NCBI GenBank assembly: GCA_023271215.1
Contig: JALPYG010000001.1
Coordinates: 1 to 51,156 of the forward strand
Reading direction: 5' to 3'
Length of the DNA stretch: 51,156 nt
DNA from: Dehalococcoidia bacterium
Lineage (GTDB): Bacteria; Chloroflexota; Dehalococcoidia; SZUA-161; SpSt-899
This document shows, piece after piece, positions 1 through 51,156 of the stretch. The notes under the pieces are model-generated. The model was not told the origin of the DNA. It did not search any database and was given only the letters and a program-made list of their open reading frames with translations. The position numbers were made by a program, and so were the translations under genes. The number at the start of each line of letters is the position of its first letter. Positions within the stretch are counted from its first letter, which is position 1.

Positions 1-1
1 T

Positions 2-502
2 GAACAGGGATTAGACAAGCCGAGAGGTATTTTTGTGTGCAGTATGTCGGATTTATTTGGCATAGGCATTCCTTTAGAATGGACTGAGGCAATACTAAAT
101 GCGATGGATAATAAACATGATCGTTTCTATATCCTGACAAAACAGCCCCAGAACCTGATCAAATTCTCGCCGTTTCCGGATAATTGTTTTGTTGGTTTTA
201 CCGCTACGACAAATGAGCAGATTCAATATGGCTTGGCCCATATCGCCGATGTAGAAGCGAGGGTTAAATATATCAGTTTTGAACCTCTGCTGGAAAAAGT
301 GTCGCTCCTTGCACCGGAGATGGTTGATTGGGTAATCATCGGTGGACAATCGGGGCCAAGTAGGTTTCACCCCCCTGAAGAATGGATTCAGGAAATAGAG
401 GATGCCTGCGATAAGTGTGGCATACCTGTTTTTGAGAAGAATAACTTGAGACCATCCGGGGCACTTAGACAGGAAATGGCGGAGGCAAATCATGGGAAAT
501 AG
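2..502 (+). CDS. Gp37/Gp68-family phage protein (DUF5131-like), 5' end cut by window edge
   Basis: The frame is open back to nt 2 (EQGLDKPRGIFVCSMSDLFG...). The blocks IFVxSMSDLF, YILTKQPQN, ISFEPLLE and DWVIIGGQSGP fit my recollection of this family. The next gene overlaps its 3' end. Confidence 0.7.
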   Translation, partial: EQGLDKPRGIFVCSMSDLFGIGIPLEWTEAILNAMDNKHDRFYILTKQPQNLIKFSPFPDNCFVGFTATTNEQIQYGLAHIADVEARVKYISFEPLLEKVSLLAPEMVDWVIIGGQSGPSRFHPPEEWIQEIEDACDKCGIPVFEKNNLRPSGALRQEMAEANHGK

Positions 503-689
503 TTTTATGCGAAAGTCATTGCCATCTGGGAAGCATGGATTCAGGTATTCCCACAAAGGGTATTGTAGTGTATGTGGTCAACAGGGTCCTACGGTATACT
601 GGGATGACACGATAGGCAGACATTATTTTGCTCTATGCTCCGACTGCTGCCAAATTATAATGGCAATCCATGAGAGTAAGGACCTTTGA
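492..689 (+). CDS. small CxxC...CxxC zinc-ribbon protein (family member 1 of 3)
   Basis: GGAGG lies upstream of the ATG. Motif CSVCGQQGPTVYWDD...ALCSDCC. Clear paralogue of 3921..4118 and 21714..21875. Confidence 0.6.
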   Translation: MGNSFMRKSLPSGKHGFRYSHKGYCSVCGQQGPTVYWDDTIGRHYFALCSDCCQIIMAIHESKDL

Positions 690-700
690 GGAGGCAAACG

Positions 701-838
701 ATGAGTAGGCCAATCTATAATTGCATCCATTGCTGGGAAGATTGTGATTGGGCGGGGATAGAGAGGCTAGTATGGAGCGAAGACGAATGCGAATTAGGAA
801 TTATCTACGAAAATGATGAGGTTGACGAGACGAGATGA
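701..838 (+). CDS. small Cys-rich protein (45 aa)
   Basis: Below the size cut-off of the ORF track. GAGGAGG SD lies about 6 nt upstream of ATG 701. Its stop overlaps the next start (ATGA at 835). Motif CIHCWEDCDW. Confidence 0.45.
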   Translation: MSRPIYNCIHCWEDCDWAGIERLVWSEDECELGIIYENDEVDETR

Positions 839-1032
839 GAAAACGCACCTCTCGCAAGTGGCCGATTCCGAACGACCAATGGGCGATTGTTCGGGGGGAG
901 TTGCGAAGGGTTGTTGCACGTGCCACAACCCCTAAACCGGATCATCCTTGCGGGGCCTGTGATTCTAGCAATTGGTGGCAGAGGAAAGATGGCGGATGGG
1001 TTTGCGGTCGATGTTATCCCCGGCCGTGGTAG
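835..1032 (+). CDS. small zinc-ribbon protein
   Basis: Motifs CGACDSSNWW...CGRCYP. ATGA-coupled to the upstream ORF. Confidence 0.55.
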   Translation: MRKRTSRKWPIPNDQWAIVRGELRRVVARATTPKPDHPCGACDSSNWWQRKDGGWVCGRCYPRPW

Positions 1033-1039
1033 TGAAGTA

Positions 1040-1935
1040 GAGAGGAGGCAGCGTTGAGTTTCGTCCAGTCTCGCTGGGCAATGCAAAGGTGAGGTCAAGT
1101 GAAGTGTGGTTGTACAGAGTACTGTAGAGCAAAGGCGGAGCAGAGTGGTGTGAAGTGCGGTCCAGCGCAGTTCAGTGGAGTAACGCGCGGCAGGGGTAAC
1201 ATTGCGTTGGGTCGCGTTTTGTAGCGCAAAGGCGAAGCAGGGCAGAGTCGTGCACGGTGTGGCGCTGAGTGTTGTACTGCAAGGGCAAGGTAACGTGTGG
1301 CTGTGTTTTGTTCAGTTGTGTGGGGTGAAGTGAAGTAAAGGCGGTGTTAAGCAGTGTGGACCAGCGCGGAGGTAACGCAAAGTGCGGTGGTGTGGGGCGT
1401 CGCAAAGGCAATGTAGCGTGGAGTTGTGTTTTGCTCGGTGGTGTCGGGTGAAGCGAAGTGAAGGCAGTGTGGTGTCTGGTGAAGCGAGGTGAAGGCAGCG
1501 TTGAGTTTCGTCCAGTCTCGCTGGGCAATGCAAAGGCGGGGTATAGTGAAGTGTAGTTAAGTGATGTAGAGCAAAGGCGGTGTTAAGCAGTGTGGACCAG
1601 CGCGGAGGTAGCGCTGAGCGCGGTGACGTGGTGTCGAGTGAAGCAAAGTAAAGGCGGTGCTGTGTTTAGTTGAGTCCTGTAAGGTATTGTGACATGCTGT
1701 AAGGTAAAGGCAGTGTTGAGTTGCGTGTGGTTTTGCTCGGCAATGTAAAGGCGGGGTATAGTGAAGTGTAGTTAAGTGATGTAGAGCAAAGGCGGTGTCA
1801 AGCAGTGTAACGCAAAGGCACAGCAAGGTAGGGTGAGGTGACGTTGCGTAATGTAAAGCAAAGGTGTGGTGTTGTATGGTGCAGCAAGGGCGAGGCTTGG
1901 CATGGCATAGCGAAGTAAAACAAAGGAGGTAAGCA
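1040..1935 (+). repeat. ~0.9-kb non-coding, C-depleted (G/T-rich on + strand) region of interleaved direct repeats
   Basis: No + strand ORF of 60 aa or more. An identical 43-bp repeat sits at 1047-1089 and 1494-1536. A 62-bp repeat sits at 1532-1593 and 1747-1808 (1 mismatch). A 38-bp repeat sits at 1337-1374 and 1573-1610. About 18 copies of a CAAAGGCGG-like core are spaced at irregular intervals of roughly 25-100 nt. Hand counts of several 60-nt lines give C near 13% and G near 40%. Confidence 0.8.
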
Positions 1936-1938
1936 AGA

Positions 1939-2550
1939 ATGTACCGTAGGTATCAAGTGGAACTTGAGACCATAACCGAGCTTCTGGGCACGCAACCAGT
2001 CCAAGAGATTCGGCAAGAGCATCTCCCTACTAGGGAGGATGAGGAGGTGTTTGAAGGTGCGGGTGAGGAGAAAGAGCGCCCCACAACCTTCTATGTCCAC
2101 GACGGTAAAATTTGTCTCATGGACTACCAAGTGAAAGGGTGGTTCAAGGAGGCCTTTGGCGAGTTTCCTCAGTTCACGGGGATTAAGGGGCGTACTAAGG
2201 AATGGGCCAGTGCAACCACCGTGAAGGGGCGAATTGACAAATGGTTGTTCATCTCCCCTCGGTATATTCCTTTTGTGCGGGGTGGCAGGGAGATAACGAA
2301 ACCCGAAAGTGTCCTGTCTAGGATCGTGAGAGGCATGGGGGTGGGCGGAGTGCCTCGTGTTGTCCCCGTTAATTCGGACTCTCTCGATCCAGGGGTGAGG
2401 ATAGCATTCCAGATCAAGATAAGGGAAAACTGCCCCATAGACATGGAAGCCCTCAAAGGAGTCCTCCCCTATGGAGAGGAGTTCGGGCTTCTTGGTTGGA
2501 GAAGCGCTGGCTTCGGGAGCTTCAAAGTGATAAGCATTCAAGAGGTCTGA
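1939..2550 (+). CDS. hypothetical protein with C-terminal glycine-rich loop (LLGWRSAGFGSF)
   Basis: AAAGGAGG SD precedes ATG 1939. It is the first real gene after the repeat region. The overlapping minus-strand ORF 1798..2541 is judged spurious. Confidence 0.7.
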   Translation: MYRRYQVELETITELLGTQPVQEIRQEHLPTREDEEVFEGAGEEKERPTTFYVHDGKICLMDYQVKGWFKEAFGEFPQFTGIKGRTKEWASATTVKGRIDKWLFISPRYIPFVRGGREITKPESVLSRIVRGMGVGGVPRVVPVNSDSLDPGVRIAFQIKIRENCPIDMEALKGVLPYGEEFGLLGWRSAGFGSFKVISIQEV

Positions 2551-2595
2551 ACACTACGCCCTTGCTGCACCTTTGTCTTAATTGGAAAGAGAGCG

Positions 2596-2946
2596 ATGAA
2601 GCGGATCTGCAAAGATAAGAAAGAGGACGAGTTCTATCTTTTTACTCCTGAAGAAAAAGAGGAGCTGGTAAAGATTGTGCATTTAGGCGAAAAGGCGCTC
2701 AAATTGTATGAGCTGACTCGGGAGTTGATGGAGAGAGCAAAGGTAGCCGGCGAGATTGGAAATCGGCAGGAGTTTATGGATATGTATAAAAAGGCACTTG
2801 AATGCCGCTTGCTTGCTACTAACACTGCTCTTGAAGGTGTAGAGAAACAGATTGAGTTTTATAGAGGCATTGCTCGGGTTGAGGGGTGGGAGATATCCTC
2901 AGAAGAGGCGATGGTTGAGGATAAGGATGGCAGTAACCAAGCCTAA
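2596..2946 (+). CDS. hypothetical helical/coiled-coil protein
   Basis: Plus-strand ORF in register with the operon, with charged heptad-like composition. Confidence 0.55.
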   Translation: MKRICKDKKEDEFYLFTPEEKEELVKIVHLGEKALKLYELTRELMERAKVAGEIGNRQEFMDMYKKALECRLLATNTALEGVEKQIEFYRGIARVEGWEISSEEAMVEDKDGSNQA

Positions 2947-3178
2947 GTGCCGCATTTGTGGCAAAGAGATTAAACCCTTTGCCCAGTTCTGGCTCAGGGA
3001 ACCGGACAGGTACAACACCGAAGGGTTTGCAGTTGAGCGAGGCAGGGCCATGCCGTTCTGCAGCTTAGGCTGCGTGTTTGGCTGGAGTGGGAAGATGCTG
3101 CGAGAGCAAAAGAAGGCAAGGGATAGGAAAGACCTGGAACTGGCTGAAGCTGGCGAGGAGGAGGCAAATTGTGGATGA
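2927..3178 (+). CDS. TRASH/FCS-type zinc-finger protein
   Basis: Internal ATG 2927 follows GAGGATAAGG. The CRICGKEI...FCSLGC spacing is typical of CxxC...FCSxxC fingers. It has an acidic C-terminus. Confidence 0.5.
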   Translation: MAVTKPKCRICGKEIKPFAQFWLREPDRYNTEGFAVERGRAMPFCSLGCVFGWSGKMLREQKKARDRKDLELAEAGEEEANCG

Positions 3179-3476
3179 TCTTAGTTCAAAACTAAGGAAA
3201 GATTTAGAAAGTATCTTGGGCGATGAGGTTGAGCAATCTAAGACTAAGAGAGAGGGGTTGGACGAAACTTTGGTTGCGGAATTATTTGACGAAGCTTTTG
3301 CATGCGGGGTTCCACTTGAAAAAGACAGGTCACAGCTTATGTTTGTGTTTAACATGTTGATAGAGAATCTTTCAATCCGTGATGCATTGGTACTAGCATT
3401 TGGTTTGGGAAGGGGGTATCAAAAAAGGATGTCGCAAATGGAGAAGGAAAATGGCAAATCTGGCGGGGATAGCTAA
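3171..3476 (+). CDS. hypothetical protein
   Basis: GTG 3171 follows GGAGGAGG and overlaps the upstream stop. The longer ATG 3078 start would overlap the previous gene by 100 nt. Confidence 0.45.
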   Translation: MDDLSSKLRKDLESILGDEVEQSKTKREGLDETLVAELFDEAFACGVPLEKDRSQLMFVFNMLIENLSIRDALVLAFGLGRGYQKRMSQMEKENGKSGGDS

Positions 3477-3927
3477 CGATGGGGAAAGCTGTGCTATAGA
3501 CGAACACGAGGTCAAGCGGCTGTATCTCGAAGAAAAACTGCCCATAAACCAGATTGCTAACACTCTCGGGGTACCGCGCTACGCTGACAAAATCAAAGGC
3601 ATTTTAGCAGCACAGGGGATCGAAATCCTCTGCTGGTGTGGACTCCCGCGGAGAGGGCATACCCGGTGCGACGGATGCGGCATCCTGGTTGGGCCCAAGC
3701 ATATCACGAAGACTGTTCAGCAATATGAGGGCAAGGGTTATTGCGATAGCTGTTTCGAAAGGCGAGTGAGAGGAGCGCCACCCGAGGGCTGGGATCGATT
3801 TTTAGGGATGACTGAAGATGATGATGACGACGAGGAGGAGGAATATATCGAGCTTGCCAACCTCGGCATGGAGGACTACGCGCGTAGACTGTGGGGAATC
3901 GAGCAGGAGGAGCATGAAAAATGGTAA
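3451..3927 (+). CDS. HTH plus Cys-rich (zinc-ribbon-like) protein with poly-acidic tail
   Basis: ATG 3451 follows GGAGAAGG. HTH-like segment LPINQIANTLGVPRY, Cys cluster CWCG...CDGCG...CDSC, and a DDDDDEEEE run. Confidence 0.55.
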   Translation: MANLAGIANDGESCAIDEHEVKRLYLEEKLPINQIANTLGVPRYADKIKGILAAQGIEILCWCGLPRRGHTRCDGCGILVGPKHITKTVQQYEGKGYCDSCFERRVRGAPPEGWDRFLGMTEDDDDDEEEEYIELANLGMEDYARRLWGIEQEEHEKW

Positions 3928-4118
3928 ATACATTTATCCACGTAACAGTCCACAACGATTTAGGTGACTTCGATTATTTTGCCAGAGGGTTTTGCAGTGT
4001 GTGTGGGAAGGAGAAGCCTGTCGTCAATTGGACAGATAAGCTGGGCACACGCAGCTTTGCATTGTGTCAGGGCTGTGCCGAGGCGATTGTGGTAATACAT
4101 CAGAGGCAAAACCGGTGA
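3921..4118 (+). CDS. small CxxC...CxxC zinc-ribbon protein (family member 2 of 3)
   Basis: CSVCGKEKPVVNWTDKLGTRSFALCQGCAEAIVVIH aligns residue-for-residue with 492..689. Confidence 0.6.
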   Translation: MVNTFIHVTVHNDLGDFDYFARGFCSVCGKEKPVVNWTDKLGTRSFALCQGCAEAIVVIHQRQNR

Positions 4119-4150
4119 ATACGAAAAGTGGCGCAAGAAGAGGAGCCAAA

Positions 4151-4444
4151 ATGAACAAGCGGGATTTGACGCCGGCCGAGAAGCTGTGGATAGAGGTTTT
4201 CGGACCTCGCGGCCTGCCTGAACTGGATGACAGGAAGGTAGCAGAAATCCTTGACAGCCTTCCTGACCGTGAGCGACTGGTGGTATACATGCGCTTTGGA
4301 GAGAAGGGGCATGGGCAGTCTTTCAGCAGTATTGGAAAGAAGCTCTCCCTATCGAAGGAGACGGTGCGGTTAAACTTGAAACAGGCCATACGTCATCTCC
4401 GGCACCCCAGCCGGCGCAAGGCGTGGGAGGAGGCGCGGAGATGA
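4151..4444 (+). CDS. sigma-70 region-4-like / LuxR-type HTH protein
   Basis: ATG 4151 follows GAGGAG. LPDRERLVVYMRFG...QSFSSIGKKLSLSKETVRLNLKQAIRHLR matches the region 4.2 HTH pattern. Confidence 0.65.
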   Translation: MNKRDLTPAEKLWIEVFGPRGLPELDDRKVAEILDSLPDRERLVVYMRFGEKGHGQSFSSIGKKLSLSKETVRLNLKQAIRHLRHPSRRKAWEEARR

Positions 4445-4764
4445 GAGGCCGGGATTGGTATACTGACTTCATGAACCGGACTTTTGAGGAACTCATGGAG
4501 CGCCTCGCTAAGGATTGTGAGAAGGTTTTTGGTGAATTTGATGCGTCAAGGATCATGGGGCAGCCCGGTCTGGCATTGAATAAAGGAGCGGCCTATCATA
4601 TGCTTGGTCTAGAGGAATCGGCCTCGGACGAGGAGGTAAAAAAACGGTACCTGAGCCTTGTCAAGCGGCTGCACCCAGATGTGGCCGGCAGGGAAACGGA
4701 GCACCTGTTCAAGCTCGTCCATGTGGCCTATGAGCAGATTTCGAAGGAAAGAGGCTGGAAATGA
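4441..4764 (+). CDS. J-domain (DnaJ-like) protein
   Basis: ATGA overlap with the upstream stop. YHMLGLEESASDEEVKKRYLSLVKRLHPDV contains the HPD tripeptide in J-domain context. Confidence 0.75.
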   Translation: MRGRDWYTDFMNRTFEELMERLAKDCEKVFGEFDASRIMGQPGLALNKGAAYHMLGLEESASDEEVKKRYLSLVKRLHPDVAGRETEHLFKLVHVAYEQISKERGWK

Positions 4765-5684
4765 TAAACCTAACAGAGAATGACAAAGAGGGACTACAGA
4801 GGATACTTGAATACGAGAACGCCACTGACCGAGATCCAGAGCATTTCTCTCAATTTGGCTGGAGCTGGGACACGGTCAGGGTTTGGCCGGCTACGCTTAA
4901 CCGGCTAATCCAGATGGGATTACTGGAGGTTGTCTCGCACAGTAACAGCTATCGGGGAATGAAGTTGACCCCGGAGGGCTATGCCATTGCCCAGAGCTTA
5001 GGTAACCCACAGGCTGCCGAGGATGAAGTCCCAGCGATTCCCGATAGCCTGCCGGAGGATATCTTCCAGGACATCGTAGGCCACGAGAAGATCAAGAAAT
5101 TGCTGAGAGCTGTTGTCCTCGCTGCAAAGCCGGTGCACGTGCTTCTCTCGGGACCGCCGGCGCTGGCAAAGAGTTTATTCCTCCTAGAGTTGGAGAGGGT
5201 GTTGGGCAGTCGTGCTCACTGGGCACTGGGGTCGGCGGTATCTAAAGCCGGCCTCCAGGAGATGCTTTTGGAATTCCGGCCTTACGTCTTGCTCATCGAC
5301 GAGCTCGATAAGATGGACGGCAGGGATCAGGCCGCCCTCTTGTCGGTGATGGAAGGGGGGGGAGTGAGCAGGACGAAGGTGGGACGGATGGCCGATGAGA
5401 AGATTGAATGCCGAGTGGTGGCAACGGTTAATGTCCTGGGGAAGCTTCCCCCGGAGCTGACTTCCAGATTTGCTGTCAAGCAAGTTCGCCCTTACACCTC
5501 AGAGGAGTTCAAGAAGGTGGTCGAAGGGGTGCTGCAGAGGCGTGAGGGAATGGAAGAGTCAGTAGCGCTGAGCATAGCTCAGAAGCTGGATGGACGGATC
5601 CAGGATGTGCGAGATGCTATCAGGGTGGCTCGTCTGGTGCCTCAGGTTGGGTTAGAGGAGGCAATAATGCTGCTCCTAGGTTGA
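4761..5684 (+). CDS. AAA+ ATPase with N-terminal winged-helix-like region
   Basis: ATGA overlap. Walker A-like LLSGPPALAKS (atypical Ala before Lys). Walker B VLLIDELDK. Downstream VVATVN sensor-like strand. Confidence 0.7.
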   Translation: MINLTENDKEGLQRILEYENATDRDPEHFSQFGWSWDTVRVWPATLNRLIQMGLLEVVSHSNSYRGMKLTPEGYAIAQSLGNPQAAEDEVPAIPDSLPEDIFQDIVGHEKIKKLLRAVVLAAKPVHVLLSGPPALAKSLFLLELERVLGSRAHWALGSAVSKAGLQEMLLEFRPYVLLIDELDKMDGRDQAALLSVMEGGGVSRTKVGRMADEKIECRVVATVNVLGKLPPELTSRFAVKQVRPYTSEEFKKVVEGVLQRREGMEESVALSIAQKLDGRIQDVRDAIRVARLVPQVGLEEAIMLLLG

Positions 5685-5775
5685 TTTGCCGCTGGAATAG
5701 GCTTAAACTAAATACAGGGGATACAGGGGGGTAACCGGGGGCATGGCCGAAGAGAGTAAGGGAGAAAATGCCTTG

Positions 5776-5814
5776 CCATAGCTACTGGTGCCATAGTTAC
5801 TCACCATAGTTACT
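5776..5814 (+). promoter_or_regulatory. three direct repeats CCATAG(C/T)TACT (putative operator/iteron set)
   Basis: Copies at 5776-5786, 5791-5801 and 5804-5814, 20 nt upstream of ATG 5834. Confidence 0.4.
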
Positions 5815-5833
5815 TGTAGAGGGGGGAATAGAA

Positions 5834-6763
5834 ATGTTTACTTGCAGCATATGTGGTAAAAAGTTTAAGACCATGCAGGCTCTTGGTGGACATATGTCCC
5901 ATGCCCACGTGCACGACAAGACCAAGAACCAACCCCCGGCTGAGCCTTCTCCTCCTCCTAGTCAGCCAACCGATCAGGTTCGTGAGGATGGGAATGTGCC
6001 CGAGAACAACGCCTCAGAGCTTGGTAAAGCTGTTTCGGGGGAGCCACCCCAGCCCACGGATAAGGAGCTCGGTGTCATGGACAGTATCCGGGAGCTACGG
6101 AACCGCGGCTACAGCCCCAAGCAAGTGAGGGAACAGTTTGAATATCCCCGTCAAACCGTGGACCGGGTATTTGCCGAATATATCCCGCCAGAGGGAAAAG
6201 TGGATGAGACAAGATCGAATCAGGATAAAAAGCGGGAGACAATGCCAGCGGTCTACAAGAAGGACGAGCGCACGAACCCAGAAGTGCTACTGCGGGGATT
6301 GGCAGATGGTGACCACGAGGCTGAACTGGAATTCCGGGGAATGATGAAGTTGAGAGCGGCGATGCTTATGGTCATGGACTTGATGAGTATTCAGAGGACA
6401 GCCGCAGAGGCTGATGCGCTCAGGATCAAACCAATCCTAGATTTGATGAAAGAGACTAGGCTGGAGCAAGACGCCGCCGCTGCCAGGGCCAAAGAATCCA
6501 GCAAAGACATAGCGGATCGTGCCGCCTATGAAGGGGCGAGAATACTGGCGGAGCAGGTGGTACCGGAGGTGCGGACGCTGATGGAGAAGCAGAAACCTGC
6601 TCCGGCTGGGAAGACTATACACGATCGCATGTTCGGTCCGATAGCCGATATGATGGGCCAGCAAATGGGGAACATGTTCAGCGGCATGTTTGGGATAAGT
6701 TCCGCTGGGCAGCAGCCCCAAGTTCCACCAGGTTGGGAATACGAAGAGGTGAAAGGAGAGTAA
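5834..6763 (+). CDS. C2H2 zinc-finger protein with Pro-rich linker, coiled coil and Met/Gly-rich C-terminus
   Basis: FTCSICGKKFKTMQALGGHMSHAH is a classical C-x2-C-x12-H-x4-H finger. The C-terminus reads MFGPIADMMGQQMGNMFSGMFG. Confidence 0.7.
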   Translation: MFTCSICGKKFKTMQALGGHMSHAHVHDKTKNQPPAEPSPPPSQPTDQVREDGNVPENNASELGKAVSGEPPQPTDKELGVMDSIRELRNRGYSPKQVREQFEYPRQTVDRVFAEYIPPEGKVDETRSNQDKKRETMPAVYKKDERTNPEVLLRGLADGDHEAELEFRGMMKLRAAMLMVMDLMSIQRTAAEADALRIKPILDLMKETRLEQDAAAARAKESSKDIADRAAYEGARILAEQVVPEVRTLMEKQKPAPAGKTIHDRMFGPIADMMGQQMGNMFSGMFGISSAGQQPQVPPGWEYEEVKGE

Positions 6764-6766
6764 GTA

Positions 6767-7009
6767 ATGGAGTTTCCACAGATGGGTGTCTCGGCCGAAG
6801 ACATGGAGCGAGCAAAACAGATAGGAGGATATTACACCGTGGTGATCCGGAAGTGCCATAAGGACAACAAATTCGAGGTGCAATTTAACCCCCGGACCGC
6901 TGAGGCTGCGGCGAATATCCCTCAACTCATCGACAACATGGTCCTGCAATTAGGTATCCAGATGAATACCTTTTTTGGGATTCAAGGAAAGATCGAGAAC
7001 GTGAAATAG
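6767..7009 (+). CDS. hypothetical small protein
   Basis: GAAAGGAG SD; 3 nt after the upstream stop. Confidence 0.55.
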   Translation: MEFPQMGVSAEDMERAKQIGGYYTVVIRKCHKDNKFEVQFNPRTAEAAANIPQLIDNMVLQLGIQMNTFFGIQGKIENVK

Positions 7010-7061
7010 ACGGTCAAAACGTAGCTAATTGTGGGGATAACGGTCGAAATTTAGCTATGGT

Positions 7062-7111
7062 CATGGCAATTGCCATGGCAAGTTGACAAACTTTCGTAGC
7101 TGTGCTAGTGT
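7062..7111 (+). promoter_or_regulatory. 16-bp perfect palindrome followed by a sigma70-like promoter
   Basis: Palindrome CATGGCAATTGCCATG at 7062-7077. TTGACA at 7083-7088, then a 17-nt spacer, then TAGTGT at 7106-7111. Confidence 0.4.
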
Positions 7112-7134
7112 AAGATAAACATTTAAGAGAGACC

Positions 7135-7198
7135 AAAAAAGGGCGGGACAGCAACCTTCGACTGAGAGGTTGAGGGCTGTCCCGCCCTTTCCTTTTGG
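7135..7198. terminator. long GC hairpin flanked by A-run and T-rich tract (bidirectional intrinsic terminator)
   Basis: AAAAAAGGGCGGGACAGC...GCTGTCCCGCCCTTTCCTTTT, a 12-bp perfect outer stem. Confidence 0.7.
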
Positions 7199-7337
7199 TC
7201 GAGGTTGCTCTTCCGGGAATATGTGGAATATCTATTTCGGCCGACTGCTTATGCTTATGTTTGCTATGAGGCTCGTTGCTGAGCCTCGCAATGGCCGTTC
7301 AAATCCGCAGCCTCCGACTGAAGAAAGGACATCAAAA

Positions 7338-7369
7338 GGGGAAACATCTGAAGGGATGTTCCCCCTTTT
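7338..7369 (+). terminator. intrinsic terminator
   Basis: GGGGAAACATC-tgaagg-GATGTTCCCCC followed by TTTT. Confidence 0.6.
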
Positions 7370-7523
7370 GTTTGCACAGAGGCGAGAGTGGGCGAAGAAA
7401 GCAGTAGAGGGATATATAAGAGCGCAGGATAAGAAGTGGCTGAACTGGGAAGAATCTATGTTCGTCCTATCAGGGTCGGCCCGCCAGCCGGCAAAGAACA
7501 AAAACTAAGTAAGGAGGAAGAAC

Positions 7524-7745
7524 ATGGCTTATGCTACTTTTGAGGATCTGAAGCGAGGGGTCATTGATAGATTCACCGCGAACACCACCGCTGAGAGGTT
7601 CAAGAGAGGGCTGAACCGGGTAGCTGCTCCAGGAATGGAGGCTTGTCCGGACACGGCCGAGCTCTATGACGAGCGGACGGACAGGGATGCGGCAGAGTTG
7701 CTGGTAGAACGCTGGTCAACCAGCCGGCTGTTCAGGAGGAGATAA
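7524..7745 (+). CDS. hypothetical small protein (first gene of the structural-looking block)
   Basis: TAAGGAGG SD 6 nt upstream of the ATG. Confidence 0.6.
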   Translation: MAYATFEDLKRGVIDRFTANTTAERFKRGLNRVAAPGMEACPDTAELYDERTDRDAAELLVERWSTSRLFRRR

Positions 7746-7850
7746 CGACTGATGCCTTGGTCTTCTCCTGCCATAGTGGCGGCTGTGGTTGAGGAGAAGC
7801 CAGCGGAATACCAAAAGGCTTTATAAAAGCCAGAATAAGGAGGTAAGCAA

Positions 7851-8078
7851 ATGTTTGGAGCGCAGCAGGTCCACGGCCCGACTCCCCAAGGCGGTTTCGG
7901 CTCAGCACAGGTTACCGGCCCCTCCCCGATGCAGATTGGGGGACCACCGGCCTACCTCCCGATGCAGGCCGTCCCCGTCGGATTCGACATGAACGCTATG
8001 ATGAACATGATCATGATGATCATGATGATGGGCATAATGGTGGGCATGATGAAGCCGATGCTGGAAGGGGTGAGATAG
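7851..8078 (+). CDS. small tail-anchored protein with Met-rich C-terminal helix
   Basis: AAGGAGG SD. C-terminus FDMNAMMNMIMMIMMMGIMVGMMKPMLEGVR. No N-terminal signal-like segment. Confidence 0.7.
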   Translation: MFGAQQVHGPTPQGGFGSAQVTGPSPMQIGGPPAYLPMQAVPVGFDMNAMMNMIMMIMMMGIMVGMMKPMLEGVR

Positions 8079-8113
8079 ACAATCTCAAATAAGAATTGAA
8101 GGAGGTTAGTTCA

Positions 8114-8308
8114 ATGTTCGGAACACAGCAAACAAGGGTTATGCCACAGCAACCCGGGTGGGGGTGGCCTACCGGAGCGATACATGTCCTTCCGGCGCAA
8201 GCCCCGGGCGGATTCGACATGAACGCTATGATGAACATGATCATGATGATCGTGATGATGGGCATAATGGTGGGCATGATGAAGCCGATGATGGAACGCG
8301 TAAAATAA
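8114..8308 (+). CDS. paralogue of 7851..8078 (Met-rich tail)
   Basis: GAAGGAGG precedes ATG 8114. The last ~84 nt are nearly identical to 7979-8062, while the N-terminal half is divergent. Confidence 0.7.
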   Translation: MFGTQQTRVMPQQPGWGWPTGAIHVLPAQAPGGFDMNAMMNMIMMIVMMGIMVGMMKPMMERVK

Positions 8309-8346
8309 AGCATGCCCCTGCGGAAGCAGGGGACGGAGGCGATTCA

Positions 8347-9021
8347 ATGAAGAATCAAAAGAATGACGGATTGCATGGACCACGGCCGACTGGACCAAGG
8401 CCATACGGTCCGCAGCAGGTTATTATTCAGCCGCCCAAGGGGTATGTCCCGCCGCTCCGGAATGAGCTTCAGCCAATCGGAGTGTATAGCATCGACACCG
8501 GCTTCTGGGTCGGCCTGCCAATCGAGGCCTTTACCGAGGCCTTAGTTGTCGCCGAGAGCAAACACGCTGTCGATCGAATTGACGAGCGCGACAAAGTAGA
8601 GGCGAAGATTACGACCGCATCGGAAGTCGGCACTAGGAGGACGGCCTCATTTGAGGTTAGGGATGGTGAGGTCGCCTTCCTCAACCGCATCGTGGTGACA
8701 AGCCCGGCTGAATCCGGCCCTGCCGTCGGGGACATCGTTAGGGTCAATTTCCGCATCTCGAGGTGGGAACATCCCGACGCCCGGATCGGAGAGACGGTAA
8801 ACGAGGATGGTCGCTCCTACTGGTCTGAGAGTAAGGGTACCTTGGCCGCAGACACTTACACTGTCGACCTGCCTGCTCAGGGCGAGCTTGGCGAGGAGCT
8901 GAGGCTGGTTGGCCCAGCCAGGGTTACCCTGGTAGCTGAGCTCGTCGGGGCCGTCGCCGGCGCCGACCTCACCGCTACCCTGACGCCATACGGTCGCAAG
9001 GCGAGACGTCTCGTCGAGTAA
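8347..9021 (+). CDS. hypothetical structural-type protein (225 aa)
   Basis: ATG 8347 follows GGACGGAGG. The longer 8158 start would run antisense-like through the Met-codon repeats of the previous gene. Confidence 0.55.
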   Translation: MKNQKNDGLHGPRPTGPRPYGPQQVIIQPPKGYVPPLRNELQPIGVYSIDTGFWVGLPIEAFTEALVVAESKHAVDRIDERDKVEAKITTASEVGTRRTASFEVRDGEVAFLNRIVVTSPAESGPAVGDIVRVNFRISRWEHPDARIGETVNEDGRSYWSESKGTLAADTYTVDLPAQGELGEELRLVGPARVTLVAELVGAVAGADLTATLTPYGRKARRLVE

Positions 9022-9316
9022 GCTGTCAAAAGCCGAATAAGGGGATTCTATGACCGGCGGTATGAGGAGGGAAGCTCTGACTTCTATCCTTGTAAGCAAT
9101 CCTCGTGTGGACGGCGTGGCTCTGAATGTCGACGGCGCGGTCACCCCCCCGGCCTGCGGCCGGGGGTAGGCCTGCCAGAGCGGCCATTGCCGGCAACACC
9201 TTCGTTGTGGTAGGCCCGGGACAACGGTGGCGGGAGGCTTCGAGCCTCTTTGGGGGCGATGAAGCTTGATATGAAATAGGTTAGAGTTTCATACAGGTGA
9301 ACTCTATTGCCTGCAA

Positions 9317-9353
9317 GGGGGCTAAAGCTGTCGTGGCTTTAAGCCCCCTTTAT
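9317..9353 (+). terminator. intrinsic terminator
   Basis: GGGGGCTAAAGC-tgtcgtg-GCTTTAAGCCCCC followed by TTTATGTTT. Confidence 0.55.
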
Positions 9354-9414
9354 GTTTATAGCTATCGGGCTGGATAGCTTGAAAGCATAGGAACTTTAAT
9401 GTGAGAGATAAGAG

Positions 9415-9909
9415 ATGCCGAACAGAATGCTGACGCCGGAGACCAAGGCTTATCTCTTGGGCTCATTTGCCAGTATCGACGACCTCAATTCCTTTATACC
9501 GCTTGAGGAGAGTATGCCTGAGCCAAGCCTCATGTTGATGGAGCTCGACTTTACCGAGCCTCCCTCAAGTGAAACCCTTGCCGGGCTCAATCAAGCACTC
9601 CTTGAGGCGGGTGTGGATCCCTGGCCGGGTTACGGCCAGATCGTCTTTGCCGATCCAGCAAGCGAGCAGGTAACCTTGGCCTGGACCAAGGGGACGGCAT
9701 GGATGCCGATCATCATCGGGATACTCGCCTTGACTGTCTTCCCGATATTGCTCGGCGGGCTCATCTGGCTGATCATCCCCGAGCCGGTAAAGCAGATGAT
9801 AAATATGGTAGTGATGTTACTGGTGATGATGCTGATGATGAGGATGCTAGCGCCGATGCTCGCCCCTGCCAAAGAGAAGCCCAAAGAAGTTGAGGGAGGG
9901 AGGAGATAA
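9415..9909 (+). CDS. membrane protein with two C-terminal helices, the second Met-rich
   Basis: C-terminal segments WMPIIIGILALTVFPILLGGLIWLII and VKQMINMVVMLLVMMLMMRMLAPMLAPAKEK. Confidence 0.65.
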   Translation: MPNRMLTPETKAYLLGSFASIDDLNSFIPLEESMPEPSLMLMELDFTEPPSSETLAGLNQALLEAGVDPWPGYGQIVFADPASEQVTLAWTKGTAWMPIIIGILALTVFPILLGGLIWLIIPEPVKQMINMVVMLLVMMLMMRMLAPMLAPAKEKPKEVEGGRR

Positions 9910-10106
9910 TGAATGGGTACCCACCGCAGCACTACTATTATTACCCGGCGGAATATCAGCCCCTGTTATTTTCGCAACTCATCGGATTTCTGGTCAATGC
10001 GGTTATAGTGATTGGGTTGGCCTCGACGGCGATCACCATGGTTAGAAAGGTGCTGGCGGGTGAAGAGGTGGAACCGCCTTTCCGATCGCCTTTCTGGGAG
10101 AAGTAA
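9909..10106 (+). CDS. small membrane protein
   Basis: Its ATG overlaps the upstream TAA by one base (TAATG). One central hydrophobic helix, LIGFLVNAVIVIGLASTAITMV. Confidence 0.5.
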   Translation: MNGYPPQHYYYYPAEYQPLLFSQLIGFLVNAVIVIGLASTAITMVRKVLAGEEVEPPFRSPFWEK

Positions 10107-10108
10107 GT

Positions 10109-10639
10109 ATGGCCGTAGATTTGGCAGGTGCCCTGGGTGACGTCTTCTGGGATTTACCTCCCTGGATCACTTATATGCCTGGTTCCGACATCGGCTGCGT
10201 TATCTTTGTGGCCAACCCGACCGATGTGGTAAGAGAATACGCCCTGATGTCTTATCTGTCATCGGAGGGGGCGGTAATCAGCGAGGAATCGGTCACCGTC
10301 TTCGGGCATTCATGGTTCAAGGTTGATCCGGGCGGTTTTGTCAGGCTGCACGGCGCATTTCGCTTTGAGAATACCAATGTCACGCTGACTCTCTCGCTCA
10401 TCGAAAGGGAAAGCGATGAGGAAACCGATGCGGTTTCCACCTTTCTGGCCCAGCCGGCTGCCCCTCTCTGGCCGCAATGGCCCGAGGGGCCGGGTGTTCA
10501 GGAACCTGGGATTTTGCCCGATGGGGGTTTCATGGAGCTCCTTATGATCATGATTACGATGGGAATGGTCTTCCGAATGGCAAGAACCCCAAAAGAGGAA
10601 GAGGAGCGAAAGTTGCTTCCGGCAGGGAGGGGTGAATAA
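10109..10639 (+). CDS. tail-anchored protein with Met-rich C-terminal helix
   Basis: C-terminus GFMELLMIMITMGMVFRMARTPKEEEERK. Confidence 0.65.
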   Translation: MAVDLAGALGDVFWDLPPWITYMPGSDIGCVIFVANPTDVVREYALMSYLSSEGAVISEESVTVFGHSWFKVDPGGFVRLHGAFRFENTNVTLTLSLIERESDEETDAVSTFLAQPAAPLWPQWPEGPGVQEPGILPDGGFMELLMIMITMGMVFRMARTPKEEEERKLLPAGRGE

Positions 10640-11577
10640 TGGGCGGTGGATTCTATATCGAAGGCCGCAGAGGGGGTCAGGACACTCAAGAGTTGACCAT
10701 TATCCGTAACAAGATTGCCGATCTCCACCATGAGGTTACTAATCTTCAGGCGTCCGTCAGCGCGATCGATACCCGGGTAGTTGCTATCGAGAGCATTTTA
10801 ACCAGTGTCCAGGGCGAAGTTACTCTTATTCAGGATAAGGTTACCGATCTTCAAACAGCTGTCAGTGCGGTTGATACCCGGGTAGTTACTATCGAGAGCA
10901 TTTTAACCAGTGTCCAGGGCGAAGTTACTCTTATTCAGGATAAGGTTACCGATCTTCAAACAGCCGTCAGTGCGGTTGATACCCGGGTAGTCACCCTTGA
11001 GAGCACTTTAGCCGGTATCCAGAGCGAAGTTACTCTTATCCACGGTATGGTTACCGATCTTCAAGCAGCCGTCAGCGCGGTTGATACTAAGATAAGTGCC
11101 ATTGAGAGTTCTCTGGCCGCTGTTACCAGCCATATTGATTTCTGGAGCACCCAAGTACCGAAGATTGTTATCACCAGCATAGCGGGTAATCCGGGTTTTC
11201 CCGGGATAAGTGTCTCTGGCTTGCCGTTAGGAGTGGGGATCGTTCGGGTAGTTGCCATGCTCAAGATAAGGGCACTTAAAAACACCTCCGGGATCGACAA
11301 TTTCCTCAAGCAGGATGCTGCCATAGCGGTGATGCTCGCTGGCGGGAGCTGGGGAGTCGACGACACGCCTGCCATAAACTTGGTCAGGGATCAGTGGCAT
11401 GTGATAGGAGGGGTTAAGGAAAGTGGTGATGTCATGATCGGGAATAACGATGTCAAAGGTGTGGTGAGTGGTGACGGTGTTTACCTGCTCCGTGGCAATA
11501 ACATGGCTGCCTCGGGGGATAATCTGGAGCTCTACGACGTGCAGACGGGGCTGCGGGTGTACTTCAGGAAGCCGTAA
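10639..11577 (+). CDS. coiled-coil fibre-like protein with 35-aa tandem repeats
   Basis: The start overlaps the upstream stop. Heptad-like repeats VTDLQTAVSAVDTRVVTIESILTSVQGEVTLIQDK are followed by a globular C-terminal domain. Confidence 0.7.
   Translation: MGGGFYIEGRRGGQDTQELTIIRNKIADLHHEVTNLQASVSAIDTRVVAIESILTSVQGEVTLIQDKVTDLQTAVSAVDTRVVTIESILTSVQGEVTLIQDKVTDLQTAVSAVDTRVVTLESTLAGIQSEVTLIHGMVTDLQAAVSAVDTKISAIESSLAAVTSHIDFWSTQVPKIVITSIAGNPGFPGISVSGLPLGVGIVRVVAMLKIRALKNTSGIDNFLKQDAAIAVMLAGGSWGVDDTPAINLVRDQWHVIGGVKESGDVMIGNNDVKGVVSGDGVYLLRGNNMAASGDNLELYDVQTGLRVYFRKP
10735..11110 (+). repeat. 105-bp in-frame tandem repeat, about 3.6 copies
   Basis: Units start at 10735, 10840, 10945 and 11050. 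Copies 2 and 3 are nearly identical over about 85 nt. Confidence 0.85.
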
Positions 11578-11601
11578 TAAACAGGAAAGGAGGAAGTTGT
11601 A

Positions 11602-11997
11602 ATGAGAGCGCTACTTATCGAAGTTGATTTTGAGACGGGGAAGAGAGCTGGGGGTATAGACCCCAGAGACCCCAATTTGCGCTGTCGTGGCTGGCAAAAT
11701 CTGGACAGCGAGCCAGGACTTGAAATCCGACTGGTCGAGGATGATAGGGACCTGTCCCAGTATGCCGGCGTGCCTGGAGTAACGGTTCTGGAAGGAAAGG
11801 ATGCAATCAATGCAGCAATCCAGGCAAACTTTCCTCCGGGATATAATGTCGTAGATAAAGAGCTGTTACTGGCACATTTGAAAGAGAGGGGTATTTCTCT
11901 TGATCTCTTTGCAGGGCAGAGCCTTGATGACAGGGCAGAAGAGCTGTTTCGGCAAGGGTTTGCGGGGATTGTGGAGGTAAAGCCACAGCTCTTATAA
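11602..11997 (+). CDS. hypothetical protein
   Basis: AAAGGAGG SD upstream of the ATG; soluble composition. Confidence 0.55.
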   Translation: MRALLIEVDFETGKRAGGIDPRDPNLRCRGWQNLDSEPGLEIRLVEDDRDLSQYAGVPGVTVLEGKDAINAAIQANFPPGYNVVDKELLLAHLKERGISLDLFAGQSLDDRAEELFRQGFAGIVEVKPQLL

Positions 11998-12053
11998 ATG
12001 CGGTTTATGGAGTGTCAATCTGGTAGTCAATAGATAGGTGGAGTTGTATAACT

Positions 12054-15000
12054 ATGTCTTTTGGTAGCGTCATCAGGTCTGCTGGTGCACCATACCCTCA
12101 CCATTCTGGTGTGGGTATAGGTGGTGATGCAAATAGAATCTGGCATATACAATACAATGCTCACATGCGTGTTTGCCGAGTCTATGAGCTTTCGACTGTC
12201 GATTTTTCGGTACTTCAGGCTGCTAACTATGACGGGCTTTGGGCTGTGGGAGGAATAGGCGGTGATGCCAGTAGGGTTTGGGCGGGTGCCTGGCGTCGTG
12301 GTAGTCGACATCTGCGTGTAATGGAGTTATCGGCTTCTACATTAGGGCATATAAGAGCGGCGTACGGGTGGAGGAACCTTTCCAGTCGGGGCATTGGTGG
12401 TGATGCAAATGTAATCTGGCACATATGGCAGAATATGGTCGGAGGCGGATTTTATCTGGCAGAACGTTCAGTCGATAATCTGTCAGTAATAAGATCAGTT
12501 GGCTGTCCATGGTGGACTGCTGTAGGGGGTAACACCAAGGTTATCTGGGCTGGCGCACTTCATGAGCTGTCAACAGTCGATTTTTCGACCATAAGAGCAG
12601 CTGGCTCTCCTGGGGGGTCTGGTGTGGGTGGTGATGAGAAGACAATCTGGTCCTGTTCAGGGAGTCAGGTCTTTGAGATCAATGCGGCAGTGCTCCTGGA
12701 GCCGATAGTTACTACCAATCCTGCTACAGAAATTAGAAGAACCAGCGCTAGGGCCCACGGAGAGATAACCGACGTAGGCGCTGAAATGGCCAATGAGCGG
12801 GGCTTTGAGTGGGGAACCACCCCTGGCTTGTACCCCAACAGTGTAACTGAGACGGGGACTTTTGGAGTAGGGCCCTACTCTTTGACCTTAACCGGGCTTC
12901 CCAGCATTGTCACAATCTATTATCGTGCCAAGGCGCGCAATCCCGTAGATTGGGGATACGGCGACGAACTGACCTTCTTTACCGTAGACCCACCTGCAGT
13001 CACTACTCGATCTATTGCAGACCTCACCCCAACCAGCGCTACCGGTAGAGGGTTCATAACCGACACAGGTGGAATAAACTGCGATGAACGGGGTTTCGAC
13101 TGGGGGATCTCTCCCGGCGTGTATATCAATACTGTAACCGAGGCCGGCTCTTTTGAAGCTGGTGCCTATTCTCTGAGCTTAATCGGGCTTCCCGTTGACA
13201 CCATAATCTATTATCGCGCCAGGGCACACAACCCTAGTGGATGGTCGTATGGTAATGAGGTGTCCTTCACCACCGGGTTGGTAGAAGTACCTACAGTGGA
13301 GACTCTCGAGGTCACGGACATTACTCACGTCAGCGCTGTTGCCAGTGGAAAAATACTCTCCACCGGTGGGGAGGATTGTGAGGAATATGGATTTGAGTGG
13401 GGTGTTTCACCTAACCTAACAGACAGCATGACCGGCATTGGAGCTTGGAAAGAACTGACGTTCAGTGAGGTCTTACGTGATCTTCTCCCGGGGACTACAT
13501 ATGTCTTCCGTGCCAAGGCCCGCAATTCTGCAGGATGGGGTTTTGGCCCTTTGCTATCGTTTACCACTATAGGCCGTCCTGCGGTTCTTACCCGGGCCGT
13601 CACAGGGATTACACCGACCAGTGCTAGAATCCACGCGTTTATAGCCGACACCGGAGGTCCTGGATGGCGTGTTCTCGAGCGGGGTTTTGAGTGGGGGTTT
13701 TCTCCTGGCGTATATATTGACAGTTTAACCGAGGAAGGGACTTTTGGAGCAGGTCGCTACTCTTTATCTTTAACTGGGCTTCCTAGTTTCGTTACGGTCT
13801 ACGTCCGTGCCAAGGTCCGTAATGTAGTTGGGTGGGCATATGGGGGTACGATACAGTTCATTACTGTGCACGTGCCAGTGTTGAGCACCTTACCGCCCAC
13901 ACAGGTTGGGCCAACCAGCGCTATAGCTCGGGGAAGGATAATTGATATAGGCTACGATTCCCCCACCGAGCGTGGTTTTGATTGGGGGACCGAGCCGGGT
14001 GCGCTGATTAACAGCGTGACCGAAACTGGGAGTTTTGGGGCAGGACCTTTCTCCTTGCCTTTGACGGGGCTACCTGAGGATTCTTGGATCTATTACCGAG
14101 CCAAGGCAAAGAACGCTGCGGGCTGGGGATATGGTGGCGTTGCCCCGCCGGAACCGGGAGAAGAGCCTCCTCCCGGTGAGGCAGGCGATGTGGAGAGCTT
14201 CCACACAGCAATTCTTCCTACAGTGGTTACTCATCCTGCCAGTGAGATTGCCGGAACTACTGCTATGGGTAATGGAGCAATAACTCACTCAGGCTTTGTT
14301 TACTGCACTGAATGGGGCTTTGAATGGGGGATTGAGCCAGAAGTGTATCCGAATAGTGTAACTGCAACAGGGGATTTTGAAGTAGGACTCTTCTCCAGAT
14401 TCCTAACCGGCCTCCCCGACGACACCACTATCTATTATCGAGCTAAGGCGCATAACAGTGCTGGGTGGGGTTACGGGTCTGAGGAGTTTTTTGTCACTGA
14501 GAAGATAGTACCTCCTGAAGTAAACACCTATGATGCTGTAGACATTAGAGCATTTACCGTCATCGGACGGGGAGAGATAACCCACTGGGGCTGGGAGACT
14601 TGCACCGAGAGAGGATTTGAATGGGGGACATCTCCCGGCGTGTATCCCAATATTGTGACTGACAGCGGTTCTTTTGAAGAAGGAGGTTATTCCAGGATCA
14701 TAACCGGGCTTCCCACGGACACTACAATCTATTACCGTGCTAGGGCCCGTAACAGCGCTGGGTTGGGTTACGGTATGGAGAGAACCTTCAAAACTCGCTT
14801 ACTGATTCTTCCCTCGGTTATGACCTACGACGCTACACATGTTACCGAAGTCGAGGCTATGGGTCAAGGATTTATCATTGATGACGGTGGAGAGGATTGT
14901 GTGGAGCGTGGTTTTGAATGGGGGGAATCTTCAGGCGTTTATCCTAACGACGTAACCCAGACAGGTGCTTTTAGAACAGGGCACTACTCTCTACTTTTAG

Positions 15001-17657
15001 CCAATCTTCCCAGCTTCGTCACAATCTATTACCGTGCCAAAGCCCGCAATTCCCTAGGTCGGGTATACGGTGATGAAAAGACTTTCGTAACCCAACACTA
15101 CCCCGCGGTTACCACAGGTTCTGCTCTAAACATCACAAAGAACAGCGCTGCAGGCACTGGTAGGATAGTGGACATAGGCCATTACCTCTGTGACGAGCGG
15201 GGATTTGAATGGGGTACTGAGCCCGGGGTGTATCCGAATAGTGTAACCGAGACAGGGACTTTCGGCGTGACCCCCAGGCGTGAGCATTACACCCTGGCGT
15301 TAACCAATCTCCCCAGCTTTGTTAGAATCTATTACCGCGCCAAGGCACGTAATCTTACTGGATGGGGATATGGGCAGGAGGTATCATTCATTACAGTATA
15401 CCCTCCCGTAGTTTCCACCCGGAGACCCACCTGGATACACGGAACTGTTGCTACAGGCCATGGGAATATATCGGATGTCGGTCATGAACTTGCCAGCGAG
15501 CGGGGGTTTGAGTGGGGGACTGAACCCGGTGTATACCCCAATAGTGTAACCGAGACTGGCTCTTTCGGTGTGAACGAATGGCATCAAACTTACACCTTGG
15601 TGTTAACTGGTCTTCCTGTTAACACTGTAATCTACTATCGAGCTAAGGCTCGTAACAGTGCTGGGTGGGGATATGGAAATGAGGTAGCTTTTTGGAGCAC
15701 GCGTCTCCCCGTAGTGGCAACTATTGGCCCAGCACGGACCCGTGAAGAGCGTCGATGGATGACGTGGATTGCTGCAACCAAAGCCCGTGTCTGGGGGCGA
15801 ATAGTCTATACAGGTAGTGGAAGATGGGTTGGGGGGAGGCTGGTGGATTGGGAGAAATGCACTGTGCGGGGATTCGAATGGGGCACTGAACCCGGCGTGT
15901 ATCCCAATAGTGTAATTGAAAAAGGGAATTTTGGTAGCAATAGGCGTTTCCCTTTCCGGTACGAGCTTCTGCTCACTGGTCTTCCCCCAGATACCAAAAT
16001 CTACTTCCGGGCCAAGGCTAAAAACTCAGTCGGGTGGGATTATGGTGATGAGAGAACTTTCTCCACTGCGCATGCCCCTGCAGTAGTTACTCATAGCGCT
16101 ACAGGCATCAGAGCAACCAGCTTCACCGGTCAGGGAGAGATAACCGATACCGGCAGTGATTGGGAGAGATGCAGTGAGCGGGGTTTTGAGTGGGGGTTTT
16201 CTCCTGGCGCATACGTTGACAGTTTAACCGAGACCGGCACCTTTGAAAAGGGGCCTTATTCTCGACTCTTAACCGGACTTCCTAGTAACACTACGATTTA
16301 TTACCGTGCGAGGACCCGCAACACCGTGGGGTGGGCCTACGGTAACGAAAGGTCCTTTGTCACTCTGGAATTATTCCTACCTACTGTGAAGACTGGAGTT
16401 GTTCAAGAAACAGAGACCGTATACGTTACCGACATCACTGGTACCACGGCTGTTGCCCACGGGACCATAGTAGATGACGGCAATGAATACTGTGATGAGC
16501 GAGGCTTCGATTGGGGAACCTCTCCCGGCGTGTACACGAACAGCGTAACGGAGACGGGGGTTCTCGCCTTTGGCAGCGGGCCTTACTCCCTGACTTTGAC
16601 CGGGCTTCCTGATGGTACCACCATCTTCTTCCGAGCCAAAGCGCGCAATTCCCTTGATTGGGGCTACGGCGAGGAGACGTCTTTTACTACTCCCAAGATA
16701 GTGATCCCCACAGTGAGCACAGGAGATGCCACAGACATCGATGGAACCCGTGGTCTTATTCACGGAGCAATAACTCATACAGGCTGGGAGACTTGTACTA
16801 AGCGAGGTTTTGATTGGGGATTCTCTCCCGGTGTCTACCCTAACAGTGAGATTGAGACTGGGGCTTTTGGAACAGGGGCTTTCATGGCATGGTTAACAGG
16901 GCTTCCCTATAATACCGCAGTCTATTATCGCGCCAAGGCACGTAACTCCATCGGATGGGGTTACGGTTCTGAGAAAACCTTTAATACCGCACACGTCCCT
17001 ACAGTAACAACCCAGGATGCCACAGACGTCACGCGAAACAGTGCCACTGGCCACGGAAACATAACCGATGTGGGCAGGATGACCTGCGACCGACGTGGTT
17101 TCGATTGGGGACTGCACTCTGGTTTGTATATAAAGCGTACACTCAGCCTGGGGACCTTCGACGTAGGGGCCTATACCCGTACATTGCACGACCTCCCTAC
17201 TGGTGCTAGGATCTATTATCGGGCCATAGCTCGCAATCCTGTAGGGTGGAGTTATGGTAATGAATTGTTCTTCTTCACCCTGGGATTAGAACCCCCCACG
17301 GTAATTACCAAGAAGGCTGTAGACATCACCACAAACAGCGCTCTAGCCTTTGGAGAGGTAGTTGACACCGGTGGAGAGGATTGTGATAAGTGGGGCTTTG
17401 AGTGGGGAACCACCCCTGGCTTGTATCCCAACAGTGTAACCGAGACAGGGATTTTTAAGGGAGGAATCTTTTTGAAGGCTTTAACAGGGCTTCCTGATAA
17501 TACTACGATTTATTTCCGTGCCAAGGCTCGTAACCCTGCCGCAAACCCTACCGGATGGGGTTATGGGAGTGAGTTAAGTTTTACTACTCTGTCTGCGGCC
17601 GCACCCTTGGTCGGCGGCCTCCCGGCTGTCAGGGCGGCGGAGATGATCCTGGTATGA
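12054..17657 (+). CDS. giant surface/fibre protein: N-terminal propeller-like repeats plus 16 FN3/Ig-like ~95-aa repeats
   Basis: Five GIGGDxxxIWH-type ~45-aa repeats sit in the first ~210 aa. They are followed by 16 units that each end in (I/V)YYRAKARNxxGWGYG..F.T. Confidence 0.85.
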   Translation: MSFGSVIRSAGAPYPHHSGVGIGGDANRIWHIQYNAHMRVCRVYELSTVDFSVLQAANYDGLWAVGGIGGDASRVWAGAWRRGSRHLRVMELSASTLGHIRAAYGWRNLSSRGIGGDANVIWHIWQNMVGGGFYLAERSVDNLSVIRSVGCPWWTAVGGNTKVIWAGALHELSTVDFSTIRAAGSPGGSGVGGDEKTIWSCSGSQVFEINAAVLLEPIVTTNPATEIRRTSARAHGEITDVGAEMANERGFEWGTTPGLYPNSVTETGTFGVGPYSLTLTGLPSIVTIYYRAKARNPVDWGYGDELTFFTVDPPAVTTRSIADLTPTSATGRGFITDTGGINCDERGFDWGISPGVYINTVTEAGSFEAGAYSLSLIGLPVDTIIYYRARAHNPSGWSYGNEVSFTTGLVEVPTVETLEVTDITHVSAVASGKILSTGGEDCEEYGFEWGVSPNLTDSMTGIGAWKELTFSEVLRDLLPGTTYVFRAKARNSAGWGFGPLLSFTTIGRPAVLTRAVTGITPTSARIHAFIADTGGPGWRVLERGFEWGFSPGVYIDSLTEEGTFGAGRYSLSLTGLPSFVTVYVRAKVRNVVGWAYGGTIQFITVHVPVLSTLPPTQVGPTSAIARGRIIDIGYDSPTERGFDWGTEPGALINSVTETGSFGAGPFSLPLTGLPEDSWIYYRAKAKNAAGWGYGGVAPPEPGEEPPPGEAGDVESFHTAILPTVVTHPASEIAGTTAMGNGAITHSGFVYCTEWGFEWGIEPEVYPNSVTATGDFEVGLFSRFLTGLPDDTTIYYRAKAHNSAGWGYGSEEFFVTEKIVPPEVNTYDAVDIRAFTVIGRGEITHWGWETCTERGFEWGTSPGVYPNIVTDSGSFEEGGYSRIITGLPTDTTIYYRARARNSAGLGYGMERTFKTRLLILPSVMTYDATHVTEVEAMGQGFIIDDGGEDCVERGFEWGESSGVYPNDVTQTGAFRTGHYSLLLANLPSFVTIYYRAKARNSLGRVYGDEKTFVTQHYPAVTTGSALNITKNSAAGTGRIVDIGHYLCDERGFEWGTEPGVYPNSVTETGTFGVTPRREHYTLALTNLPSFVRIYYRAKARNLTGWGYGQEVSFITVYPPVVSTRRPTWIHGTVATGHGNISDVGHELASERGFEWGTEPGVYPNSVTETGSFGVNEWHQTYTLVLTGLPVNTVIYYRAKARNSAGWGYGNEVAFWSTRLPVVATIGPARTREERRWMTWIAATKARVWGRIVYTGSGRWVGGRLVDWEKCTVRGFEWGTEPGVYPNSVIEKGNFGSNRRFPFRYELLLTGLPPDTKIYFRAKAKNSVGWDYGDERTFSTAHAPAVVTHSATGIRATSFTGQGEITDTGSDWERCSERGFEWGFSPGAYVDSLTETGTFEKGPYSRLLTGLPSNTTIYYRARTRNTVGWAYGNERSFVTLELFLPTVKTGVVQETETVYVTDITGTTAVAHGTIVDDGNEYCDERGFDWGTSPGVYTNSVTETGVLAFGSGPYSLTLTGLPDGTTIFFRAKARNSLDWGYGEETSFTTPKIVIPTVSTGDATDIDGTRGLIHGAITHTGWETCTKRGFDWGFSPGVYPNSEIETGAFGTGAFMAWLTGLPYNTAVYYRAKARNSIGWGYGSEKTFNTAHVPTVTTQDATDVTRNSATGHGNITDVGRMTCDRRGFDWGLHSGLYIKRTLSLGTFDVGAYTRTLHDLPTGARIYYRAIARNPVGWSYGNELFFFTLGLEPPTVITKKAVDITTNSALAFGEVVDTGGEDCDKWGFEWGTTPGLYPNSVTETGIFKGGIFLKALTGLPDNTTIYFRAKARNPAANPTGWGYGSELSFTTLSAAAPLVGGLPAVRAAEMILV

Positions 17658-17673
17658 GGTAACAGGAGGTGCG

Positions 17674-18948
17674 ATGAGATATTCGGTGATTTCCAAAGGA
17701 CTGTCTCTATCCCAGATGGAAACAGAGGTTCTGAAGGCCGGCGGCAAAAGTGTAAAGAAGGCGGCCCTTGTGGACGAACTCTTCTGTGAGCTGGACGAAC
17801 CATCCGCCGAGAAGCTGTCTACTATTCCAGGGCTGAAGGTAAGGCCGGTGAGGGTTATAACACCGACCTCACTGATAGCGGACCCGGTATTACCCGTGGG
17901 GATGCCGGCGGCGCAGCAGATAATGACCGTCTCCGATGTTTTCCAGACGATGCGCTCTTACTTTATGCCACCGCTCAGCGGCATGGGACTCACCGTGGCT
18001 GTGCTCGACAGCGGAATAAGAAAGACGCATGAATCCCTCAAAAGGAAAATCGTCTATGAATTCAACGCTACTGAAGCCCCAGGCCACGACGATATCTACG
18101 GACACGGCACCGGGGTCGCTTACCTCATCGCCGGCGGCACGGGTGGGGTCAATGGGAGGGGCGGCGTCTCCCCCGGCGCTTCGATAATAAACATCAAGGT
18201 GCTCGATGATGAGGGAATTGGCACCGAGGAGACGGTGGTTATGGGGATTGATAAGGTGTGCCAACTGGCCCAAGATGCCCGCGAGGCCGGCCGGTGGCCC
18301 ACCGACGAGATGTATCCTAACATAATCAATGTCAGTATCGGAGCGGAGGACACCGGTGAAGTGGACGACCCAATGCGAATCGCCTGCCGGAAGGCCATCG
18401 AGGATTACGGCATCGATGTAATCGCCGCTGCAGGGAATGCCGGGCCGAGGAGGACTACAATGATGTTACCCGCCGCTGAGCCGGAAGTAATCGCCGTTGG
18501 GGGCGTCATAACCGGAGATCTCCAGATATGGGAGAGATCATCGAGAGGTCCCACGGTGCTGGGGGATACCAAGCCCGACTTCGTCTTCTGGGCGACTTCG
18601 CTGGAGGTTGCAAGTCACAGGGGCGACGACCGGTACGATGAGAAGTCAGGGACTAGCTTTGCCGCACCGATGGTCTCCGGACTGGCAGGACTCCTCTGGG
18701 AGACCGGCAGAAGAAGCTACGGGGAGGCCTGGACTTTCCGGTGGACGAGGGCCAGGGAGTTTGCCCCATTCTTCAGTATTAAACCAGCCGATGCCCCGAT
18801 GATGAAGGGCAACACTTACGGCTACGGCATGCCGGCTATGGGAACGATGGTGGGGATGATCGACAGACCTGAGCCAGTGTTTGATGTAACAAGGATGCTC
18901 CCCATGATCATGATGATGGGAATGATAGGGGTAATCGGTCGAAGATGA
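17674..18948 (+). CDS. subtilisin-like (S8) serine protease with Met-rich C-terminal anchor
   Basis: Catalytic-triad contexts VAVLDSGI, GHGTGVA and SGTSFAAPMVSG. C-terminus VTRMLPMIMMMGMIGVIGRR. Confidence 0.85.
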   Translation: MRYSVISKGLSLSQMETEVLKAGGKSVKKAALVDELFCELDEPSAEKLSTIPGLKVRPVRVITPTSLIADPVLPVGMPAAQQIMTVSDVFQTMRSYFMPPLSGMGLTVAVLDSGIRKTHESLKRKIVYEFNATEAPGHDDIYGHGTGVAYLIAGGTGGVNGRGGVSPGASIINIKVLDDEGIGTEETVVMGIDKVCQLAQDAREAGRWPTDEMYPNIINVSIGAEDTGEVDDPMRIACRKAIEDYGIDVIAAAGNAGPRRTTMMLPAAEPEVIAVGGVITGDLQIWERSSRGPTVLGDTKPDFVFWATSLEVASHRGDDRYDEKSGTSFAAPMVSGLAGLLWETGRRSYGEAWTFRWTRAREFAPFFSIKPADAPMMKGNTYGYGMPAMGTMVGMIDRPEPVFDVTRMLPMIMMMGMIGVIGRR

Positions 18949-19373
18949 TGAGGAAGAAACCCATGACTTCAACATTGGCAATCCCACAGTTACAGGTGCT
19001 TGGTGAGGTCACCGGTAACATACTCATCACGGTGCCGATAACGAACAAGGGCCGTGCCTGTGATGCGGTGGTGAATCTCTACATCTTTGAGGGGTCCTGG
19101 CTGCCTGGGGCTGGTGATCTCCTGGCAAGTTACTCACAGACTGTTTCGTTCCTTGAAGGGGAACAGAAGGGGGTGGTGTTCGCTCATACAGTGATACAGA
19201 CCGACGCGAGCCGCCGGGACGTTGGCGTTGAGGTGGTGGTCGGCGACTCGGTTAAGGCCTCTGCCCAATTTGATGATGTTTATCATGTGCCTACTGGGCC
19301 GGGGTTGATCGATAACATGATGATGATTATGATGATGGCGGTTATGATGACGGTAGTTCAAATAGGTGAATAA
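18945..19373 (+). CDS. CARDB/Ig-like beta-sandwich protein with Met-rich C-terminal anchor
   Basis: ATGA overlap with the protease stop. VPITNKGRACDAVVNLYIFEG... is paralogous to 19527..20039. Tail LIDNMMMIMMMAVMMTVVQIGE. Confidence 0.65.
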   Translation: MMRKKPMTSTLAIPQLQVLGEVTGNILITVPITNKGRACDAVVNLYIFEGSWLPGAGDLLASYSQTVSFLEGEQKGVVFAHTVIQTDASRRDVGVEVVVGDSVKASAQFDDVYHVPTGPGLIDNMMMIMMMAVMMTVVQIGE

Positions 19374-19529
19374 ACAAATGGAGGTAAAAAATGAGTGGGG
19401 TAGTGGCTCCTGCACTCGTCCTACCCTGGACGAGAATAAGAACAAATGGAGGTAAAAAATGAGTGGGGTAGTGGCTCCTGCACTCGTCCTAGTCTGGACG
19501 AGAATAAGAACAAATGGAGGTGAAAAATG
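19374..19529 (+). repeat. 68-bp tandem direct repeat, 2.3 copies, each carrying SD+ATG
   Basis: Copies at 19374-19441 and 19442-19509 differ at only 2 positions. A partial third copy provides the SD and ATG of 19527..20039. Confidence 0.9.
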
Positions 19530-20039
19530 AATACACTAGTGCCACAGCAGGTCTGGATTCCAGCACCCCCTCCGGTCCGACTCCCTCCCCCGGATGTCTG
19601 GATTCCTGTGATTCCTGAACGCCCCCGGATTCAGGCATGGACACCGCTCGGCTGGGTCCCACTGGCAACGGGGCCGACGTTTCCTCCCGGGACAAGAATC
19701 AAGATAGAGGTCCCTATAACCAACAACAGCAACGAGAGTTTCAGCACTCGTATAAGGGTGGGGATCTTCGAGGGGAGTATACTCCCGGGGCGCGGGGACC
19801 GTATAGCAACGATCGACTCATCGTGGCAGACGCTAACTGTCGGGCAAACGCGGGACTTTTCCGTGACACACACTACCAGACTGAGAGAAGGTGTAGAGCG
19901 CCGGGACGTCAATATAGAGGTGCAGTACCTGGATGCCGGCAGGGTGACCTCGGGTGGAGAACGGGAGTGGGATGATCTCTTCTGGGTCGAGGAAAAGATC
20001 GAGTTTGTGATAGGTGAACCAACAGTCACGGCGGCGTAA
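19527..20039 (+). CDS. CARDB/Ig-like beta-sandwich protein
   Basis: VPITNNSNESFSTRIRVGIFEGSILPG... aligns with 18945..19373. It has a Pro-rich N-terminus. Confidence 0.65.
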   Translation: MNTLVPQQVWIPAPPPVRLPPPDVWIPVIPERPRIQAWTPLGWVPLATGPTFPPGTRIKIEVPITNNSNESFSTRIRVGIFEGSILPGRGDRIATIDSSWQTLTVGQTRDFSVTHTTRLREGVERRDVNIEVQYLDAGRVTSGGEREWDDLFWVEEKIEFVIGEPTVTAA

Positions 20040-20180
20040 AAGACAGCCCGGATGGGTAATGCAGAACAGAACATTCCCGATTGGGGCGCATCTGCTCGGT
20101 CCGCAGAGTCCGCAGGGCGCTGACTGACTCGTGACAGCAGTGGCCTCAATCGGGGACAATAGCCTTGAGGGGGAAGAGTC

Positions 20181-20558
20181 ATGAGTGATGAGCTTCGCAT
20201 CGAAGGGCAGGGGGGGTCGCCTCCTCCGGAGGGGGACATAGGGACACTGCTGGCAAAACTTGAAGAGGCCTTCAGTCCCAGGATCAGCCACGGGAAGGCC
20301 ACCGGCACACTGGTGGTGGCTCTTGATCTTAGAGGCCTTGCTGGAAGGACAGACCTAGAGGTCTGGCTCAAGAGCTCCGGGGCAGCTGACTTTTTCTTGG
20401 AGGGCTCGGTGGACGGTAAAAACTGGAGGTCCATTGAGATAATCTCGCTTACCGCAGCGGGGGAGAGGCACGAGGGCTACCGGAACGCTTATCCCGTGGT
20501 GAGGGTGTGGACCACGGCGGGGAACGAGAATGAGATTGAACTCTGTGCTTCGAGGTGA
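20181..20558 (+). CDS. discoidin/galactose-binding-like jelly-roll protein
   Basis: GAADFFLEGSVDGKNWRS...GYRNAYPVVRV is paralogous to 20657..21160. Confidence 0.55.
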   Translation: MSDELRIEGQGGSPPPEGDIGTLLAKLEEAFSPRISHGKATGTLVVALDLRGLAGRTDLEVWLKSSGAADFFLEGSVDGKNWRSIEIISLTAAGERHEGYRNAYPVVRVWTTAGNENEIELCASR

Positions 20559-20656
20559 AAAATGTCCTACAGATGGAGGAGGTGAGAGCTATGACGGATA
20601 CGTGGACGAGATAGAGATTGTTACTGCAGGACGAAAACAAGAAGGAGGAACAAAAA

Positions 20657-21160
20657 ATGCCATTCAGAATTTCCCTGACGCCTGCTGACATTACGGATGT
20701 GTTGATCGCCCTGGGTTACACGAGCGACAGAGCGGTCAAACTAGACATGCTTGATGCCAGTGTTGCCAGTAGGGCCCCGAGTGGTGAGGTTGATGCGACA
20801 CTAACCACCCGCGGGTTGAGTGAAACTGGGTTGGCCAAGCTGGACAACATCTCAGCACAGGTAAGAGCTGTAGGCGACGTTGCCGCTGCCGCTAACAATG
20901 CCGGACTTACCGTGTCGCTGGACACGGACTTCAGAACGGTGGTTGAAGTCAAGTATAGCTGTGGAGCTGCTGCTGACTTCGTTCTTGAAGCCTCCGATGA
21001 TGGCAACACTTGGTTTACAGCAGATACCTTTAGCGAGCCTGCTGCCGTGGCCGTCGGTTCCGAGAGGGTTAGGGGCTACAACTCAGCGCGAAGGCACGTT
21101 AGGTTGACCTCGCCAACTACTGGTATCGACCTTGCGTTTGAGCTGGTAGCAGTGTTATAG
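20657..21160 (+). CDS. discoidin/galactose-binding-like jelly-roll protein
   Basis: ATG 20657 follows GAAGGAGG. Motif AAADFVLEASDDGNTWFT...GYNSARRHVRL. Confidence 0.6.
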   Translation: MPFRISLTPADITDVLIALGYTSDRAVKLDMLDASVASRAPSGEVDATLTTRGLSETGLAKLDNISAQVRAVGDVAAAANNAGLTVSLDTDFRTVVEVKYSCGAAADFVLEASDDGNTWFTADTFSEPAAVAVGSERVRGYNSARRHVRLTSPTTGIDLAFELVAVL

Positions 21161-21241
21161 CCAAAAGGCGGGGTGCTTCCAGAAAGGAGGCACCCCGCGA
21201 GGAAGGAAGAGAAACACTACTCGGAGGGCAGGAGTGGATCG

Positions 21242-21451
21242 ATGGCAGAGACTAAGATCAAGTGGCTCGAAGTCATCGACGATATGGAGGCTGAGATACT
21301 GCTCACCACCATCGATGCTGCCCAACGCCTGTGGGAGGATGAGCCTCCTGTGAAGTGGTGGCACTTAGGGTTCACTAAGGAGGATCTACAAGAACTCAGG
21401 ACCAAGCTGGTGGAGTTCCGGCTGCGTGTGCGCGGAGTTGATCGGAGGTGA
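21242..21451 (+). CDS. hypothetical small protein
   Basis: ATG 21242 follows a GGAGGGCAGGAG stretch. Confidence 0.45.
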   Translation: MAETKIKWLEVIDDMEAEILLTTIDAAQRLWEDEPPVKWWHLGFTKEDLQELRTKLVEFRLRVRGVDRR

Positions 21452-21454
21452 ACG

Positions 21455-21751
21455 ATGATTTGGATTGCTTTGGCGGCATTTCTCGGCGGGATAGCAACAG
21501 CTACTCTTGGGTGGCTGGGAAGCAACGAGAGCTTCAATACTAGGAAATTCTCATCTAGTGCCATAAGGGCATTCACCGCCGCTCTCGTGTTCGCTATCGG
21601 CCATGAGGCACTCTATGGAATTGGCGTAATTGGTGTGGCTATTGCCTTCTTAGCCGGCGCCGGTGTCGAGGTCGGGGGGCACCGACTGGCAGGAGCCTTG
21701 AAGAAGGGAAAAGATGGAACCAAAATACGAAATCACAATTGCCAAGTGTAG
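21455..21751 (+). CDS. small multi-pass membrane protein (holin-like by size and topology only)
   Basis: Three hydrophobic segments and a basic C-terminal tail. Confidence 0.5.
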   Translation: MIWIALAAFLGGIATATLGWLGSNESFNTRKFSSSAIRAFTAALVFAIGHEALYGIGVIGVAIAFLAGAGVEVGGHRLAGALKKGKDGTKIRNHNCQV

Positions 21752-21875
21752 CCTCTGTAGCGAAACAAAAAAGGCAGCCGTCTTTCAAATGAGATGGTGG
21801 GTGTTCACCGTCAGTAGGGCCATCTGCCAGACCTGCATTTCAAAGATGTTCCAGGGATTCCGGAGGGAGAAATGA
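21714..21875 (+). CDS. small CxxC...CxxC zinc-ribbon protein (family member 3 of 3)
   Basis: Below the track cut-off. CSLCSETKKAAVFQMRWWVFTVSRAICQTCISKM has the same Cys spacing as 492..689 and 3921..4118. Its stop overlaps ATG 21872. Confidence 0.5.
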   Translation: MEPKYEITIAKCSLCSETKKAAVFQMRWWVFTVSRAICQTCISKMFQGFRREK

Positions 21876-22138
21876 CTGAGTTATCCATCATACTGGGGTC
21901 CGGTCTGGTAGTAGCCTTTATCGGGGCGGTCTACGCCTATGGCAAACTGACCCAGAAGATCGAACACATAGGTACAACAACCGATAAGCTAACCCTAAAG
22001 TTCGATAACCACTTGAAGCACGAAACCAACGTGGTGCAAACAGATCTATCCAATCTCAAGACCGAGATCGCCCTATTAAACGCGCAGATGGAAAACCTCA
22101 CTAAAGTGATTGAGTTGATCCGGAAAGACAGATCATGA
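21872..22138 (+). CDS. N-terminally anchored coiled-coil protein
   Basis: LSIILGSGLVVAFIGAVYAY is followed by a heptad-rich segment. Confidence 0.5.
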   Translation: MTELSIILGSGLVVAFIGAVYAYGKLTQKIEHIGTTTDKLTLKFDNHLKHETNVVQTDLSNLKTEIALLNAQMENLTKVIELIRKDRS

Positions 22139-22812
22139 AAACGTATCTTGAACCCTTTGAAATAGACCTCCTGGAAAAGGCTGCCACCTGTGTCAGGGAC
22201 CAGTTGTTGATCAGACTTCTAGCCAGATTAGGCTGTCGCATCAGTGAGGCCCTGGCCCTGGAGGTAAAGGACATAGATTTTACTCGCGGCCAAGTGAGGA
22301 TCGAGCACCTCAAGAGCTGCCCTCTTCTTCTCTGCCCTCACTGTGACGGTCGCCTGGGGAAGAGTCATGCCTTCTGCCCCAAGTGCGGGGCGAAGGTGGA
22401 GCAGGCGGTTATCAGAGTCAAGGAGCACATCAGGGTGCGTACCCTTCCCATAGACGGCAGTACCTTGAACATGTTGCGCGACTACATCGACCGTGGTGGG
22501 GCGATTCCTAAAAACGGTAAGGTACCTATTTTTGGAATTACCCGTACCCACGGATGGAAGATTGTCAAGGAGTGCGCCGAGAGAGCCGGATTAGGAAAAT
22601 TGATTAACCCTGAAACAGACAGGGAGCACAATATCTCGCCTCACCGGCTGAGGGATGCCTTTGCGATCAAGGCAATCAAGGTGGATGACTCAGGCGATGG
22701 ACTGCGTCTCCTACAGGAACACCTTGGGCACGCCAGCTTTAATACGACCGCCAAATATCGCAAGATTAGCGGTCAGGAAAGTAGAGAGTGGTACGACAAA
22801 CTGTGGAATTAA
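22135..22812 (+). CDS. minimal tyrosine recombinase (catalytic domain only) with zinc-ribbon insertion
   Basis: Catalytic contexts LGCRISEAL (Arg I), HRLRDAF (H-x-x-R) and LGHASFNTTAKY (His plus Tyr). Insert CPHCDGRLGKSHAFCPKCG. There is no N-terminal arm- or core-binding domain. Confidence 0.85.
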   Translation: MKTYLEPFEIDLLEKAATCVRDQLLIRLLARLGCRISEALALEVKDIDFTRGQVRIEHLKSCPLLLCPHCDGRLGKSHAFCPKCGAKVEQAVIRVKEHIRVRTLPIDGSTLNMLRDYIDRGGAIPKNGKVPIFGITRTHGWKIVKECAERAGLGKLINPETDREHNISPHRLRDAFAIKAIKVDDSGDGLRLLQEHLGHASFNTTAKYRKISGQESREWYDKLWN

Positions 22813-22824
22813 CGGAGGTGAAAC

Positions 22825-25200
22825 GTGAGTGGAACAGCAATAGTAACCATCGGCCCAAAGCAGTGGGAGGTGTATCTTGCCACCACCTATGAGGAGATCA
22901 TCCAGGGCCTCGGGGAAGTCATCGGCATCCCACCACAAACGGGGATGCTCTTTGACCTGGGTTACGACCAGGTCATCACCGTCACCACGGTGCCTATGCT
23001 TTTCCCACTGGATATAGTCTTTATTTCAAGCGACCTGCGAGTGGTAGACATAGCGAGAAATGTCCCTCCGGGGAATCTGGTAGTCTCAGACGAATTTGCT
23101 AGGTATTTCCTGGAAGTCAACGCCGGCGAGGCCTCCGGGGTGCAAATAGGGGACGAGGTTCACGTCCATGTTCTGGTTTATCCTGCTGAGATAAGAATTC
23201 CTCCTCCTCCTCCCTCCATGGATGATATCATTAACTTCGGCATGACCGCCATGGCGATGCTGTTTGCTGGGAACATAGCCGTGTCGGTGATTGAGAGTGC
23301 CCTCGCGCCGCCTGAGAAGGAGAAGGAGCTTCTCCCCGGGCGAAAGCTACTCCCTCCAGGGAAATTGCCTCTACTTCCCCGCACTAAGGGCAGCCGCGAG
23401 CGCGACCCTTGGTTTGGTAAACAGGCAGTCGAGATCCAAGATATAACTGGCGAAGAGTTAAAAGCTATTATCAAATCTGGTGAGCATCCTCTTGGTCTTT
23501 ATATCGGGCCTAGGTACTTTATTCCGACAATAGAGCCTGGAAGGATTGTTGGCTACCTCCAAGTGGTGCCAGGCATCCCACGGCGCCGACTCCGTGTGCA
23601 TGATACTATGCCTCGTCTACCTGATCCCACACCTGGGAAGACAAAACTGGAGCAATTGCAAGGGGGAGCCTTAAAGTTGTACCGCACAATCATTGACAGA
23701 TGGCCCGAGGGACCTCCTGATCCTTGGCCAGAGGAATTCGAACAAATAATGGACCGTCTCGCCAAACTGGCAGATGAGATAATCGCAGAAAGGAAAAGGC
23801 GAGGGCTTCCGCTTATTCCCCTGACTCGCGATCCCTCGAACAAAGAGCTAACGGGGAAGTGGTTCGATCGGGGGGTGGAGGCAGGAAAGACCGATGGCTG
23901 GATGACGCTGGAAGACACGGTGGGGGAGACGCTGGAAGACCATCCGAAGATAAGAGACGCAGCCGAGTTGGTCTGGACCGACATTGAACTATGGGAGGAA
24001 ACCGATCACTTCCAGATACTATATGGTGCGAAGATAATGGAAGACGCTGGCGGGGACATAGATCTCTATTCCGACTTGAAGGCAGAGTTCTGGGAGGGTT
24101 ACCTCACCGGCAGGAAAGAAATAGGATTCGACATCTACAAGATAGCCGCGGAACTGATACGGCAAAGGGAACGCGGTCTGGAAAAACCCGAGGACCCATT
24201 GCCGAAGGTCGAGGGGAAGCACCTGCCAAAGACAGCAGATAAGCGGCGCAGGACTGGGAATATAGGGAAAAAACTTCGGCCTACTAGGGATGACGTAGCC
24301 GTGAGAGCTTGGTCGGAGCGTGACCGACTGGGTATCTGGATCGTTGATAATCGCACCGATGAGACGATTGCTGAGTGGTGGGACGAAGCTGCTCGTGAAA
24401 TGTTTGAGGCCGGGTTCTTTAAGCCAGGTGTTCCTCAGCACTCATGGGAAGAGCCAAGCCGGGAATTCGTGGACAGCGTCCTAGACTACGCTGAAGACAT
24501 GGGGTGGCTGGCTAAGGACAATCCTTTCAAGTTCTCACCCCGGACCGCAGCGGGGGGAAGGAAGATAAGAGCTCGCTCCATCACCCTGCGAAGACTTGAG
24601 GGGGATCGACAGAGAGACGATTTCTCATCCCACACGCTAACACCTCTTGATGATAAGAGCGTCTGGGAGAGAGCCAATAGCCTGCTTCGTAAATGGTCAG
24701 AGACCGCGCCCCGCAGAGGAGAAGGCTACCATAAGGTAAGTTTTATCGTCACCTATGAAGACGGTGAAACATACCAAGGGCGATTCGACCTGAAACACTA
24801 CACTGTCGAATACCCCGACTTGGCCAAGCACATATATCACTTCGTTGCCTTCTATGCTGGGAGATACCGCCCACCGCACATGACAGAGGAGCAATACAAG
24901 GAGTTTCTGGAGGATCGGATTGTGGTCGAGATCAGAACAGACTTTATAAACTTCTTGGATAATTATGAGATAGGTAATGGTTCCCCAAAAGGAAACCCGG
25001 GGGAGGTCAGCCCGCGTCTCATTGGCCGAATCAGGCGCCCGGAGACCCCGGAGAGGCTGGAGTTCTTTGCCGACAGTAGAGACCACATCGAGGACAGCAT
25101 CAAGGGTAACGGCCTCCATCCTCAGCTTGAAGCCGTCTTCTTGGAAAGCATCGCGCGGGCCAAGGGAGAAAAGATAGCCAAGAAGATAATGGGGGACTAA
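22825..25200 (+). CDS. large protein: DUF192-like N-terminal domain, one TM segment, long unknown C-terminal region
   Basis: GTG 22825 follows GGAGGTG. GMLFDLGYDQVITVTTVPMLFPLDIVFISSDLRVV...YFLEVNAGEA resembles DUF192. TM segment FGMTAMAMLFAGNIAVSVI. Confidence 0.65.
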   Translation: MSGTAIVTIGPKQWEVYLATTYEEIIQGLGEVIGIPPQTGMLFDLGYDQVITVTTVPMLFPLDIVFISSDLRVVDIARNVPPGNLVVSDEFARYFLEVNAGEASGVQIGDEVHVHVLVYPAEIRIPPPPPSMDDIINFGMTAMAMLFAGNIAVSVIESALAPPEKEKELLPGRKLLPPGKLPLLPRTKGSRERDPWFGKQAVEIQDITGEELKAIIKSGEHPLGLYIGPRYFIPTIEPGRIVGYLQVVPGIPRRRLRVHDTMPRLPDPTPGKTKLEQLQGGALKLYRTIIDRWPEGPPDPWPEEFEQIMDRLAKLADEIIAERKRRGLPLIPLTRDPSNKELTGKWFDRGVEAGKTDGWMTLEDTVGETLEDHPKIRDAAELVWTDIELWEETDHFQILYGAKIMEDAGGDIDLYSDLKAEFWEGYLTGRKEIGFDIYKIAAELIRQRERGLEKPEDPLPKVEGKHLPKTADKRRRTGNIGKKLRPTRDDVAVRAWSERDRLGIWIVDNRTDETIAEWWDEAAREMFEAGFFKPGVPQHSWEEPSREFVDSVLDYAEDMGWLAKDNPFKFSPRTAAGGRKIRARSITLRRLEGDRQRDDFSSHTLTPLDDKSVWERANSLLRKWSETAPRRGEGYHKVSFIVTYEDGETYQGRFDLKHYTVEYPDLAKHIYHFVAFYAGRYRPPHMTEEQYKEFLEDRIVVEIRTDFINFLDNYEIGNGSPKGNPGEVSPRLIGRIRRPETPERLEFFADSRDHIEDSIKGNGLHPQLEAVFLESIARAKGEKIAKKIMGD

Positions 25201-25234
25201 AGCCGCGTCAAATACTGTCGCCTAGAGGAATGAC

Positions 25235-25990
25235 ATGACAGGATACATTTCTTACCGATCACCAAACGAAGATTGGCTCAACGCTATGTCTCGATTCATG
25301 GGCTTTGCGGTGGTAGGTGCATTTGCGGCCAGCATCGCCAAAACCATGATCGAGGATACGTCCCCTGAGCCTACGCCTGAAGAGGCTCATAATAATCCTA
25401 ATCCCGAACCAATACTTATTCCCTTTGCAGAGGCTCCCAAGTGGGTAAGAAAAGAGTGGCAGTGGTTATATGGACGAACAAGACCACGGGTTGAACTATA
25501 TCGTACAGAAGTCGCTAGAATTACTCCACCAACCTTTGAATATGCAGTAAGAAATATTGTAGCACACAAAAAAGGCCAAATAATGAGACGATATGTCCCC
25601 AGTTATGATACTTTGTTAGCTTCGACGCGGGAAGATCGAACACTATACTTTGGCGGGGGTGTGAAGCTCAAACCGGGTGAAGCAATTGCGGTCATGGATT
25701 ATTGGGGAGACAGATTTCAAGGGATTAAACTTTATATTCACCCAGCGGATTATGAGCCACCAAAATTGATTAAACCTGATTTAACAGAAAGGCAGATGAA
25801 AATTTTAGCTACTATAAGCGCCTACAAACCAAGATATCGCAGAGAAGTACTTAAAGCTGCTAAGGTAACCCAGGATGAACTTGACGAATTGCGTAAAATG
25901 GGACTAATTGATGCTAGAGGAGCTATCACTATCACAGGCCGTAATATTGTAGGTGCGGAGGACCCTTGGGGAATGATTGATCTTTACTAG
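25235..25990 (+). CDS. N-terminally anchored protein with C-terminal winged-helix-like domain
   Basis: The N-terminus MTGYISYRSPNEDWLNAMSRFMGFAVVGAFAASIAK is shared with 26001..26504. The C-terminus LTERQMKILATISAYKPRYRREVL...LIDARG is MarR-like. Confidence 0.55.
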   Translation: MTGYISYRSPNEDWLNAMSRFMGFAVVGAFAASIAKTMIEDTSPEPTPEEAHNNPNPEPILIPFAEAPKWVRKEWQWLYGRTRPRVELYRTEVARITPPTFEYAVRNIVAHKKGQIMRRYVPSYDTLLASTREDRTLYFGGGVKLKPGEAIAVMDYWGDRFQGIKLYIHPADYEPPKLIKPDLTERQMKILATISAYKPRYRREVLKAAKVTQDELDELRKMGLIDARGAITITGRNIVGAEDPWGMIDLY

Positions 25991-26000
25991 AGAAAATGAC

Positions 26001-26504
26001 ATGACAGGATATATTTCCTACCGATCACCAGACGGAGATTGGCTCAACGCTATGTCTCGATTCATGGGCTTTGCGATGGTAGGTGCATTTGCGGTCAGCG
26101 TCTCCAAAAGCGTGATCGAGGGAATGACCCTCAAGGAGGAGAAATTCCTTCCAGCAACAGTCGAATCGGCAGAGGGAAAAACACTACGGTTTGCCACCGA
26201 GACAAGGGCAATTACCGGAACTACCTTAAAGAGATGGCAACGCCAAGGCAGGGCGTATCTGCTGCAACCCGGTGGTTTTTATGGAGCTGAAGGACTAAAA
26301 CCCAAGTTATGGGTTGTAGACAATACCATCTATCAATTAGACCCAATAATAGGCTACCATTGGACATTCCTCCCGGCAAGGAAGGAAGATTTGGCTCAGA
26401 AGACAATAGAGCGGTTAGCCAAGGAGCAAAGACTTCCCCCGGCAGTGTCAGGAGGTGGCTCTGGAGAAGTGGTAGATATACTCAAGGAGGCAGCATACAG
26501 ATAA
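26001..26504 (+). CDS. paralogue of 25235..25990 in the N-terminal anchor only
   Basis: ATG 26001 follows the same AATGACATGACAGGATA context as 25235. Confidence 0.55.
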   Translation: MTGYISYRSPDGDWLNAMSRFMGFAMVGAFAVSVSKSVIEGMTLKEEKFLPATVESAEGKTLRFATETRAITGTTLKRWQRQGRAYLLQPGGFYGAEGLKPKLWVVDNTIYQLDPIIGYHWTFLPARKEDLAQKTIERLAKEQRLPPAVSGGGSGEVVDILKEAAYR

Positions 26505-26505
26505 G

Positions 26506-29310
26506 ATGGTTACCGCAGCCACTGTAACAGCACCAAGAACCATCTCAATGGAAGAATTCCGCCGGGAATGGGAGCCGAAGGGGTGGAGACTTATTATCAT
26601 CGGTCCCACCTCCACTTGGCGCCAAGAGTGGGGGATGTGGGAAGCCATCAGGGACATTGTCCAGAACTCATGTCCACACGATATGCCTCTTCTGATTTTG
26701 CAAAACCAGAGAGTTAAGTTTGTGCCCATTGGGGAATTTGTGGAAATGCATTTGGAAGATGAAAGGCAGGGCACCGTTAAAGACGAGGTTTATGCCTTAT
26801 CCTTCAAGAATCACAAAAGCCGGGGATATAAGCTGAGATGGCAAAGGATTCACAAAGTCTATCGCCATCATTATCAAGGAGATATGGTTGAGGTATCTCT
26901 CACCAATGGCCTAAAGGTAAGGGTTACCTGCGGGCACAGCTTATTCCGGAGAGACCTCAAGAAGGGCAGGATGTGGCTATGCTCTGTTCCCACTGATCGG
27001 TTGCACAAAACAGACTATATTGCCATTCCTTTTGCTAAATTGCTTGATTTCCCCGCCGCGGATGAAGTTGACTTGCTGGAGTTTCTTGAGCAGGAAAAAG
27101 ATTCCCTTAGAGTTCGAGGTATGTGTGATACCCTAGAATCCGTAGGTGTGGAAGTCAGTAAAGACGGCCGGAGCCGGGATTCGATCCCGCTCTGGACGAT
27201 ACCTGTTCCTCTACCGAAGGATACCTTACTTGGATACCACCATGCTTCCCATCCTGTTCGTAGAACTCTTCCCCTTGAACCACTGGCCTATCTACTCGGA
27301 CTTTACCTTGCAGAAGGTTCAATTGTGAATCACAGGAAGAAGGGCGACAAAGCTGTGTGCTTTTCCTTAGGTACACATGAGCATGAAGTCCTAGAGAAAG
27401 TGAAGAGGTGCGCCGAGCAAATTGGGGTAGGGGTCTCAGTTCAGCACCCACACGAAACAGCCATAAACACTGTCCTTAAATGTCATGTTCTTGCCCTTGT
27501 TTTTGAAAGGCTTTTTGGGAAGACTCGAGCAAATACCAAAGCCATCCCGGATTTTATTTTTAATCTCCCACATAAATTCCAGACGAAATTCCTCGAAGGA
27601 TACTTTGACGGCGACGGCTATGATCAAGGAGACAGAATAATTATAACCACCGCATCAAAGAAAATAGCCCAAGGTCTCCAGTATCTCCTTCTTCTTAATG
27701 GTATTCCCTTCAGCATCGAAGAGCAAGAAGGTAAAGAAAGGGTTATTGGCAAAAATAGAACCTTCTCTGGACCAGCAAATTACCTCTATATTCGCAAGTC
27801 GGGTCTTAACGGTAATGTCTCAAAGAGCCCTATTGCACGACAAAGGTGTGGTGACCTTAGCTTCGTCGGTGTGAAAGAGATTAAGCCTGTCGAGTATAAG
27901 CATCCGTGGGTCTATGATATAGGTGTTCCAGGGTGCGAGAACTTCGTCGGCGGGGAGAGTCCAGTCATACTACATAACTCCCTCGACGAGGCTGAAAAAT
28001 ATACCTGGGGCTTTGATGAAGAGGGTCTGTGGATCAAGGACCGGGGACAGGGCGTCCAGGTTGCCGACTTCCTCTTGGGTCCTCCCAGAACCAAGCCGCC
28101 TCATGCCAGGGGAAGATTTGGCGAAGGGATGAAGATCGCCGCCCTGGTGATGCTCCGCGAGGGATATGCCATCAGGATAGATACCGTGGGTCGGTCGGTG
28201 TGGATGATCTTCCTGGAGCAGGAAATAAACGGTACTGCCGAGGTCCTGGCGGCTATGTGGCGGCCCAATGGCTTGGACAGGGGAACTCGTTTCCACATCA
28301 TCGGCTACTTCGGGGATGACTACAAGTGGAACTTCGCTGTAAATATCCCCAGGAAGTTCATTGCTCATGAGGGCCCCAGCCGGCTCCACGAACCCATCAG
28401 ACGTTTCAACCAACTGATACTTTCCCCCAGTGGTAAGATCTACGCCCGGGATATCTACATGAGGGACATCAAGAGTCCCTACTCCTACAACCTCTGGAGC
28501 TTTGAAATGGCTCCCGATCGCCATGGCCCAAAACATGAATCCGACATGTGGGTCGACATGGGTCGCCTCTGGGCTACCTGCAAGCGCAAAGAACCCCTGC
28601 AGGTCTTGCTTCGGATGGTATCTATGCCTCCTGTTCTTGCAACTGATGAGTCTGTCAATCTCTCCATGAGTCCCTGGGACATGGGCCCCGAGCCGGTTTC
28701 CGGGAAGCGTTATACCGAAATCATGGAAGACAACAAGAAGGTGTGGCAGGATGCATGGAAAGAGGCTCACGGCGAGAATGCTGTCCTCAGACAGTCGGAT
28801 CGCTGGGACACTATGGTGACCCACCTAGGATACAAGTCGGTTAGTGTTTTCTACGGTGTTACTGATGCCCTTTCTAAGGTTATCTTGACTGATGAAGCTC
28901 TCATTCGGGACTCGCAGAAAAGGCTGGCTGAGGTTGAGATTATTCCTGATGAGGAGCTCACTGAACGCCAGCGTGCTCACCTCAGGCTGGCGCGCAAAAT
29001 AGCCGAGGCGACCCTAGTGCGTGAGCTTACCGGTGTCCACGCTGCCATAATACCCCCGGCAAGCGATCGGATGCGCACCGCGGGTCTCTACAGCTCAGCG
29101 GCTGAGACAATATACATCGCTGCTGACCAGCTCAACACGGCTCGGGCAACTGTGGATGTCCTGATCCACGAGATGGCTCATCATACCAGCGGGAGAGAAG
29201 ACGGCGATCCACTTCACAATGCACAGATGACGGTCCTGGGATCTCGGGTGGTGCAGTTGACAGCAGAGGGGCGCTTTGACGAGGAGTTGAAGAAGGCGGT
29301 GTGGTATTAA
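26506..29310 (+). CDS. GHKL (HATPase_c_3/MORC-like) ATPase with C-terminal HExxH domain, interrupted by an intein
   Basis: The extein gives the N-box DIVQN(S)SLDEA, the G1 box IKDRGQGV and the G2 box GRFGEGMKIAAL. The C-terminus has VLIHEMAHHTSGRED. Confidence 0.75.
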   Translation: MVTAATVTAPRTISMEEFRREWEPKGWRLIIIGPTSTWRQEWGMWEAIRDIVQNSCPHDMPLLILQNQRVKFVPIGEFVEMHLEDERQGTVKDEVYALSFKNHKSRGYKLRWQRIHKVYRHHYQGDMVEVSLTNGLKVRVTCGHSLFRRDLKKGRMWLCSVPTDRLHKTDYIAIPFAKLLDFPAADEVDLLEFLEQEKDSLRVRGMCDTLESVGVEVSKDGRSRDSIPLWTIPVPLPKDTLLGYHHASHPVRRTLPLEPLAYLLGLYLAEGSIVNHRKKGDKAVCFSLGTHEHEVLEKVKRCAEQIGVGVSVQHPHETAINTVLKCHVLALVFERLFGKTRANTKAIPDFIFNLPHKFQTKFLEGYFDGDGYDQGDRIIITTASKKIAQGLQYLLLLNGIPFSIEEQEGKERVIGKNRTFSGPANYLYIRKSGLNGNVSKSPIARQRCGDLSFVGVKEIKPVEYKHPWVYDIGVPGCENFVGGESPVILHNSLDEAEKYTWGFDEEGLWIKDRGQGVQVADFLLGPPRTKPPHARGRFGEGMKIAALVMLREGYAIRIDTVGRSVWMIFLEQEINGTAEVLAAMWRPNGLDRGTRFHIIGYFGDDYKWNFAVNIPRKFIAHEGPSRLHEPIRRFNQLILSPSGKIYARDIYMRDIKSPYSYNLWSFEMAPDRHGPKHESDMWVDMGRLWATCKRKEPLQVLLRMVSMPPVLATDESVNLSMSPWDMGPEPVSGKRYTEIMEDNKKVWQDAWKEAHGENAVLRQSDRWDTMVTHLGYKSVSVFYGVTDALSKVILTDEALIRDSQKRLAEVEIIPDEELTERQRAHLRLARKIAEATLVRELTGVHAAIIPPASDRMRTAGLYSSAAETIYIAADQLNTARATVDVLIHEMAHHTSGREDGDPLHNAQMTVLGSRVVQLTAEGRFDEELKKAVWY
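26668..27978 (+). mobile_element. intein with LAGLIDADG homing-endonuclease domain (~436-437 aa)
   Basis: N-terminal (S)CPHDMPLLIL. Block B GLKVRVTCGHSLF. LAGLIDADG motifs LLGLYLAEGS and FLEGYFDGDGY. C-terminal VYDIGVPGCENFVGGESPVILHN followed by Ser. The first intein residue is either Ser (26668) or Cys (26671). Confidence 0.8.
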
Positions 29311-29432
29311 GAATTCAAAACCTGGAGCAGGCGTTGAGCGATGGGGCAAGACAGTGTGAAGAGACCCCATGGGCATAATGAGGATAGCGATGATGGCAGG
29401 GATTCTGCTAATAAAGAAACCGGAGGAATAAG

Positions 29433-29870
29433 ATGCCTATTCAACAACAATTGGCAGAGATCACCTCGATTGAGGTCCCGCCGGAGATTCAGGTGGGAAA
29501 GGTCCTCCCCATCAGGGTGCAGGGCACGATAGGCATTCCTCTTGTGGGGTATCTATTTGCGGGTCTTCTTGAGCCACCGGCGTATAACACCTACAGGAGC
29601 TTCAGATCTACCCCGATACTTACCTTTTTGCCACCAAGTTTCGACATTGTCATGGAACTTGATGTGCAGATGGACAACGTCCTAGGGGTAAATCAGCTTC
29701 GAGTCGATCTGGTAAGCGGGCAGACGATTGCCACAAGAAGGGTTGAGATTTTAGTCAAAGCACCTGAGGTGACGCCCACTCCACCGGATATCATGGGCCC
29801 GATGATGGGCATAATAGGGATAGCACTGGTGGCCGGGTTAATGGCTCGGATGATAAAACCAGAGGAATAG
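29433..29870 (+). CDS. Ig-like protein with Met-rich C-terminal anchor
   Basis: C-terminus PDIMGPMMGIIGIALVAGLMARMIKPEE. Confidence 0.6.
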   Translation: MPIQQQLAEITSIEVPPEIQVGKVLPIRVQGTIGIPLVGYLFAGLLEPPAYNTYRSFRSTPILTFLPPSFDIVMELDVQMDNVLGVNQLRVDLVSGQTIATRRVEILVKAPEVTPTPPDIMGPMMGIIGIALVAGLMARMIKPEE

Positions 29871-29888
29871 GGTCAAGGGAGGGAGGAA

Positions 29889-30260
29889 ATGCCTACAGTC
29901 GCAGAACAGTTGGCGAGCGTTTGGGACTATATTAGTGGTGCGGGAACTCTCGTAGAAGACCACGCGATTGCAGTCTGGAGAGAAGGCAGATTCCACCTGT
30001 ATTCGACATTCGTACCTATCGACGAAATTGGATACTTTCGCTTTAGTGAAGCACCCTGGCTCTACGCTACCCAGGATTGCGTACTGACTTATAAAGGGAT
30101 GACGACGCCGCTCTACACAGGATGGAACAACATCGCGTGGTTAGTAGACGAAGAGCCGCCGGCGACGTGGATGGATATGCTCATGCCAATAATCATGATA
30201 GGGATGATGGGATACGTGATGTGGCCGATGATTAAAGGGCTTTTCAAGAAGGATAAATAA
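29889..30260 (+). CDS. tail-anchored protein with Met-rich C-terminal helix
   Basis: GGGAGGGAGG SD. C-terminus WMDMLMPIIMIGMMGYVMWPMIKGLFKKDK. Confidence 0.6.
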   Translation: MPTVAEQLASVWDYISGAGTLVEDHAIAVWREGRFHLYSTFVPIDEIGYFRFSEAPWLYATQDCVLTYKGMTTPLYTGWNNIAWLVDEEPPATWMDMLMPIIMIGMMGYVMWPMIKGLFKKDK

Positions 30261-30262
30261 CT

Positions 30263-30892
30263 ATGGTAATGGACCTGCGCCCAAAGCGTGGTGGATTCCT
30301 TCGTCCATTTTTCTTGGGCATATTCATCCGCGATTACCTGTTGGGCAAGGGGCCCTTCGGGTCCGAAATGGTTGACCCTGATCGCGGTGCAGCTCAAGAT
30401 GATATCCGAGCAGCCTATAAAGATGCACTTTTCAGAGAGTATGCCACACGGGCTGTGGGTGAAGAACAAGCCGATCGCATAGAACGCGGAGAGGAACCCT
30501 TTACTGAGGAGGAATGGCGCGAACGCTGGTTAACCCACCTAGAGCGTATCCCGCAGAGGCTCACTAGAATGAGATCCCATTCCTTCTATCGCTACTTCCA
30601 CCACCTGAAGCAACTGGGATGGGTAGAACTAACCGGGGAAGAGGAGTCGTCATTTCGGGGCGGCATAGTAACCCCTGAACCTTGGGGTAAACCCGGGGCA
30701 ATAGTGATAAAAACCGATGAACTAGTTCCTGGAAGGGGAACAATACTAACAGAAGTCCCGAAACCACGACGCCTTTTCCGCCTGACTGCTAAAGGAAAGG
30801 CTGCCACAGAGGACGAATGGCGGGATCCCCTCCAAGCCCTTCATAATTATCCTACCTGGCGACGGCAAGGCCAACCGCCACCGAAGAACTGA
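30263..30892 (+). CDS. hypothetical protein, possible winged-helix
   Basis: SFYRYFHHLKQLGWVELTG looks like a recognition helix plus wing. Weak call. Confidence 0.5.
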   Translation: MVMDLRPKRGGFLRPFFLGIFIRDYLLGKGPFGSEMVDPDRGAAQDDIRAAYKDALFREYATRAVGEEQADRIERGEEPFTEEEWRERWLTHLERIPQRLTRMRSHSFYRYFHHLKQLGWVELTGEEESSFRGGIVTPEPWGKPGAIVIKTDELVPGRGTILTEVPKPRRLFRLTAKGKAATEDEWRDPLQALHNYPTWRRQGQPPPKN

Positions 30893-30928
30893 ACTCCTCC
30901 CCCATGAGGGATAGCATCCCTAGTCCGA

Positions 30929-30963
30929 CGGCCCTTCCGAAAGGAAGGGCCGTTTCTTTTTAT
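30929..30963 (+). terminator. intrinsic terminator
   Basis: CGGCCCTTCC-gaaa-GGAAGGGCCG followed by TTTCTTTTTAT. Confidence 0.8.
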
Positions 30964-31215
30964 CCTCAACAGACTATCCCCTAGTGGGGGAAGGATTGAA
31001 CTTATTAGTTCCTCAAGTCGAACAAAAGGACTTTTTGTTTGATAATAAACTTGGAAGCTGAAGCTGAAAGGCGTGAAACAAGCGACTGGACAGCTTAACC
31101 TTAACAACTGAATAATGAAGCCGAAGCCCGAACACTTGCCCAGTCTGAAGCATAAAATATCCCGTAGCCAGGGACAAGCTGACTACGGGAAATCTAACAA
31201 AGGCAGGAACGCACA

Positions 31216-32094
31216 ATGTTAGACTGTGGTAAGCATAGCACAGAGGGCACAGCAAGGCAAGAGCTAACCTATAAGCGACAGCGGGGATGTTGGTATTGGC
31301 GATGCCAGATATGCGGGCGAAGTGGTCAAGCACGCATACCAGACAAGGCGCAAGACCACTACCAGCATAACCCTGGTAACCCTGCGCTAGTGATATGCGG
31401 GCGATGCACGGAATACCGTTTTGACCCTGCTAGGGTGACATTAACATTAAATAATAAGCGAAACGGTAAGCACAAGAACGGAAAGAACGGAAAGCCGATA
31501 AAGGATAGCCAAGACTGCGACCCCGATAGCGAAAATAGCGAAGCCCTAGACGCACCTTGGGGCGATTATATGGCGATTGCCAAGCGATTTCAGCACAAGG
31601 CGATTTACCAGGACAGGGAAGACTTAAAGCATAATATCATGCTTTGTCTGGCCGAAGCCCACGCCAATAACGGGCACAACAAGCCGACCAGTCAAGCCTT
31701 GATGCACCGTATAGCAAGTCATACCGTGGCTAGGTATTGGCGAGAACGATACCAGCACGCTAACGGGGTAAATTGCCATAATTGCGCTAAAGACCAGCGA
31801 CAAGAGTGTAAAGATAGCGATCTATATTCTAGTTGCCCTAAAGCCATACGGGTTGAAAGCCTATCGAGGCCGATAACCGATGAAGATGGCAATATAACTG
31901 AGCTAGGCCAGCTCATAGCCGATGATCGGGCGATCGATATCCTAGACTGGATAGAGGTAAACACTTGGCAATTAGGCTATCCTCAAAGACTGGTAAACAT
32001 AGCCGATAAGATACAGCGGGGCGAAGCTCTATCGGATAAAGATAGGCAGTATCTAAGCCGATATAGGCGCAAGGCACAGGGCAAGTTATTTTAA
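31216..32094 (+). CDS. Cys-rich hypothetical protein, tentatively sigma-like (region 2/4-like segments)
   Basis: N-terminal CxxC...CxxC (CQICGRSG...CGRCTEY). DLKHNIMLCLAEA and a C-terminal RLVNIADKIQRGEALSDKDRQYLSRYRRK weakly resemble sigma regions 2 and 4. Confidence 0.5.
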   Translation: MLDCGKHSTEGTARQELTYKRQRGCWYWRCQICGRSGQARIPDKAQDHYQHNPGNPALVICGRCTEYRFDPARVTLTLNNKRNGKHKNGKNGKPIKDSQDCDPDSENSEALDAPWGDYMAIAKRFQHKAIYQDREDLKHNIMLCLAEAHANNGHNKPTSQALMHRIASHTVARYWRERYQHANGVNCHNCAKDQRQECKDSDLYSSCPKAIRVESLSRPITDEDGNITELGQLIADDRAIDILDWIEVNTWQLGYPQRLVNIADKIQRGEALSDKDRQYLSRYRRKAQGKLF

Positions 32095-32237
32095 TAAGAT
32101 GTCACGTTTCCCCTCAAAATCGCAATATATGTAGTGGAAGCACCGATTATGCTAGCGTGTCGCAGATAATCGGTAGCTTACTACTGAGCTAGCTGGTAGC
32201 TTGCCCACTACCAGCAACGCTAAGAGGGGGGTGAGTC

Positions 32238-33536
32238 TTGGAACAACTGAATATCGAGGGCAAGCGTTCGGGTGACGGCTTCGTGGCGCATAAGGCTACA
32301 CTGGTAAACGCTCTATCAAGAGCGATAGCCGACAGGGTGATGTTAAATGATGTTACCCTAGGGCGCAAGGGGCTTCTCGGATACCTAAGAGCCCTAGGCG
32401 GTAGTAACATTGTCAAGGTTACCCCCGCCAACGGTAGTGCTAGCGGGTCGCAGACTATCTTTAATAAGGGGCTTAAGGTTGTCTGTGGGGCTAATACCAG
32501 TTACCTAGCCGACGGGGACTGGATAGGTGAGAAGACTCCGATAACATTCTGCCAAGTGAGGGTGTGCCCATCTAACTCAGTTATCCCCAACATCGGGGCT
32601 ACCGAGCTAGCGGAGGCGTTGAATCGGGTGATACCGTTTAGCGCTAAAGATGATACCCGTCCAGTCTTACAATGTGTCAAGCTCATCGCCGAAAATGGCA
32701 AGCTGGCCTTAGTTAGCACCGATGGCTTTCGCTTGGCAGTAGTCAACCTTGACTGTCACGATGCCCAAGGGCAAGCGCTAGTAAACGCCGATGACCTCAA
32801 GGGTATTGCAGGGGCGTTAAAGCGGGCGAAGCGGGCAAGGATTGAGCTTACCGATGAGGGGCTTACCATCGACACTGAGCTAATTCGCTATAAGTGGGCT
32901 AACTCCGATGGTAACTATCCCGACTTTGAAAAGCTCATTCCTGCTGAGGAAGATTTTACCTGCTTCACTAGCTTTGATTCTGTCGAAGCTATCAAGGCGG
33001 TTAGCTCTCTCAAGTCCTTAGCCGATGGCAAGGAATATGCCATTGATCTAGTGATAGGTGATGGTAAGTTAGTTATGGCTAATCCCGACGCTAAGGGGCA
33101 AGCTGAGCTAGCGGCTAACACCGAGGGGCAGGGCAGAATAAGGCTAAACGGCCTATACCTTGCGCAAGCCTTGCGGGCTTGTAGTGGTATGGTAGATTTT
33201 AAGCTGTCAAGCCCAACTGCTCCAATGCTTTTTAGCGTTGATGGTTACCAGTTGGCAGTTATGCCAATGCAGATTCCGCCAGAAGCTGAAGCTAAAGAGG
33301 CAGAGGAAACAAAGGCAGAGACAAAGCCCACCGAAGCGGTAGCTGAAGCGGTAGCTGAAGCCGAAGCGGTAACGGGGCAAGCCGACCAAGAAGCCGAAAC
33401 GGTAGCGGAGCAAGCCGACCAGGGCGACCAGGTAGCCGAAGCGGTAGCCGAAGCCGAGGCGGTAGCCGAGCAAGCCGACCATGAAGCCAAGCCGAAGCGC
33501 AAGCGGAAAGACAGGGAAGCCGTAGCCGTAGCCTAA
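32238..33536 (+). CDS. DnaN-like sliding clamp (domains II-III recognisable) with unrelated N-terminus and ~100-aa Glu/Ala-rich tail
   Basis: TTG start follows AGAGGGGGG. VSTDGFRLAV, GNYPDFEKLIP, RLNGLYLAQALRA and QLAVMPMQ are colinear with E. coli beta ATDGHRLA, GRFPDYRRVLP, IGFNVSYVLDVL and YVVMPMRL. Confidence 0.7.
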   Translation: MEQLNIEGKRSGDGFVAHKATLVNALSRAIADRVMLNDVTLGRKGLLGYLRALGGSNIVKVTPANGSASGSQTIFNKGLKVVCGANTSYLADGDWIGEKTPITFCQVRVCPSNSVIPNIGATELAEALNRVIPFSAKDDTRPVLQCVKLIAENGKLALVSTDGFRLAVVNLDCHDAQGQALVNADDLKGIAGALKRAKRARIELTDEGLTIDTELIRYKWANSDGNYPDFEKLIPAEEDFTCFTSFDSVEAIKAVSSLKSLADGKEYAIDLVIGDGKLVMANPDAKGQAELAANTEGQGRIRLNGLYLAQALRACSGMVDFKLSSPTAPMLFSVDGYQLAVMPMQIPPEAEAKEAEETKAETKPTEAVAEAVAEAEAVTGQADQEAETVAEQADQGDQVAEAVAEAEAVAEQADHEAKPKRKRKDREAVAVA

Positions 33537-33565
33537 GAACGCTTGAACTCACAAAACAAAAAGCC

Positions 33566-33617
33566 ACGCACAAAGGGGAGTCTTTGCGAGGGGACTCCCT
33601 TTTTGTGCGTTTTTTTG
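33566..33617 (+). terminator. intrinsic terminator
   Basis: ACGCACAAAGGGGAGTC...GACTCCCTTTTTGTGCGT followed by T7. Confidence 0.75.
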
Positions 33618-33840
33618 TAAAGAGGGGTATTCGTTCCCCAGCGTGGGAGCGGATACCCCTTTCTTTGTCTCCGCCCAGAGTTGGGCAAACCGGGCAAGGC
33701 AATAGGGGTGGCCGCCCCCAGAACTCGCCCAGAATCGGATTCTGGAGCTTCAGTTATTGTCCCGTATGCCCAGCCCGAAGCTGGGGAAGGGGAGGTCTGC
33801 CCAAATCTAAAGGGAAATAACCATAAAAGGCTAATCAATC

Positions 33841-33888
33841 CAGCCCGACCCTGGGCAGTCAGGAAGGGGGAAATCCGCCTGGAAAGGA
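33841..33888 (+). promoter_or_regulatory. leader cassette class A, copy 1 (diverged)
   Basis: CAGCCCGACCCTGGGCAGTCAGGAAGGGGGAAATCCGCCTGGAAAGGA ends 8 nt before ATG 33896. A half-copy sits at 33771-33808. Confidence 0.6.
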
Positions 33889-33895
33889 ACAGAAA

Positions 33896-34087
33896 ATGGA
33901 ATCAAAGGGTTATCCATGGCCGGCGTCAGCGCTTACGGCGCTTGAGATGAGGATCCTCTTTGACCTCAAAGAAGAGACTGGGATCCCGATAACCAGGCTC
34001 CTCTGTGAAGCGGTGCTAGAACTAAAGACGTACGATCAGGAATACATCGACAGATTGAACAACAAAAGAAAAGCAAGTGAGGGATAG
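33896..34087 (+). CDS. small protein, possibly RHH/HTH DNA-binding
   Basis: Preceded by leader cassette copy 1. Segment LEMRILFDLKEETGIPITRLLCEAVLEL. Confidence 0.5.
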   Translation: MESKGYPWPASALTALEMRILFDLKEETGIPITRLLCEAVLELKTYDQEYIDRLNNKRKASEG

Positions 34088-34136
34088 CCCGACCTTGGGC
34101 AAGATGGGAAAGGGAAGGTCTGCGAAAAACAAGGGG
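34086..34136 (+). promoter_or_regulatory. leader cassette class A, copy 2
   Basis: AGCCCGACCTTGGGCAAGATGGGAAAGGGAAGGTCTGCGAAAAACAAGGGG lies upstream of ATG 34145. Confidence 0.6.
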
Positions 34137-34144
34137 TAAAGCAA

Positions 34145-34315
34145 ATGGATAAAAGGCAAACCAGGCGATGGCTTAAAGCCCTAGAGATTGCAGAGAATCT
34201 CTTTGAGGATGAAGGTTACTCCAGCAACTACCTAGAGGAGATTAAGGACTTCATTCTCACAAGCAGGGAAGGTCTATCCGAACCTGAAGGGAAAGGAGAT
34301 GCCCATGCCAGCTAA
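34145..34315 (+). CDS. small hypothetical protein (56 aa)
   Basis: Below the track cut-off. Follows cassette copy 2. The next ORF overlaps its end. Confidence 0.45.
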   Translation: MDKRQTRRWLKALEIAENLFEDEGYSSNYLEEIKDFILTSREGLSEPEGKGDAHAS

Positions 34316-34478
34316 AGACTTGACTGGCAAGACAGTCTATGAGTTAGACTCCGAGGACTTTGAAAAGCTCTTTTGCAGGGGATGTAAAGAGAACGGCGGC
34401 TGTCCCAAAGACCCCAGGACAATGAGCGTGTGTCAAGTCATGATTGACAGCGGGATATGGTATCAAGTCAACCGATAA
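34305..34478 (+). CDS. small Cys-rich protein (57 aa)
   Basis: AAAGGAG lies 6 nt upstream of ATG 34305. Motif FCRGCKENGGCPKD...VCQV. Confidence 0.45.
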   Translation: MPAKDLTGKTVYELDSEDFEKLFCRGCKENGGCPKDPRTMSVCQVMIDSGIWYQVNR

Positions 34479-34494
34479 ATCAGAAGAAGCAATA

Positions 34495-34544
34495 AGCCCG
34501 ACCCTGGGCAAGTCGGGAGGGGGAAAGTTTGCCCGGAAAGGAGG
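34495..34544 (+). promoter_or_regulatory. leader cassette class A, copy 3
   Basis: AGCCCGACCCTGGGCAAGTCGGGAGGGGGAAAGTTTGCCCGGAAAGGAGG lies 9 nt before ATG 34554. Confidence 0.65.
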
Positions 34545-34553
34545 TGATTTGAA

Positions 34554-34829
34554 ATGGGACTCGATATCTCAACCTTCACCACATCGCCCATTGAAGAGCC
34601 GGAATCCCTGGCAGCCTATGAGTTCGCTCAAGCTCTGGCAGGGGAATGCTCTTGTATCGGTGAAGGTATGGCCTTCGGGTGGTTTACCAGAATAGAGGTT
34701 ATGTGGGTGTTAGATGCCCACACTATATCGAAACGTCTGATCCGCGAGGAGAGGGTTCAAATCCAGGACTGGATAAACAGCCTTCCCTGGGATGAGCATG
34801 ACTGCATTCGGCTTTACTTCAACTGGTAA
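34554..34829 (+). CDS. small hypothetical protein
   Basis: Follows cassette copy 3. Confidence 0.55.
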   Translation: MGLDISTFTTSPIEEPESLAAYEFAQALAGECSCIGEGMAFGWFTRIEVMWVLDAHTISKRLIREERVQIQDWINSLPWDEHDCIRLYFNW

Positions 34830-34847
34830 GCGCTAAACATAAGGGAT

Positions 34848-34896
34848 AGCCCGACCCTGGGCAAGTCGGGAACGGGAAGGTCTGCCCGGAAAGGAG
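34848..34896 (+). promoter_or_regulatory. leader cassette class A, copy 4
   Basis: AGCCCGACCCTGGGCAAGTCGGGAACGGGAAGGTCTGCCCGGAAAGGAG lies 6 nt before ATG 34903. Confidence 0.65.
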
Positions 34897-34902
34897 ATAA
34901 AA

Positions 34903-35157
34903 ATGGACGCTAGATTGAGGCAGGAGATTGAGGAGTTATTAGCCAAAGCTACCTTACGAGAATTCTGCACCGACCTGCAGCCCTACTTTAACCGGATTAT
35001 GCCTCTCAATGATGAGGCAGAGGATGCCTTGACCGCTATCTTTCGGGGTTACCTGGCATCATCCTCATCACCCGTCAGGGCAATGTGGAAAGCCTTTATT
35101 GTAGGACAGGCCTGGCAAAGGGTAGTGGATGAAGCTGAGCTGGCAAGCAGGGAGTAG
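34903..35157 (+). CDS. small hypothetical protein
   Basis: Follows cassette copy 4. Confidence 0.55.
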   Translation: MDARLRQEIEELLAKATLREFCTDLQPYFNRIMPLNDEAEDALTAIFRGYLASSSSPVRAMWKAFIVGQAWQRVVDEAELASRE

Positions 35158-35232
35158 AGAGATTAGCGCAAGGAAGGGGCGGGATCGGTAGGGGAACTGC
35201 CCTAAAAATCAAGACAGAAAGGAGGTGAAACC

Positions 35233-35550
35233 ATGCCTATCAGATGGAGTGCCCTCAAGGTGAGTGAGGCTATGGATAGGGTGGAACACCAGATCAACCT
35301 GGCCGAGGTGTTTCTTCCCGAGGCCAGGTCAATAGCAAGCCAGGTCAGGCAAGTCGACAACCTGCCGGGCTACCTGGATGACCGCCTTCGCCGGCTGATC
35401 TATGCGATTGAGCGGCTAGACGAGGTTAAGGCGTCCATAGAAGCCATCCGCAAGGCTATCCCCGACGGAGCGATAGAGGCGGAGCGAAAGCGTCTACGGC
35501 GTGGCAGCCAGCAATCGCTGATCCCTGGACCTGACCAGGGACAGGTCTAA
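35233..35550 (+). CDS. small hypothetical protein, paralogue of 38009..38329
   Basis: The N-terminal MPIRWSALKVSEAMD and C-terminal IEA(I/V)RKAIPDGAIEAERKRLR.GSQQSLI are shared. It also shares the leader GGGGAACT.C.C(C/T)(A/T)AAAATCAAGACAGAAAGGAGGTGAAA. Confidence 0.6.
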   Translation: MPIRWSALKVSEAMDRVEHQINLAEVFLPEARSIASQVRQVDNLPGYLDDRLRRLIYAIERLDEVKASIEAIRKAIPDGAIEAERKRLRRGSQQSLIPGPDQGQV

Positions 35551-35553
35551 GAG

Positions 35554-35602
35554 TTGCTTGGTTTGAAAGGATAGGTCTGCCCAAAATCTGAGAGAAAGGG
35601 GG
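35554..35602 (+). promoter_or_regulatory. leader cassette class B, copy 1
   Basis: TTGCTTGGTTTGAAAGGATAGGTCTGCCCAAAATCTGAGAGAAAGGGGG lies upstream of GTG 35611. Confidence 0.6.
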
Positions 35603-35610
35603 TGATAGAA

Positions 35611-36081
35611 GTGACAAGCCAGTTGAGCCTGTTTGAAGAGGTTGAGGTGATGGGAGAGGTTGAGAAGCCGACGCCGGTAAGGGCGGGGAACCGAGTTGTT
35701 GAAATCCCCCTCCGCAAGAGGCGCAGGGAGGCTCTAAAGAAGCTGGTGGAGCTACTCCGTCAGCTTGAGGGGAAGGACATCTACATCGGTGCCCACTTTG
35801 GCCCACAGAACCACTTCTGGGTAAGGAATCTGAAGTTGGGGCGGTTAAGGGTAGGGAATCTATTGAGTAATGATGGCCTGCCGTCCGTCGTAGTCCTCTG
35901 GGGTAACCGAGAGGGGAGCATCCGGATATTCACCGACCAGGTGGTCAATCTCCGGCAGCAGGAATACCAGGGTTACACTCAGTGGCTGCTCGACTTCTGG
36001 AATGGATTCGGTGCGTATCCCATTGATCCTTACCGACCCAGAGGCTATGTAAGCCTGGAGATTGTCAGGTTTAAGGACTAA
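35611..36081 (+). CDS. hypothetical protein
   Basis: GTG 35611 is better spaced from AAAGGGGG than GTG 35602. Confidence 0.5.
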   Translation: MTSQLSLFEEVEVMGEVEKPTPVRAGNRVVEIPLRKRRREALKKLVELLRQLEGKDIYIGAHFGPQNHFWVRNLKLGRLRVGNLLSNDGLPSVVVLWGNREGSIRIFTDQVVNLRQQEYQGYTQWLLDFWNGFGAYPIDPYRPRGYVSLEIVRFKD

Positions 36082-36104
36082 CCAAAGTCTGACCTTCAGA
36101 GTTA

Positions 36105-36206
36105 AGCCCGGCCTTGGGCAAGCTGGGAAAGGGAAAATCTGCCCGGAAGGAGAAGGCCGAGGAATTTTGAAGGGGTAACTCTGCCCAAAATCTGAAAGAA
36201 AGGAGG
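36105..36206 (+). promoter_or_regulatory. leader cassette class A copy 5 immediately followed by class B copy 2
   Basis: AGCCCGGCCTTGGGCAAGCTGGGAAAGGGAAAATCTGCCCGGAAGGAG, then TTTTGAAGGGGTAACTCTGCCCAAAATCTGAAAGAAAGGAGG. Two TATAAT hexamers follow at 36214-36228. Confidence 0.6.
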
Positions 36207-36244
36207 TCAACAAAGGATATAATGATATAATGAAAGGAGGAGAG

Positions 36245-36439
36245 ATGAGTATAAATCTAGAAGATAAGTTGAATGAGGCTGAGCGTAAAGCTCACGATGC
36301 GCTCAGCCGCTACAAGTTCATAATGTTTGGGTATTGGGCGAGTATATGGACGCATCTCAACGACGTTGGAGAGTTCAAAAGGCCAAATCCCTTCCGGGGG
36401 TATATCGCCTTGGCTCGACAATTAAAGGAGGAGAAATGA
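36245..36439 (+). CDS. small hypothetical protein
   Basis: ATG 36245 follows AAAGGAGG. The ATG 36230 alternative lies inside that SD. Confidence 0.5.
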   Translation: MSINLEDKLNEAERKAHDALSRYKFIMFGYWASIWTHLNDVGEFKRPNPFRGYIALARQLKEEK

Positions 36440-36565
36440 TGTAAAGAAGAACTAGCAGAGACCAAAAAAACAAGAAAGAGGAAGGAGGAGAGATGACAGT
36501 GTAAAAGAATTAGCCAAAGGCCAATCAAGAGGCCAATCAAGCAAAAAGAGAAAGGAGGAAGAGAA

Positions 36566-36874
36566 ATGAAAACCAAGAGAACTAAACTAACCAAGCAAAT
36601 GTACCTCGATGCTTTGGCGCGCGATGACGAAACTCTCGCCCTCATACGGCGCAATCGCCCCGAGGGGGAGGGGATGCTCGATACTCCTGAAAAGCGTGCC
36701 TGCTTCCGCGTGGGCTTTGACGCTGGACCAGGAGCCCAGACCGGGCGCTTCAGCCATCCTGACACGGAGAAGGAGCGCTTTCACGGGTGGCGGGCCCTCC
36801 ATCCCAAGAAGGCGACCCCGAATGACGCCTTCTACGCTCAGCTGGGAGCGAATCTGGCTGAAGCGTGGGAATAG
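36566..36874 (+). CDS. small hypothetical protein
   Basis: GAAAGGAGG SD. The overlapping ORF 36609..36962 is judged spurious. Confidence 0.5.
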   Translation: MKTKRTKLTKQMYLDALARDDETLALIRRNRPEGEGMLDTPEKRACFRVGFDAGPGAQTGRFSHPDTEKERFHGWRALHPKKATPNDAFYAQLGANLAEAWE

Positions 36875-37022
36875 AGTGGGGAATTGGGGGCCGAGCGGTT
36901 CAAATCCGCCGGCCCGAGAAGCGCATGATGGGGCTATAGGGGAATCAAATGGGGCTGGTTAACCGGTACTCACGGCCTCATAAGCCGGTTAGGGGCCTCC
37001 GGGTGAACAAAAGGCGCCAGCC

Positions 37023-37070
37023 AGCCCGACCCTGGGCAAGTCGGGAAGGGGGAAGTCTGCCCGAAAGGAG
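37023..37070 (+). promoter_or_regulatory. leader cassette class A, copy 6 (drives a 5-codon uORF)
   Basis: AGCCCGACCCTGGGCAAGTCGGGAAGGGGGAAGTCTGCCCGAAAGGAGG is followed by ATG AGA ACA AGG GAC TAG at 37076-37093. Confidence 0.6.
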
Positions 37071-37131
37071 GTGAGATGAGAACAAGGGACTAGTCAGAGA
37101 CCAAGAGCAACAAAAAGGAAAAGGAGGAGAG

Positions 37132-37578
37132 ATGTATAAAAACACATTCGATCAACTAATCGAGACAGGACAAGAGCTGAGCGAAAAACAGGCGCAAGCG
37201 AGGGAAAGCTATGATGAGTTAATGAAGAAACTGAACGAGCGTTTGAAAAGCATCACTGTAGAGGGTCCGACTCTGTACTACACAGTTCACGAGTGGGACG
37301 AACGAATATATGGCGGCACGCTCAAACACCGTAAGGCCCAACTTGCCCTCCATTTCTGGGAAGAGGGTGCTTATCTGGAGCTCGAGGAGATGTGGGAAGA
37401 TGAATGTTACCAGTGGCAAACTGACACCCTGATCCACCCCTCTCTTGAGGTTATGCTATCAGTCAGCGAAAACCTTGACAAGGCACTAGACTACTTTTTA
37501 GAAAAGATGCAGCAGTGGGGCACCGATCACGACCAAGCTATTGCGGTGCTGGCTGAGCTGGCTGCGAAACTACAGTAG
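37132..37578 (+). CDS. hypothetical protein
   Basis: AAAAGGAGGAGAG SD; helical, acidic composition. Confidence 0.55.
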   Translation: MYKNTFDQLIETGQELSEKQAQARESYDELMKKLNERLKSITVEGPTLYYTVHEWDERIYGGTLKHRKAQLALHFWEEGAYLELEEMWEDECYQWQTDTLIHPSLEVMLSVSENLDKALDYFLEKMQQWGTDHDQAIAVLAELAAKLQ

Positions 37579-37692
37579 ACCCGATGCCCACCGGTTAGGG
37601 GCCTCCGGACAAAAGGCCCCGAAAGGAGTAGAGATGGAAGCACGGGATTAACCAGAAACCAGAAGCAAGAACAACAAGAGGAGAATCTAGAA

Positions 37693-37920
37693 ATGAAAAC
37701 CAAATTCAAGCGGTATACATACCACTGCCCAGAGTTGCTTCCTGTGGAGAACACAGAGGAGTGGATCGAGGCTGAGGTGTACCAAGCAGCGGGTTTCGAC
37801 CCTAAAGACGAAGAGGTTTGGGTAGGCCGACTGATCTCCGACTGGGAAGGGCACCCAAAAGGGGCACTTGTCCTAAGTGGGTTAACCAGTAGTGGCCACC
37901 CCTTTGCGGTAGAGTGCTGA
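37693..37920 (+). CDS. small hypothetical protein
   Basis: AGAGGAG SD, preceded by uORF 37634-37651. Confidence 0.5.
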   Translation: MKTKFKRYTYHCPELLPVENTEEWIEAEVYQAAGFDPKDEEVWVGRLISDWEGHPKGALVLSGLTSSGHPFAVEC

Positions 37921-38008
37921 TTGTATACCGGTTTCGGGGTCTCCGGCCAAAAGGCCCCACCTAAAAGGGGAACTACACCCAAAATCAAGACAGAAAGGAG
38001 GTGAAATC

Positions 38009-38329
38009 ATGCCTATCAGATGGAGTGCCCTCAAGGTAAGTGAGGCTATGGACCAAGCAGAACATCAGGTTAACCTAGCCAAGGTGTTTCTTGCTGAGGC
38101 CAAGTCAATAGCAAAGAAGGCTAAGGGCATAGACAACCTTCCCGGATATATTGACCACGAGCTGAGTCGATTCATCTGGGAACTGGAGGGGGCAATCGGA
38201 GGTGGTTCAGCCGAGCCAGTAGGACGACTGAAGGCAACCATAGAAGCCGTTCGCAAGGCTATCCCCGACGGAGCGATAGAGGCGGAGCGAAAACGTCTAC
38301 GGCATGGCAGTCAGCAATCGCTGATTTAA
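38009..38329 (+). CDS. small hypothetical protein, paralogue of 35233..35550
   Basis: See 35233..35550. The central third is divergent. Confidence 0.6.
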   Translation: MPIRWSALKVSEAMDQAEHQVNLAKVFLAEAKSIAKKAKGIDNLPGYIDHELSRFIWELEGAIGGGSAEPVGRLKATIEAVRKAIPDGAIEAERKRLRHGSQQSLI

Positions 38330-38338
38330 GAATCGCTC

Positions 38339-38383
38339 GGTTCCAACGGATAGCTCTGCCCAAAATCTGAGAGAAAGGAGAGG
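38339..38383 (+). promoter_or_regulatory. leader cassette class B, copy 3
   Basis: GGTTCCAACGGATAGCTCTGCCCAAAATCTGAGAGAAAGGAGAGG lies upstream of ATG 38387. Confidence 0.6.
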
Positions 38384-38386
38384 AAC

Positions 38387-38857
38387 ATGACAAGTATCTT
38401 TTTCATCGGGCACAATGGGGAACGAGTTGTGGATTCCATGACGACGCTCAAACAGATAGAGGAAGTCAAAAAACTGGAATGCACAATGGAACATGAGGGT
38501 GAGCGAATCAGATGGGATATGCTTGATGACCCTACAGAACCTCGATCGCTGTTTCAAGCTATTGTAGCTGATCGCAGGTTGCGAGTCGATCAGAACACGC
38601 TGATGGCTGATCGGCCACCAATCGCCGTTGTGACTGCTGTCGCTGGCAAAGCAGTGCGCATGGAGTTCTATGAAGGCCACGATGCGCTTCGCCTGACCCA
38701 CGATTTGCGCACCAAGGAGTTGCAGGGAAAGCCAGTGCCTCGCTGGCTGACATCTGACCCGCAAGCTTATAACCCATACCGGTTCCTGCAATCAATTGGG
38801 TTCCCTGTACCTGATGAGTTGATTGAAGCTAAGGATAATGAGCAGAAAACAACTTGA
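38387..38857 (+). CDS. hypothetical protein
   Basis: Follows class B copy 3. Confidence 0.55.
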   Translation: MTSIFFIGHNGERVVDSMTTLKQIEEVKKLECTMEHEGERIRWDMLDDPTEPRSLFQAIVADRRLRVDQNTLMADRPPIAVVTAVAGKAVRMEFYEGHDALRLTHDLRTKELQGKPVPRWLTSDPQAYNPYRFLQSIGFPVPDELIEAKDNEQKTT

Positions 38858-38866
38858 GACATGACA

Positions 38867-38917
38867 GCTTGCCTAGTTTGAAAGGATAGGTCTGCCCAAA
38901 ATCTCAAGTAAAGGAGG
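38867..38917 (+). promoter_or_regulatory. leader cassette class B, copy 4
   Basis: GCTTGCCTAGTTTGAAAGGATAGGTCTGCCCAAAATCTCAAGTAAAGGAGG lies upstream of TTG 38925. It is nearly identical to copy 1. Confidence 0.6.
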
Positions 38918-38924
38918 TCAACAA

Positions 38925-39413
38925 TTGAATACAACCAAGACAATCGAGAAAGGCATCTCCGAGTTAGTGGGTGTCTTCACTGATCCTATCATTGCGTATC
39001 CCAGCCCATGGAGGGAAGATATCCCCCAGTGGATCAAGGATCAAATAAAGATGGAACGCCTCGTGATGAACATGAAGGTTCTCAGGGGAGAACAGCCAAC
39101 CGGGACCGATGCCGAAGCCCTGGCCTACCTTATCCCGGCCAGCCTCGAGCACCCGATCGGTAGAGACTGGACGGATATCTACATGTATCTGGTTACCACA
39201 GTATCTATCAGGGCTGGTAAAGAGCTACCGGAGAATATCCGAGTGGAGACCCTCAGCGAATACCTCATGCGAAAGCTCAATCACCTCAAGTCCTGGCTGT
39301 ATCAGCAGCGAGTGAAGGCAAGGCTGGAGCGAGAGCGAGGCGAGAGGCGAAAAATGAAAGAGGAAGAGATAGCGCGGAAAAGGACAGAACAGTTGGCGCT
39401 ATTCGAGTTCTAG
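38925..39413 (+). CDS. hypothetical protein with basic/acidic coiled C-terminus (last gene of the element)
   Basis: TTG start follows AAAGGAGG. A strong terminator follows the gene. Confidence 0.55.
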   Translation: MNTTKTIEKGISELVGVFTDPIIAYPSPWREDIPQWIKDQIKMERLVMNMKVLRGEQPTGTDAEALAYLIPASLEHPIGRDWTDIYMYLVTTVSIRAGKELPENIRVETLSEYLMRKLNHLKSWLYQQRVKARLERERGERRKMKEEEIARKRTEQLALFEF

Positions 39414-39434
39414 TTTGCCAAACTTGGGGAATCA

Positions 39435-39471
39435 GGGGCCGGGGGTTCAACTCCCCCGGCCCCCTTTTTTT
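39435..39471 (+). terminator. strong intrinsic terminator with T-loop-like loop
   Basis: GGGGCCGGGGG-TTCAACT-CCCCCGGCCCC (11-bp perfect stem), then C and T7. Confidence 0.85.
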
Positions 39472-39740
39472 GTCCAAGATAACAAAACAGGCTTTTGTTC
39501 TATTAAGCCGTACTTCTTCTAAGAGTGCGGTCCCTCTCTACGTGCCTTCGTCTCTCCATCTTGCACGAACCTCAGTCCGCCGATGTTTTTGTCAATGAAA
39601 AAGGCGCCAGTCTGACGGTATATTCTCTCTTCCTTCCCAAAAAGCTACCGTAAATTGAAAAGCTGAAGGCCGAGGCTAAACCTGAGTCAATATCTGTGCA
39701 AATTTGCAAACCCGCCAGGTTTTTCCCAAAAACTCACCTA

Positions 39741-39998
39741 TTACCCATCGGTACAACCTTCCAGTGTCTCTAAACGCTTCCCAGCCCAGTCCTCAACCTG
39801 ATTGAGCCGGTGATCACCCAGGGAAAGGATGTGGGTCAACCAGATCGCGCTCGTCCAGCCCAGGCTCATCCCGTGCCAGTTGCCATGCGTAGGAAAGCAT
39901 TGATCCAACGTGGGCTGAACGCCCATCCTTTCCATTTGCGCCAACAAAACAGGAATGTCTTCCACCAGTTCGTCGGTTATGGTAAGATCCTCGTTCAT
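39741..39998 (-). pseudogene. N-terminal fragment of an IS1634/IS4-type transposase (DUF4277-like)
   Basis: The 85 aa DIPVLLAQMERMGVQPTLDQCFPTHGNWHGMSLGWTSAIWLTHILSLGDHRLNQVEDW resemble the N-terminal module of these ~500-aa transposases. The rest is missing. Confidence 0.55.
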
Positions 39999-40299
39999 AA
40001 TACCTACATCTTACCATCATTTCCTATCTTTGTCAGATTTCGAGCGAACCATGGGACGTCTGTCTTAACAGTTCTCTCAATAACCGCTAGAGAAATTAAT
40101 GAATTATACCAAGTCTCATAGATAAGGCATTTTGTGGCCTGTTTATCGCACCAGTCGTTCCTGTTCCTGTAGAATGGACAATCATCACTCGCCGGACACA
40201 GTCTTGAATCCTCCTTTCATTAAATCTCCTTTCCATGATCTTCTCATTTCACTTAATCGCTCTTCGTCTAACGGCTACTCAGCGAAACATGCAAGATTA

Positions 40300-40968
40300 T
40301 TAAACTTCATCAATCCACCTTATCCCTAATCGCTCTAGAGTTGGCTTTACGGACCTTTCACAAATGGTTCCCCAATCCTCGGCTTCTATTCCCCTGCAAC
40401 AAGAAAAGAGGTCTATTTTTAAGGGGATATTTCCATATTTAGATTCAAACGTGATCGCCCCTTCGATTGACCATTCATTCTTAGAATTTGGCAACTCTAT
40501 TATCCTGTCTGCTATCACTGAGAATTCCTCTTCACGATGCCTTATTTCTTTAGCCAATGTCCAAAGGGAAAAATCGATGATAGGATTAAAGAAGATCGTA
40601 ATAGAAAGCTCCCCCAAAGCCTTTAGCTTCCCCTCACTTGTGTGAGGACGAGTTAGGTTACTGGCCCATTCATCACCTTTCTCCCACCTCATAAGTTGTA
40701 GAGGAATATTTTTGTAAAGGAATATACAATCGATACACTTAATATGGACATCATCAAAACCTCTACTATATAGCAATAGAGTGAAAGCCAAAGGGGGAAA
40801 TGAGTGCCCCGAGGGTCCTGTCCGAAGCTCTCCCTTCACCCTTTCAATTGCGATCTTTTCTTGCAAAGCATCTCTTGCCCTTTTCTTAATCTTTTCTATA
40901 GGGATCCCAAATAATGGTTTAATTATTGGTCCCACCATAGGATTGACAAGCAAAGCACCAAGATCCAT
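40300..40968 (-). CDS. orphan hypothetical protein in an AT-rich island
   Basis: 222-aa ORF. Local composition is visibly more AT-rich than the flanks. No motif recognised. Confidence 0.55.
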   Translation of the reverse strand: MDLGALLVNPMVGPIIKPLFGIPIEKIKKRARDALQEKIAIERVKGELRTGPSGHSFPPLAFTLLLYSRGFDDVHIKCIDCIFLYKNIPLQLMRWEKGDEWASNLTRPHTSEGKLKALGELSITIFFNPIIDFSLWTLAKEIRHREEEFSVIADRIIELPNSKNEWSIEGAITFESKYGNIPLKIDLFSCCRGIEAEDWGTICERSVKPTLERLGIRWIDEV

Positions 40969-41382
40969 CTAAACTTTCCTCTCAACCAAGGATATCTTTA
41001 CTTTGGTTCCTCCTTTGTTTCCGTTGCTGTCTCTATCAACAGAATAGAGAAACCCGATTCTTTTATCAAGGTCTTTCAATCCCAACGCCGCCTATGCCTT
41101 GTGGAAATGCCATGATTGACGCTCCTAGGGAAAACCTGATGAACAGACAGGCTGCCCGCAGGTTTACCCTTGACAAGTTGAGGGGTAAACCCCATCCGCT
41201 TGGAAAAGTCTTCGACTTTCCCACAATCATTTGGATAACTGCTCCGCAGTTACCCACATCCCACAAGGTCGATTATTACTGATTCAATAGGTCAAAGAGC
41301 TAAAATCATACAAACTTGGGATAAAGCCGATAATTGAGTACAATGCCGTGCCTAGTTTTCAGCCCGGCCACACATTTTTGCC

Positions 41383-41748
41383 TCAACAAGGATGGAAATC
41401 ATCTGGCCCATCCTTAATCACAGCATACTTGAGTCCAGGCCCTCTGCTCCGAATCGTGTGGCACATCCCTATCGGTACATGAATGACGGTAGCCCTATTC
41501 AAGGATTCAATCACTTGGACATTATTCTCCGACCCTTGGCGAGTCACAAAATCAAACTCGGCGTCGCAGACGATCGTCCACTCGTTGGTCGTAAGGGGGT
41601 TGTGAATAGGAAAACCATGGTAGGGTGCTAACTGGTGCATTTGATAATACTTACCCCTTTTAGTCTGCAACTCCCGCATCAGGAGAGACACAGCCTCTTC
41701 AAGTGAATGACAGTTCTCGAACTCTCGGATCGTATGCCACGCCTTCAT
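41383..41748 (-). CDS. hypothetical protein (possibly small beta-barrel/cupin-like)
   Basis: Internal ATG 41748 follows GGAGGCAAAGAGTT. The longer 41805 start overlaps the upstream gene. Confidence 0.45.
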   Translation of the reverse strand: MKAWHTIREFENCHSLEEAVSLLMRELQTKRGKYYQMHQLAPYHGFPIHNPLTTNEWTIVCDAEFDFVTRQGSENNVQVIESLNRATVIHVPIGMCHTIRSRGPGLKYAVIKDGPDDFHPC

Positions 41749-41776
41749 AACTCTTTGCCTCCATGTCCACCTCCGT

Positions 41777-42151
41777 TTATGGGAAGAAAGTGTCAGCGGG
41801 ATCATACGGAGGTGAGTTTATGGCCAATAGCTGGAGTGTCGTCCGGCCAGAGTTCTTAATCGTATGGACACATCCTGGTGGAATGAGTACAGCATAACCC
41901 TGAGAGACGCTGTAGGCATTTTCCCCGATGGTAACTTCGCCTTGGCCTTCGAGAATGAAGTAGATCTCTTCAGTCTGCCGGTGCAAGTGAAGTTGCGCTG
42001 CCCGGCCTTCGTCTATGTTCACTTGTGCAAGATTTAGCCTTTGAGCATCCGTATTCTTCCTATCGATGAGCTCCCACACAAGGCCGCAATACCCTTGTAT
42101 CGCGGCTATCTCCTTTGCAGCAACAACTTTGGGCTTAGGCCCAGTGGCCAC
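41777..42151 (-). CDS. cupin-domain protein
   Basis: GTG 42151 follows GAGAGGAGGGG just after the pyrE stop. HLHRQTEEIYFILEGQGEVTIGENAYSVSQGYAVLIPPGCVHTIKNSG shows cupin motifs 1 and 2. Confidence 0.7.
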   Translation of the reverse strand: MATGPKPKVVAAKEIAAIQGYCGLVWELIDRKNTDAQRLNLAQVNIDEGRAAQLHLHRQTEEIYFILEGQGEVTIGENAYSVSQGYAVLIPPGCVHTIKNSGRTTLQLLAINSPPYDPADTFFP

Positions 42152-42168
42152 TCGGTATACCCCTCCTC

Positions 42169-42795
42169 TCAGGTTTGGGCACTCTCCAAATAGTCCATAG
42201 TTTTGCCATATTGTTCTTGGCTGATCTTTCCTGAATCGACATAGAACTTGAGCACTTCCTTCAGCTTGAAAGCAGTATGGCAACCATAACCACGTTTCTT
42301 GAGTTCTTCAACGCCACCTTGTTCTCGATCCATAAGAACCGCTACATCACCTACCTTGAGACCATTCTCTTCAAGAACAGCAATCGCTTCTAGTTTGCTA
42401 TCTGCCTGCGTAATTAGGTCATCAATCAAGAGGGCAACCTGTCCTTTCTTGAAAGCTCCATCAACTGGGCGTTTCATACCATGGCCCTTCTCTTCCCTTC
42501 GCGGTGAAATCATGGGGACTCTTGTCAAATGAGACAGGACAGCCACAATTGGTGTTGCTGCTGTCGGGATATCAGCGTAGACATCGAACTTAAGTCCTTC
42601 GGTTAGCTCCTCACAAACCTCGACCGCAGAATCCATGACGTCAGGAAACGACCTCAGTAATCGCAAGTCAATGTAAATGGGAGACAACGGAGCGTCCGGC
42701 TTTTTCTCGTGCAATTTCAGCTTGAACGCCCCGAACTTGATGGCACCTATATCAAACAGTTGTAGTGCAAGCTTTTTCTTTCTATCTGTTAGCAC
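42169..42795 (-). CDS. pyrE: orotate phosphoribosyltransferase (UMP-synthase-like type)
   Basis: IGAIKFGAFKLKLHEKKPDAPLSPIYIDLR, a PRPP loop VALLIDDLITQADS, LMDREQGG, and a C-terminal helix colinear with the OPRT half of eukaryotic UMPS. Confidence 0.85.
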   Translation of the reverse strand: MLTDRKKKLALQLFDIGAIKFGAFKLKLHEKKPDAPLSPIYIDLRLLRSFPDVMDSAVEVCEELTEGLKFDVYADIPTAATPIVAVLSHLTRVPMISPRREEKGHGMKRPVDGAFKKGQVALLIDDLITQADSKLEAIAVLEENGLKVGDVAVLMDREQGGVEELKKRGYGCHTAFKLKEVLKFYVDSGKISQEQYGKTMDYLESAQT

Positions 42796-42832
42796 TTTGC
42801 AGCCCCCTTCCGTTAGAATTTGATGTCAGAAC

Positions 42833-43582
42833 TCACGGTTTCGCCAATGCTGCTGCAATTTCTTCTGCAACCCGTCTGGCCGCATCCACAGGCGTGCCGA
42901 TTTGAGCTGGTGGCTTAGTTATGGGTCGCCCAATAACCACGTATGAAGCTCCATTTTTGATTGCCTCGCCCGGCGTCATTATTCTCTTTTGGTCTTGGGT
43001 AGCAGCCCAGGAAGGTCGGACGCCGGGCGTTACAATCAAGATTTGCCTTGAAGCATGACTGCGGATAGCTATGATTTCCTGAGGTGAGGCGATTACGCCA
43101 TCCAGCCCTGCCTTTTCAGCGAGCTTAGTCAAGTGAACAACTTGCGACTCGATGTCCCCAGGAATCTGCAACTGCTCCTTCATAGTTGCTTGGTCAATAC
43201 TGGTAAGGATAGTAACGCCAAGAACCAATGGCCGCTCTACCTGCAATTTACGCGCTTCTTCCGTAGCTGCTTCGAGAGCAAGTTTCATCATTTCAACTCC
43301 ACCCATTGCGTGAACATTAAACATTCGTACTGCTAACCTTGTCACGCCTCTTGATGCCCCAGCAACCGTGTTGGGAATATCATTAAACTTTCCGTCGTAG
43401 AAAACTTTCCCCCCCAGCTCAGCTACCTTTTGCACTATCCCGACACCTTCCCATGTGAGCAATTCCAGGCCTATTTTGAAGAGACCAACGTGCCCCTTCA
43501 GTGTTCGAACCAGTTCTAGCGCCTCCAGTTCAGTTGGCACATCCAGCGCCACAATAATCCGCTCATGAGTTGAGTCCAGCAT
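42833..43582 (-). CDS. pyrF: orotidine 5'-phosphate decarboxylase
   Basis: Motifs IIVALDV, LFKIGLEL, DGKFNDIPNTV, NVHAMGG, VTPGVRP and YVVIGRPI. AAGGAGG SD. Confidence 0.9.
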   Translation of the reverse strand: MLDSTHERIIVALDVPTELEALELVRTLKGHVGLFKIGLELLTWEGVGIVQKVAELGGKVFYDGKFNDIPNTVAGASRGVTRLAVRMFNVHAMGGVEMMKLALEAATEEARKLQVERPLVLGVTILTSIDQATMKEQLQIPGDIESQVVHLTKLAEKAGLDGVIASPQEIIAIRSHASRQILIVTPGVRPSWAATQDQKRIMTPGEAIKNGASYVVIGRPITKPPAQIGTPVDAARRVAEEIAAALAKP

Positions 43583-43604
43583 ACCAAGGCCTCCTTCTAA
43601 TCTT

Positions 43605-46600
43605 TCAGTGAGGCTGAATTTTGCGCCAACGCGCTGCGACGCTCTTTTTCTGACTCAAGTCGTCGACATCCTGGGGATCTATGCTCTTTTTGACAGGAAG
43701 CTCCTGACGCGCCAGGGCAATAGTATTCAAATAGAGCTCCGTGAGTACCAAATCTATTACCTCGTTTGGGATACCCTGGGCCCCCACAAAGTTAATAGGG
43801 AATCCATCTCCAAGAAGTAGAATCTTCTTGTCTTGTTGCATCAGTACATATTCAGTACCCACGACCTCTTTATCTACGGCTTTCGATACAGACCGCTTCG
43901 ATAGAGTCTTCAGAATATCAGGGCTAATTTCCTCTTGGTCTGATGAGACACTGACCAGCACGCTATCGGCCTGCAAGCGCCGTATCTCATCCGCGTGGAT
44001 TGAGGTGTTCCCAGTAGCACCAAGTATTAGCCAGCATTTCTCTGCTAATCTGGAAAGGCTCTCCTCATCTATGCAACCAGCAATTCGAGCCGCGGCTAGT
44101 CTCTGAGGGTCTCTATCATAGACGTGAACAACCATTGGAATCTTCCTCAGTTTCTCTGCAAGAGGGCGTCCTATGTTTCCGTAACCGATCACACCGGCGT
44201 GTTGACCGCAGAAGTTTTTGTTCGGTAGCATTCGCCTGATGTTCTGAATGGCAGCGTCAGCGACATGCGGCGATTCCATCTCCCTTTTGATGGTGCTCTC
44301 CGCGACATCCCGATAGGGGATCCGCATATGCATATTCATCTCCGCCAGCCGAGTCCTCACCCTTTCAACCCCCTTGGTGGTCTGTTCTACTACACCCCTG
44401 AATAGTTTAATGTCACCGAGATACTGTTTGTGTATAAGAGGGGTAAGATAGCCGCCATCCTCAACGATTATGATTTGCTTCTTCTCAGTTTTCTTGGCGG
44501 TCGAAACTACAAGGTCTAGCGCTTGCTCCACCTGATTCAGCGGGGAAAGCGCGTACCCCAGCCCCTTGAGCTGTCTTTCTACCTCTATGCCGTGCTTGTA
44601 TGGATACAACTTATAAATCAGGTGTACATTGTGCGGGCCGACCTGCACTCTCTTCATCGCCAATAGAAAGCCGTATAGGTCTTCCACAAGGTGCAGAATG
44701 AAAAGAAATCGAAAGTTGGAAAGGTCGGTACCCAATCGCTTCTCTTCTTTGGAATACTCGTCCAGAAGTTGCAAAGTCTCCATTGGTGCCAACTGATCAA
44801 GCGTGTTGGCGGCACCTGCCCCTTTGCTTGGGAGCGAGGACGCCTCGCCTCTGCCCACGTCCCATTGAACTTCCAGTACTCTTTCTTGAACAGTGGCTTT
44901 CGCGGCTACGTATTCTTCGCAAGTATAGGCCAGCTCTTGTGCAGTTTTCGCTAGCTCCTCTGCAATGTAGAGGCCACCCGGGCCAACCCCCGCCGCCCTG
45001 GTCAAGAACTGCTGCTTTTGTTCCAGTTCTTGCCGGCGCATCGGGCCAGCCTGGCGATGCCTACCCAGGCACATGCTGATGTGCAGTGGAAGCACAGTGG
45101 TAGGTTGAACTCGTTCGCTTGTCTCTTGCAGCACACGAATCGCAGCGGTGAAACCTTTTTTTGAATCATCAAAGACTACCAGCTTCCCGTTGCCTTCCTC
45201 CACACAAACTTTACCTCCAGATTCCTCGATAGTAGCTGGGAGTTCGTCAGTGCAATACTTGCTTACCCTATGTATCTCAAGGGGGGACAGAGAAGGGAAA
45301 CTGGCACGCAATTCATCCGTGCGGATATACATGAATACAGAGCCTTCAATTTGGGCCCATGGCTCGGCAAGATTGTTCAGATTTACAACCCTTAATGGGT
45401 CGACCTCCAAAGTTGATTCGGGTGCGGGCAATTCGCTCTTAAAAACTCGGCATATATCCTCGTAAAGCCTGCCGAGAGGGGCTAGTAACGAGCGCAAGAA
45501 AGCAAAACTCAGAGATTCGTCACTGATCGAAAAGGGTGCTAGCAATTCCTCTGATGTTACCAGACCCGCGGATGCTTCTCTTACTCTAGCGAGATAATAG
45601 TCTAGTTTATTCTTCTTTTCATGTTCGTCTCGTCTATCAGAAATATTGAATTCCTCAACCCTGGAGAATATATATTTGGTCATCGTGGTGACGGCTTTCA
45701 TTAATTGGCCCAGGCGCTTCAGGAACAGTAGTCGGGGGGATAGACTGTCTTGTGGAGCTATGCGGCTTAACATCCTGCTCCCAAGCTTCAACAGCACGAT
45801 GTCGTCCTGGTCCTTTATCATCTGATCCAGTTCTCTTCTCGTATCTGCGACCCTCTCATATCGTGTTACTTTGCCAACAATCTCGCCAGTGTCGCCGATA
45901 GCCTGTAAGACCATCACTTCGGCCCAGGTTATTGTCTTATCGAAGCCTTCTGCCTTGCGACCATTAAACCTCCTGTTGCAGAGGTCAAGAAAACGCCGGA
46001 ACGCGCGTTCCCACAACACAAGATTATGATGAGCATATTTGTAAGTGCTTTCTTCGTCAAAACAGGCCGACAGAGTTAATAGATTGTCCACAGCAGGTCG
46101 CTTTGCCCCAGCCTCCAATCTGTTAAAAATCGCCGAATAAACCTGCAAGTATCCGTCAATATTTGCAAGCTCATTTTCATCATAGTAGTCAGAAACCACT
46201 TTCTGCCAGCCTTTGCTGGGTATCCAACGTTCTCGGCGTCGGCCTGCGGGCGGTTTCGACTTTATGAATGCTTCTCCATCGCCGACCAGTTCATACAGAT
46301 TTCCACCACGTTCTATGGCGCTCGTGGAACTGGGAATCCGCGGCAATGGCCCGAATGGGCCAGCAGATGCCTCCCAAGAGGCCCATTCTCGCCTTTCCGA
46401 CTTTTTCAGCCAATCAAGGATTAGGCAAGCCATTACCTTGCAGGCCAGGAATGGCTCGACTCCGTCCTTTTGTGTTGGGCAATACTTCATCAACCGGTCT
46501 AGGAGAAAAGACACGAGGAATTTGTCTCGCCTAAAACGATCTATGGCTGGATCCAGTGCTCTGGAGTCTTCGTGGCCCACCTGCTCCGGGGGGGTTCCTG

Positions 46601-48218
46601 GTGCTGGTTCCCCTGGGCCGTAAGCCCTTCTAAACTTAAATATCCTGTCACTTAGTCTGGTCTTCAGGTTAACAGGCACGATTAGAGTCCTGTCTAGCCC
46701 CAAATCTAATGCAAAGCTAACTTCCCATGGCATGAGATCCCCTTCTACTCGTTGGCAGATCTCTGAGAATGTCAGCCCTTGCTTCTCCCGCTCGTGCTCT
46801 TGCACAAGCAGGTTTGTGACTGGCAGAATGTGCCGCACCGCTTCCAACTGCCTGCTTGCTATTAGATCTTGGGAAAAGAATGAATCAAGTGTTTTGTCCT
46901 GCTTATCAAACATTCTGCGCTGATGTGCAATGCTCGGATGCAGCTTCACAACCTTACTTAAGTATTGTATTATGCACTCGGCAAGCGTCTTGCCCAACTC
47001 AGGCCCGTAGGAATATTCCAAATCCTCGCGGTTAATGAACGGGTCGACGAGCGATACTTGGAATACGCTGCCTTTACTATTCATACGGCTTAGTAGCTGT
47101 TCCAGCATCATTTGGCTAAGATTTAGCGAGAGGTCTCTATAGCAGGCTTGGGCTTTTTGCTCTTCTGAAAGCAGGTCATACTTAAGTCCCATCTCTCTCA
47201 AATTGATTGGAAGGTGGCTATCTCGCTCATCATTATCGAAATAAGTGTCAATACTAAATGTGGCTTCTGGCATGGTCAAACCTAAGACTCCGAAGCTATC
47301 GGTTCCTAAGTCGTAATAGAACCTGAACTTGATCACGCCATCCTCAAAGTTAAGCACAATAGGAAGATCAGCCATCTCGGTATCCAGCGCGACAAAGTTC
47401 GGGCAATCGAGTGTAATGGTGACGATTCCGTTCTCTTCTGCAATAGACGGAACAACGAAAACAGTTCCTAGCTCGGCTAGGAATTCAAGGAATTCTTTTA
47501 GCCCCCTGGGTTTCTTCTTGCCACTAAAGGCAAGGAATATGGTGAAATGATCTGTATCCTGAGTCCGCCCTCTCAACAACAGATGTTCAGTGAGTTCTGC
47601 ACAGGCCTTAGTAAAGTCATGACCAGCTAGACTCATCCATATTCGAGCCGTCTGATCCTGAGGCACTGGCTTTACAGGAATAAACGACTGGCGGTCGACA
47701 AATGCGAAGGTGCGAACTGTAGCCCCCCGGTCTTCAAGATATTTTCGTTTTTCATAAAGTTTATGTCCATGCTGCTTAGAATCATCCACCAGCGCAATAT
47801 ATTTGCCGCTTATCTCCACATCGGGCATTAGTTCAAGCGCCTGGAAGTTGCAGACAATACCCTCATGACCTGATAGTGAGTGTACCAACTCGGCAAACCA
47901 TAATTGGCCTCTACGTTCCAACGAAGCTAGAATATCGGGCTTGGTTTCACATATCTCCTGTGCATACTCGCGGGAAGCCGGTCCGTATTTTGCCTCCCAG
48001 GCCGACCTTCTGTTCGCCATTGAACCGGCAACTGATACCCTAGCTAGTTGTGAGGCGTTCTGAGCTAGCCACTTGTCAATAGCGTCCTTTGAGAACCGCC
48101 ATTGGTTGCCGATCTTAGTTGCCTTTATCTCAGCCCTTTGAATCATTCGATAAACGGTCATATGCGATAAGCGAAGATACCATGCCACCTCATCTAGAGT
48201 AAGTAAGCGATCCTCCAT
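43605..48218 (-). CDS. 1537-aa multidomain protein: excisionase/MerR-type HTH, PRTase-like domain, long helical middle with a degenerate nucleotide-cyclase-like segment, C-terminal AdoHcy-hydrolase-like NAD domain
   Basis: N-terminal HTH LTLDEVAWYLRLSHMTVYRMIQRAEIKATKIGNQWRF. PRTase-like GKYIALVDDSKQHGHKL. C-terminal IIVEDGGYLTPLIH, GVVEQTTKGVERV and GVIGYGNIGRPLAEKL are colinear with SAHH DDGGD, EETTTGV and GYGDVGKG. Confidence 0.85.
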   Translation of the reverse strand: MEDRLLTLDEVAWYLRLSHMTVYRMIQRAEIKATKIGNQWRFSKDAIDKWLAQNASQLARVSVAGSMANRRSAWEAKYGPASREYAQEICETKPDILASLERRGQLWFAELVHSLSGHEGIVCNFQALELMPDVEISGKYIALVDDSKQHGHKLYEKRKYLEDRGATVRTFAFVDRQSFIPVKPVPQDQTARIWMSLAGHDFTKACAELTEHLLLRGRTQDTDHFTIFLAFSGKKKPRGLKEFLEFLAELGTVFVVPSIAEENGIVTITLDCPNFVALDTEMADLPIVLNFEDGVIKFRFYYDLGTDSFGVLGLTMPEATFSIDTYFDNDERDSHLPINLREMGLKYDLLSEEQKAQACYRDLSLNLSQMMLEQLLSRMNSKGSVFQVSLVDPFINREDLEYSYGPELGKTLAECIIQYLSKVVKLHPSIAHQRRMFDKQDKTLDSFFSQDLIASRQLEAVRHILPVTNLLVQEHEREKQGLTFSEICQRVEGDLMPWEVSFALDLGLDRTLIVPVNLKTRLSDRIFKFRRAYGPGEPAPGTPPEQVGHEDSRALDPAIDRFRRDKFLVSFLLDRLMKYCPTQKDGVEPFLACKVMACLILDWLKKSERREWASWEASAGPFGPLPRIPSSTSAIERGGNLYELVGDGEAFIKSKPPAGRRRERWIPSKGWQKVVSDYYDENELANIDGYLQVYSAIFNRLEAGAKRPAVDNLLTLSACFDEESTYKYAHHNLVLWERAFRRFLDLCNRRFNGRKAEGFDKTITWAEVMVLQAIGDTGEIVGKVTRYERVADTRRELDQMIKDQDDIVLLKLGSRMLSRIAPQDSLSPRLLFLKRLGQLMKAVTTMTKYIFSRVEEFNISDRRDEHEKKNKLDYYLARVREASAGLVTSEELLAPFSISDESLSFAFLRSLLAPLGRLYEDICRVFKSELPAPESTLEVDPLRVVNLNNLAEPWAQIEGSVFMYIRTDELRASFPSLSPLEIHRVSKYCTDELPATIEESGGKVCVEEGNGKLVVFDDSKKGFTAAIRVLQETSERVQPTTVLPLHISMCLGRHRQAGPMRRQELEQKQQFLTRAAGVGPGGLYIAEELAKTAQELAYTCEEYVAAKATVQERVLEVQWDVGRGEASSLPSKGAGAANTLDQLAPMETLQLLDEYSKEEKRLGTDLSNFRFLFILHLVEDLYGFLLAMKRVQVGPHNVHLIYKLYPYKHGIEVERQLKGLGYALSPLNQVEQALDLVVSTAKKTEKKQIIIVEDGGYLTPLIHKQYLGDIKLFRGVVEQTTKGVERVRTRLAEMNMHMRIPYRDVAESTIKREMESPHVADAAIQNIRRMLPNKNFCGQHAGVIGYGNIGRPLAEKLRKIPMVVHVYDRDPQRLAAARIAGCIDEESLSRLAEKCWLILGATGNTSIHADEIRRLQADSVLVSVSSDQEEISPDILKTLSKRSVSKAVDKEVVGTEYVLMQQDKKILLLGDGFPINFVGAQGIPNEVIDLVLTELYLNTIALARQELPVKKSIDPQDVDDLSQKKSVAARWRKIQPH

Positions 48219-48242
48219 GTTTTCCTCCTGACACTGTTGTTA

Positions 48243-48271
48243 ATTATAGTTAATCATTGACAAGAAGTCAA
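48243..48271 (-). promoter_or_regulatory. near-consensus sigma70 promoter of the giant gene with overlapping palindrome
   Basis: On the minus strand: TTGACT (48271-48266), a 17-nt spacer, then TATAAT (48248-48243), about 25 nt upstream of ATG 48218. The inverted repeat TTGAC-AAGAA-GTCAA overlaps the -35. Confidence 0.65.
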
Positions 48272-48370
48272 GTCTCTCTTTTGCGTCTTTATGGCATCGA
48301 TCAGATAGGGGATTAGCAATAGGCTATTTCTTCAACCTGACCCGGACGAGCCGGAACCAAAAAGTTTTCC

Positions 48371-48400
48371 ATTTTGGGCAAGACTTCAGATTTTGGGGCC
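48371..48400 (-). promoter_or_regulatory. copy of the element's class B box outside the element
   Basis: The minus strand reads GGCCCCAAAATCTGAAGTCTTGCCCAAAATGG. CCCAAAATCTGAA is a 13-nt exact match to 36184-36196, and TGCCCAAAAT is a second half-copy. Confidence 0.5.
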
Positions 48401-48706
48401 TAACAAAACGCCCTTTTGTTCAATGAGACAACAAACCAGTAAGTTACCCGACTCAACTCAGATCTGACACAGTGAAACAGGTTACCGAGAAGGTGAGAAC
48501 CATAATAAAGCGACAATCGTCGGTGGCCCAGGGGGTGGTCAACTTGGATGAAGAACACCTGGGTCAATAACAGGGCCGACCAGGAATCGGCATCGCTGAA
48601 TGTTTATTTCAGCGCAGTCGGCCACCTGATGATTCCTCATATTTCTTGAGGTCATCTGTAGTGGAGATAGCGAATAGCGGAATCCCCGTCCGTGTGCATG
48701 CCAGTG

Positions 48707-49186
48707 TTAGCCCTCTGGTCGTCTTCTCAGTTCAAGTTCCCAGTAAACAACATCTGGGAGTGGATTGCTATAATATCGGTCGATCCTTTTGAAGTCCAGG
48801 GACTCGTATAGCCTCATCGCTTCGGTAAGGATATGAAGTGTGTCAAGCCGCATTCGACTATAGCCGATCCGGGCAGCTTCTTCGATTATTCTCTGGGCGA
48901 GCAGCTTGCCGAGACCACGTCCCCTGTGTTGAGGTCTGACAAAGAGCCGTTTCATCTCGCAGACATCGTCTTCCAACTCCTTGACGGCAACGCACCCCAT
49001 CACATCTTGTCCCTCTACAGCCATTAGGAGCGCTCCTTTTGGGGGAGCGTATTTGCCAGGAAGTCTGACGAGTTCTTCCTCAAAATTCTGGAAGCATAAG
49101 TCGACGTTGAGGAACTTCTCGTACTCGCGGAATAGTTGACGTATTTCAGCTAATTCCTCCGCTGTCTTTGCATGGATGATTTCCAC
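48707..49186 (-). CDS. GNAT-family N-acetyltransferase
   Basis: LFVRPQHRGRGLGKLLAQRIIEEA is the acetyl-CoA motif A (Q/RxxGxG/A). Confidence 0.85.
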   Translation of the reverse strand: MEIIHAKTAEELAEIRQLFREYEKFLNVDLCFQNFEEELVRLPGKYAPPKGALLMAVEGQDVMGCVAVKELEDDVCEMKRLFVRPQHRGRGLGKLLAQRIIEEAARIGYSRMRLDTLHILTEAMRLYESLDFKRIDRYYSNPLPDVVYWELELRRRPEG

Positions 49187-49360
49187 CGTAATCCTCTTGC
49201 GCTAACGTCTGCGCATAACCTGCGCCCCGCCGAATCATTGCCTAAAGCTTACTTCCGACCGGAGACACCCCACCGATAAAAAGCGACGATTGGGCGTCAG
49301 GTTAATGCGCATTGTTAGGCCGTTTGCCCAGTAACTACAGTCACCTGCTCCTCCAGGGTT

Positions 49361-50063
49361 TCAATGCGTAGAAGTCGAAGCAGGCTTGACGAGTCGTCCA
49401 ACCGCGACCGTCAAACGCTCTTGCGTCTCTTCATCGAACCACTGTGCCACAATTTCGTCCATATGGCTTTTATCCAGGCTTTGCATGCTTTCAGCGACAG
49501 CCCCACGTAGATAGCGTTTAAGGCGCTGATATCCTGCAGGAGGCTTGCTGCCCAAAAGGTGCGCCTTTTCGAGTGCTCGGTCTAGAATAGCATCCGGCTC
49601 GACGACCTCGTCAACCAACCCAATAGCGAGAGCTTGCTGAGGGGAATGGGTCTCCCCGCCCAGCAACACCTTGTTGGCCAAATGGCCGCCGAGGACGTAC
49701 CGGACCATCTCCACGGTTCCCGCAGGCGCCGCTAGGCCGATGTCGATTTCCATCAGCCCAATCTTGAAGGGTCCGTCGACCATGAGGCGGTAGTCGCCGG
49801 CCAGCGCCATGATGCATCCCCCAGCGAGAGCATGACCGTTTAAAGCGTACACCTCCGGTTTGGGATATACGAACTTGCGGTGAAGGAGGGCAGTCATTTC
49901 TTCGAAGAAGTGGCGTACCTCAGAACGGGAATATCCCATAAGCGTTGGCAGGTCAACGCCGGGAGAGAACATGGTCTTGTGAGAGGATGTCACCACAAGA
50001 CCACGAATCGCATCATCCTGCTCGATAAAAAATGCCTACATCTTCAATACGCTCGAGCTTCAT
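49361..50063 (-). pseudogene. enoyl-CoA hydratase/isomerase (crotonase) family gene, frameshifted and internally deleted near the 5' end
   Basis: AAGGAGG plus ATG 50063 give MKLERIEDVGIFYRAG*. The family-like frame (FIEQDDAIRGLVVTS...GHALAGGCIMALAGDYR) resumes one frame over, at a T6 run near 50025-50030. About 25-30 aa that are normally present between these parts are absent. Confidence 0.65.
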
Positions 50064-50219
50064 GCTTACACCTCCTTTCATCTCTTACTATGACGTCTTC
50101 GTCCACACACTTTAACGGCATAACGACCAAGCTCAGCCGCCGCTAACAGTATGGGGCACTATGCTAGAAAATGCAACAAGATCGTTTGCGAAGCAGGGCC
50201 TTGGTAATTAAACGACGCT

Positions 50220-51156
50220 GTTAGCGGTCGGCTTCCGGCTAGAGCCAGCGGTTTCCCGACCAGCCCCCCCACAGACCCGGACGTGAGCAATTAACTCATC
50301 CGGTTCCTCGGTAACTAGAGCCTCGGCACAACTCTAGCGCATAACTTTGCTGCCCTGCAGGCTTCTCAGATGTAATAGACGATTTTGGGCTTGGGAAGCA
50401 GGTAGCTCAATTGCATCCGCTCGGATTTTTCCCACGATATGGCGCTCTTGTGACTGCGTCTGCTCAGCCAGTACCGCCACGTTTTCTCGGCGTGCTCGAA
50501 GACTACCTCCAGCATTCGATAGTTACCCCTGATGCCGTAGTATTGAAAGTGTCCTCGTAGCTTTTGGCTCAGTTCCTTGAACTGCTCTTTCAGCGGCATG
50601 TGGCGATTTCGTTCGCACCACCGCCATATCGCCTTCATCGTGCGTCGCATTCGTTTCCTGGCCGTCTCCCGCTTGATGACCCAATATCCCCGGCGTGACT
50701 TGGCCCAGTAGTGGGTGAATCCGAGAAAGTCAAATGTGCCGTTCCCACTCGCCCCCTCTTTCCTAGAGTTTGGCTTCCCGAACCGCACCAGCGCCGTCTT
50801 CTCAGGATGAATGGTCAGCCCGTAGCAGGCAAACCGCTTCGGTAGCACTTCCATCACCCGTCGGGCGTCTTCTTCCCGCTCGCATCCGATAATAAGGTCA
50901 TCGGCAAAACGAATCAGAAAGCTTCGGCCTTTCAACCTGGGCTTTATCTGTTGCTCATACCATTCATCCAGTACCTGATGCAGAAATATATTCGCTAACA
51001 TCGGGGAAATTACCCCACCTTGCGGTGTGCCTTTTTCTGGGTGGGTTAACGTTTCCCCTTCCAGCTCCCCTTCCAGCACGCCAGCGTTGAGGAATTTCCC
51101 GATGAGGCGAATTATCCCCCCATCATTGACCCGCCGCTTGATAATCTCTCGCAGCT
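50220..51156 (-). mobile_element. group II intron, 3' part (5' part lies beyond the window)
   Basis: RT/maturase ORF plus a domain V-like hairpin at 50274-50306 (minus strand GAACCGGAUGAG...CUCACGUCCGGGUC with an AC bulge). A domain VI-like helix follows. The 3' boundary is approximate. Confidence 0.75.
50366..51156 (-). CDS. group II intron reverse transcriptase/maturase, N-terminally truncated by window edge
   Basis: GTPQGGVISPMLANIFLH (RT block 4), IRFADDLIIG (block 5, YADD-type), FDFLGFTHYW, and a maturase X-like C-terminus. The frame is open to nt 51156. Confidence 0.85.
   Translation of the reverse strand, partial: LREIIKRRVNDGGIIRLIGKFLNAGVLEGELEGETLTHPEKGTPQGGVISPMLANIFLHQVLDEWYEQQIKPRLKGRSFLIRFADDLIIGCEREEDARRVMEVLPKRFACYGLTIHPEKTALVRFGKPNSRKEGASGNGTFDFLGFTHYWAKSRRGYWVIKRETARKRMRRTMKAIWRWCERNRHMPLKEQFKELSQKLRGHFQYYGIRGNYRMLEVVFEHAEKTWRYWLSRRSHKSAISWEKSERMQLSYLLPKPKIVYYI

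Follow-up and report, generated by a model that had tools for sequence, protein, structure and literature searches.

In the window analysed here, a 51,156-nucleotide stretch of Dehalococcoidia DNA, the gene of a giant multi-domain protein (43605..48218, 1537 aa; all features described below lie on the minus strand) is followed in a single operon by pyrF, pyrE and two small cupin genes, which raises the question of what such a protein does in this company. The initial annotation, made from the sequence alone, had put forward two candidate roles, a ligand-sensing transcription factor for pyrimidine synthesis or a nucleotide-based conflict system bordering a mobile element. The evidence favours the second, while the first probably survives as one component, namely autoregulation by the HTH at a conserved operator. 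The best reading of the region is a single autoregulated operon, representing a derived member of an undescribed, horizontally mobile cassette. The core of this cassette is formed by the giant HTH-bearing sensor/output protein, an OMP decarboxylase and an orotate phosphoribosyltransferase (OPRTase).

Domain Architecture of the Giant Protein

The protein (P0001) corresponds to the NCBI entry [quoted passage not shown]. The fusion initially described proved real, with every element found where it had been placed. Its domains succeed one another in the order HTH_17, PRTase fold, ~735 aa without known relatives, class III cyclase and SAHH-like module, the four domain calls being upheld by profile or fold searches. 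The central stretch had rightly been left unassigned, but it is shorter than the ~900 aa proposed and, instead of simply helical, combines mixed alpha/beta with helical structure.

The HTH_17 (excisionase/MerR-like) DNA-binding domain, at aa 5-54 (48057..48206), matches PF12728 (E=3.4e-15), TIGR01764 (2e-15) and, under its cut-off, MADS1-like (4e-15), and was found in 22 of 24 diverse relatives. It is followed by a type I PRTase-fold domain (aa ~69-219, 47562..48014) around YIALVDDSKQHG, for which Foldseek retrieved HGXPRT (1hgx_B, E=1e-3, TMt 0.57) as well as the PyrR structures 4p81_C and 4p3k. The segment gave no Pfam match in the giant itself; of 24 diverse homologues, nine matched Pribosyltran, with P0015 alone over threshold (32.6 bits vs a cut-off of 26.3). 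The domain shows a PPi-loop-like RRG, with R102 invariant and G104 nearly so, as well as a PRPP-loop motif in which D145 and Q149 are nearly invariant; its likeness to the PyrE of the operon is confined to the generic PRPP loop.

Beyond it, an alpha/beta region (aa 219-404, 47007..47564) modelled with pLDDT mostly >90 opens with the superfamily-wide DxDH motif (D221, D223, H224) and also carries a GVxKxRFY motif (K297, R299); no sequence relatives were found for it in the PDB, and hhalign showed it to be unrelated to the cyclase domain. The middle region (aa 404-679, 46182..47009), recognised from conserved columns and the structure model, has D505, R531 and E537 invariant and K594, D602 and G623 nearly invariant, and is likewise without detected PDB relatives. 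A helical region (aa 678-954, 45357..46187) with invariant Y726 and K783 completes the stretch.

The class III cyclase homology domain (aa 956-1124, 44847..45353) was recognised by profile and Foldseek searches. The family profile matched PDB class III cyclases with E=3e-4, among them 7R65, which is BcPycC (PMC11224242), and Foldseek pointed to the Ma1120 cyclase (E ~4e-4, TMt ~0.6). The GNG in place of GDG, from which degeneracy had been proposed, is confirmed; in addition, an R occupies the first metal-Asp position and a Q that of the transition-state Asn, so that the domain is predicted to be catalytically degenerate or dead. Most relatives keep both metal-binding Asp: in alignment A11 the pair is present in the short forms and in distant relatives, whereas every SAHH-fused form has lost it.

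The C-terminal module (aa 1128-1537, 43608..44837) is a complete, SAHH-sized NAD-binding unit that is indeed colinear with S-adenosylhomocysteine hydrolase, as supported by the NCBIfam adenosylhomocysteinase profile (E=1.7e-25), PDB SAHH 7r39 (E=6e-14) and a 35-sequence alignment. Its score of 89.7 bits nevertheless falls far under the family cut-off of 275, and it belongs to a separate clade that includes stand-alone proteins at 32-45% identity and P0198, in which the same module is joined to SAVED. Relative to SAHH, it retains the NAD-binding GxGxxG, the TGN and the equivalents of N346, H55, D131, E155 and K186, whereas E156 is replaced by Q, D190 by E, N191 by S, H301 by S and H353 by I; the changes at E156, D190 and H301 are fixed across the 35 members of the clade. 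Invariant in the alignment are H1176, E1253-D-G-G-Y, G1275, E1278-Q-T, G1283, K1311, E1315, GxGxxG, SxSSDxxE and GxPxNF, with V1277, T1281 and K1282 nearly so. Judging from these residues, the module appears to keep an enzyme-like, altered but conserved active site. Because its clade is made of rare stand-alone proteins and a SAVED fusion, it would be a distinct enzyme and no methyl-cycle SAHH.

Operon Structure and Promoter

The stop codon of the giant's gene lies 22 nt, including the SD AGAAGGAGG, from the start of pyrF (42833..43582). The 249-aa OMP decarboxylase encoded there scores 246 bits against the NF001273 equivalog cut-off of 193 and has intact catalytic motifs (e.g., a conserved DGKFNDIPNT). 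The 208-aa product of pyrE (42169..42795) is a UMPS-type OPRTase which, despite scoring under NCBIfam cut-offs, matches human OPRT (2wns, E=8e-34) and Leishmania UMPS (3qw4, E=9e-31), including the PRPP loop and the flexible-loop Lys. The two small beta-barrel genes noticed after pyrE correspond to a Cupin_2 protein with HxH..E / PxGxxH metal motifs (Cupin 1, 41777..42151, 124 aa; PF07883 E=1e-15) and to a cupin-like ORF with weak profile support (Cupin 2, 41383..41748, 121 aa; Cupin_1 E=0.079, WbuC cupin E=0.023). Their starts were reset by homologue comparison to 42151 (GTG) and 41748 (ATG), and pyrE and both cupin genes are each preceded by an SD on the same strand. In the PDB, Cupin 1 matched generic small cupins only, no relatives of Cupin 2 were found, and the comparison disclosed nothing specific in common with known nucleoside-modifying cupins.

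Upstream of the giant's gene there is a promoter/operator block (48224..48272), with a -35 TTGACT (48271-48266) and a -10 TATAAT (48248-48243) spaced by 17 nt. With 11/12 matches, this promoter (48271..48243) is the top-scoring site of the region, and both its strength and the palindrome over its -35 had been correctly recognised. The palindrome consists of TTGAC (48271-48267) and GTCAA (48261-48257), whereas an imperfect second inverted repeat, AACTAT..ACAGTG, surrounds the -10 and is followed by the SD GGAGG. Some 45 nt of this operator are nearly invariant in seven loci whose giants are 35-86% identical, the DNA farther upstream being unrelated. We infer that the HTH of the giant binds this conserved operator.

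Conservation and Genomic Context

Far from being common housekeeping regulators, the relatives of the giant turned out to be very rare and without names: 7 close ones among 5.8 billion protein clusters, and 364 representatives of the wider superfamily, all unnamed singletons. The linkage to the pyr genes is conserved, with the order giant, OMP decarboxylase, OPRTase found in 15/15 cassettes (the window, L001-L006, L010-L013 and L065-L068), which come from MAGs of Chloroflexota, Planctomycetota and Acidobacteriota as well as from unbinned metagenome contigs. The MAG hosts are Dehalococcoidia, Pirellulales and Pyrinomonadaceae, and pyrE is always of Chloroflexi/CPR type. Giants at only 23-26% identity are accompanied by pyrF at 64-67% and pyrE at 64-74%. 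Among the 13 cassettes for which genes were called, 12 have a gap of 0-56 nt or an overlap at the giant/pyrF junction, the exception being L011 with a gap of 276 nt. No conserved genes were found 3' of pyrE across the cassettes, both cupins being kept in L001 and L002 only, where Cupin 2 is ~74% identical. HTH presence correlates with that of pyrF/pyrE.

The C-terminal output is swappable, as superfamily members end in a putatively active cyclase, a PNP nucleosidase (PNP_UDP_1 in the cyclase's place in P0080 and P0097) or a dead cyclase plus the SAHH-like module. The family was not found in phage, plasmid and IMG/VR collections, and the direct evidence for mobility is therefore the differing flanks alone. 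In the window, the cassette has a phage-like block on one side and a group II intron on the other.

A search for neighbouring defence systems showed that the family does sit beside known ones. Genes near cassettes or family members include DISARM (DrmA/DrmB), type III and type II R-M, SIR2 PDC-S65 and PDC-M03A/B, together with BREX, HipA, AbiEii and transposases, and defence genes are adjacent in every longer contig. The HTH-bearing relative P0013, located in a BREX-containing island, directly adjoins a PADLOC-confirmed PycTM; this Pycsar effector is its partner instead of pyrF/pyrE, the two being mutually exclusive in the contexts observed. Within the cassette itself, no killing effector (pore, nuclease, NADase) was recognisable, nor was there a PycTM, PycTIR or cNMP-binding gene.

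Proposed Function and Comparison with Known Systems

From neighbourhood and domain logic, it seems somewhat more probable than otherwise that this is a novel nucleotide-centred conflict cassette and no housekeeping pyr regulator, its role in conflict being most likely anti-phage. In favour of this reading are the 15/15 synteny, the incongruent conservation, the rarity and patchy spread, the defence neighbours and the conserved operator, as well as three links to immunity (the PycTM pairing, the PNP swap and the SAVED fusion) and the precedent of the defence toxin ShosT. Against it, no killing effector is recognisable in the cassette, the family was missing from the phage, plasmid and IMG/VR collections, the cupins show no particular kinship to nucleoside-modifying ones, orotate supply would limit a drain of PRPP, and genuine nucleotide-sensing regulators also combine an HTH with a PRTase fold. 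Given that the cassette pyrE shares up to 67% identity with stand-alone pyrE genes of Dehalococcoidales and that both enzymes look like normal producers of UMP, they may simply serve metabolism. Being conserved, mobile, placed among anti-phage genes of unrelated bacteria and unlike described systems, the cassette is a strong candidate that, if the reading is true, would represent a new kind of nucleotide-based immunity.

In the mechanism proposed for such a conflict cassette, HTH_17 would repress the operon at the conserved operator overlapping the -35 and -10. The PRTase-fold domain would bind PRPP or a pyrimidine mononucleotide via its conserved PPi-/PRPP-loop residues, forming with the ~735-aa region the sensing/regulatory part. 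Upon a trigger, the C-terminal enzyme would work on nucleotides, the ancestral output presumably being a class III cyclase and that of the window's protein an SAHH-like NAD-dependent enzyme, probably acting together with both cupins. Coupled to this output, PyrE and PyrF would provide an irreversible flux from PRPP and orotate to UMP. In the version favoured here, they would supply uridine nucleotide for a cyclic or ribose-modified product, and/or drain PRPP; the specific substrate-supply chemistry is a tentative and rather doubtful part of the model. As a result, either the pyrimidine/PRPP pool would be disturbed or a nucleotide that blocks replication would arise.

As initially suspected, no described protein or system of the same architecture was found among PADLOC models or in the literature. 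Pycsar (PycC plus PycTM/PycTIR) resembles the superfamily in the class III-type cyclase homology domain that ends its core, in the defence-island context and in the PycTM beside P0013. However, a PycC protein comprises little more than its one or two cyclase domains, flanked by short N- or C-terminal elements (PMC11224242), whereas the giant's cyclase is preceded by ~950 aa (HTH, PRTase fold and unassigned regions); the window has an apparently dead cyclase and no cNMP-receptor effector, and the invariant OMP decarboxylase and OPRTase have no known Pycsar counterpart. The ShosT defence toxin joins a PRPP-binding PRTase to a second, reaction-pulling activity, a pyrophosphatase, and disrupts nucleotide pools (PMC11961720). 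A type I PRTase fold is central to ShosTA as it is to the cassette, and a PRTase followed by an irreversible step has the same thermodynamic logic as PyrE plus the decarboxylation by PyrF. Yet the two are unrelated in sequence, PADLOC ShosT/ShosA models giving no match, and the cassette has no DprA-like antitoxin. Of its two PRTases, one is a genuine OPRTase and the other a sensor-like domain within the giant, and ShosT acts on purine metabolism. With respect to CBASS SAVED-fused effectors, P0198 carries the SAHH-like module where the effector would stand, after a SAVED sensor; the window is devoid of SAVED and CD-NTase, the PRTase fold and unassigned regions of the giant presumably taking SAVED's sensing place. 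Prokaryotic viperins (pVips) provide immunity via modified nucleotides. The cassette, which has no radical-SAM enzyme, would share with them only the idea of a defence locus making a ribose-modified pyrimidine nucleotide, a comparison without similarity-search support.

Alternative Explanations

The alternative that survives best, although unlikely, is a mobile pyrimidine-metabolism operon, carried as metabolic cargo of genomic islands and controlled by an oversized PurR/PyrR-like regulator that would sense PRPP/UMP and have no task beyond governing the two UMP-forming genes. PurR and PyrR of B. subtilis are nucleotide-sensing PRTase-fold regulators of nucleotide-synthesis genes. The giant is reminiscent of them in its DNA-binding and PRTase-fold domains, the latter with Foldseek matches to PyrR, and in the conserved operator overlapping the promoter; the intact, ordinary-looking pyrF and pyrE, whose presence the HTH tracks, also fit. 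However, it has HTH_17 where PurR has its own N-terminal domain, and it is five times larger, with ~1100-1500 aa and active cyclase, PNP or SAHH-like output domains that would be superfluous in a regulator. A regulator and its targets would not usually differ so much in conservation, the giant diverging down to 23% identity with enzymes at 64% or more. The extreme rarity and patchiness of this mobile family, its adjacency to defence genes in all longer contigs and the relatives paired with PycTM or with nucleosidase or SAVED-associated modules argue in the same direction, as does L005, where a second, unrelated type-2 OMP decarboxylase adjoins the cassette. A housekeeping-regulator reading is accordingly disfavoured.

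Somewhat less probable still is a toxin-antidote arrangement, in which the giant's output would deplete or damage pyrimidine nucleotides (short forms cyclising bulk NTP, long forms by SAHH-like oxidation/elimination) while PyrE/PyrF buffer its basal activity as a metabolic antidote, until infection tips the balance towards depletion. This would account for the giant gene and pyrF being closely coupled in translation or overlapping, for a cassette without separate effector and for PycTM and pyrF/pyrE excluding each other in the contexts observed; nucleotide-depleting effectors such as PNP belong to the same superfamily, and ShosTA sets a precedent of nucleotide-pool disruption with a non-binding antidote. 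But stand-alone cyclase or PNP relatives do without such an antidote, orotate limits UMP resupply, and the idea is purely inferential, pyrimidine specificity of the outputs being unsupported.

It is improbable that the genes form a biosynthetic cluster for a uridine-derived, nucleoside-antibiotic-like metabolite aimed at competitors and not phages, with PyrE/PyrF for precursor supply, the SAHH-like enzyme and cupins for tailoring and the giant's HTH as regulator. Specialised-metabolite clusters frequently duplicate precursor-supply genes, and dedicated primary-metabolism enzymes do stand here beside tailoring-type ones (the NAD-dependent SAHH-like module and two small cupins). The core nevertheless comprises just three genes, with transporter, resistance and further tailoring genes absent and most cassettes devoid of cupins; the surroundings are defence islands, unlike BGC neighbourhoods, and the superfamily is tied to PycTM, SAVED and PNP.

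A canonical Pycsar-type system, with the cyclase making cUMP or cCMP from PyrE/PyrF-derived pyrimidines and the effector encoded elsewhere, is very improbable, even if the class III cyclase fold, the profile match to BcPycC, the PycTM-linked relative and the metal-binding Asp of short forms and distant relatives point that way. Two kinase steps separate UMP from the cyclase substrate, the cassette has no PycTM, PycTIR or cNMP-binding gene, and with neither metal-binding Asp left and the transition-state Asn substituted as well, such signalling by the window's protein would be ruled out, a verdict that covers this protein and not the short forms.

Finally, the idea that a housekeeping pyrF-pyrE pair just happens to lie next to an unrelated large gene, for which the pyrF score over the housekeeping equivalog threshold might be invoked, has a negligible probability, being effectively refuted by synteny across phyla with giants down to 23% identity, by the tight junctions and by the shared promoter block.

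Organization and conservation of the cassette

The 1537-aa ORF at 43605..48218 on the minus strand (hereafter the giant) is followed by four co-directional genes within 41383..48271, which Pfam and NCBIfam searches identified as an OMP decarboxylase (pyrF), an OPRTase-like gene (pyrE), a Cupin_2 protein and a weakly cupin-like ORF. The same searches placed an HTH_17/excisionase-type domain at the N-terminus of the giant (aa 5-54, E=3e-15). The promoter TTGACT-17-TATAAT (48271..48243) is the region's best sigma-70-like site and has its -35 covered by a TTGAC/GTCAA inverted repeat, while the four intergenic junctions are all short and provided with a Shine-Dalgarno sequence, with only 22 nt separating the giant from pyrF. 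The initial annotation had described an N-terminal HTH, a strong promoter of the giant's own with a palindrome over the -35, and a pyrF start 22 nt from the giant's stop with pyrE and two small genes next on the same strand, all of which was found. Overall it proved accurate, since its domains, genes, promoter and junctions were confirmed with two small corrections. The cupin gene starts were corrected to 42151 and 41748 from comparison with homologues. No tRNA, riboswitch or leader RNA was detected in the vicinity of the operon, nor any tRNA in the whole window.

Relatives of the giant are rare, only seven being found among 5.8 billion clusters, and this close family is absent from IMG/VR, the INPHARED phages and the PLSDB plasmids. 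A broad alignment used in a word-indexed homology search retrieved no distant relatives; an exhaustive profile search gave a superfamily of 364 representatives (E<=1e-3), nearly all of them singletons without names. It had been proposed to check whether homologues keep the linkage to pyrE and pyrF, and they do: the giant is followed directly by an OMP decarboxylase and then an OPRTase in 15/15 cassettes with downstream DNA available. These correspond to the window, six close relatives, two distant loci from the representative search (L010 and L011), two GTDB reference MAGs (one Pirellulales and one Pyrinomonadaceae) and four JGI/NCBI metagenome contigs. Conservation is much higher in the enzymes than in the giant, and the pattern is incongruent: giants at 23-26% identity accompany pyrF at 64-67% and pyrE at 64-74%, and where giants are 39-45% identical the enzymes stand at the same level. 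Downstream of pyrE, no fourth gene or effector is conserved across cassettes, the two cupins being present only in the window and in loci L001 and L002. A promoter/operator block of ~45 nt is nearly invariant in the seven closest loci, whose upstream flanks are unrelated; it is absent from the distant cassettes, where the upstream sequences differ.

Fold of the giant protein

An AlphaFold model computed from 7 sequences was poor (pLDDT 58) and was redone with a 64-sequence superfamily alignment, which allowed the core of the giant (aa 60-1127) to be modelled confidently (pLDDT 87.4, pTM 0.88). In Foldseek comparisons with the PDB, the N-terminal part showed a type I PRTase fold (1hgx_B, E=1e-3, TMt 0.57), with further matches to PyrR (4p81_C, TMt 0.52) and HGPRT. 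The Pfam Pribosyltran profile gave no match in the window protein; it matched 9 of 24 diverse homologues, surpassing its gathering threshold only in the related protein P0015. A PPi-loop-like RRG and the PRPP-loop motif with its acidic pair are conserved. Across the 24 diverse members R102 is invariant and D145, Q149 and G104 nearly so, D146 and G151 being invariant only inside the seven-member close family. The PRTase-like segment of the initial annotation is thus supported by fold, by profile matches among homologues and by the loop motifs. The idea of this domain being a duplicate of pyrE was rejected, the similarity being found only at the generic PRPP loop.

Three middle regions (aa 219-954) had no relatives among PDB structures in profile searches, and a BFVD search produced nothing beyond PRTase- and cyclase-level matches. 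Superfamily-wide invariants in this stretch are H224 (in a DxDH motif), K297, R299, D505, R531, E537, Y726 and K783. It had been described as about 900 aa of unassigned helical sequence; it is indeed unassigned, but amounts to ~735 aa and combines mixed alpha/beta with helical structure. Because Foldseek produced long alignments to Cmr2 and AC5, an additional palm/cyclase domain and a Cas10-like architecture were both considered; they were rejected on TM scores of ~0.11 and on the lack of any hhalign signal between the DxDH region and the cyclase domain.

The C-terminal part of the core matches class III adenylyl/guanylyl cyclases (Ma1120, E~4e-4, TMt ~0.6; Foldseek, PDB), and profile comparison with PDB cyclases (E=3e-4, including BcPycC 7R65 at 3e-3) likewise revealed the class III fold of Pycsar cyclases. 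The window protein has R at the Asp of F-x-D-[IL], GNG for GDG and Q for the transition-state Asn, and so carries the degenerate class III cyclase that had been postulated. In a 15-domain alignment, both metal Asp residues (F-x-D-[IL] and GDG) are kept in distant relatives and in all short forms (family members without the SAHH-like module), whereas every SAHH-fused long form has R, G or N at the first and GNG, GNS or ENA at the second. From these residues the cyclase is predicted to be dead in the window protein, though not across the family. The long-form clade is composed of only five protein clusters, and its predicted history is one of cyclase inactivation with gain of a new C-terminal module.

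Among representatives of at least 850 aa, 39 have HTH, core and cyclase, 34 have core and cyclase, and 5 have the added SAHH-like module. Relatives without the HTH stand alone, P0164 with a full core plus cyclase, and in P0080 and P0097 a PNP_UDP_1 nucleosidase-type domain takes the place of the cyclase. The occurrence of cyclase, PNP_UDP_1 and SAHH-like alternatives behind a shared core argues for a superfamily built from a constant N-terminal part (PRTase fold plus middle regions) and a swappable C-terminal output, and all of these outputs are predicted to act on nucleotides. With its giant PRTase-fold proteins and putative nucleotide-directed outputs (cyclase, PNP, SAHH-like), the superfamily of 364 representatives can be studied separately from the cassette, and it brings ~735 aa of conserved sequence without known relatives. 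The PNP_UDP_1 domain of P0080 (L070 2888-6745), as of P0097, belongs to the nucleoside phosphorylase superfamily, and the neighbours are of conjugation type (TrbL_4).

The SAHH-like module

Residues 1128-1537 are 32-45% identical to a clade of rare stand-alone proteins, 450-600 aa long. The C-terminus had been called colinear with SAHH, and the homology was confirmed at scores below the curated thresholds (NF004005, 89.7 against 275 bits; TIGR00936, 80 against 497.6); an NAD-binding Rossmann motif is present (PF00670, E=5.7e-10). The SAHH catalytic set consists of H55, D131, E156, K186, D190, N191, H301 and H353 in human SAHH numbering. Alignments with PDB SAHH and with the clade showed that the module keeps the H55, D131 and K186 equivalents and carries the substitutions E156Q, D190E, N191S, H301S and H353I. 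Throughout the 35 members of the clade the equivalents of H55, D131, E155, K186 and N346 are invariant, as are the NAD-binding motifs (GxGxxG and GxTG, together with N1476), and the changes of E156 to Q, D190 to E and H301 to S are fixed. Invariant SAHH-equivalent residues combined with fixed substitutions make a pattern like that of an active enzyme, and the module is predicted to be a distinct NAD-dependent enzyme with altered chemistry and not a decayed domain.

One distant relative via this module, P0198, has an N-terminal SAVED domain (CBASS effector models, E~1e-23) followed by the SAHH-like module, meaning that the latter can occupy the effector slot of a cyclic-oligonucleotide-sensing protein. 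This fusion suggests that an unrecognised family of effector enzymes, or an unrecognised chemistry, exists in the SAHH-like clade, which, being found also behind a SAVED sensor, could be studied in its own right. The members of the clade (P0198, P0166-P0201), relatives of window 43608-44837, are annotated as adenosylhomocysteinase.

pyrF, pyrE and the cupins

The cassette pyrF retains every catalytic motif. Its product scores at equivalog level (NF001273, 246 against 193 bits) and has the DxKxxD catalytic motif, with FYDGKFNDIPNT, FKIG and GRPI conserved in all cassettes. PyrE is nearest to UMPS-type OPRTases (human 2wns, E=8e-34; Leishmania 3qw4, E=9e-31) and possesses, besides this homology, the PRPP loop and the flexible-loop Lys of an OPRTase, its loop DDLITQADSKLEA being similar to Leishmania DDLVSTGETKVEA; its scores lie below the NCBIfam cut-offs (NF010382, 122.7 against 208; TIGR00336, 89.7 against 106.8). 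The suspicion that the PRPP loop (TQADSK) was aberrant was dropped, since the corresponding residues of Leishmania UMPS are STGETK and the alignment with human OPRT has E=8e-34.

When the pyrE alignment was used for a reverse search, 53 loci were retrieved, only two of them with the giant gene, and stand-alone pyrE genes up to 67% identical are present in genomes of Dehalococcoidales, Chloroflexia, CPR and DPANN. These stand-alone relatives indicate that the cassette pyrE is a bona fide Chloroflexi/CPR-type OPRTase, carried into Planctomycetota and Acidobacteriota. At locus L005, on a JGI metagenome contig, a second, type-2 OMP decarboxylase (61-861; 21% identical to the cassette pyrF) lies immediately upstream of the cassette, giving this organism two adjacent OMPdecase genes. 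The intact pyrF and pyrE, the reverse search and the second OMPdecase of L005 together speak for the cassette genes being dedicated extra copies.

The UMPS-like type of pyrE was also seen within ORFs of 450-530 aa in CPR and other genomes (L016, L019, L020, L045 and L053); the ORFs of L016 and L053 match the pyrF profile as well, which suggests fused OMPdecase-OPRTase genes. Regarding the cupins, the idea that they include a Pac13-like nucleoside dehydratase was considered and rejected as lacking sequence support: cupin 1 matches generic cupins only, and cupin 2 had no match in the search for PDB relatives.

Comparison with known systems and possible function

Compared with Pycsar, CBASS, ShosTA, SAHH and PurR/PyrR, the cassette lacks at least one feature that defines each of them. 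By definition, a Pycsar system pairs a PycC cyclase with a receptor-effector, either PycTM or PycTIR (PMC11224242). The window cassette departs from this definition both in its catalytic residues and in the effector, neither PycTM nor PycTIR being present in it. Such an effector was found only at the related loci L008 and L009, where P0013, an HTH-bearing relative of 1091 aa with both cyclase Asp residues and without pyrF/pyrE, is preceded by a 174-aa PycTM gene (PADLOC, E=1e-18) beside the BREX genes BrxA/BrxB (L008 7377-11276; L009). This locus resembles a Pycsar-like system whose giant cyclase bears HTH and PRTase-fold domains. In contrast to CBASS, the window has no CD-NTase, SAVED or other cyclic-oligonucleotide sensor, SAVED having been seen only in P0198. 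There is no homology to ShosT or ShosA, the sole PADLOC match of the cassette proteins being the mad1 HTH. PyrR is a stand-alone PRTase of ~180 aa, whereas the giant has 1537 aa and resembles PyrR only structurally. Literature searches offered no description of the cassette, and together with PADLOC they yielded no described protein with the giant's architecture, just as the initial annotation had stated. With no PADLOC model besides the HTH, no literature description and a departure from every system compared, the cassette is rated as categorically new, as a candidate only.

Architecture, synteny, context and residue conservation are observed properties of the cassette, around which a mechanism can be sketched. 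The HTH would repress its own gene at the conserved operator, and the PRTase-fold domain would bind a ligand, either PRPP or a pyrimidine nucleotide. PyrE and PyrF would perform the irreversible conversion of PRPP and orotate to UMP, functionally coupled to an output that, in the window lineage, would consist of the SAHH-like module with the cupins. For PyrE/PyrF we would favour substrate supply and/or PRPP drain, a precedent being ShosT, in which nucleotide pools are disrupted for defence by a PRPP-binding PRTase coupled to a pyrophosphatase (PMC11961720). A role of both enzymes as antidote or buffer is a live rival to supply or drain. So is a pure PurR-like regulatory role. The giant's PRTase-fold domain may transfer phosphoribosyl groups or could equally serve for ligand binding only, as in PurR, which has a PuR_N winged-helix domain where the giant has HTH_17. 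Even if the cassette were metabolic, a hypervariable giant accompanied by near-constant PyrE/PyrF would represent an unusual regulatory design.

A bolder reading, which we consider unlikely, is that the cassette protects against phages by a mechanism of a new class, in which UMP made on demand by the dedicated OPRTase and OMP decarboxylase would be converted to a replication-blocking uridine nucleotide by the giant's output enzymes. The PRTase-fold domain, sensing PRPP or nucleotides, would switch the system on. The ancestral output would have been the cyclase, replaced in the window lineage by an SAHH-like, NAD-dependent 3'-oxidising enzyme acting with the two small cupins, and the product could be a 3'-keto, didehydro or cyclic nucleotide. 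If true, UMP conversion would be a viperin-independent route to antiviral nucleotides. 

If the cassette is a defence system, it would be the first to include both terminal enzymes of de novo UMP synthesis as invariant components, which would connect immunity directly with core pyrimidine metabolism and with PRPP. The cassette is compact (~6.9 kb from promoter to terminator), making direct synthesis and testing feasible.

Genomic neighbourhood

Wherever a cassette lies on a longer contig, it is surrounded by known defence or mobile genes: DISARM DrmA/DrmB, a C5 methylase, an HNH endonuclease, HipA and an integrase fragment at L013; type III R-M at L011; SIR2 PDC-S65 and AbiEii at L010; PDC-M03A/B and type II R-M at L001; and a transposase at L012. 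In the window, a one-strand phage-like block of 39 kb lies on one side of the cassette and a probable group II intron on the other. The block (1-39400, plus strand) has positive GC skew and the appearance of a prophage or of another mobile element. It includes an 1867-aa giant of fn3/PhoD_N repeats with a minor-tail PHROG match, an S8 subtilase protease, a beta-clamp-like gene, RusA-like matches and an MCM-like AAA ATPase. A 934-aa ORF (26506-29310, plus strand) carries an intein splicing domain and a LAGLIDADG homing endonuclease, indicating that its host gene within the block is interrupted by an intein. Between block and cassette, a 41% GC trough holds an orphan ORF of 222 aa (40300-40968, minus strand), which gave no match in Pfam, NCBIfam or PADLOC and has no conserved counterpart beside other cassettes.

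Upstream of the cassette and on the same minus strand are a GNAT acetyltransferase (48707-49186) and an enoyl-CoA hydratase (49361-49996), neither of them conserved beside other cassettes; the match of the hydratase to its family profile begins only at position 47, and its N-terminus is probably truncated. Farther out, an apparently truncated reverse-transcriptase/maturase-like ORF (50366-51079, minus strand) has just downstream of it a group II intron domain-5-like RNA (50220-50309, minus strand; Rfam E=1.4e-4 and 0.047, below gathering score), which probably represents a fragment of a group II intron at the island's flank.

Follow-up and report, generated by a model that had tools for sequence, protein, structure and literature searches.

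A fragment of a mobile element's leader motif may lie at an attachment-type palindrome upstream of a 1537-aa HTH gene in a Dehalococcoidia bacterium

Why a short motif from the leaders of a virus-like element should recur upstream of a giant gene beyond the end of that element, and whether it could still act there, is the question raised by the minus strand at 48.37 kb of the window, the 51,156-nt stretch of DNA from a Dehalococcoidia bacterium that was analysed here. The initial annotation had described at this place a 13-nt exact match to one of the element's class B boxes and a second half-site, upstream of a near-consensus promoter of a 1537-aa HTH protein, and had offered a shared regulator-binding site or a scar of an older related element as explanations. 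These sequence features were all recovered. The minus strand of 48369-48400 reads GGCCCCAAAATCTGAAGTCTTGCCCAAAATGG, as had been quoted, with a length of 32 nt that runs 2 nt past the 30-nt range originally assigned to it. CCCAAAATCTGAA occurs exactly at 36184-36196 on the plus strand and at 48385-48397 on the minus strand, and TGCCCAAAAT occurs exactly at 48371-48380 on the minus strand and in all four class B cassettes. The promoter (48271-48243 on the minus strand) has the arrangement TTGACT-17-TATAAT with a score of 11/12, and the HTH_17 domain of the giant protein was located at residues 5-54. The coordinates of the features are collected in Table 1.

Table 1. Features of the window that bear on the box pair at 48.37 kb
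Feature	Coordinates	Strand	Description
1537-aa protein	43605..48218	-	N-terminal HTH_17 (excisionase family); weak PRTase-like loop 124-180; adenosylhomocysteinase-like NAD domain 1243-1519
Giant-gene promoter	48239..48271	-	TTGACT 48271-48266, TATAAT 48248-48243; promoter scan
Att core of integrated element	39481..39505	+	AACAAAACAGGCTTTTGTTCTATTA; empty sites L083, L085; ends of L059, L061
48.4-kb palindrome	48401..48421		TAACAAAACGCCCTTTTGTTC, att-core type; strain recombination boundary
Third palindrome	31021..31039		Inside element; between terminator 30927-30954 and promoter-like site 31087-31116 heading small-gene module
Block	39481..48419		8.9 kb between two att-type palindromes; giant gene, pyrF, divergent pyrE, cupin gene, low-GC ORFs, 85-aa ORF 39741..39998, 245-nt non-coding tail
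Box copy 1	48385..48397	-	CCCAAAATCTGAA, class B unit over its 3'-terminal 13 nt; 5' GTCTG changed to AGGCC
Box copy 2	48371..48384	-	GTCTTGCCCAAAAT, class B unit over its 5'-terminal 13 nt, plus one inserted T; 3' CTGAA changed to GGAAA
63-nt segment	48339..48401	-	Holds both boxes, AGG on either side; in window and L083-L085, missing in L003 (pairwise alignment)
Class B leader unit	35574..35593	+	Upstream of 35602..36081
Class B leader unit	36178..36197	+	Copy with exact 13-mer
Class B leader unit	38353..38372	+	Upstream of 38387..38857
Class B leader unit	38889..38908	+	Upstream of 38925..39413, the element's last gene

Taken alone, the 13-mer CCCAAAATCTGAA is at chance level: 17 exact 13-mers common to the element and the flank were counted in an all-against-all comparison, versus 13.7 expected, and the chance figure of 0.002 given initially holds for a 13-mer named beforehand but not for such a comparison. 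A single 20-nt class B unit aligned to the flank gave z = 2.4, and none of the single pairwise alignments of the box site to 33.5-39.5 kb beat the shuffles (best score 16; shuffles 13.4 ± 1.4, maximum 19.5). The pair, in contrast, does exceed chance. When two 18-nt units (GTCTGCCCAAAATCTGAA) are joined head to tail, their junction is matched by the minus strand of 48371-48397 at 26 of 27 positions with one inserted T, and the dimer-junction score was 24 versus 12.4 ± 1.2 for shuffles (maximum 17; z = 9.5). Nine class B 8-mers and 11 class B 7-mers are contained in the same interval, versus shuffle maxima of 7 and 8, respectively, and this cluster was reached by none of 400 shuffles. From the dimer-junction score and the k-mer cluster, it follows that the resemblance of the box pair to class B is genuine, and the link between box and element is firmer than had been stated at the outset. 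The random scatter of the box considered in the initial annotation was not found: the best dimer-junction score in about 66 kb of other, related host DNA was 12, with no comparable match, and only two further 10-mers of the box occur in the flank, both within coding regions.

In composition, the box pair corresponds to roughly one and a half class B units (18-19 nt) in head-to-tail order. Its two copies are direct repeats 19 nt apart that represent complementary ends of the unit; each has lost one end, and the 14 nt invariant in the leaders are kept whole by neither. The family-wide core TGCCCAAAA is intact in copy 2 and has one mismatch in copy 1 (CCCCAAAA). Homology of the site to the element stops at about 27-31 nt. 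Several ordinary identities of the site were rejected: a structured RNA or riboswitch (fold z = +0.39; no match in Rfam), a tandem repeat (none found by TRF), and a MITE or dispersed repeat, as the tandem-box pattern gave seven genome and eight metagenome matches in public collections, all unrelated and from other taxa, and the 63-nt insert has no terminal inverted repeats by inspection. The string GCCCAAAA occurs three times in the flank versus 0.36 expected, and a genome-wide excess of it was rejected on the basis of the 22 kb of relatives' host flanks, in which it has no copies. A LexA box was also rejected, since the region upstream of lexA in L060 has TGTTC-N3-GAACA, which is another arrangement; the sequence concerned, TGTTCATAGAACA at L060:8725-8745, lies upstream of lexA-imuB-dnaE2 in a Dehalococcoidia genome and is itself a candidate LexA box.

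Within the element, a cassette precedes most of the small genes at 33.8-39.4 kb. Class A, with six copies, consists of a hairpin region ending GTCTGCCC, followed by GGAAAGGAGG, and class B, with four copies and two variants, reads ...GGATAGGTCTGCCCAAAATCTGAGAGAAAGGAGG. All the element copies are on the coding (+) strand in short intergenic spacers, 8-20 nt 5' of long AGAAAGGAGGTGA-type Shine-Dalgarno sequences, and the class B motif is abundant in relatives of the element from other hosts (L059, L061, L060). Since the class A cassette in L061 ends GTCTGCCCAAAAAGGAGG, classes A and B have the GTCTGCCC core in common. The consensus fold of class A is modest (-14.7 kcal/mol; three pairs with compensatory changes), and a consensus RNA fold of class B was rejected at an energy of -0.12 kcal/mol. 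As a separate observation, the class A cassettes (window 33838-37085; L059:639-705; L061:2803-2869) have two small hairpins, and GTCTGCCC is the 3' arm of the second one, directly 5' of the Shine-Dalgarno sequence. A scan of the coding strand from the promoter-like site at 31.09 kb to the strong terminator at 39.44 kb (39435-39463) gave a single sigma-70-like match, a weak one of 9/12; with so little internal promoter sequence, the cassettes are most simply read as putative internal leaders of a polycistronic mRNA. A sigma-70 promoter inside class B was rejected, both by its poor hexamer fit on inspection and by the promoter scan, which found none there. The terminator-like hairpins at 39435-39463, 36888-36916 and L064:10517-10543 were observed to resemble tRNA minihelices, with an acceptor-like stem and a T-arm with a TTCAACT, TTCAAAT or TTCGAAT loop; no tRNA was found in the window by ARAGORN.

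The element copies share a single orientation, directly precede the start regions of unrelated genes and are kept in relatives, whereas the copy at 48.4 kb has no ribosome-binding site and start codon a few bases 3' of it. No Shine-Dalgarno sequence or start codon was found 3' of the box pair, the sole ATG opening a 19-codon frame, and the whole site lies upstream of the promoter. Because of these two features and the incomplete 14-mer, the box pair is probably inert.

The element itself is a virus-like integrated element of about 47 kb, and is widespread in Dehalococcoidia and undescribed. The window begins within it. More than 385 homologs were found for its last gene (38925..39413), and those nearest to it bear the organism name Dehalococcoidia bacterium; close relatives of the element end at differing chromosomal places. 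The assembly of one relative, L062/L063 (ENA scaffold_175), is a concatemer whose period is 46,740 bp, which implies a circular or terminally redundant genome, and HTH_17 genes and a tyrosine integrase lie just past the last gene of this relative. In IMG/VR, one distant relative was found by protein search, and by DNA pattern there were none or single matches at chance level. No tailed-phage hallmark genes were recognised in the element, no integrase family match was found among its scanned ORFs, and no integrase-sized ORF was found at 1-4.7 kb, which corresponds to the integrase site of L062, upstream of the MCM-like ATPase. The reading of the 31.0-39.5-kb module as a separate integrative element was rejected, its 292-aa first gene being no integrase. 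Some further features of this family were recorded. A prokaryotic ubiquitin-like, E2, JAB and ThiF gene set occupies in L062/L063 the place of the window's small leader-bearing genes. The 934-aa protein encoded at 26506-29310 is split by an intein with a LAGLIDADG homing endonuclease. About 0.9 kb at 1040-1930 of the window is non-coding and cytosine-poor with degenerate direct repeats, e.g. GTGAAGYGAAGTRAAGGCRGT (a 107-nt unit three times and a 31-nt unit five times; GC skew up to +0.45), and may serve the element as a replication origin or an iteron array.

The integration site of the element was located with the sister-strain contigs L083, L084 and L085, which are those of the second member of the giant protein's cluster and come from other assemblies. 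L083 and L085 represent empty sites. Their identity to the window is about 100% between 49207 (L083) or 48419 (L085) and 39481, past which unrelated DNA takes the place of the window's element. This divergence places the element-host junction at 39480|39481, identifies AACAAAACAGGCTTTTGTTCTATTA as the att core, and makes the 245-nt non-coding tail host-side DNA. The same 25 nt terminate the element in L059 and L061, ahead of differing flanks. The left end of the element (attL) is off the contig, so that arm comparisons cover the right arm; the left junction is predicted to read ...CCGTTGTGAGGATCA and then the core. In the right arm, which spans the 66 nt from the last stop codon to the core (39414-39480), neither a class B unit nor significant similarity to the 63-nt segment was found.

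The core belongs to a palindrome type, AACAAAA-N5-TTTTGTT, that occurs three times in the window (31021, 39481, 48402) versus 0.00 expected. The arms of the 48.4-kb copy are identical to those of the core (TAACAAAAC-GCCC-TTTTGTTC), with 20/25 positions shared overall by hand count, whereas its centre of 4-5 nt has GCCC versus AGGC in the proven core. Box 1 starts 3 nt from this palindrome; two direct repeats with a spacing of 19 nt thereby adjoin core-identical arms, an arrangement that may be that of an att arm, and integration is known at the 39481 core alone. That the palindrome is a dif/Xer site was rejected, since strains lacking the element have two copies, 9 kb from each other. The internal palindrome (31015-31065) was seen to resemble the 48.4-kb site past the palindrome itself (TGAG...TAAGTT; z = 5.8), and its other flank (ATCAAACAAAA) is identical to the host-side sequence at the empty attB of L083.

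Between the 39.48-kb and 48.4-kb palindromes, the DNA behaves as a discrete unit between strains. The block is about 100% identical in L083 and L085; L084 matches it at 100% between 48419 and 41292, the end of that contig, but identity drops to 66-77% beyond 48420, and a type I R-M system is found there instead of the GNAT gene; 48419 is also where contig L085 starts. The 48.4-kb palindrome is thus a boundary of genetic exchange between strains, with the boxes at the inner edge of the block, and the earlier description of the giant gene as a chromosomal gene outside the element does not simply hold. Since L083 and L085 have no element at 39.48 kb and yet carry an identical box pair, the box fragment does not come from the resident insertion at that site. 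No integrase domain was detected within the block, and it may be ordinary chromosome between two hot spots, because its pyrF passes the equivalog cut-off. At 40-41 kb the GC content is low (0.41), and there are two ORFs of 85 aa and 222 aa without family assignment, the former (39741-39998, beside the att tail) having no Pfam match. Outside the block, an ORF of the group II intron reverse transcriptase type, assigned by sequence inspection, was noted at the contig end (50366-51079).

The giant gene travels in restricted company. Only eight homologs of its protein were found among 5.8 billion proteins, and the gene order giant gene, OMP decarboxylase, PRTase is present in all eight homolog loci and in the three sister-strain loci, with a cupin gene next in six of the loci that extend far enough. 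This rare cassette (window 41777-48218; L001-L004, L080, L081, L083-L085) has a pyrF that passes the equivalog cut-off and a pyrE-like PRTase that stays below the cut-offs, and its neighbours vary, R-M systems, an HNH gene and a tRNA gene being among them. The HTH is nearly invariant in seven orthologs (38-50 of 55 residues identical), and the box pair is absent from all six orthologous upstream regions (L001, L002, L003, L004, L080, L081). The suggestion that the giant protein's own HTH binds the box finds no support in this pattern. The promoter carries repeats of its own, namely a direct ATTAAC (48254-48249 and 48244-48239, 10 nt apart) and an inverted TTGAC..GTCAA. Six of the seven orthologous loci keep the promoter block TTGACnTTTTATCAAT.ATTAACTAT.ATTAACAA (five orthologs with invariant columns, and also L080), and the promoter is almost invariant though the ortholog proteins are only 35-83% identical. 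Since the promoter repeats are conserved together with the HTH and the box pair is not, the promoter-embedded repeats are probably the operator of the HTH_17 domain, predicted to be autoregulatory.

L003 is the only ortholog with an alignable upstream region, and it retains the palindrome and the promoter but lacks exactly 63 nt (48339-48401), flanked by AGG, that hold both boxes in the window. The segment and both boxes are 100% identical in L083, L084 and L085. The indel may be a gain in the strain group of the window or a loss from L003. The upstream region is a mosaic: from -125 to +25 it is 87% identical to L003 and 60% identical to L001, whereas in the gene body the identity is 54-80% to L003 and, for most of the length, 84-95% to L001. 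The alignments with L001 and L003 place a recombination breakpoint near the giant gene start, at 48093-48343 of the window. The 63-nt segment has no significant similarity to the right end of the resident element, to the flanks of the 31-kb site or to the tail, and a remnant of the element's right end was rejected accordingly. A remnant of element genes was rejected likewise, as blastx of the intergenic region and tail against the element ORFs gave E > 0.8 for every match.

We consider there to be an even chance that the box pair is DNA of the element family left at a second att-type site, where it is probably inert. A member of the family would have deposited a scar or arm remnant at this second site, 8.9 kb from the integration core of the element and itself a boundary of strain exchange. 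In the element, the class B unit would act in cis as the 5' portion of an mRNA leader, with a long Shine-Dalgarno sequence following within a few bases; its chromosomal counterpart would now be non-functional, and the giant gene would be controlled through the repeats in its own conserved promoter. Of the two explanations offered initially, the scar fits better, since the boxes abut a palindrome of the att-core type and lie in a lineage-specific segment of 63 nt. Against it stand the shortness of the homology (at most 27-31 nt), the dissimilarity of the 63-nt segment to the compared parts of the element, the GCCC centre and the lack of protein-level remnants, so that the extended DNA or protein homology to element genes by which prophage remnants are judged is missing. 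Moreover, no element copy has a head-to-tail unit pair, the segment could have been lost from L003, L004 has a weak AGGACCCCTAAATTGA at a similar place, and the retention of TGCCCAAAA in copy 2 and of CCCCAAAA in copy 1 is a pattern that selection for binding would also give. Such selection would suit the main rival, a tentative reading, possible but doubtful, in which the boxes are live putative protein-binding repeats beside an att-type core, as arm-type integrase sites, excisionase-like (HTH_17) sites or stoperator-like repressor sites; one element protein would then bind class A and class B leaders, and the 8.9-kb block could be moved or regulated by element machinery. Direct repeats beside a core are the usual layout of att arms in lambda-type systems, and this layout is what the 19-nt spacing right beside the core-type palindrome recalls. 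In favour of such live sites are also the family core, intact in copy 2 and with one mismatch in copy 1, the orientation of the boxes to the downstream gene as in the element, the small HTH_17 proteins and tyrosine integrase encoded by relatives just past the att region, and the position of the block, without a detected integrase domain, between two core-type palindromes. On the other side, the right arm of the element has no class B unit or significant similarity to the 63 nt, neither copy keeps the invariant 14 nt of the leaders, L003 has palindrome and promoter without boxes, and the tight Shine-Dalgarno coupling of the element copies suggests a role at the RNA level. A particular form of this idea, in which the boxes would be working putative sites for an excisionase-family or integrase protein of the element that also binds the class A and B leaders, and the block an integrase-less satellite borrowing att core and protein, we regard as unlikely.

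The remaining readings are weaker still. That the box is an old cis-element of the giant gene's upstream region, lost from L003 by deletion between AGG repeats and copied by, or converged upon by, the element leaders, is rather improbable. It could draw on AGGACCCCTAAATTGA about 13 nt past the palindrome of L004, on one inverted CCCAAAATC 80 nt upstream of the palindrome of L003 and on the excess of GCCCAAAA in the flank, but the L004 and L003 matches are at noise level (best unit score there 11), the window position orthologous to the L003 copy has no box, and the motif is missing in L001, L002, L080 and L081. Its abundance in element relatives of other hosts (L059, L061, L060) points instead to the element as the source. 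Binding of the boxes by the HTH_17 domain of the giant protein, as a form of autoregulation from an upstream site, would agree with their orientation, which is that of the gene, and with their distance of 100-130 nt from the -35 hexamer, on its upstream side; yet the HTH is near-invariant in seven orthologs while the boxes are confined to the strain group of the window, and it is the promoter block with the ATTAAC direct repeats that co-varies with the HTH, which makes such binding very improbable. Coincidence, in the form of an A-rich 13-mer and a local duplication, gains from the chance-rate 13-mer matches, the z of 2.4 for a single unit and the non-significant pairwise alignments. However, the copies cover complementary ends of the unit, and a duplication would therefore require an ancestral full 18-mer; the cluster test (0/400) and the dimer test (z = 9.5) also oppose it, as does a second element-linked motif, the att-type palindrome, 3 nt away, and we give it hardly any credence.

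If the box pair is a leftover of the element family, it is in itself a small piece of a mobile element at a recombination hot spot and an object of an ordinary kind. Its value is that of a marker: it led to the 25-nt palindromic att core of the element, defined by empty sites in sister strains, and it exposed a giant-gene cassette between two such sites, possibly mobile and discrete between strains. Should an element protein bind the boxes, the locus would offer a tractable satellite-like island that has att and regulatory sites in common with a virus, from a phylum in which little is known about the biology of mobile elements; and if the block were such a satellite, the expression or mobility of its giant HTH_17/PRTase-like/AdoHcy-hydrolase-like protein, pyrF and pyrE-like gene would be tied to the state of the element.

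Among known systems, lambda-type attachment sites are approached in that a core palindrome is common to element and host sites, direct repeats adjoin it, and relatives have a tyrosine integrase and excisionase-family HTH genes; the 48.4-kb site differs in a centre unlike the proven core and the right arm of the element in having no repeats, and the 48.4-kb site is a candidate att only. Tandem accretion and integrase-less, cis-mobilizable islands at one att are known from ICESt1/CIME of Streptococcus thermophilus and from the ssrA island arrays of Dehalococcoides. A similar picture is given here by a virus-like element beside an 8.9-kb block, with segments bounded by one att-type sequence and the block a unit between strains, but the block has a pyrF that passes the equivalog cut-off, and it is a candidate island whose excision is a prediction. 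Stoperators are many asymmetric intergenic sites oriented with transcription, and are proven repressor sites at the DNA level. The element motif likewise forms many asymmetric sites in short intergenic spaces, all along transcription, whereas its cassettes are tightly coupled to Shine-Dalgarno sequences and are known here from sequence, not as proven repressor sites. The stoperators of mycobacteriophage L5 and Cluster A are mentioned in PMC3203893, which also describes the SAS and ESAS of Cluster K mycobacteriophages, whose function is likewise unknown and for which a role in translation is suspected (PMC3203893). The SAS and ESAS appear to be the closest described analogue of the element cassettes. 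As with SAS, the class A and B motif is short, asymmetric, in one orientation and just upstream of the starts of many unrelated non-structural genes, and as with the extended SAS, a subset, class A, has an upstream inverted repeat or hairpin (PMC3203893). The element motif differs in its sequence (GTCTGCCC with or without AAAATCTGA), in its host, a Dehalococcoidia bacterium, and in lying 5' of the Shine-Dalgarno sequence, which SAS contain; SAS also have next to no copies in host DNA, while a fragment of the present motif is found on the host side. The box pair and its context are therefore of known kinds, a leader-motif system and accretion at an att site.
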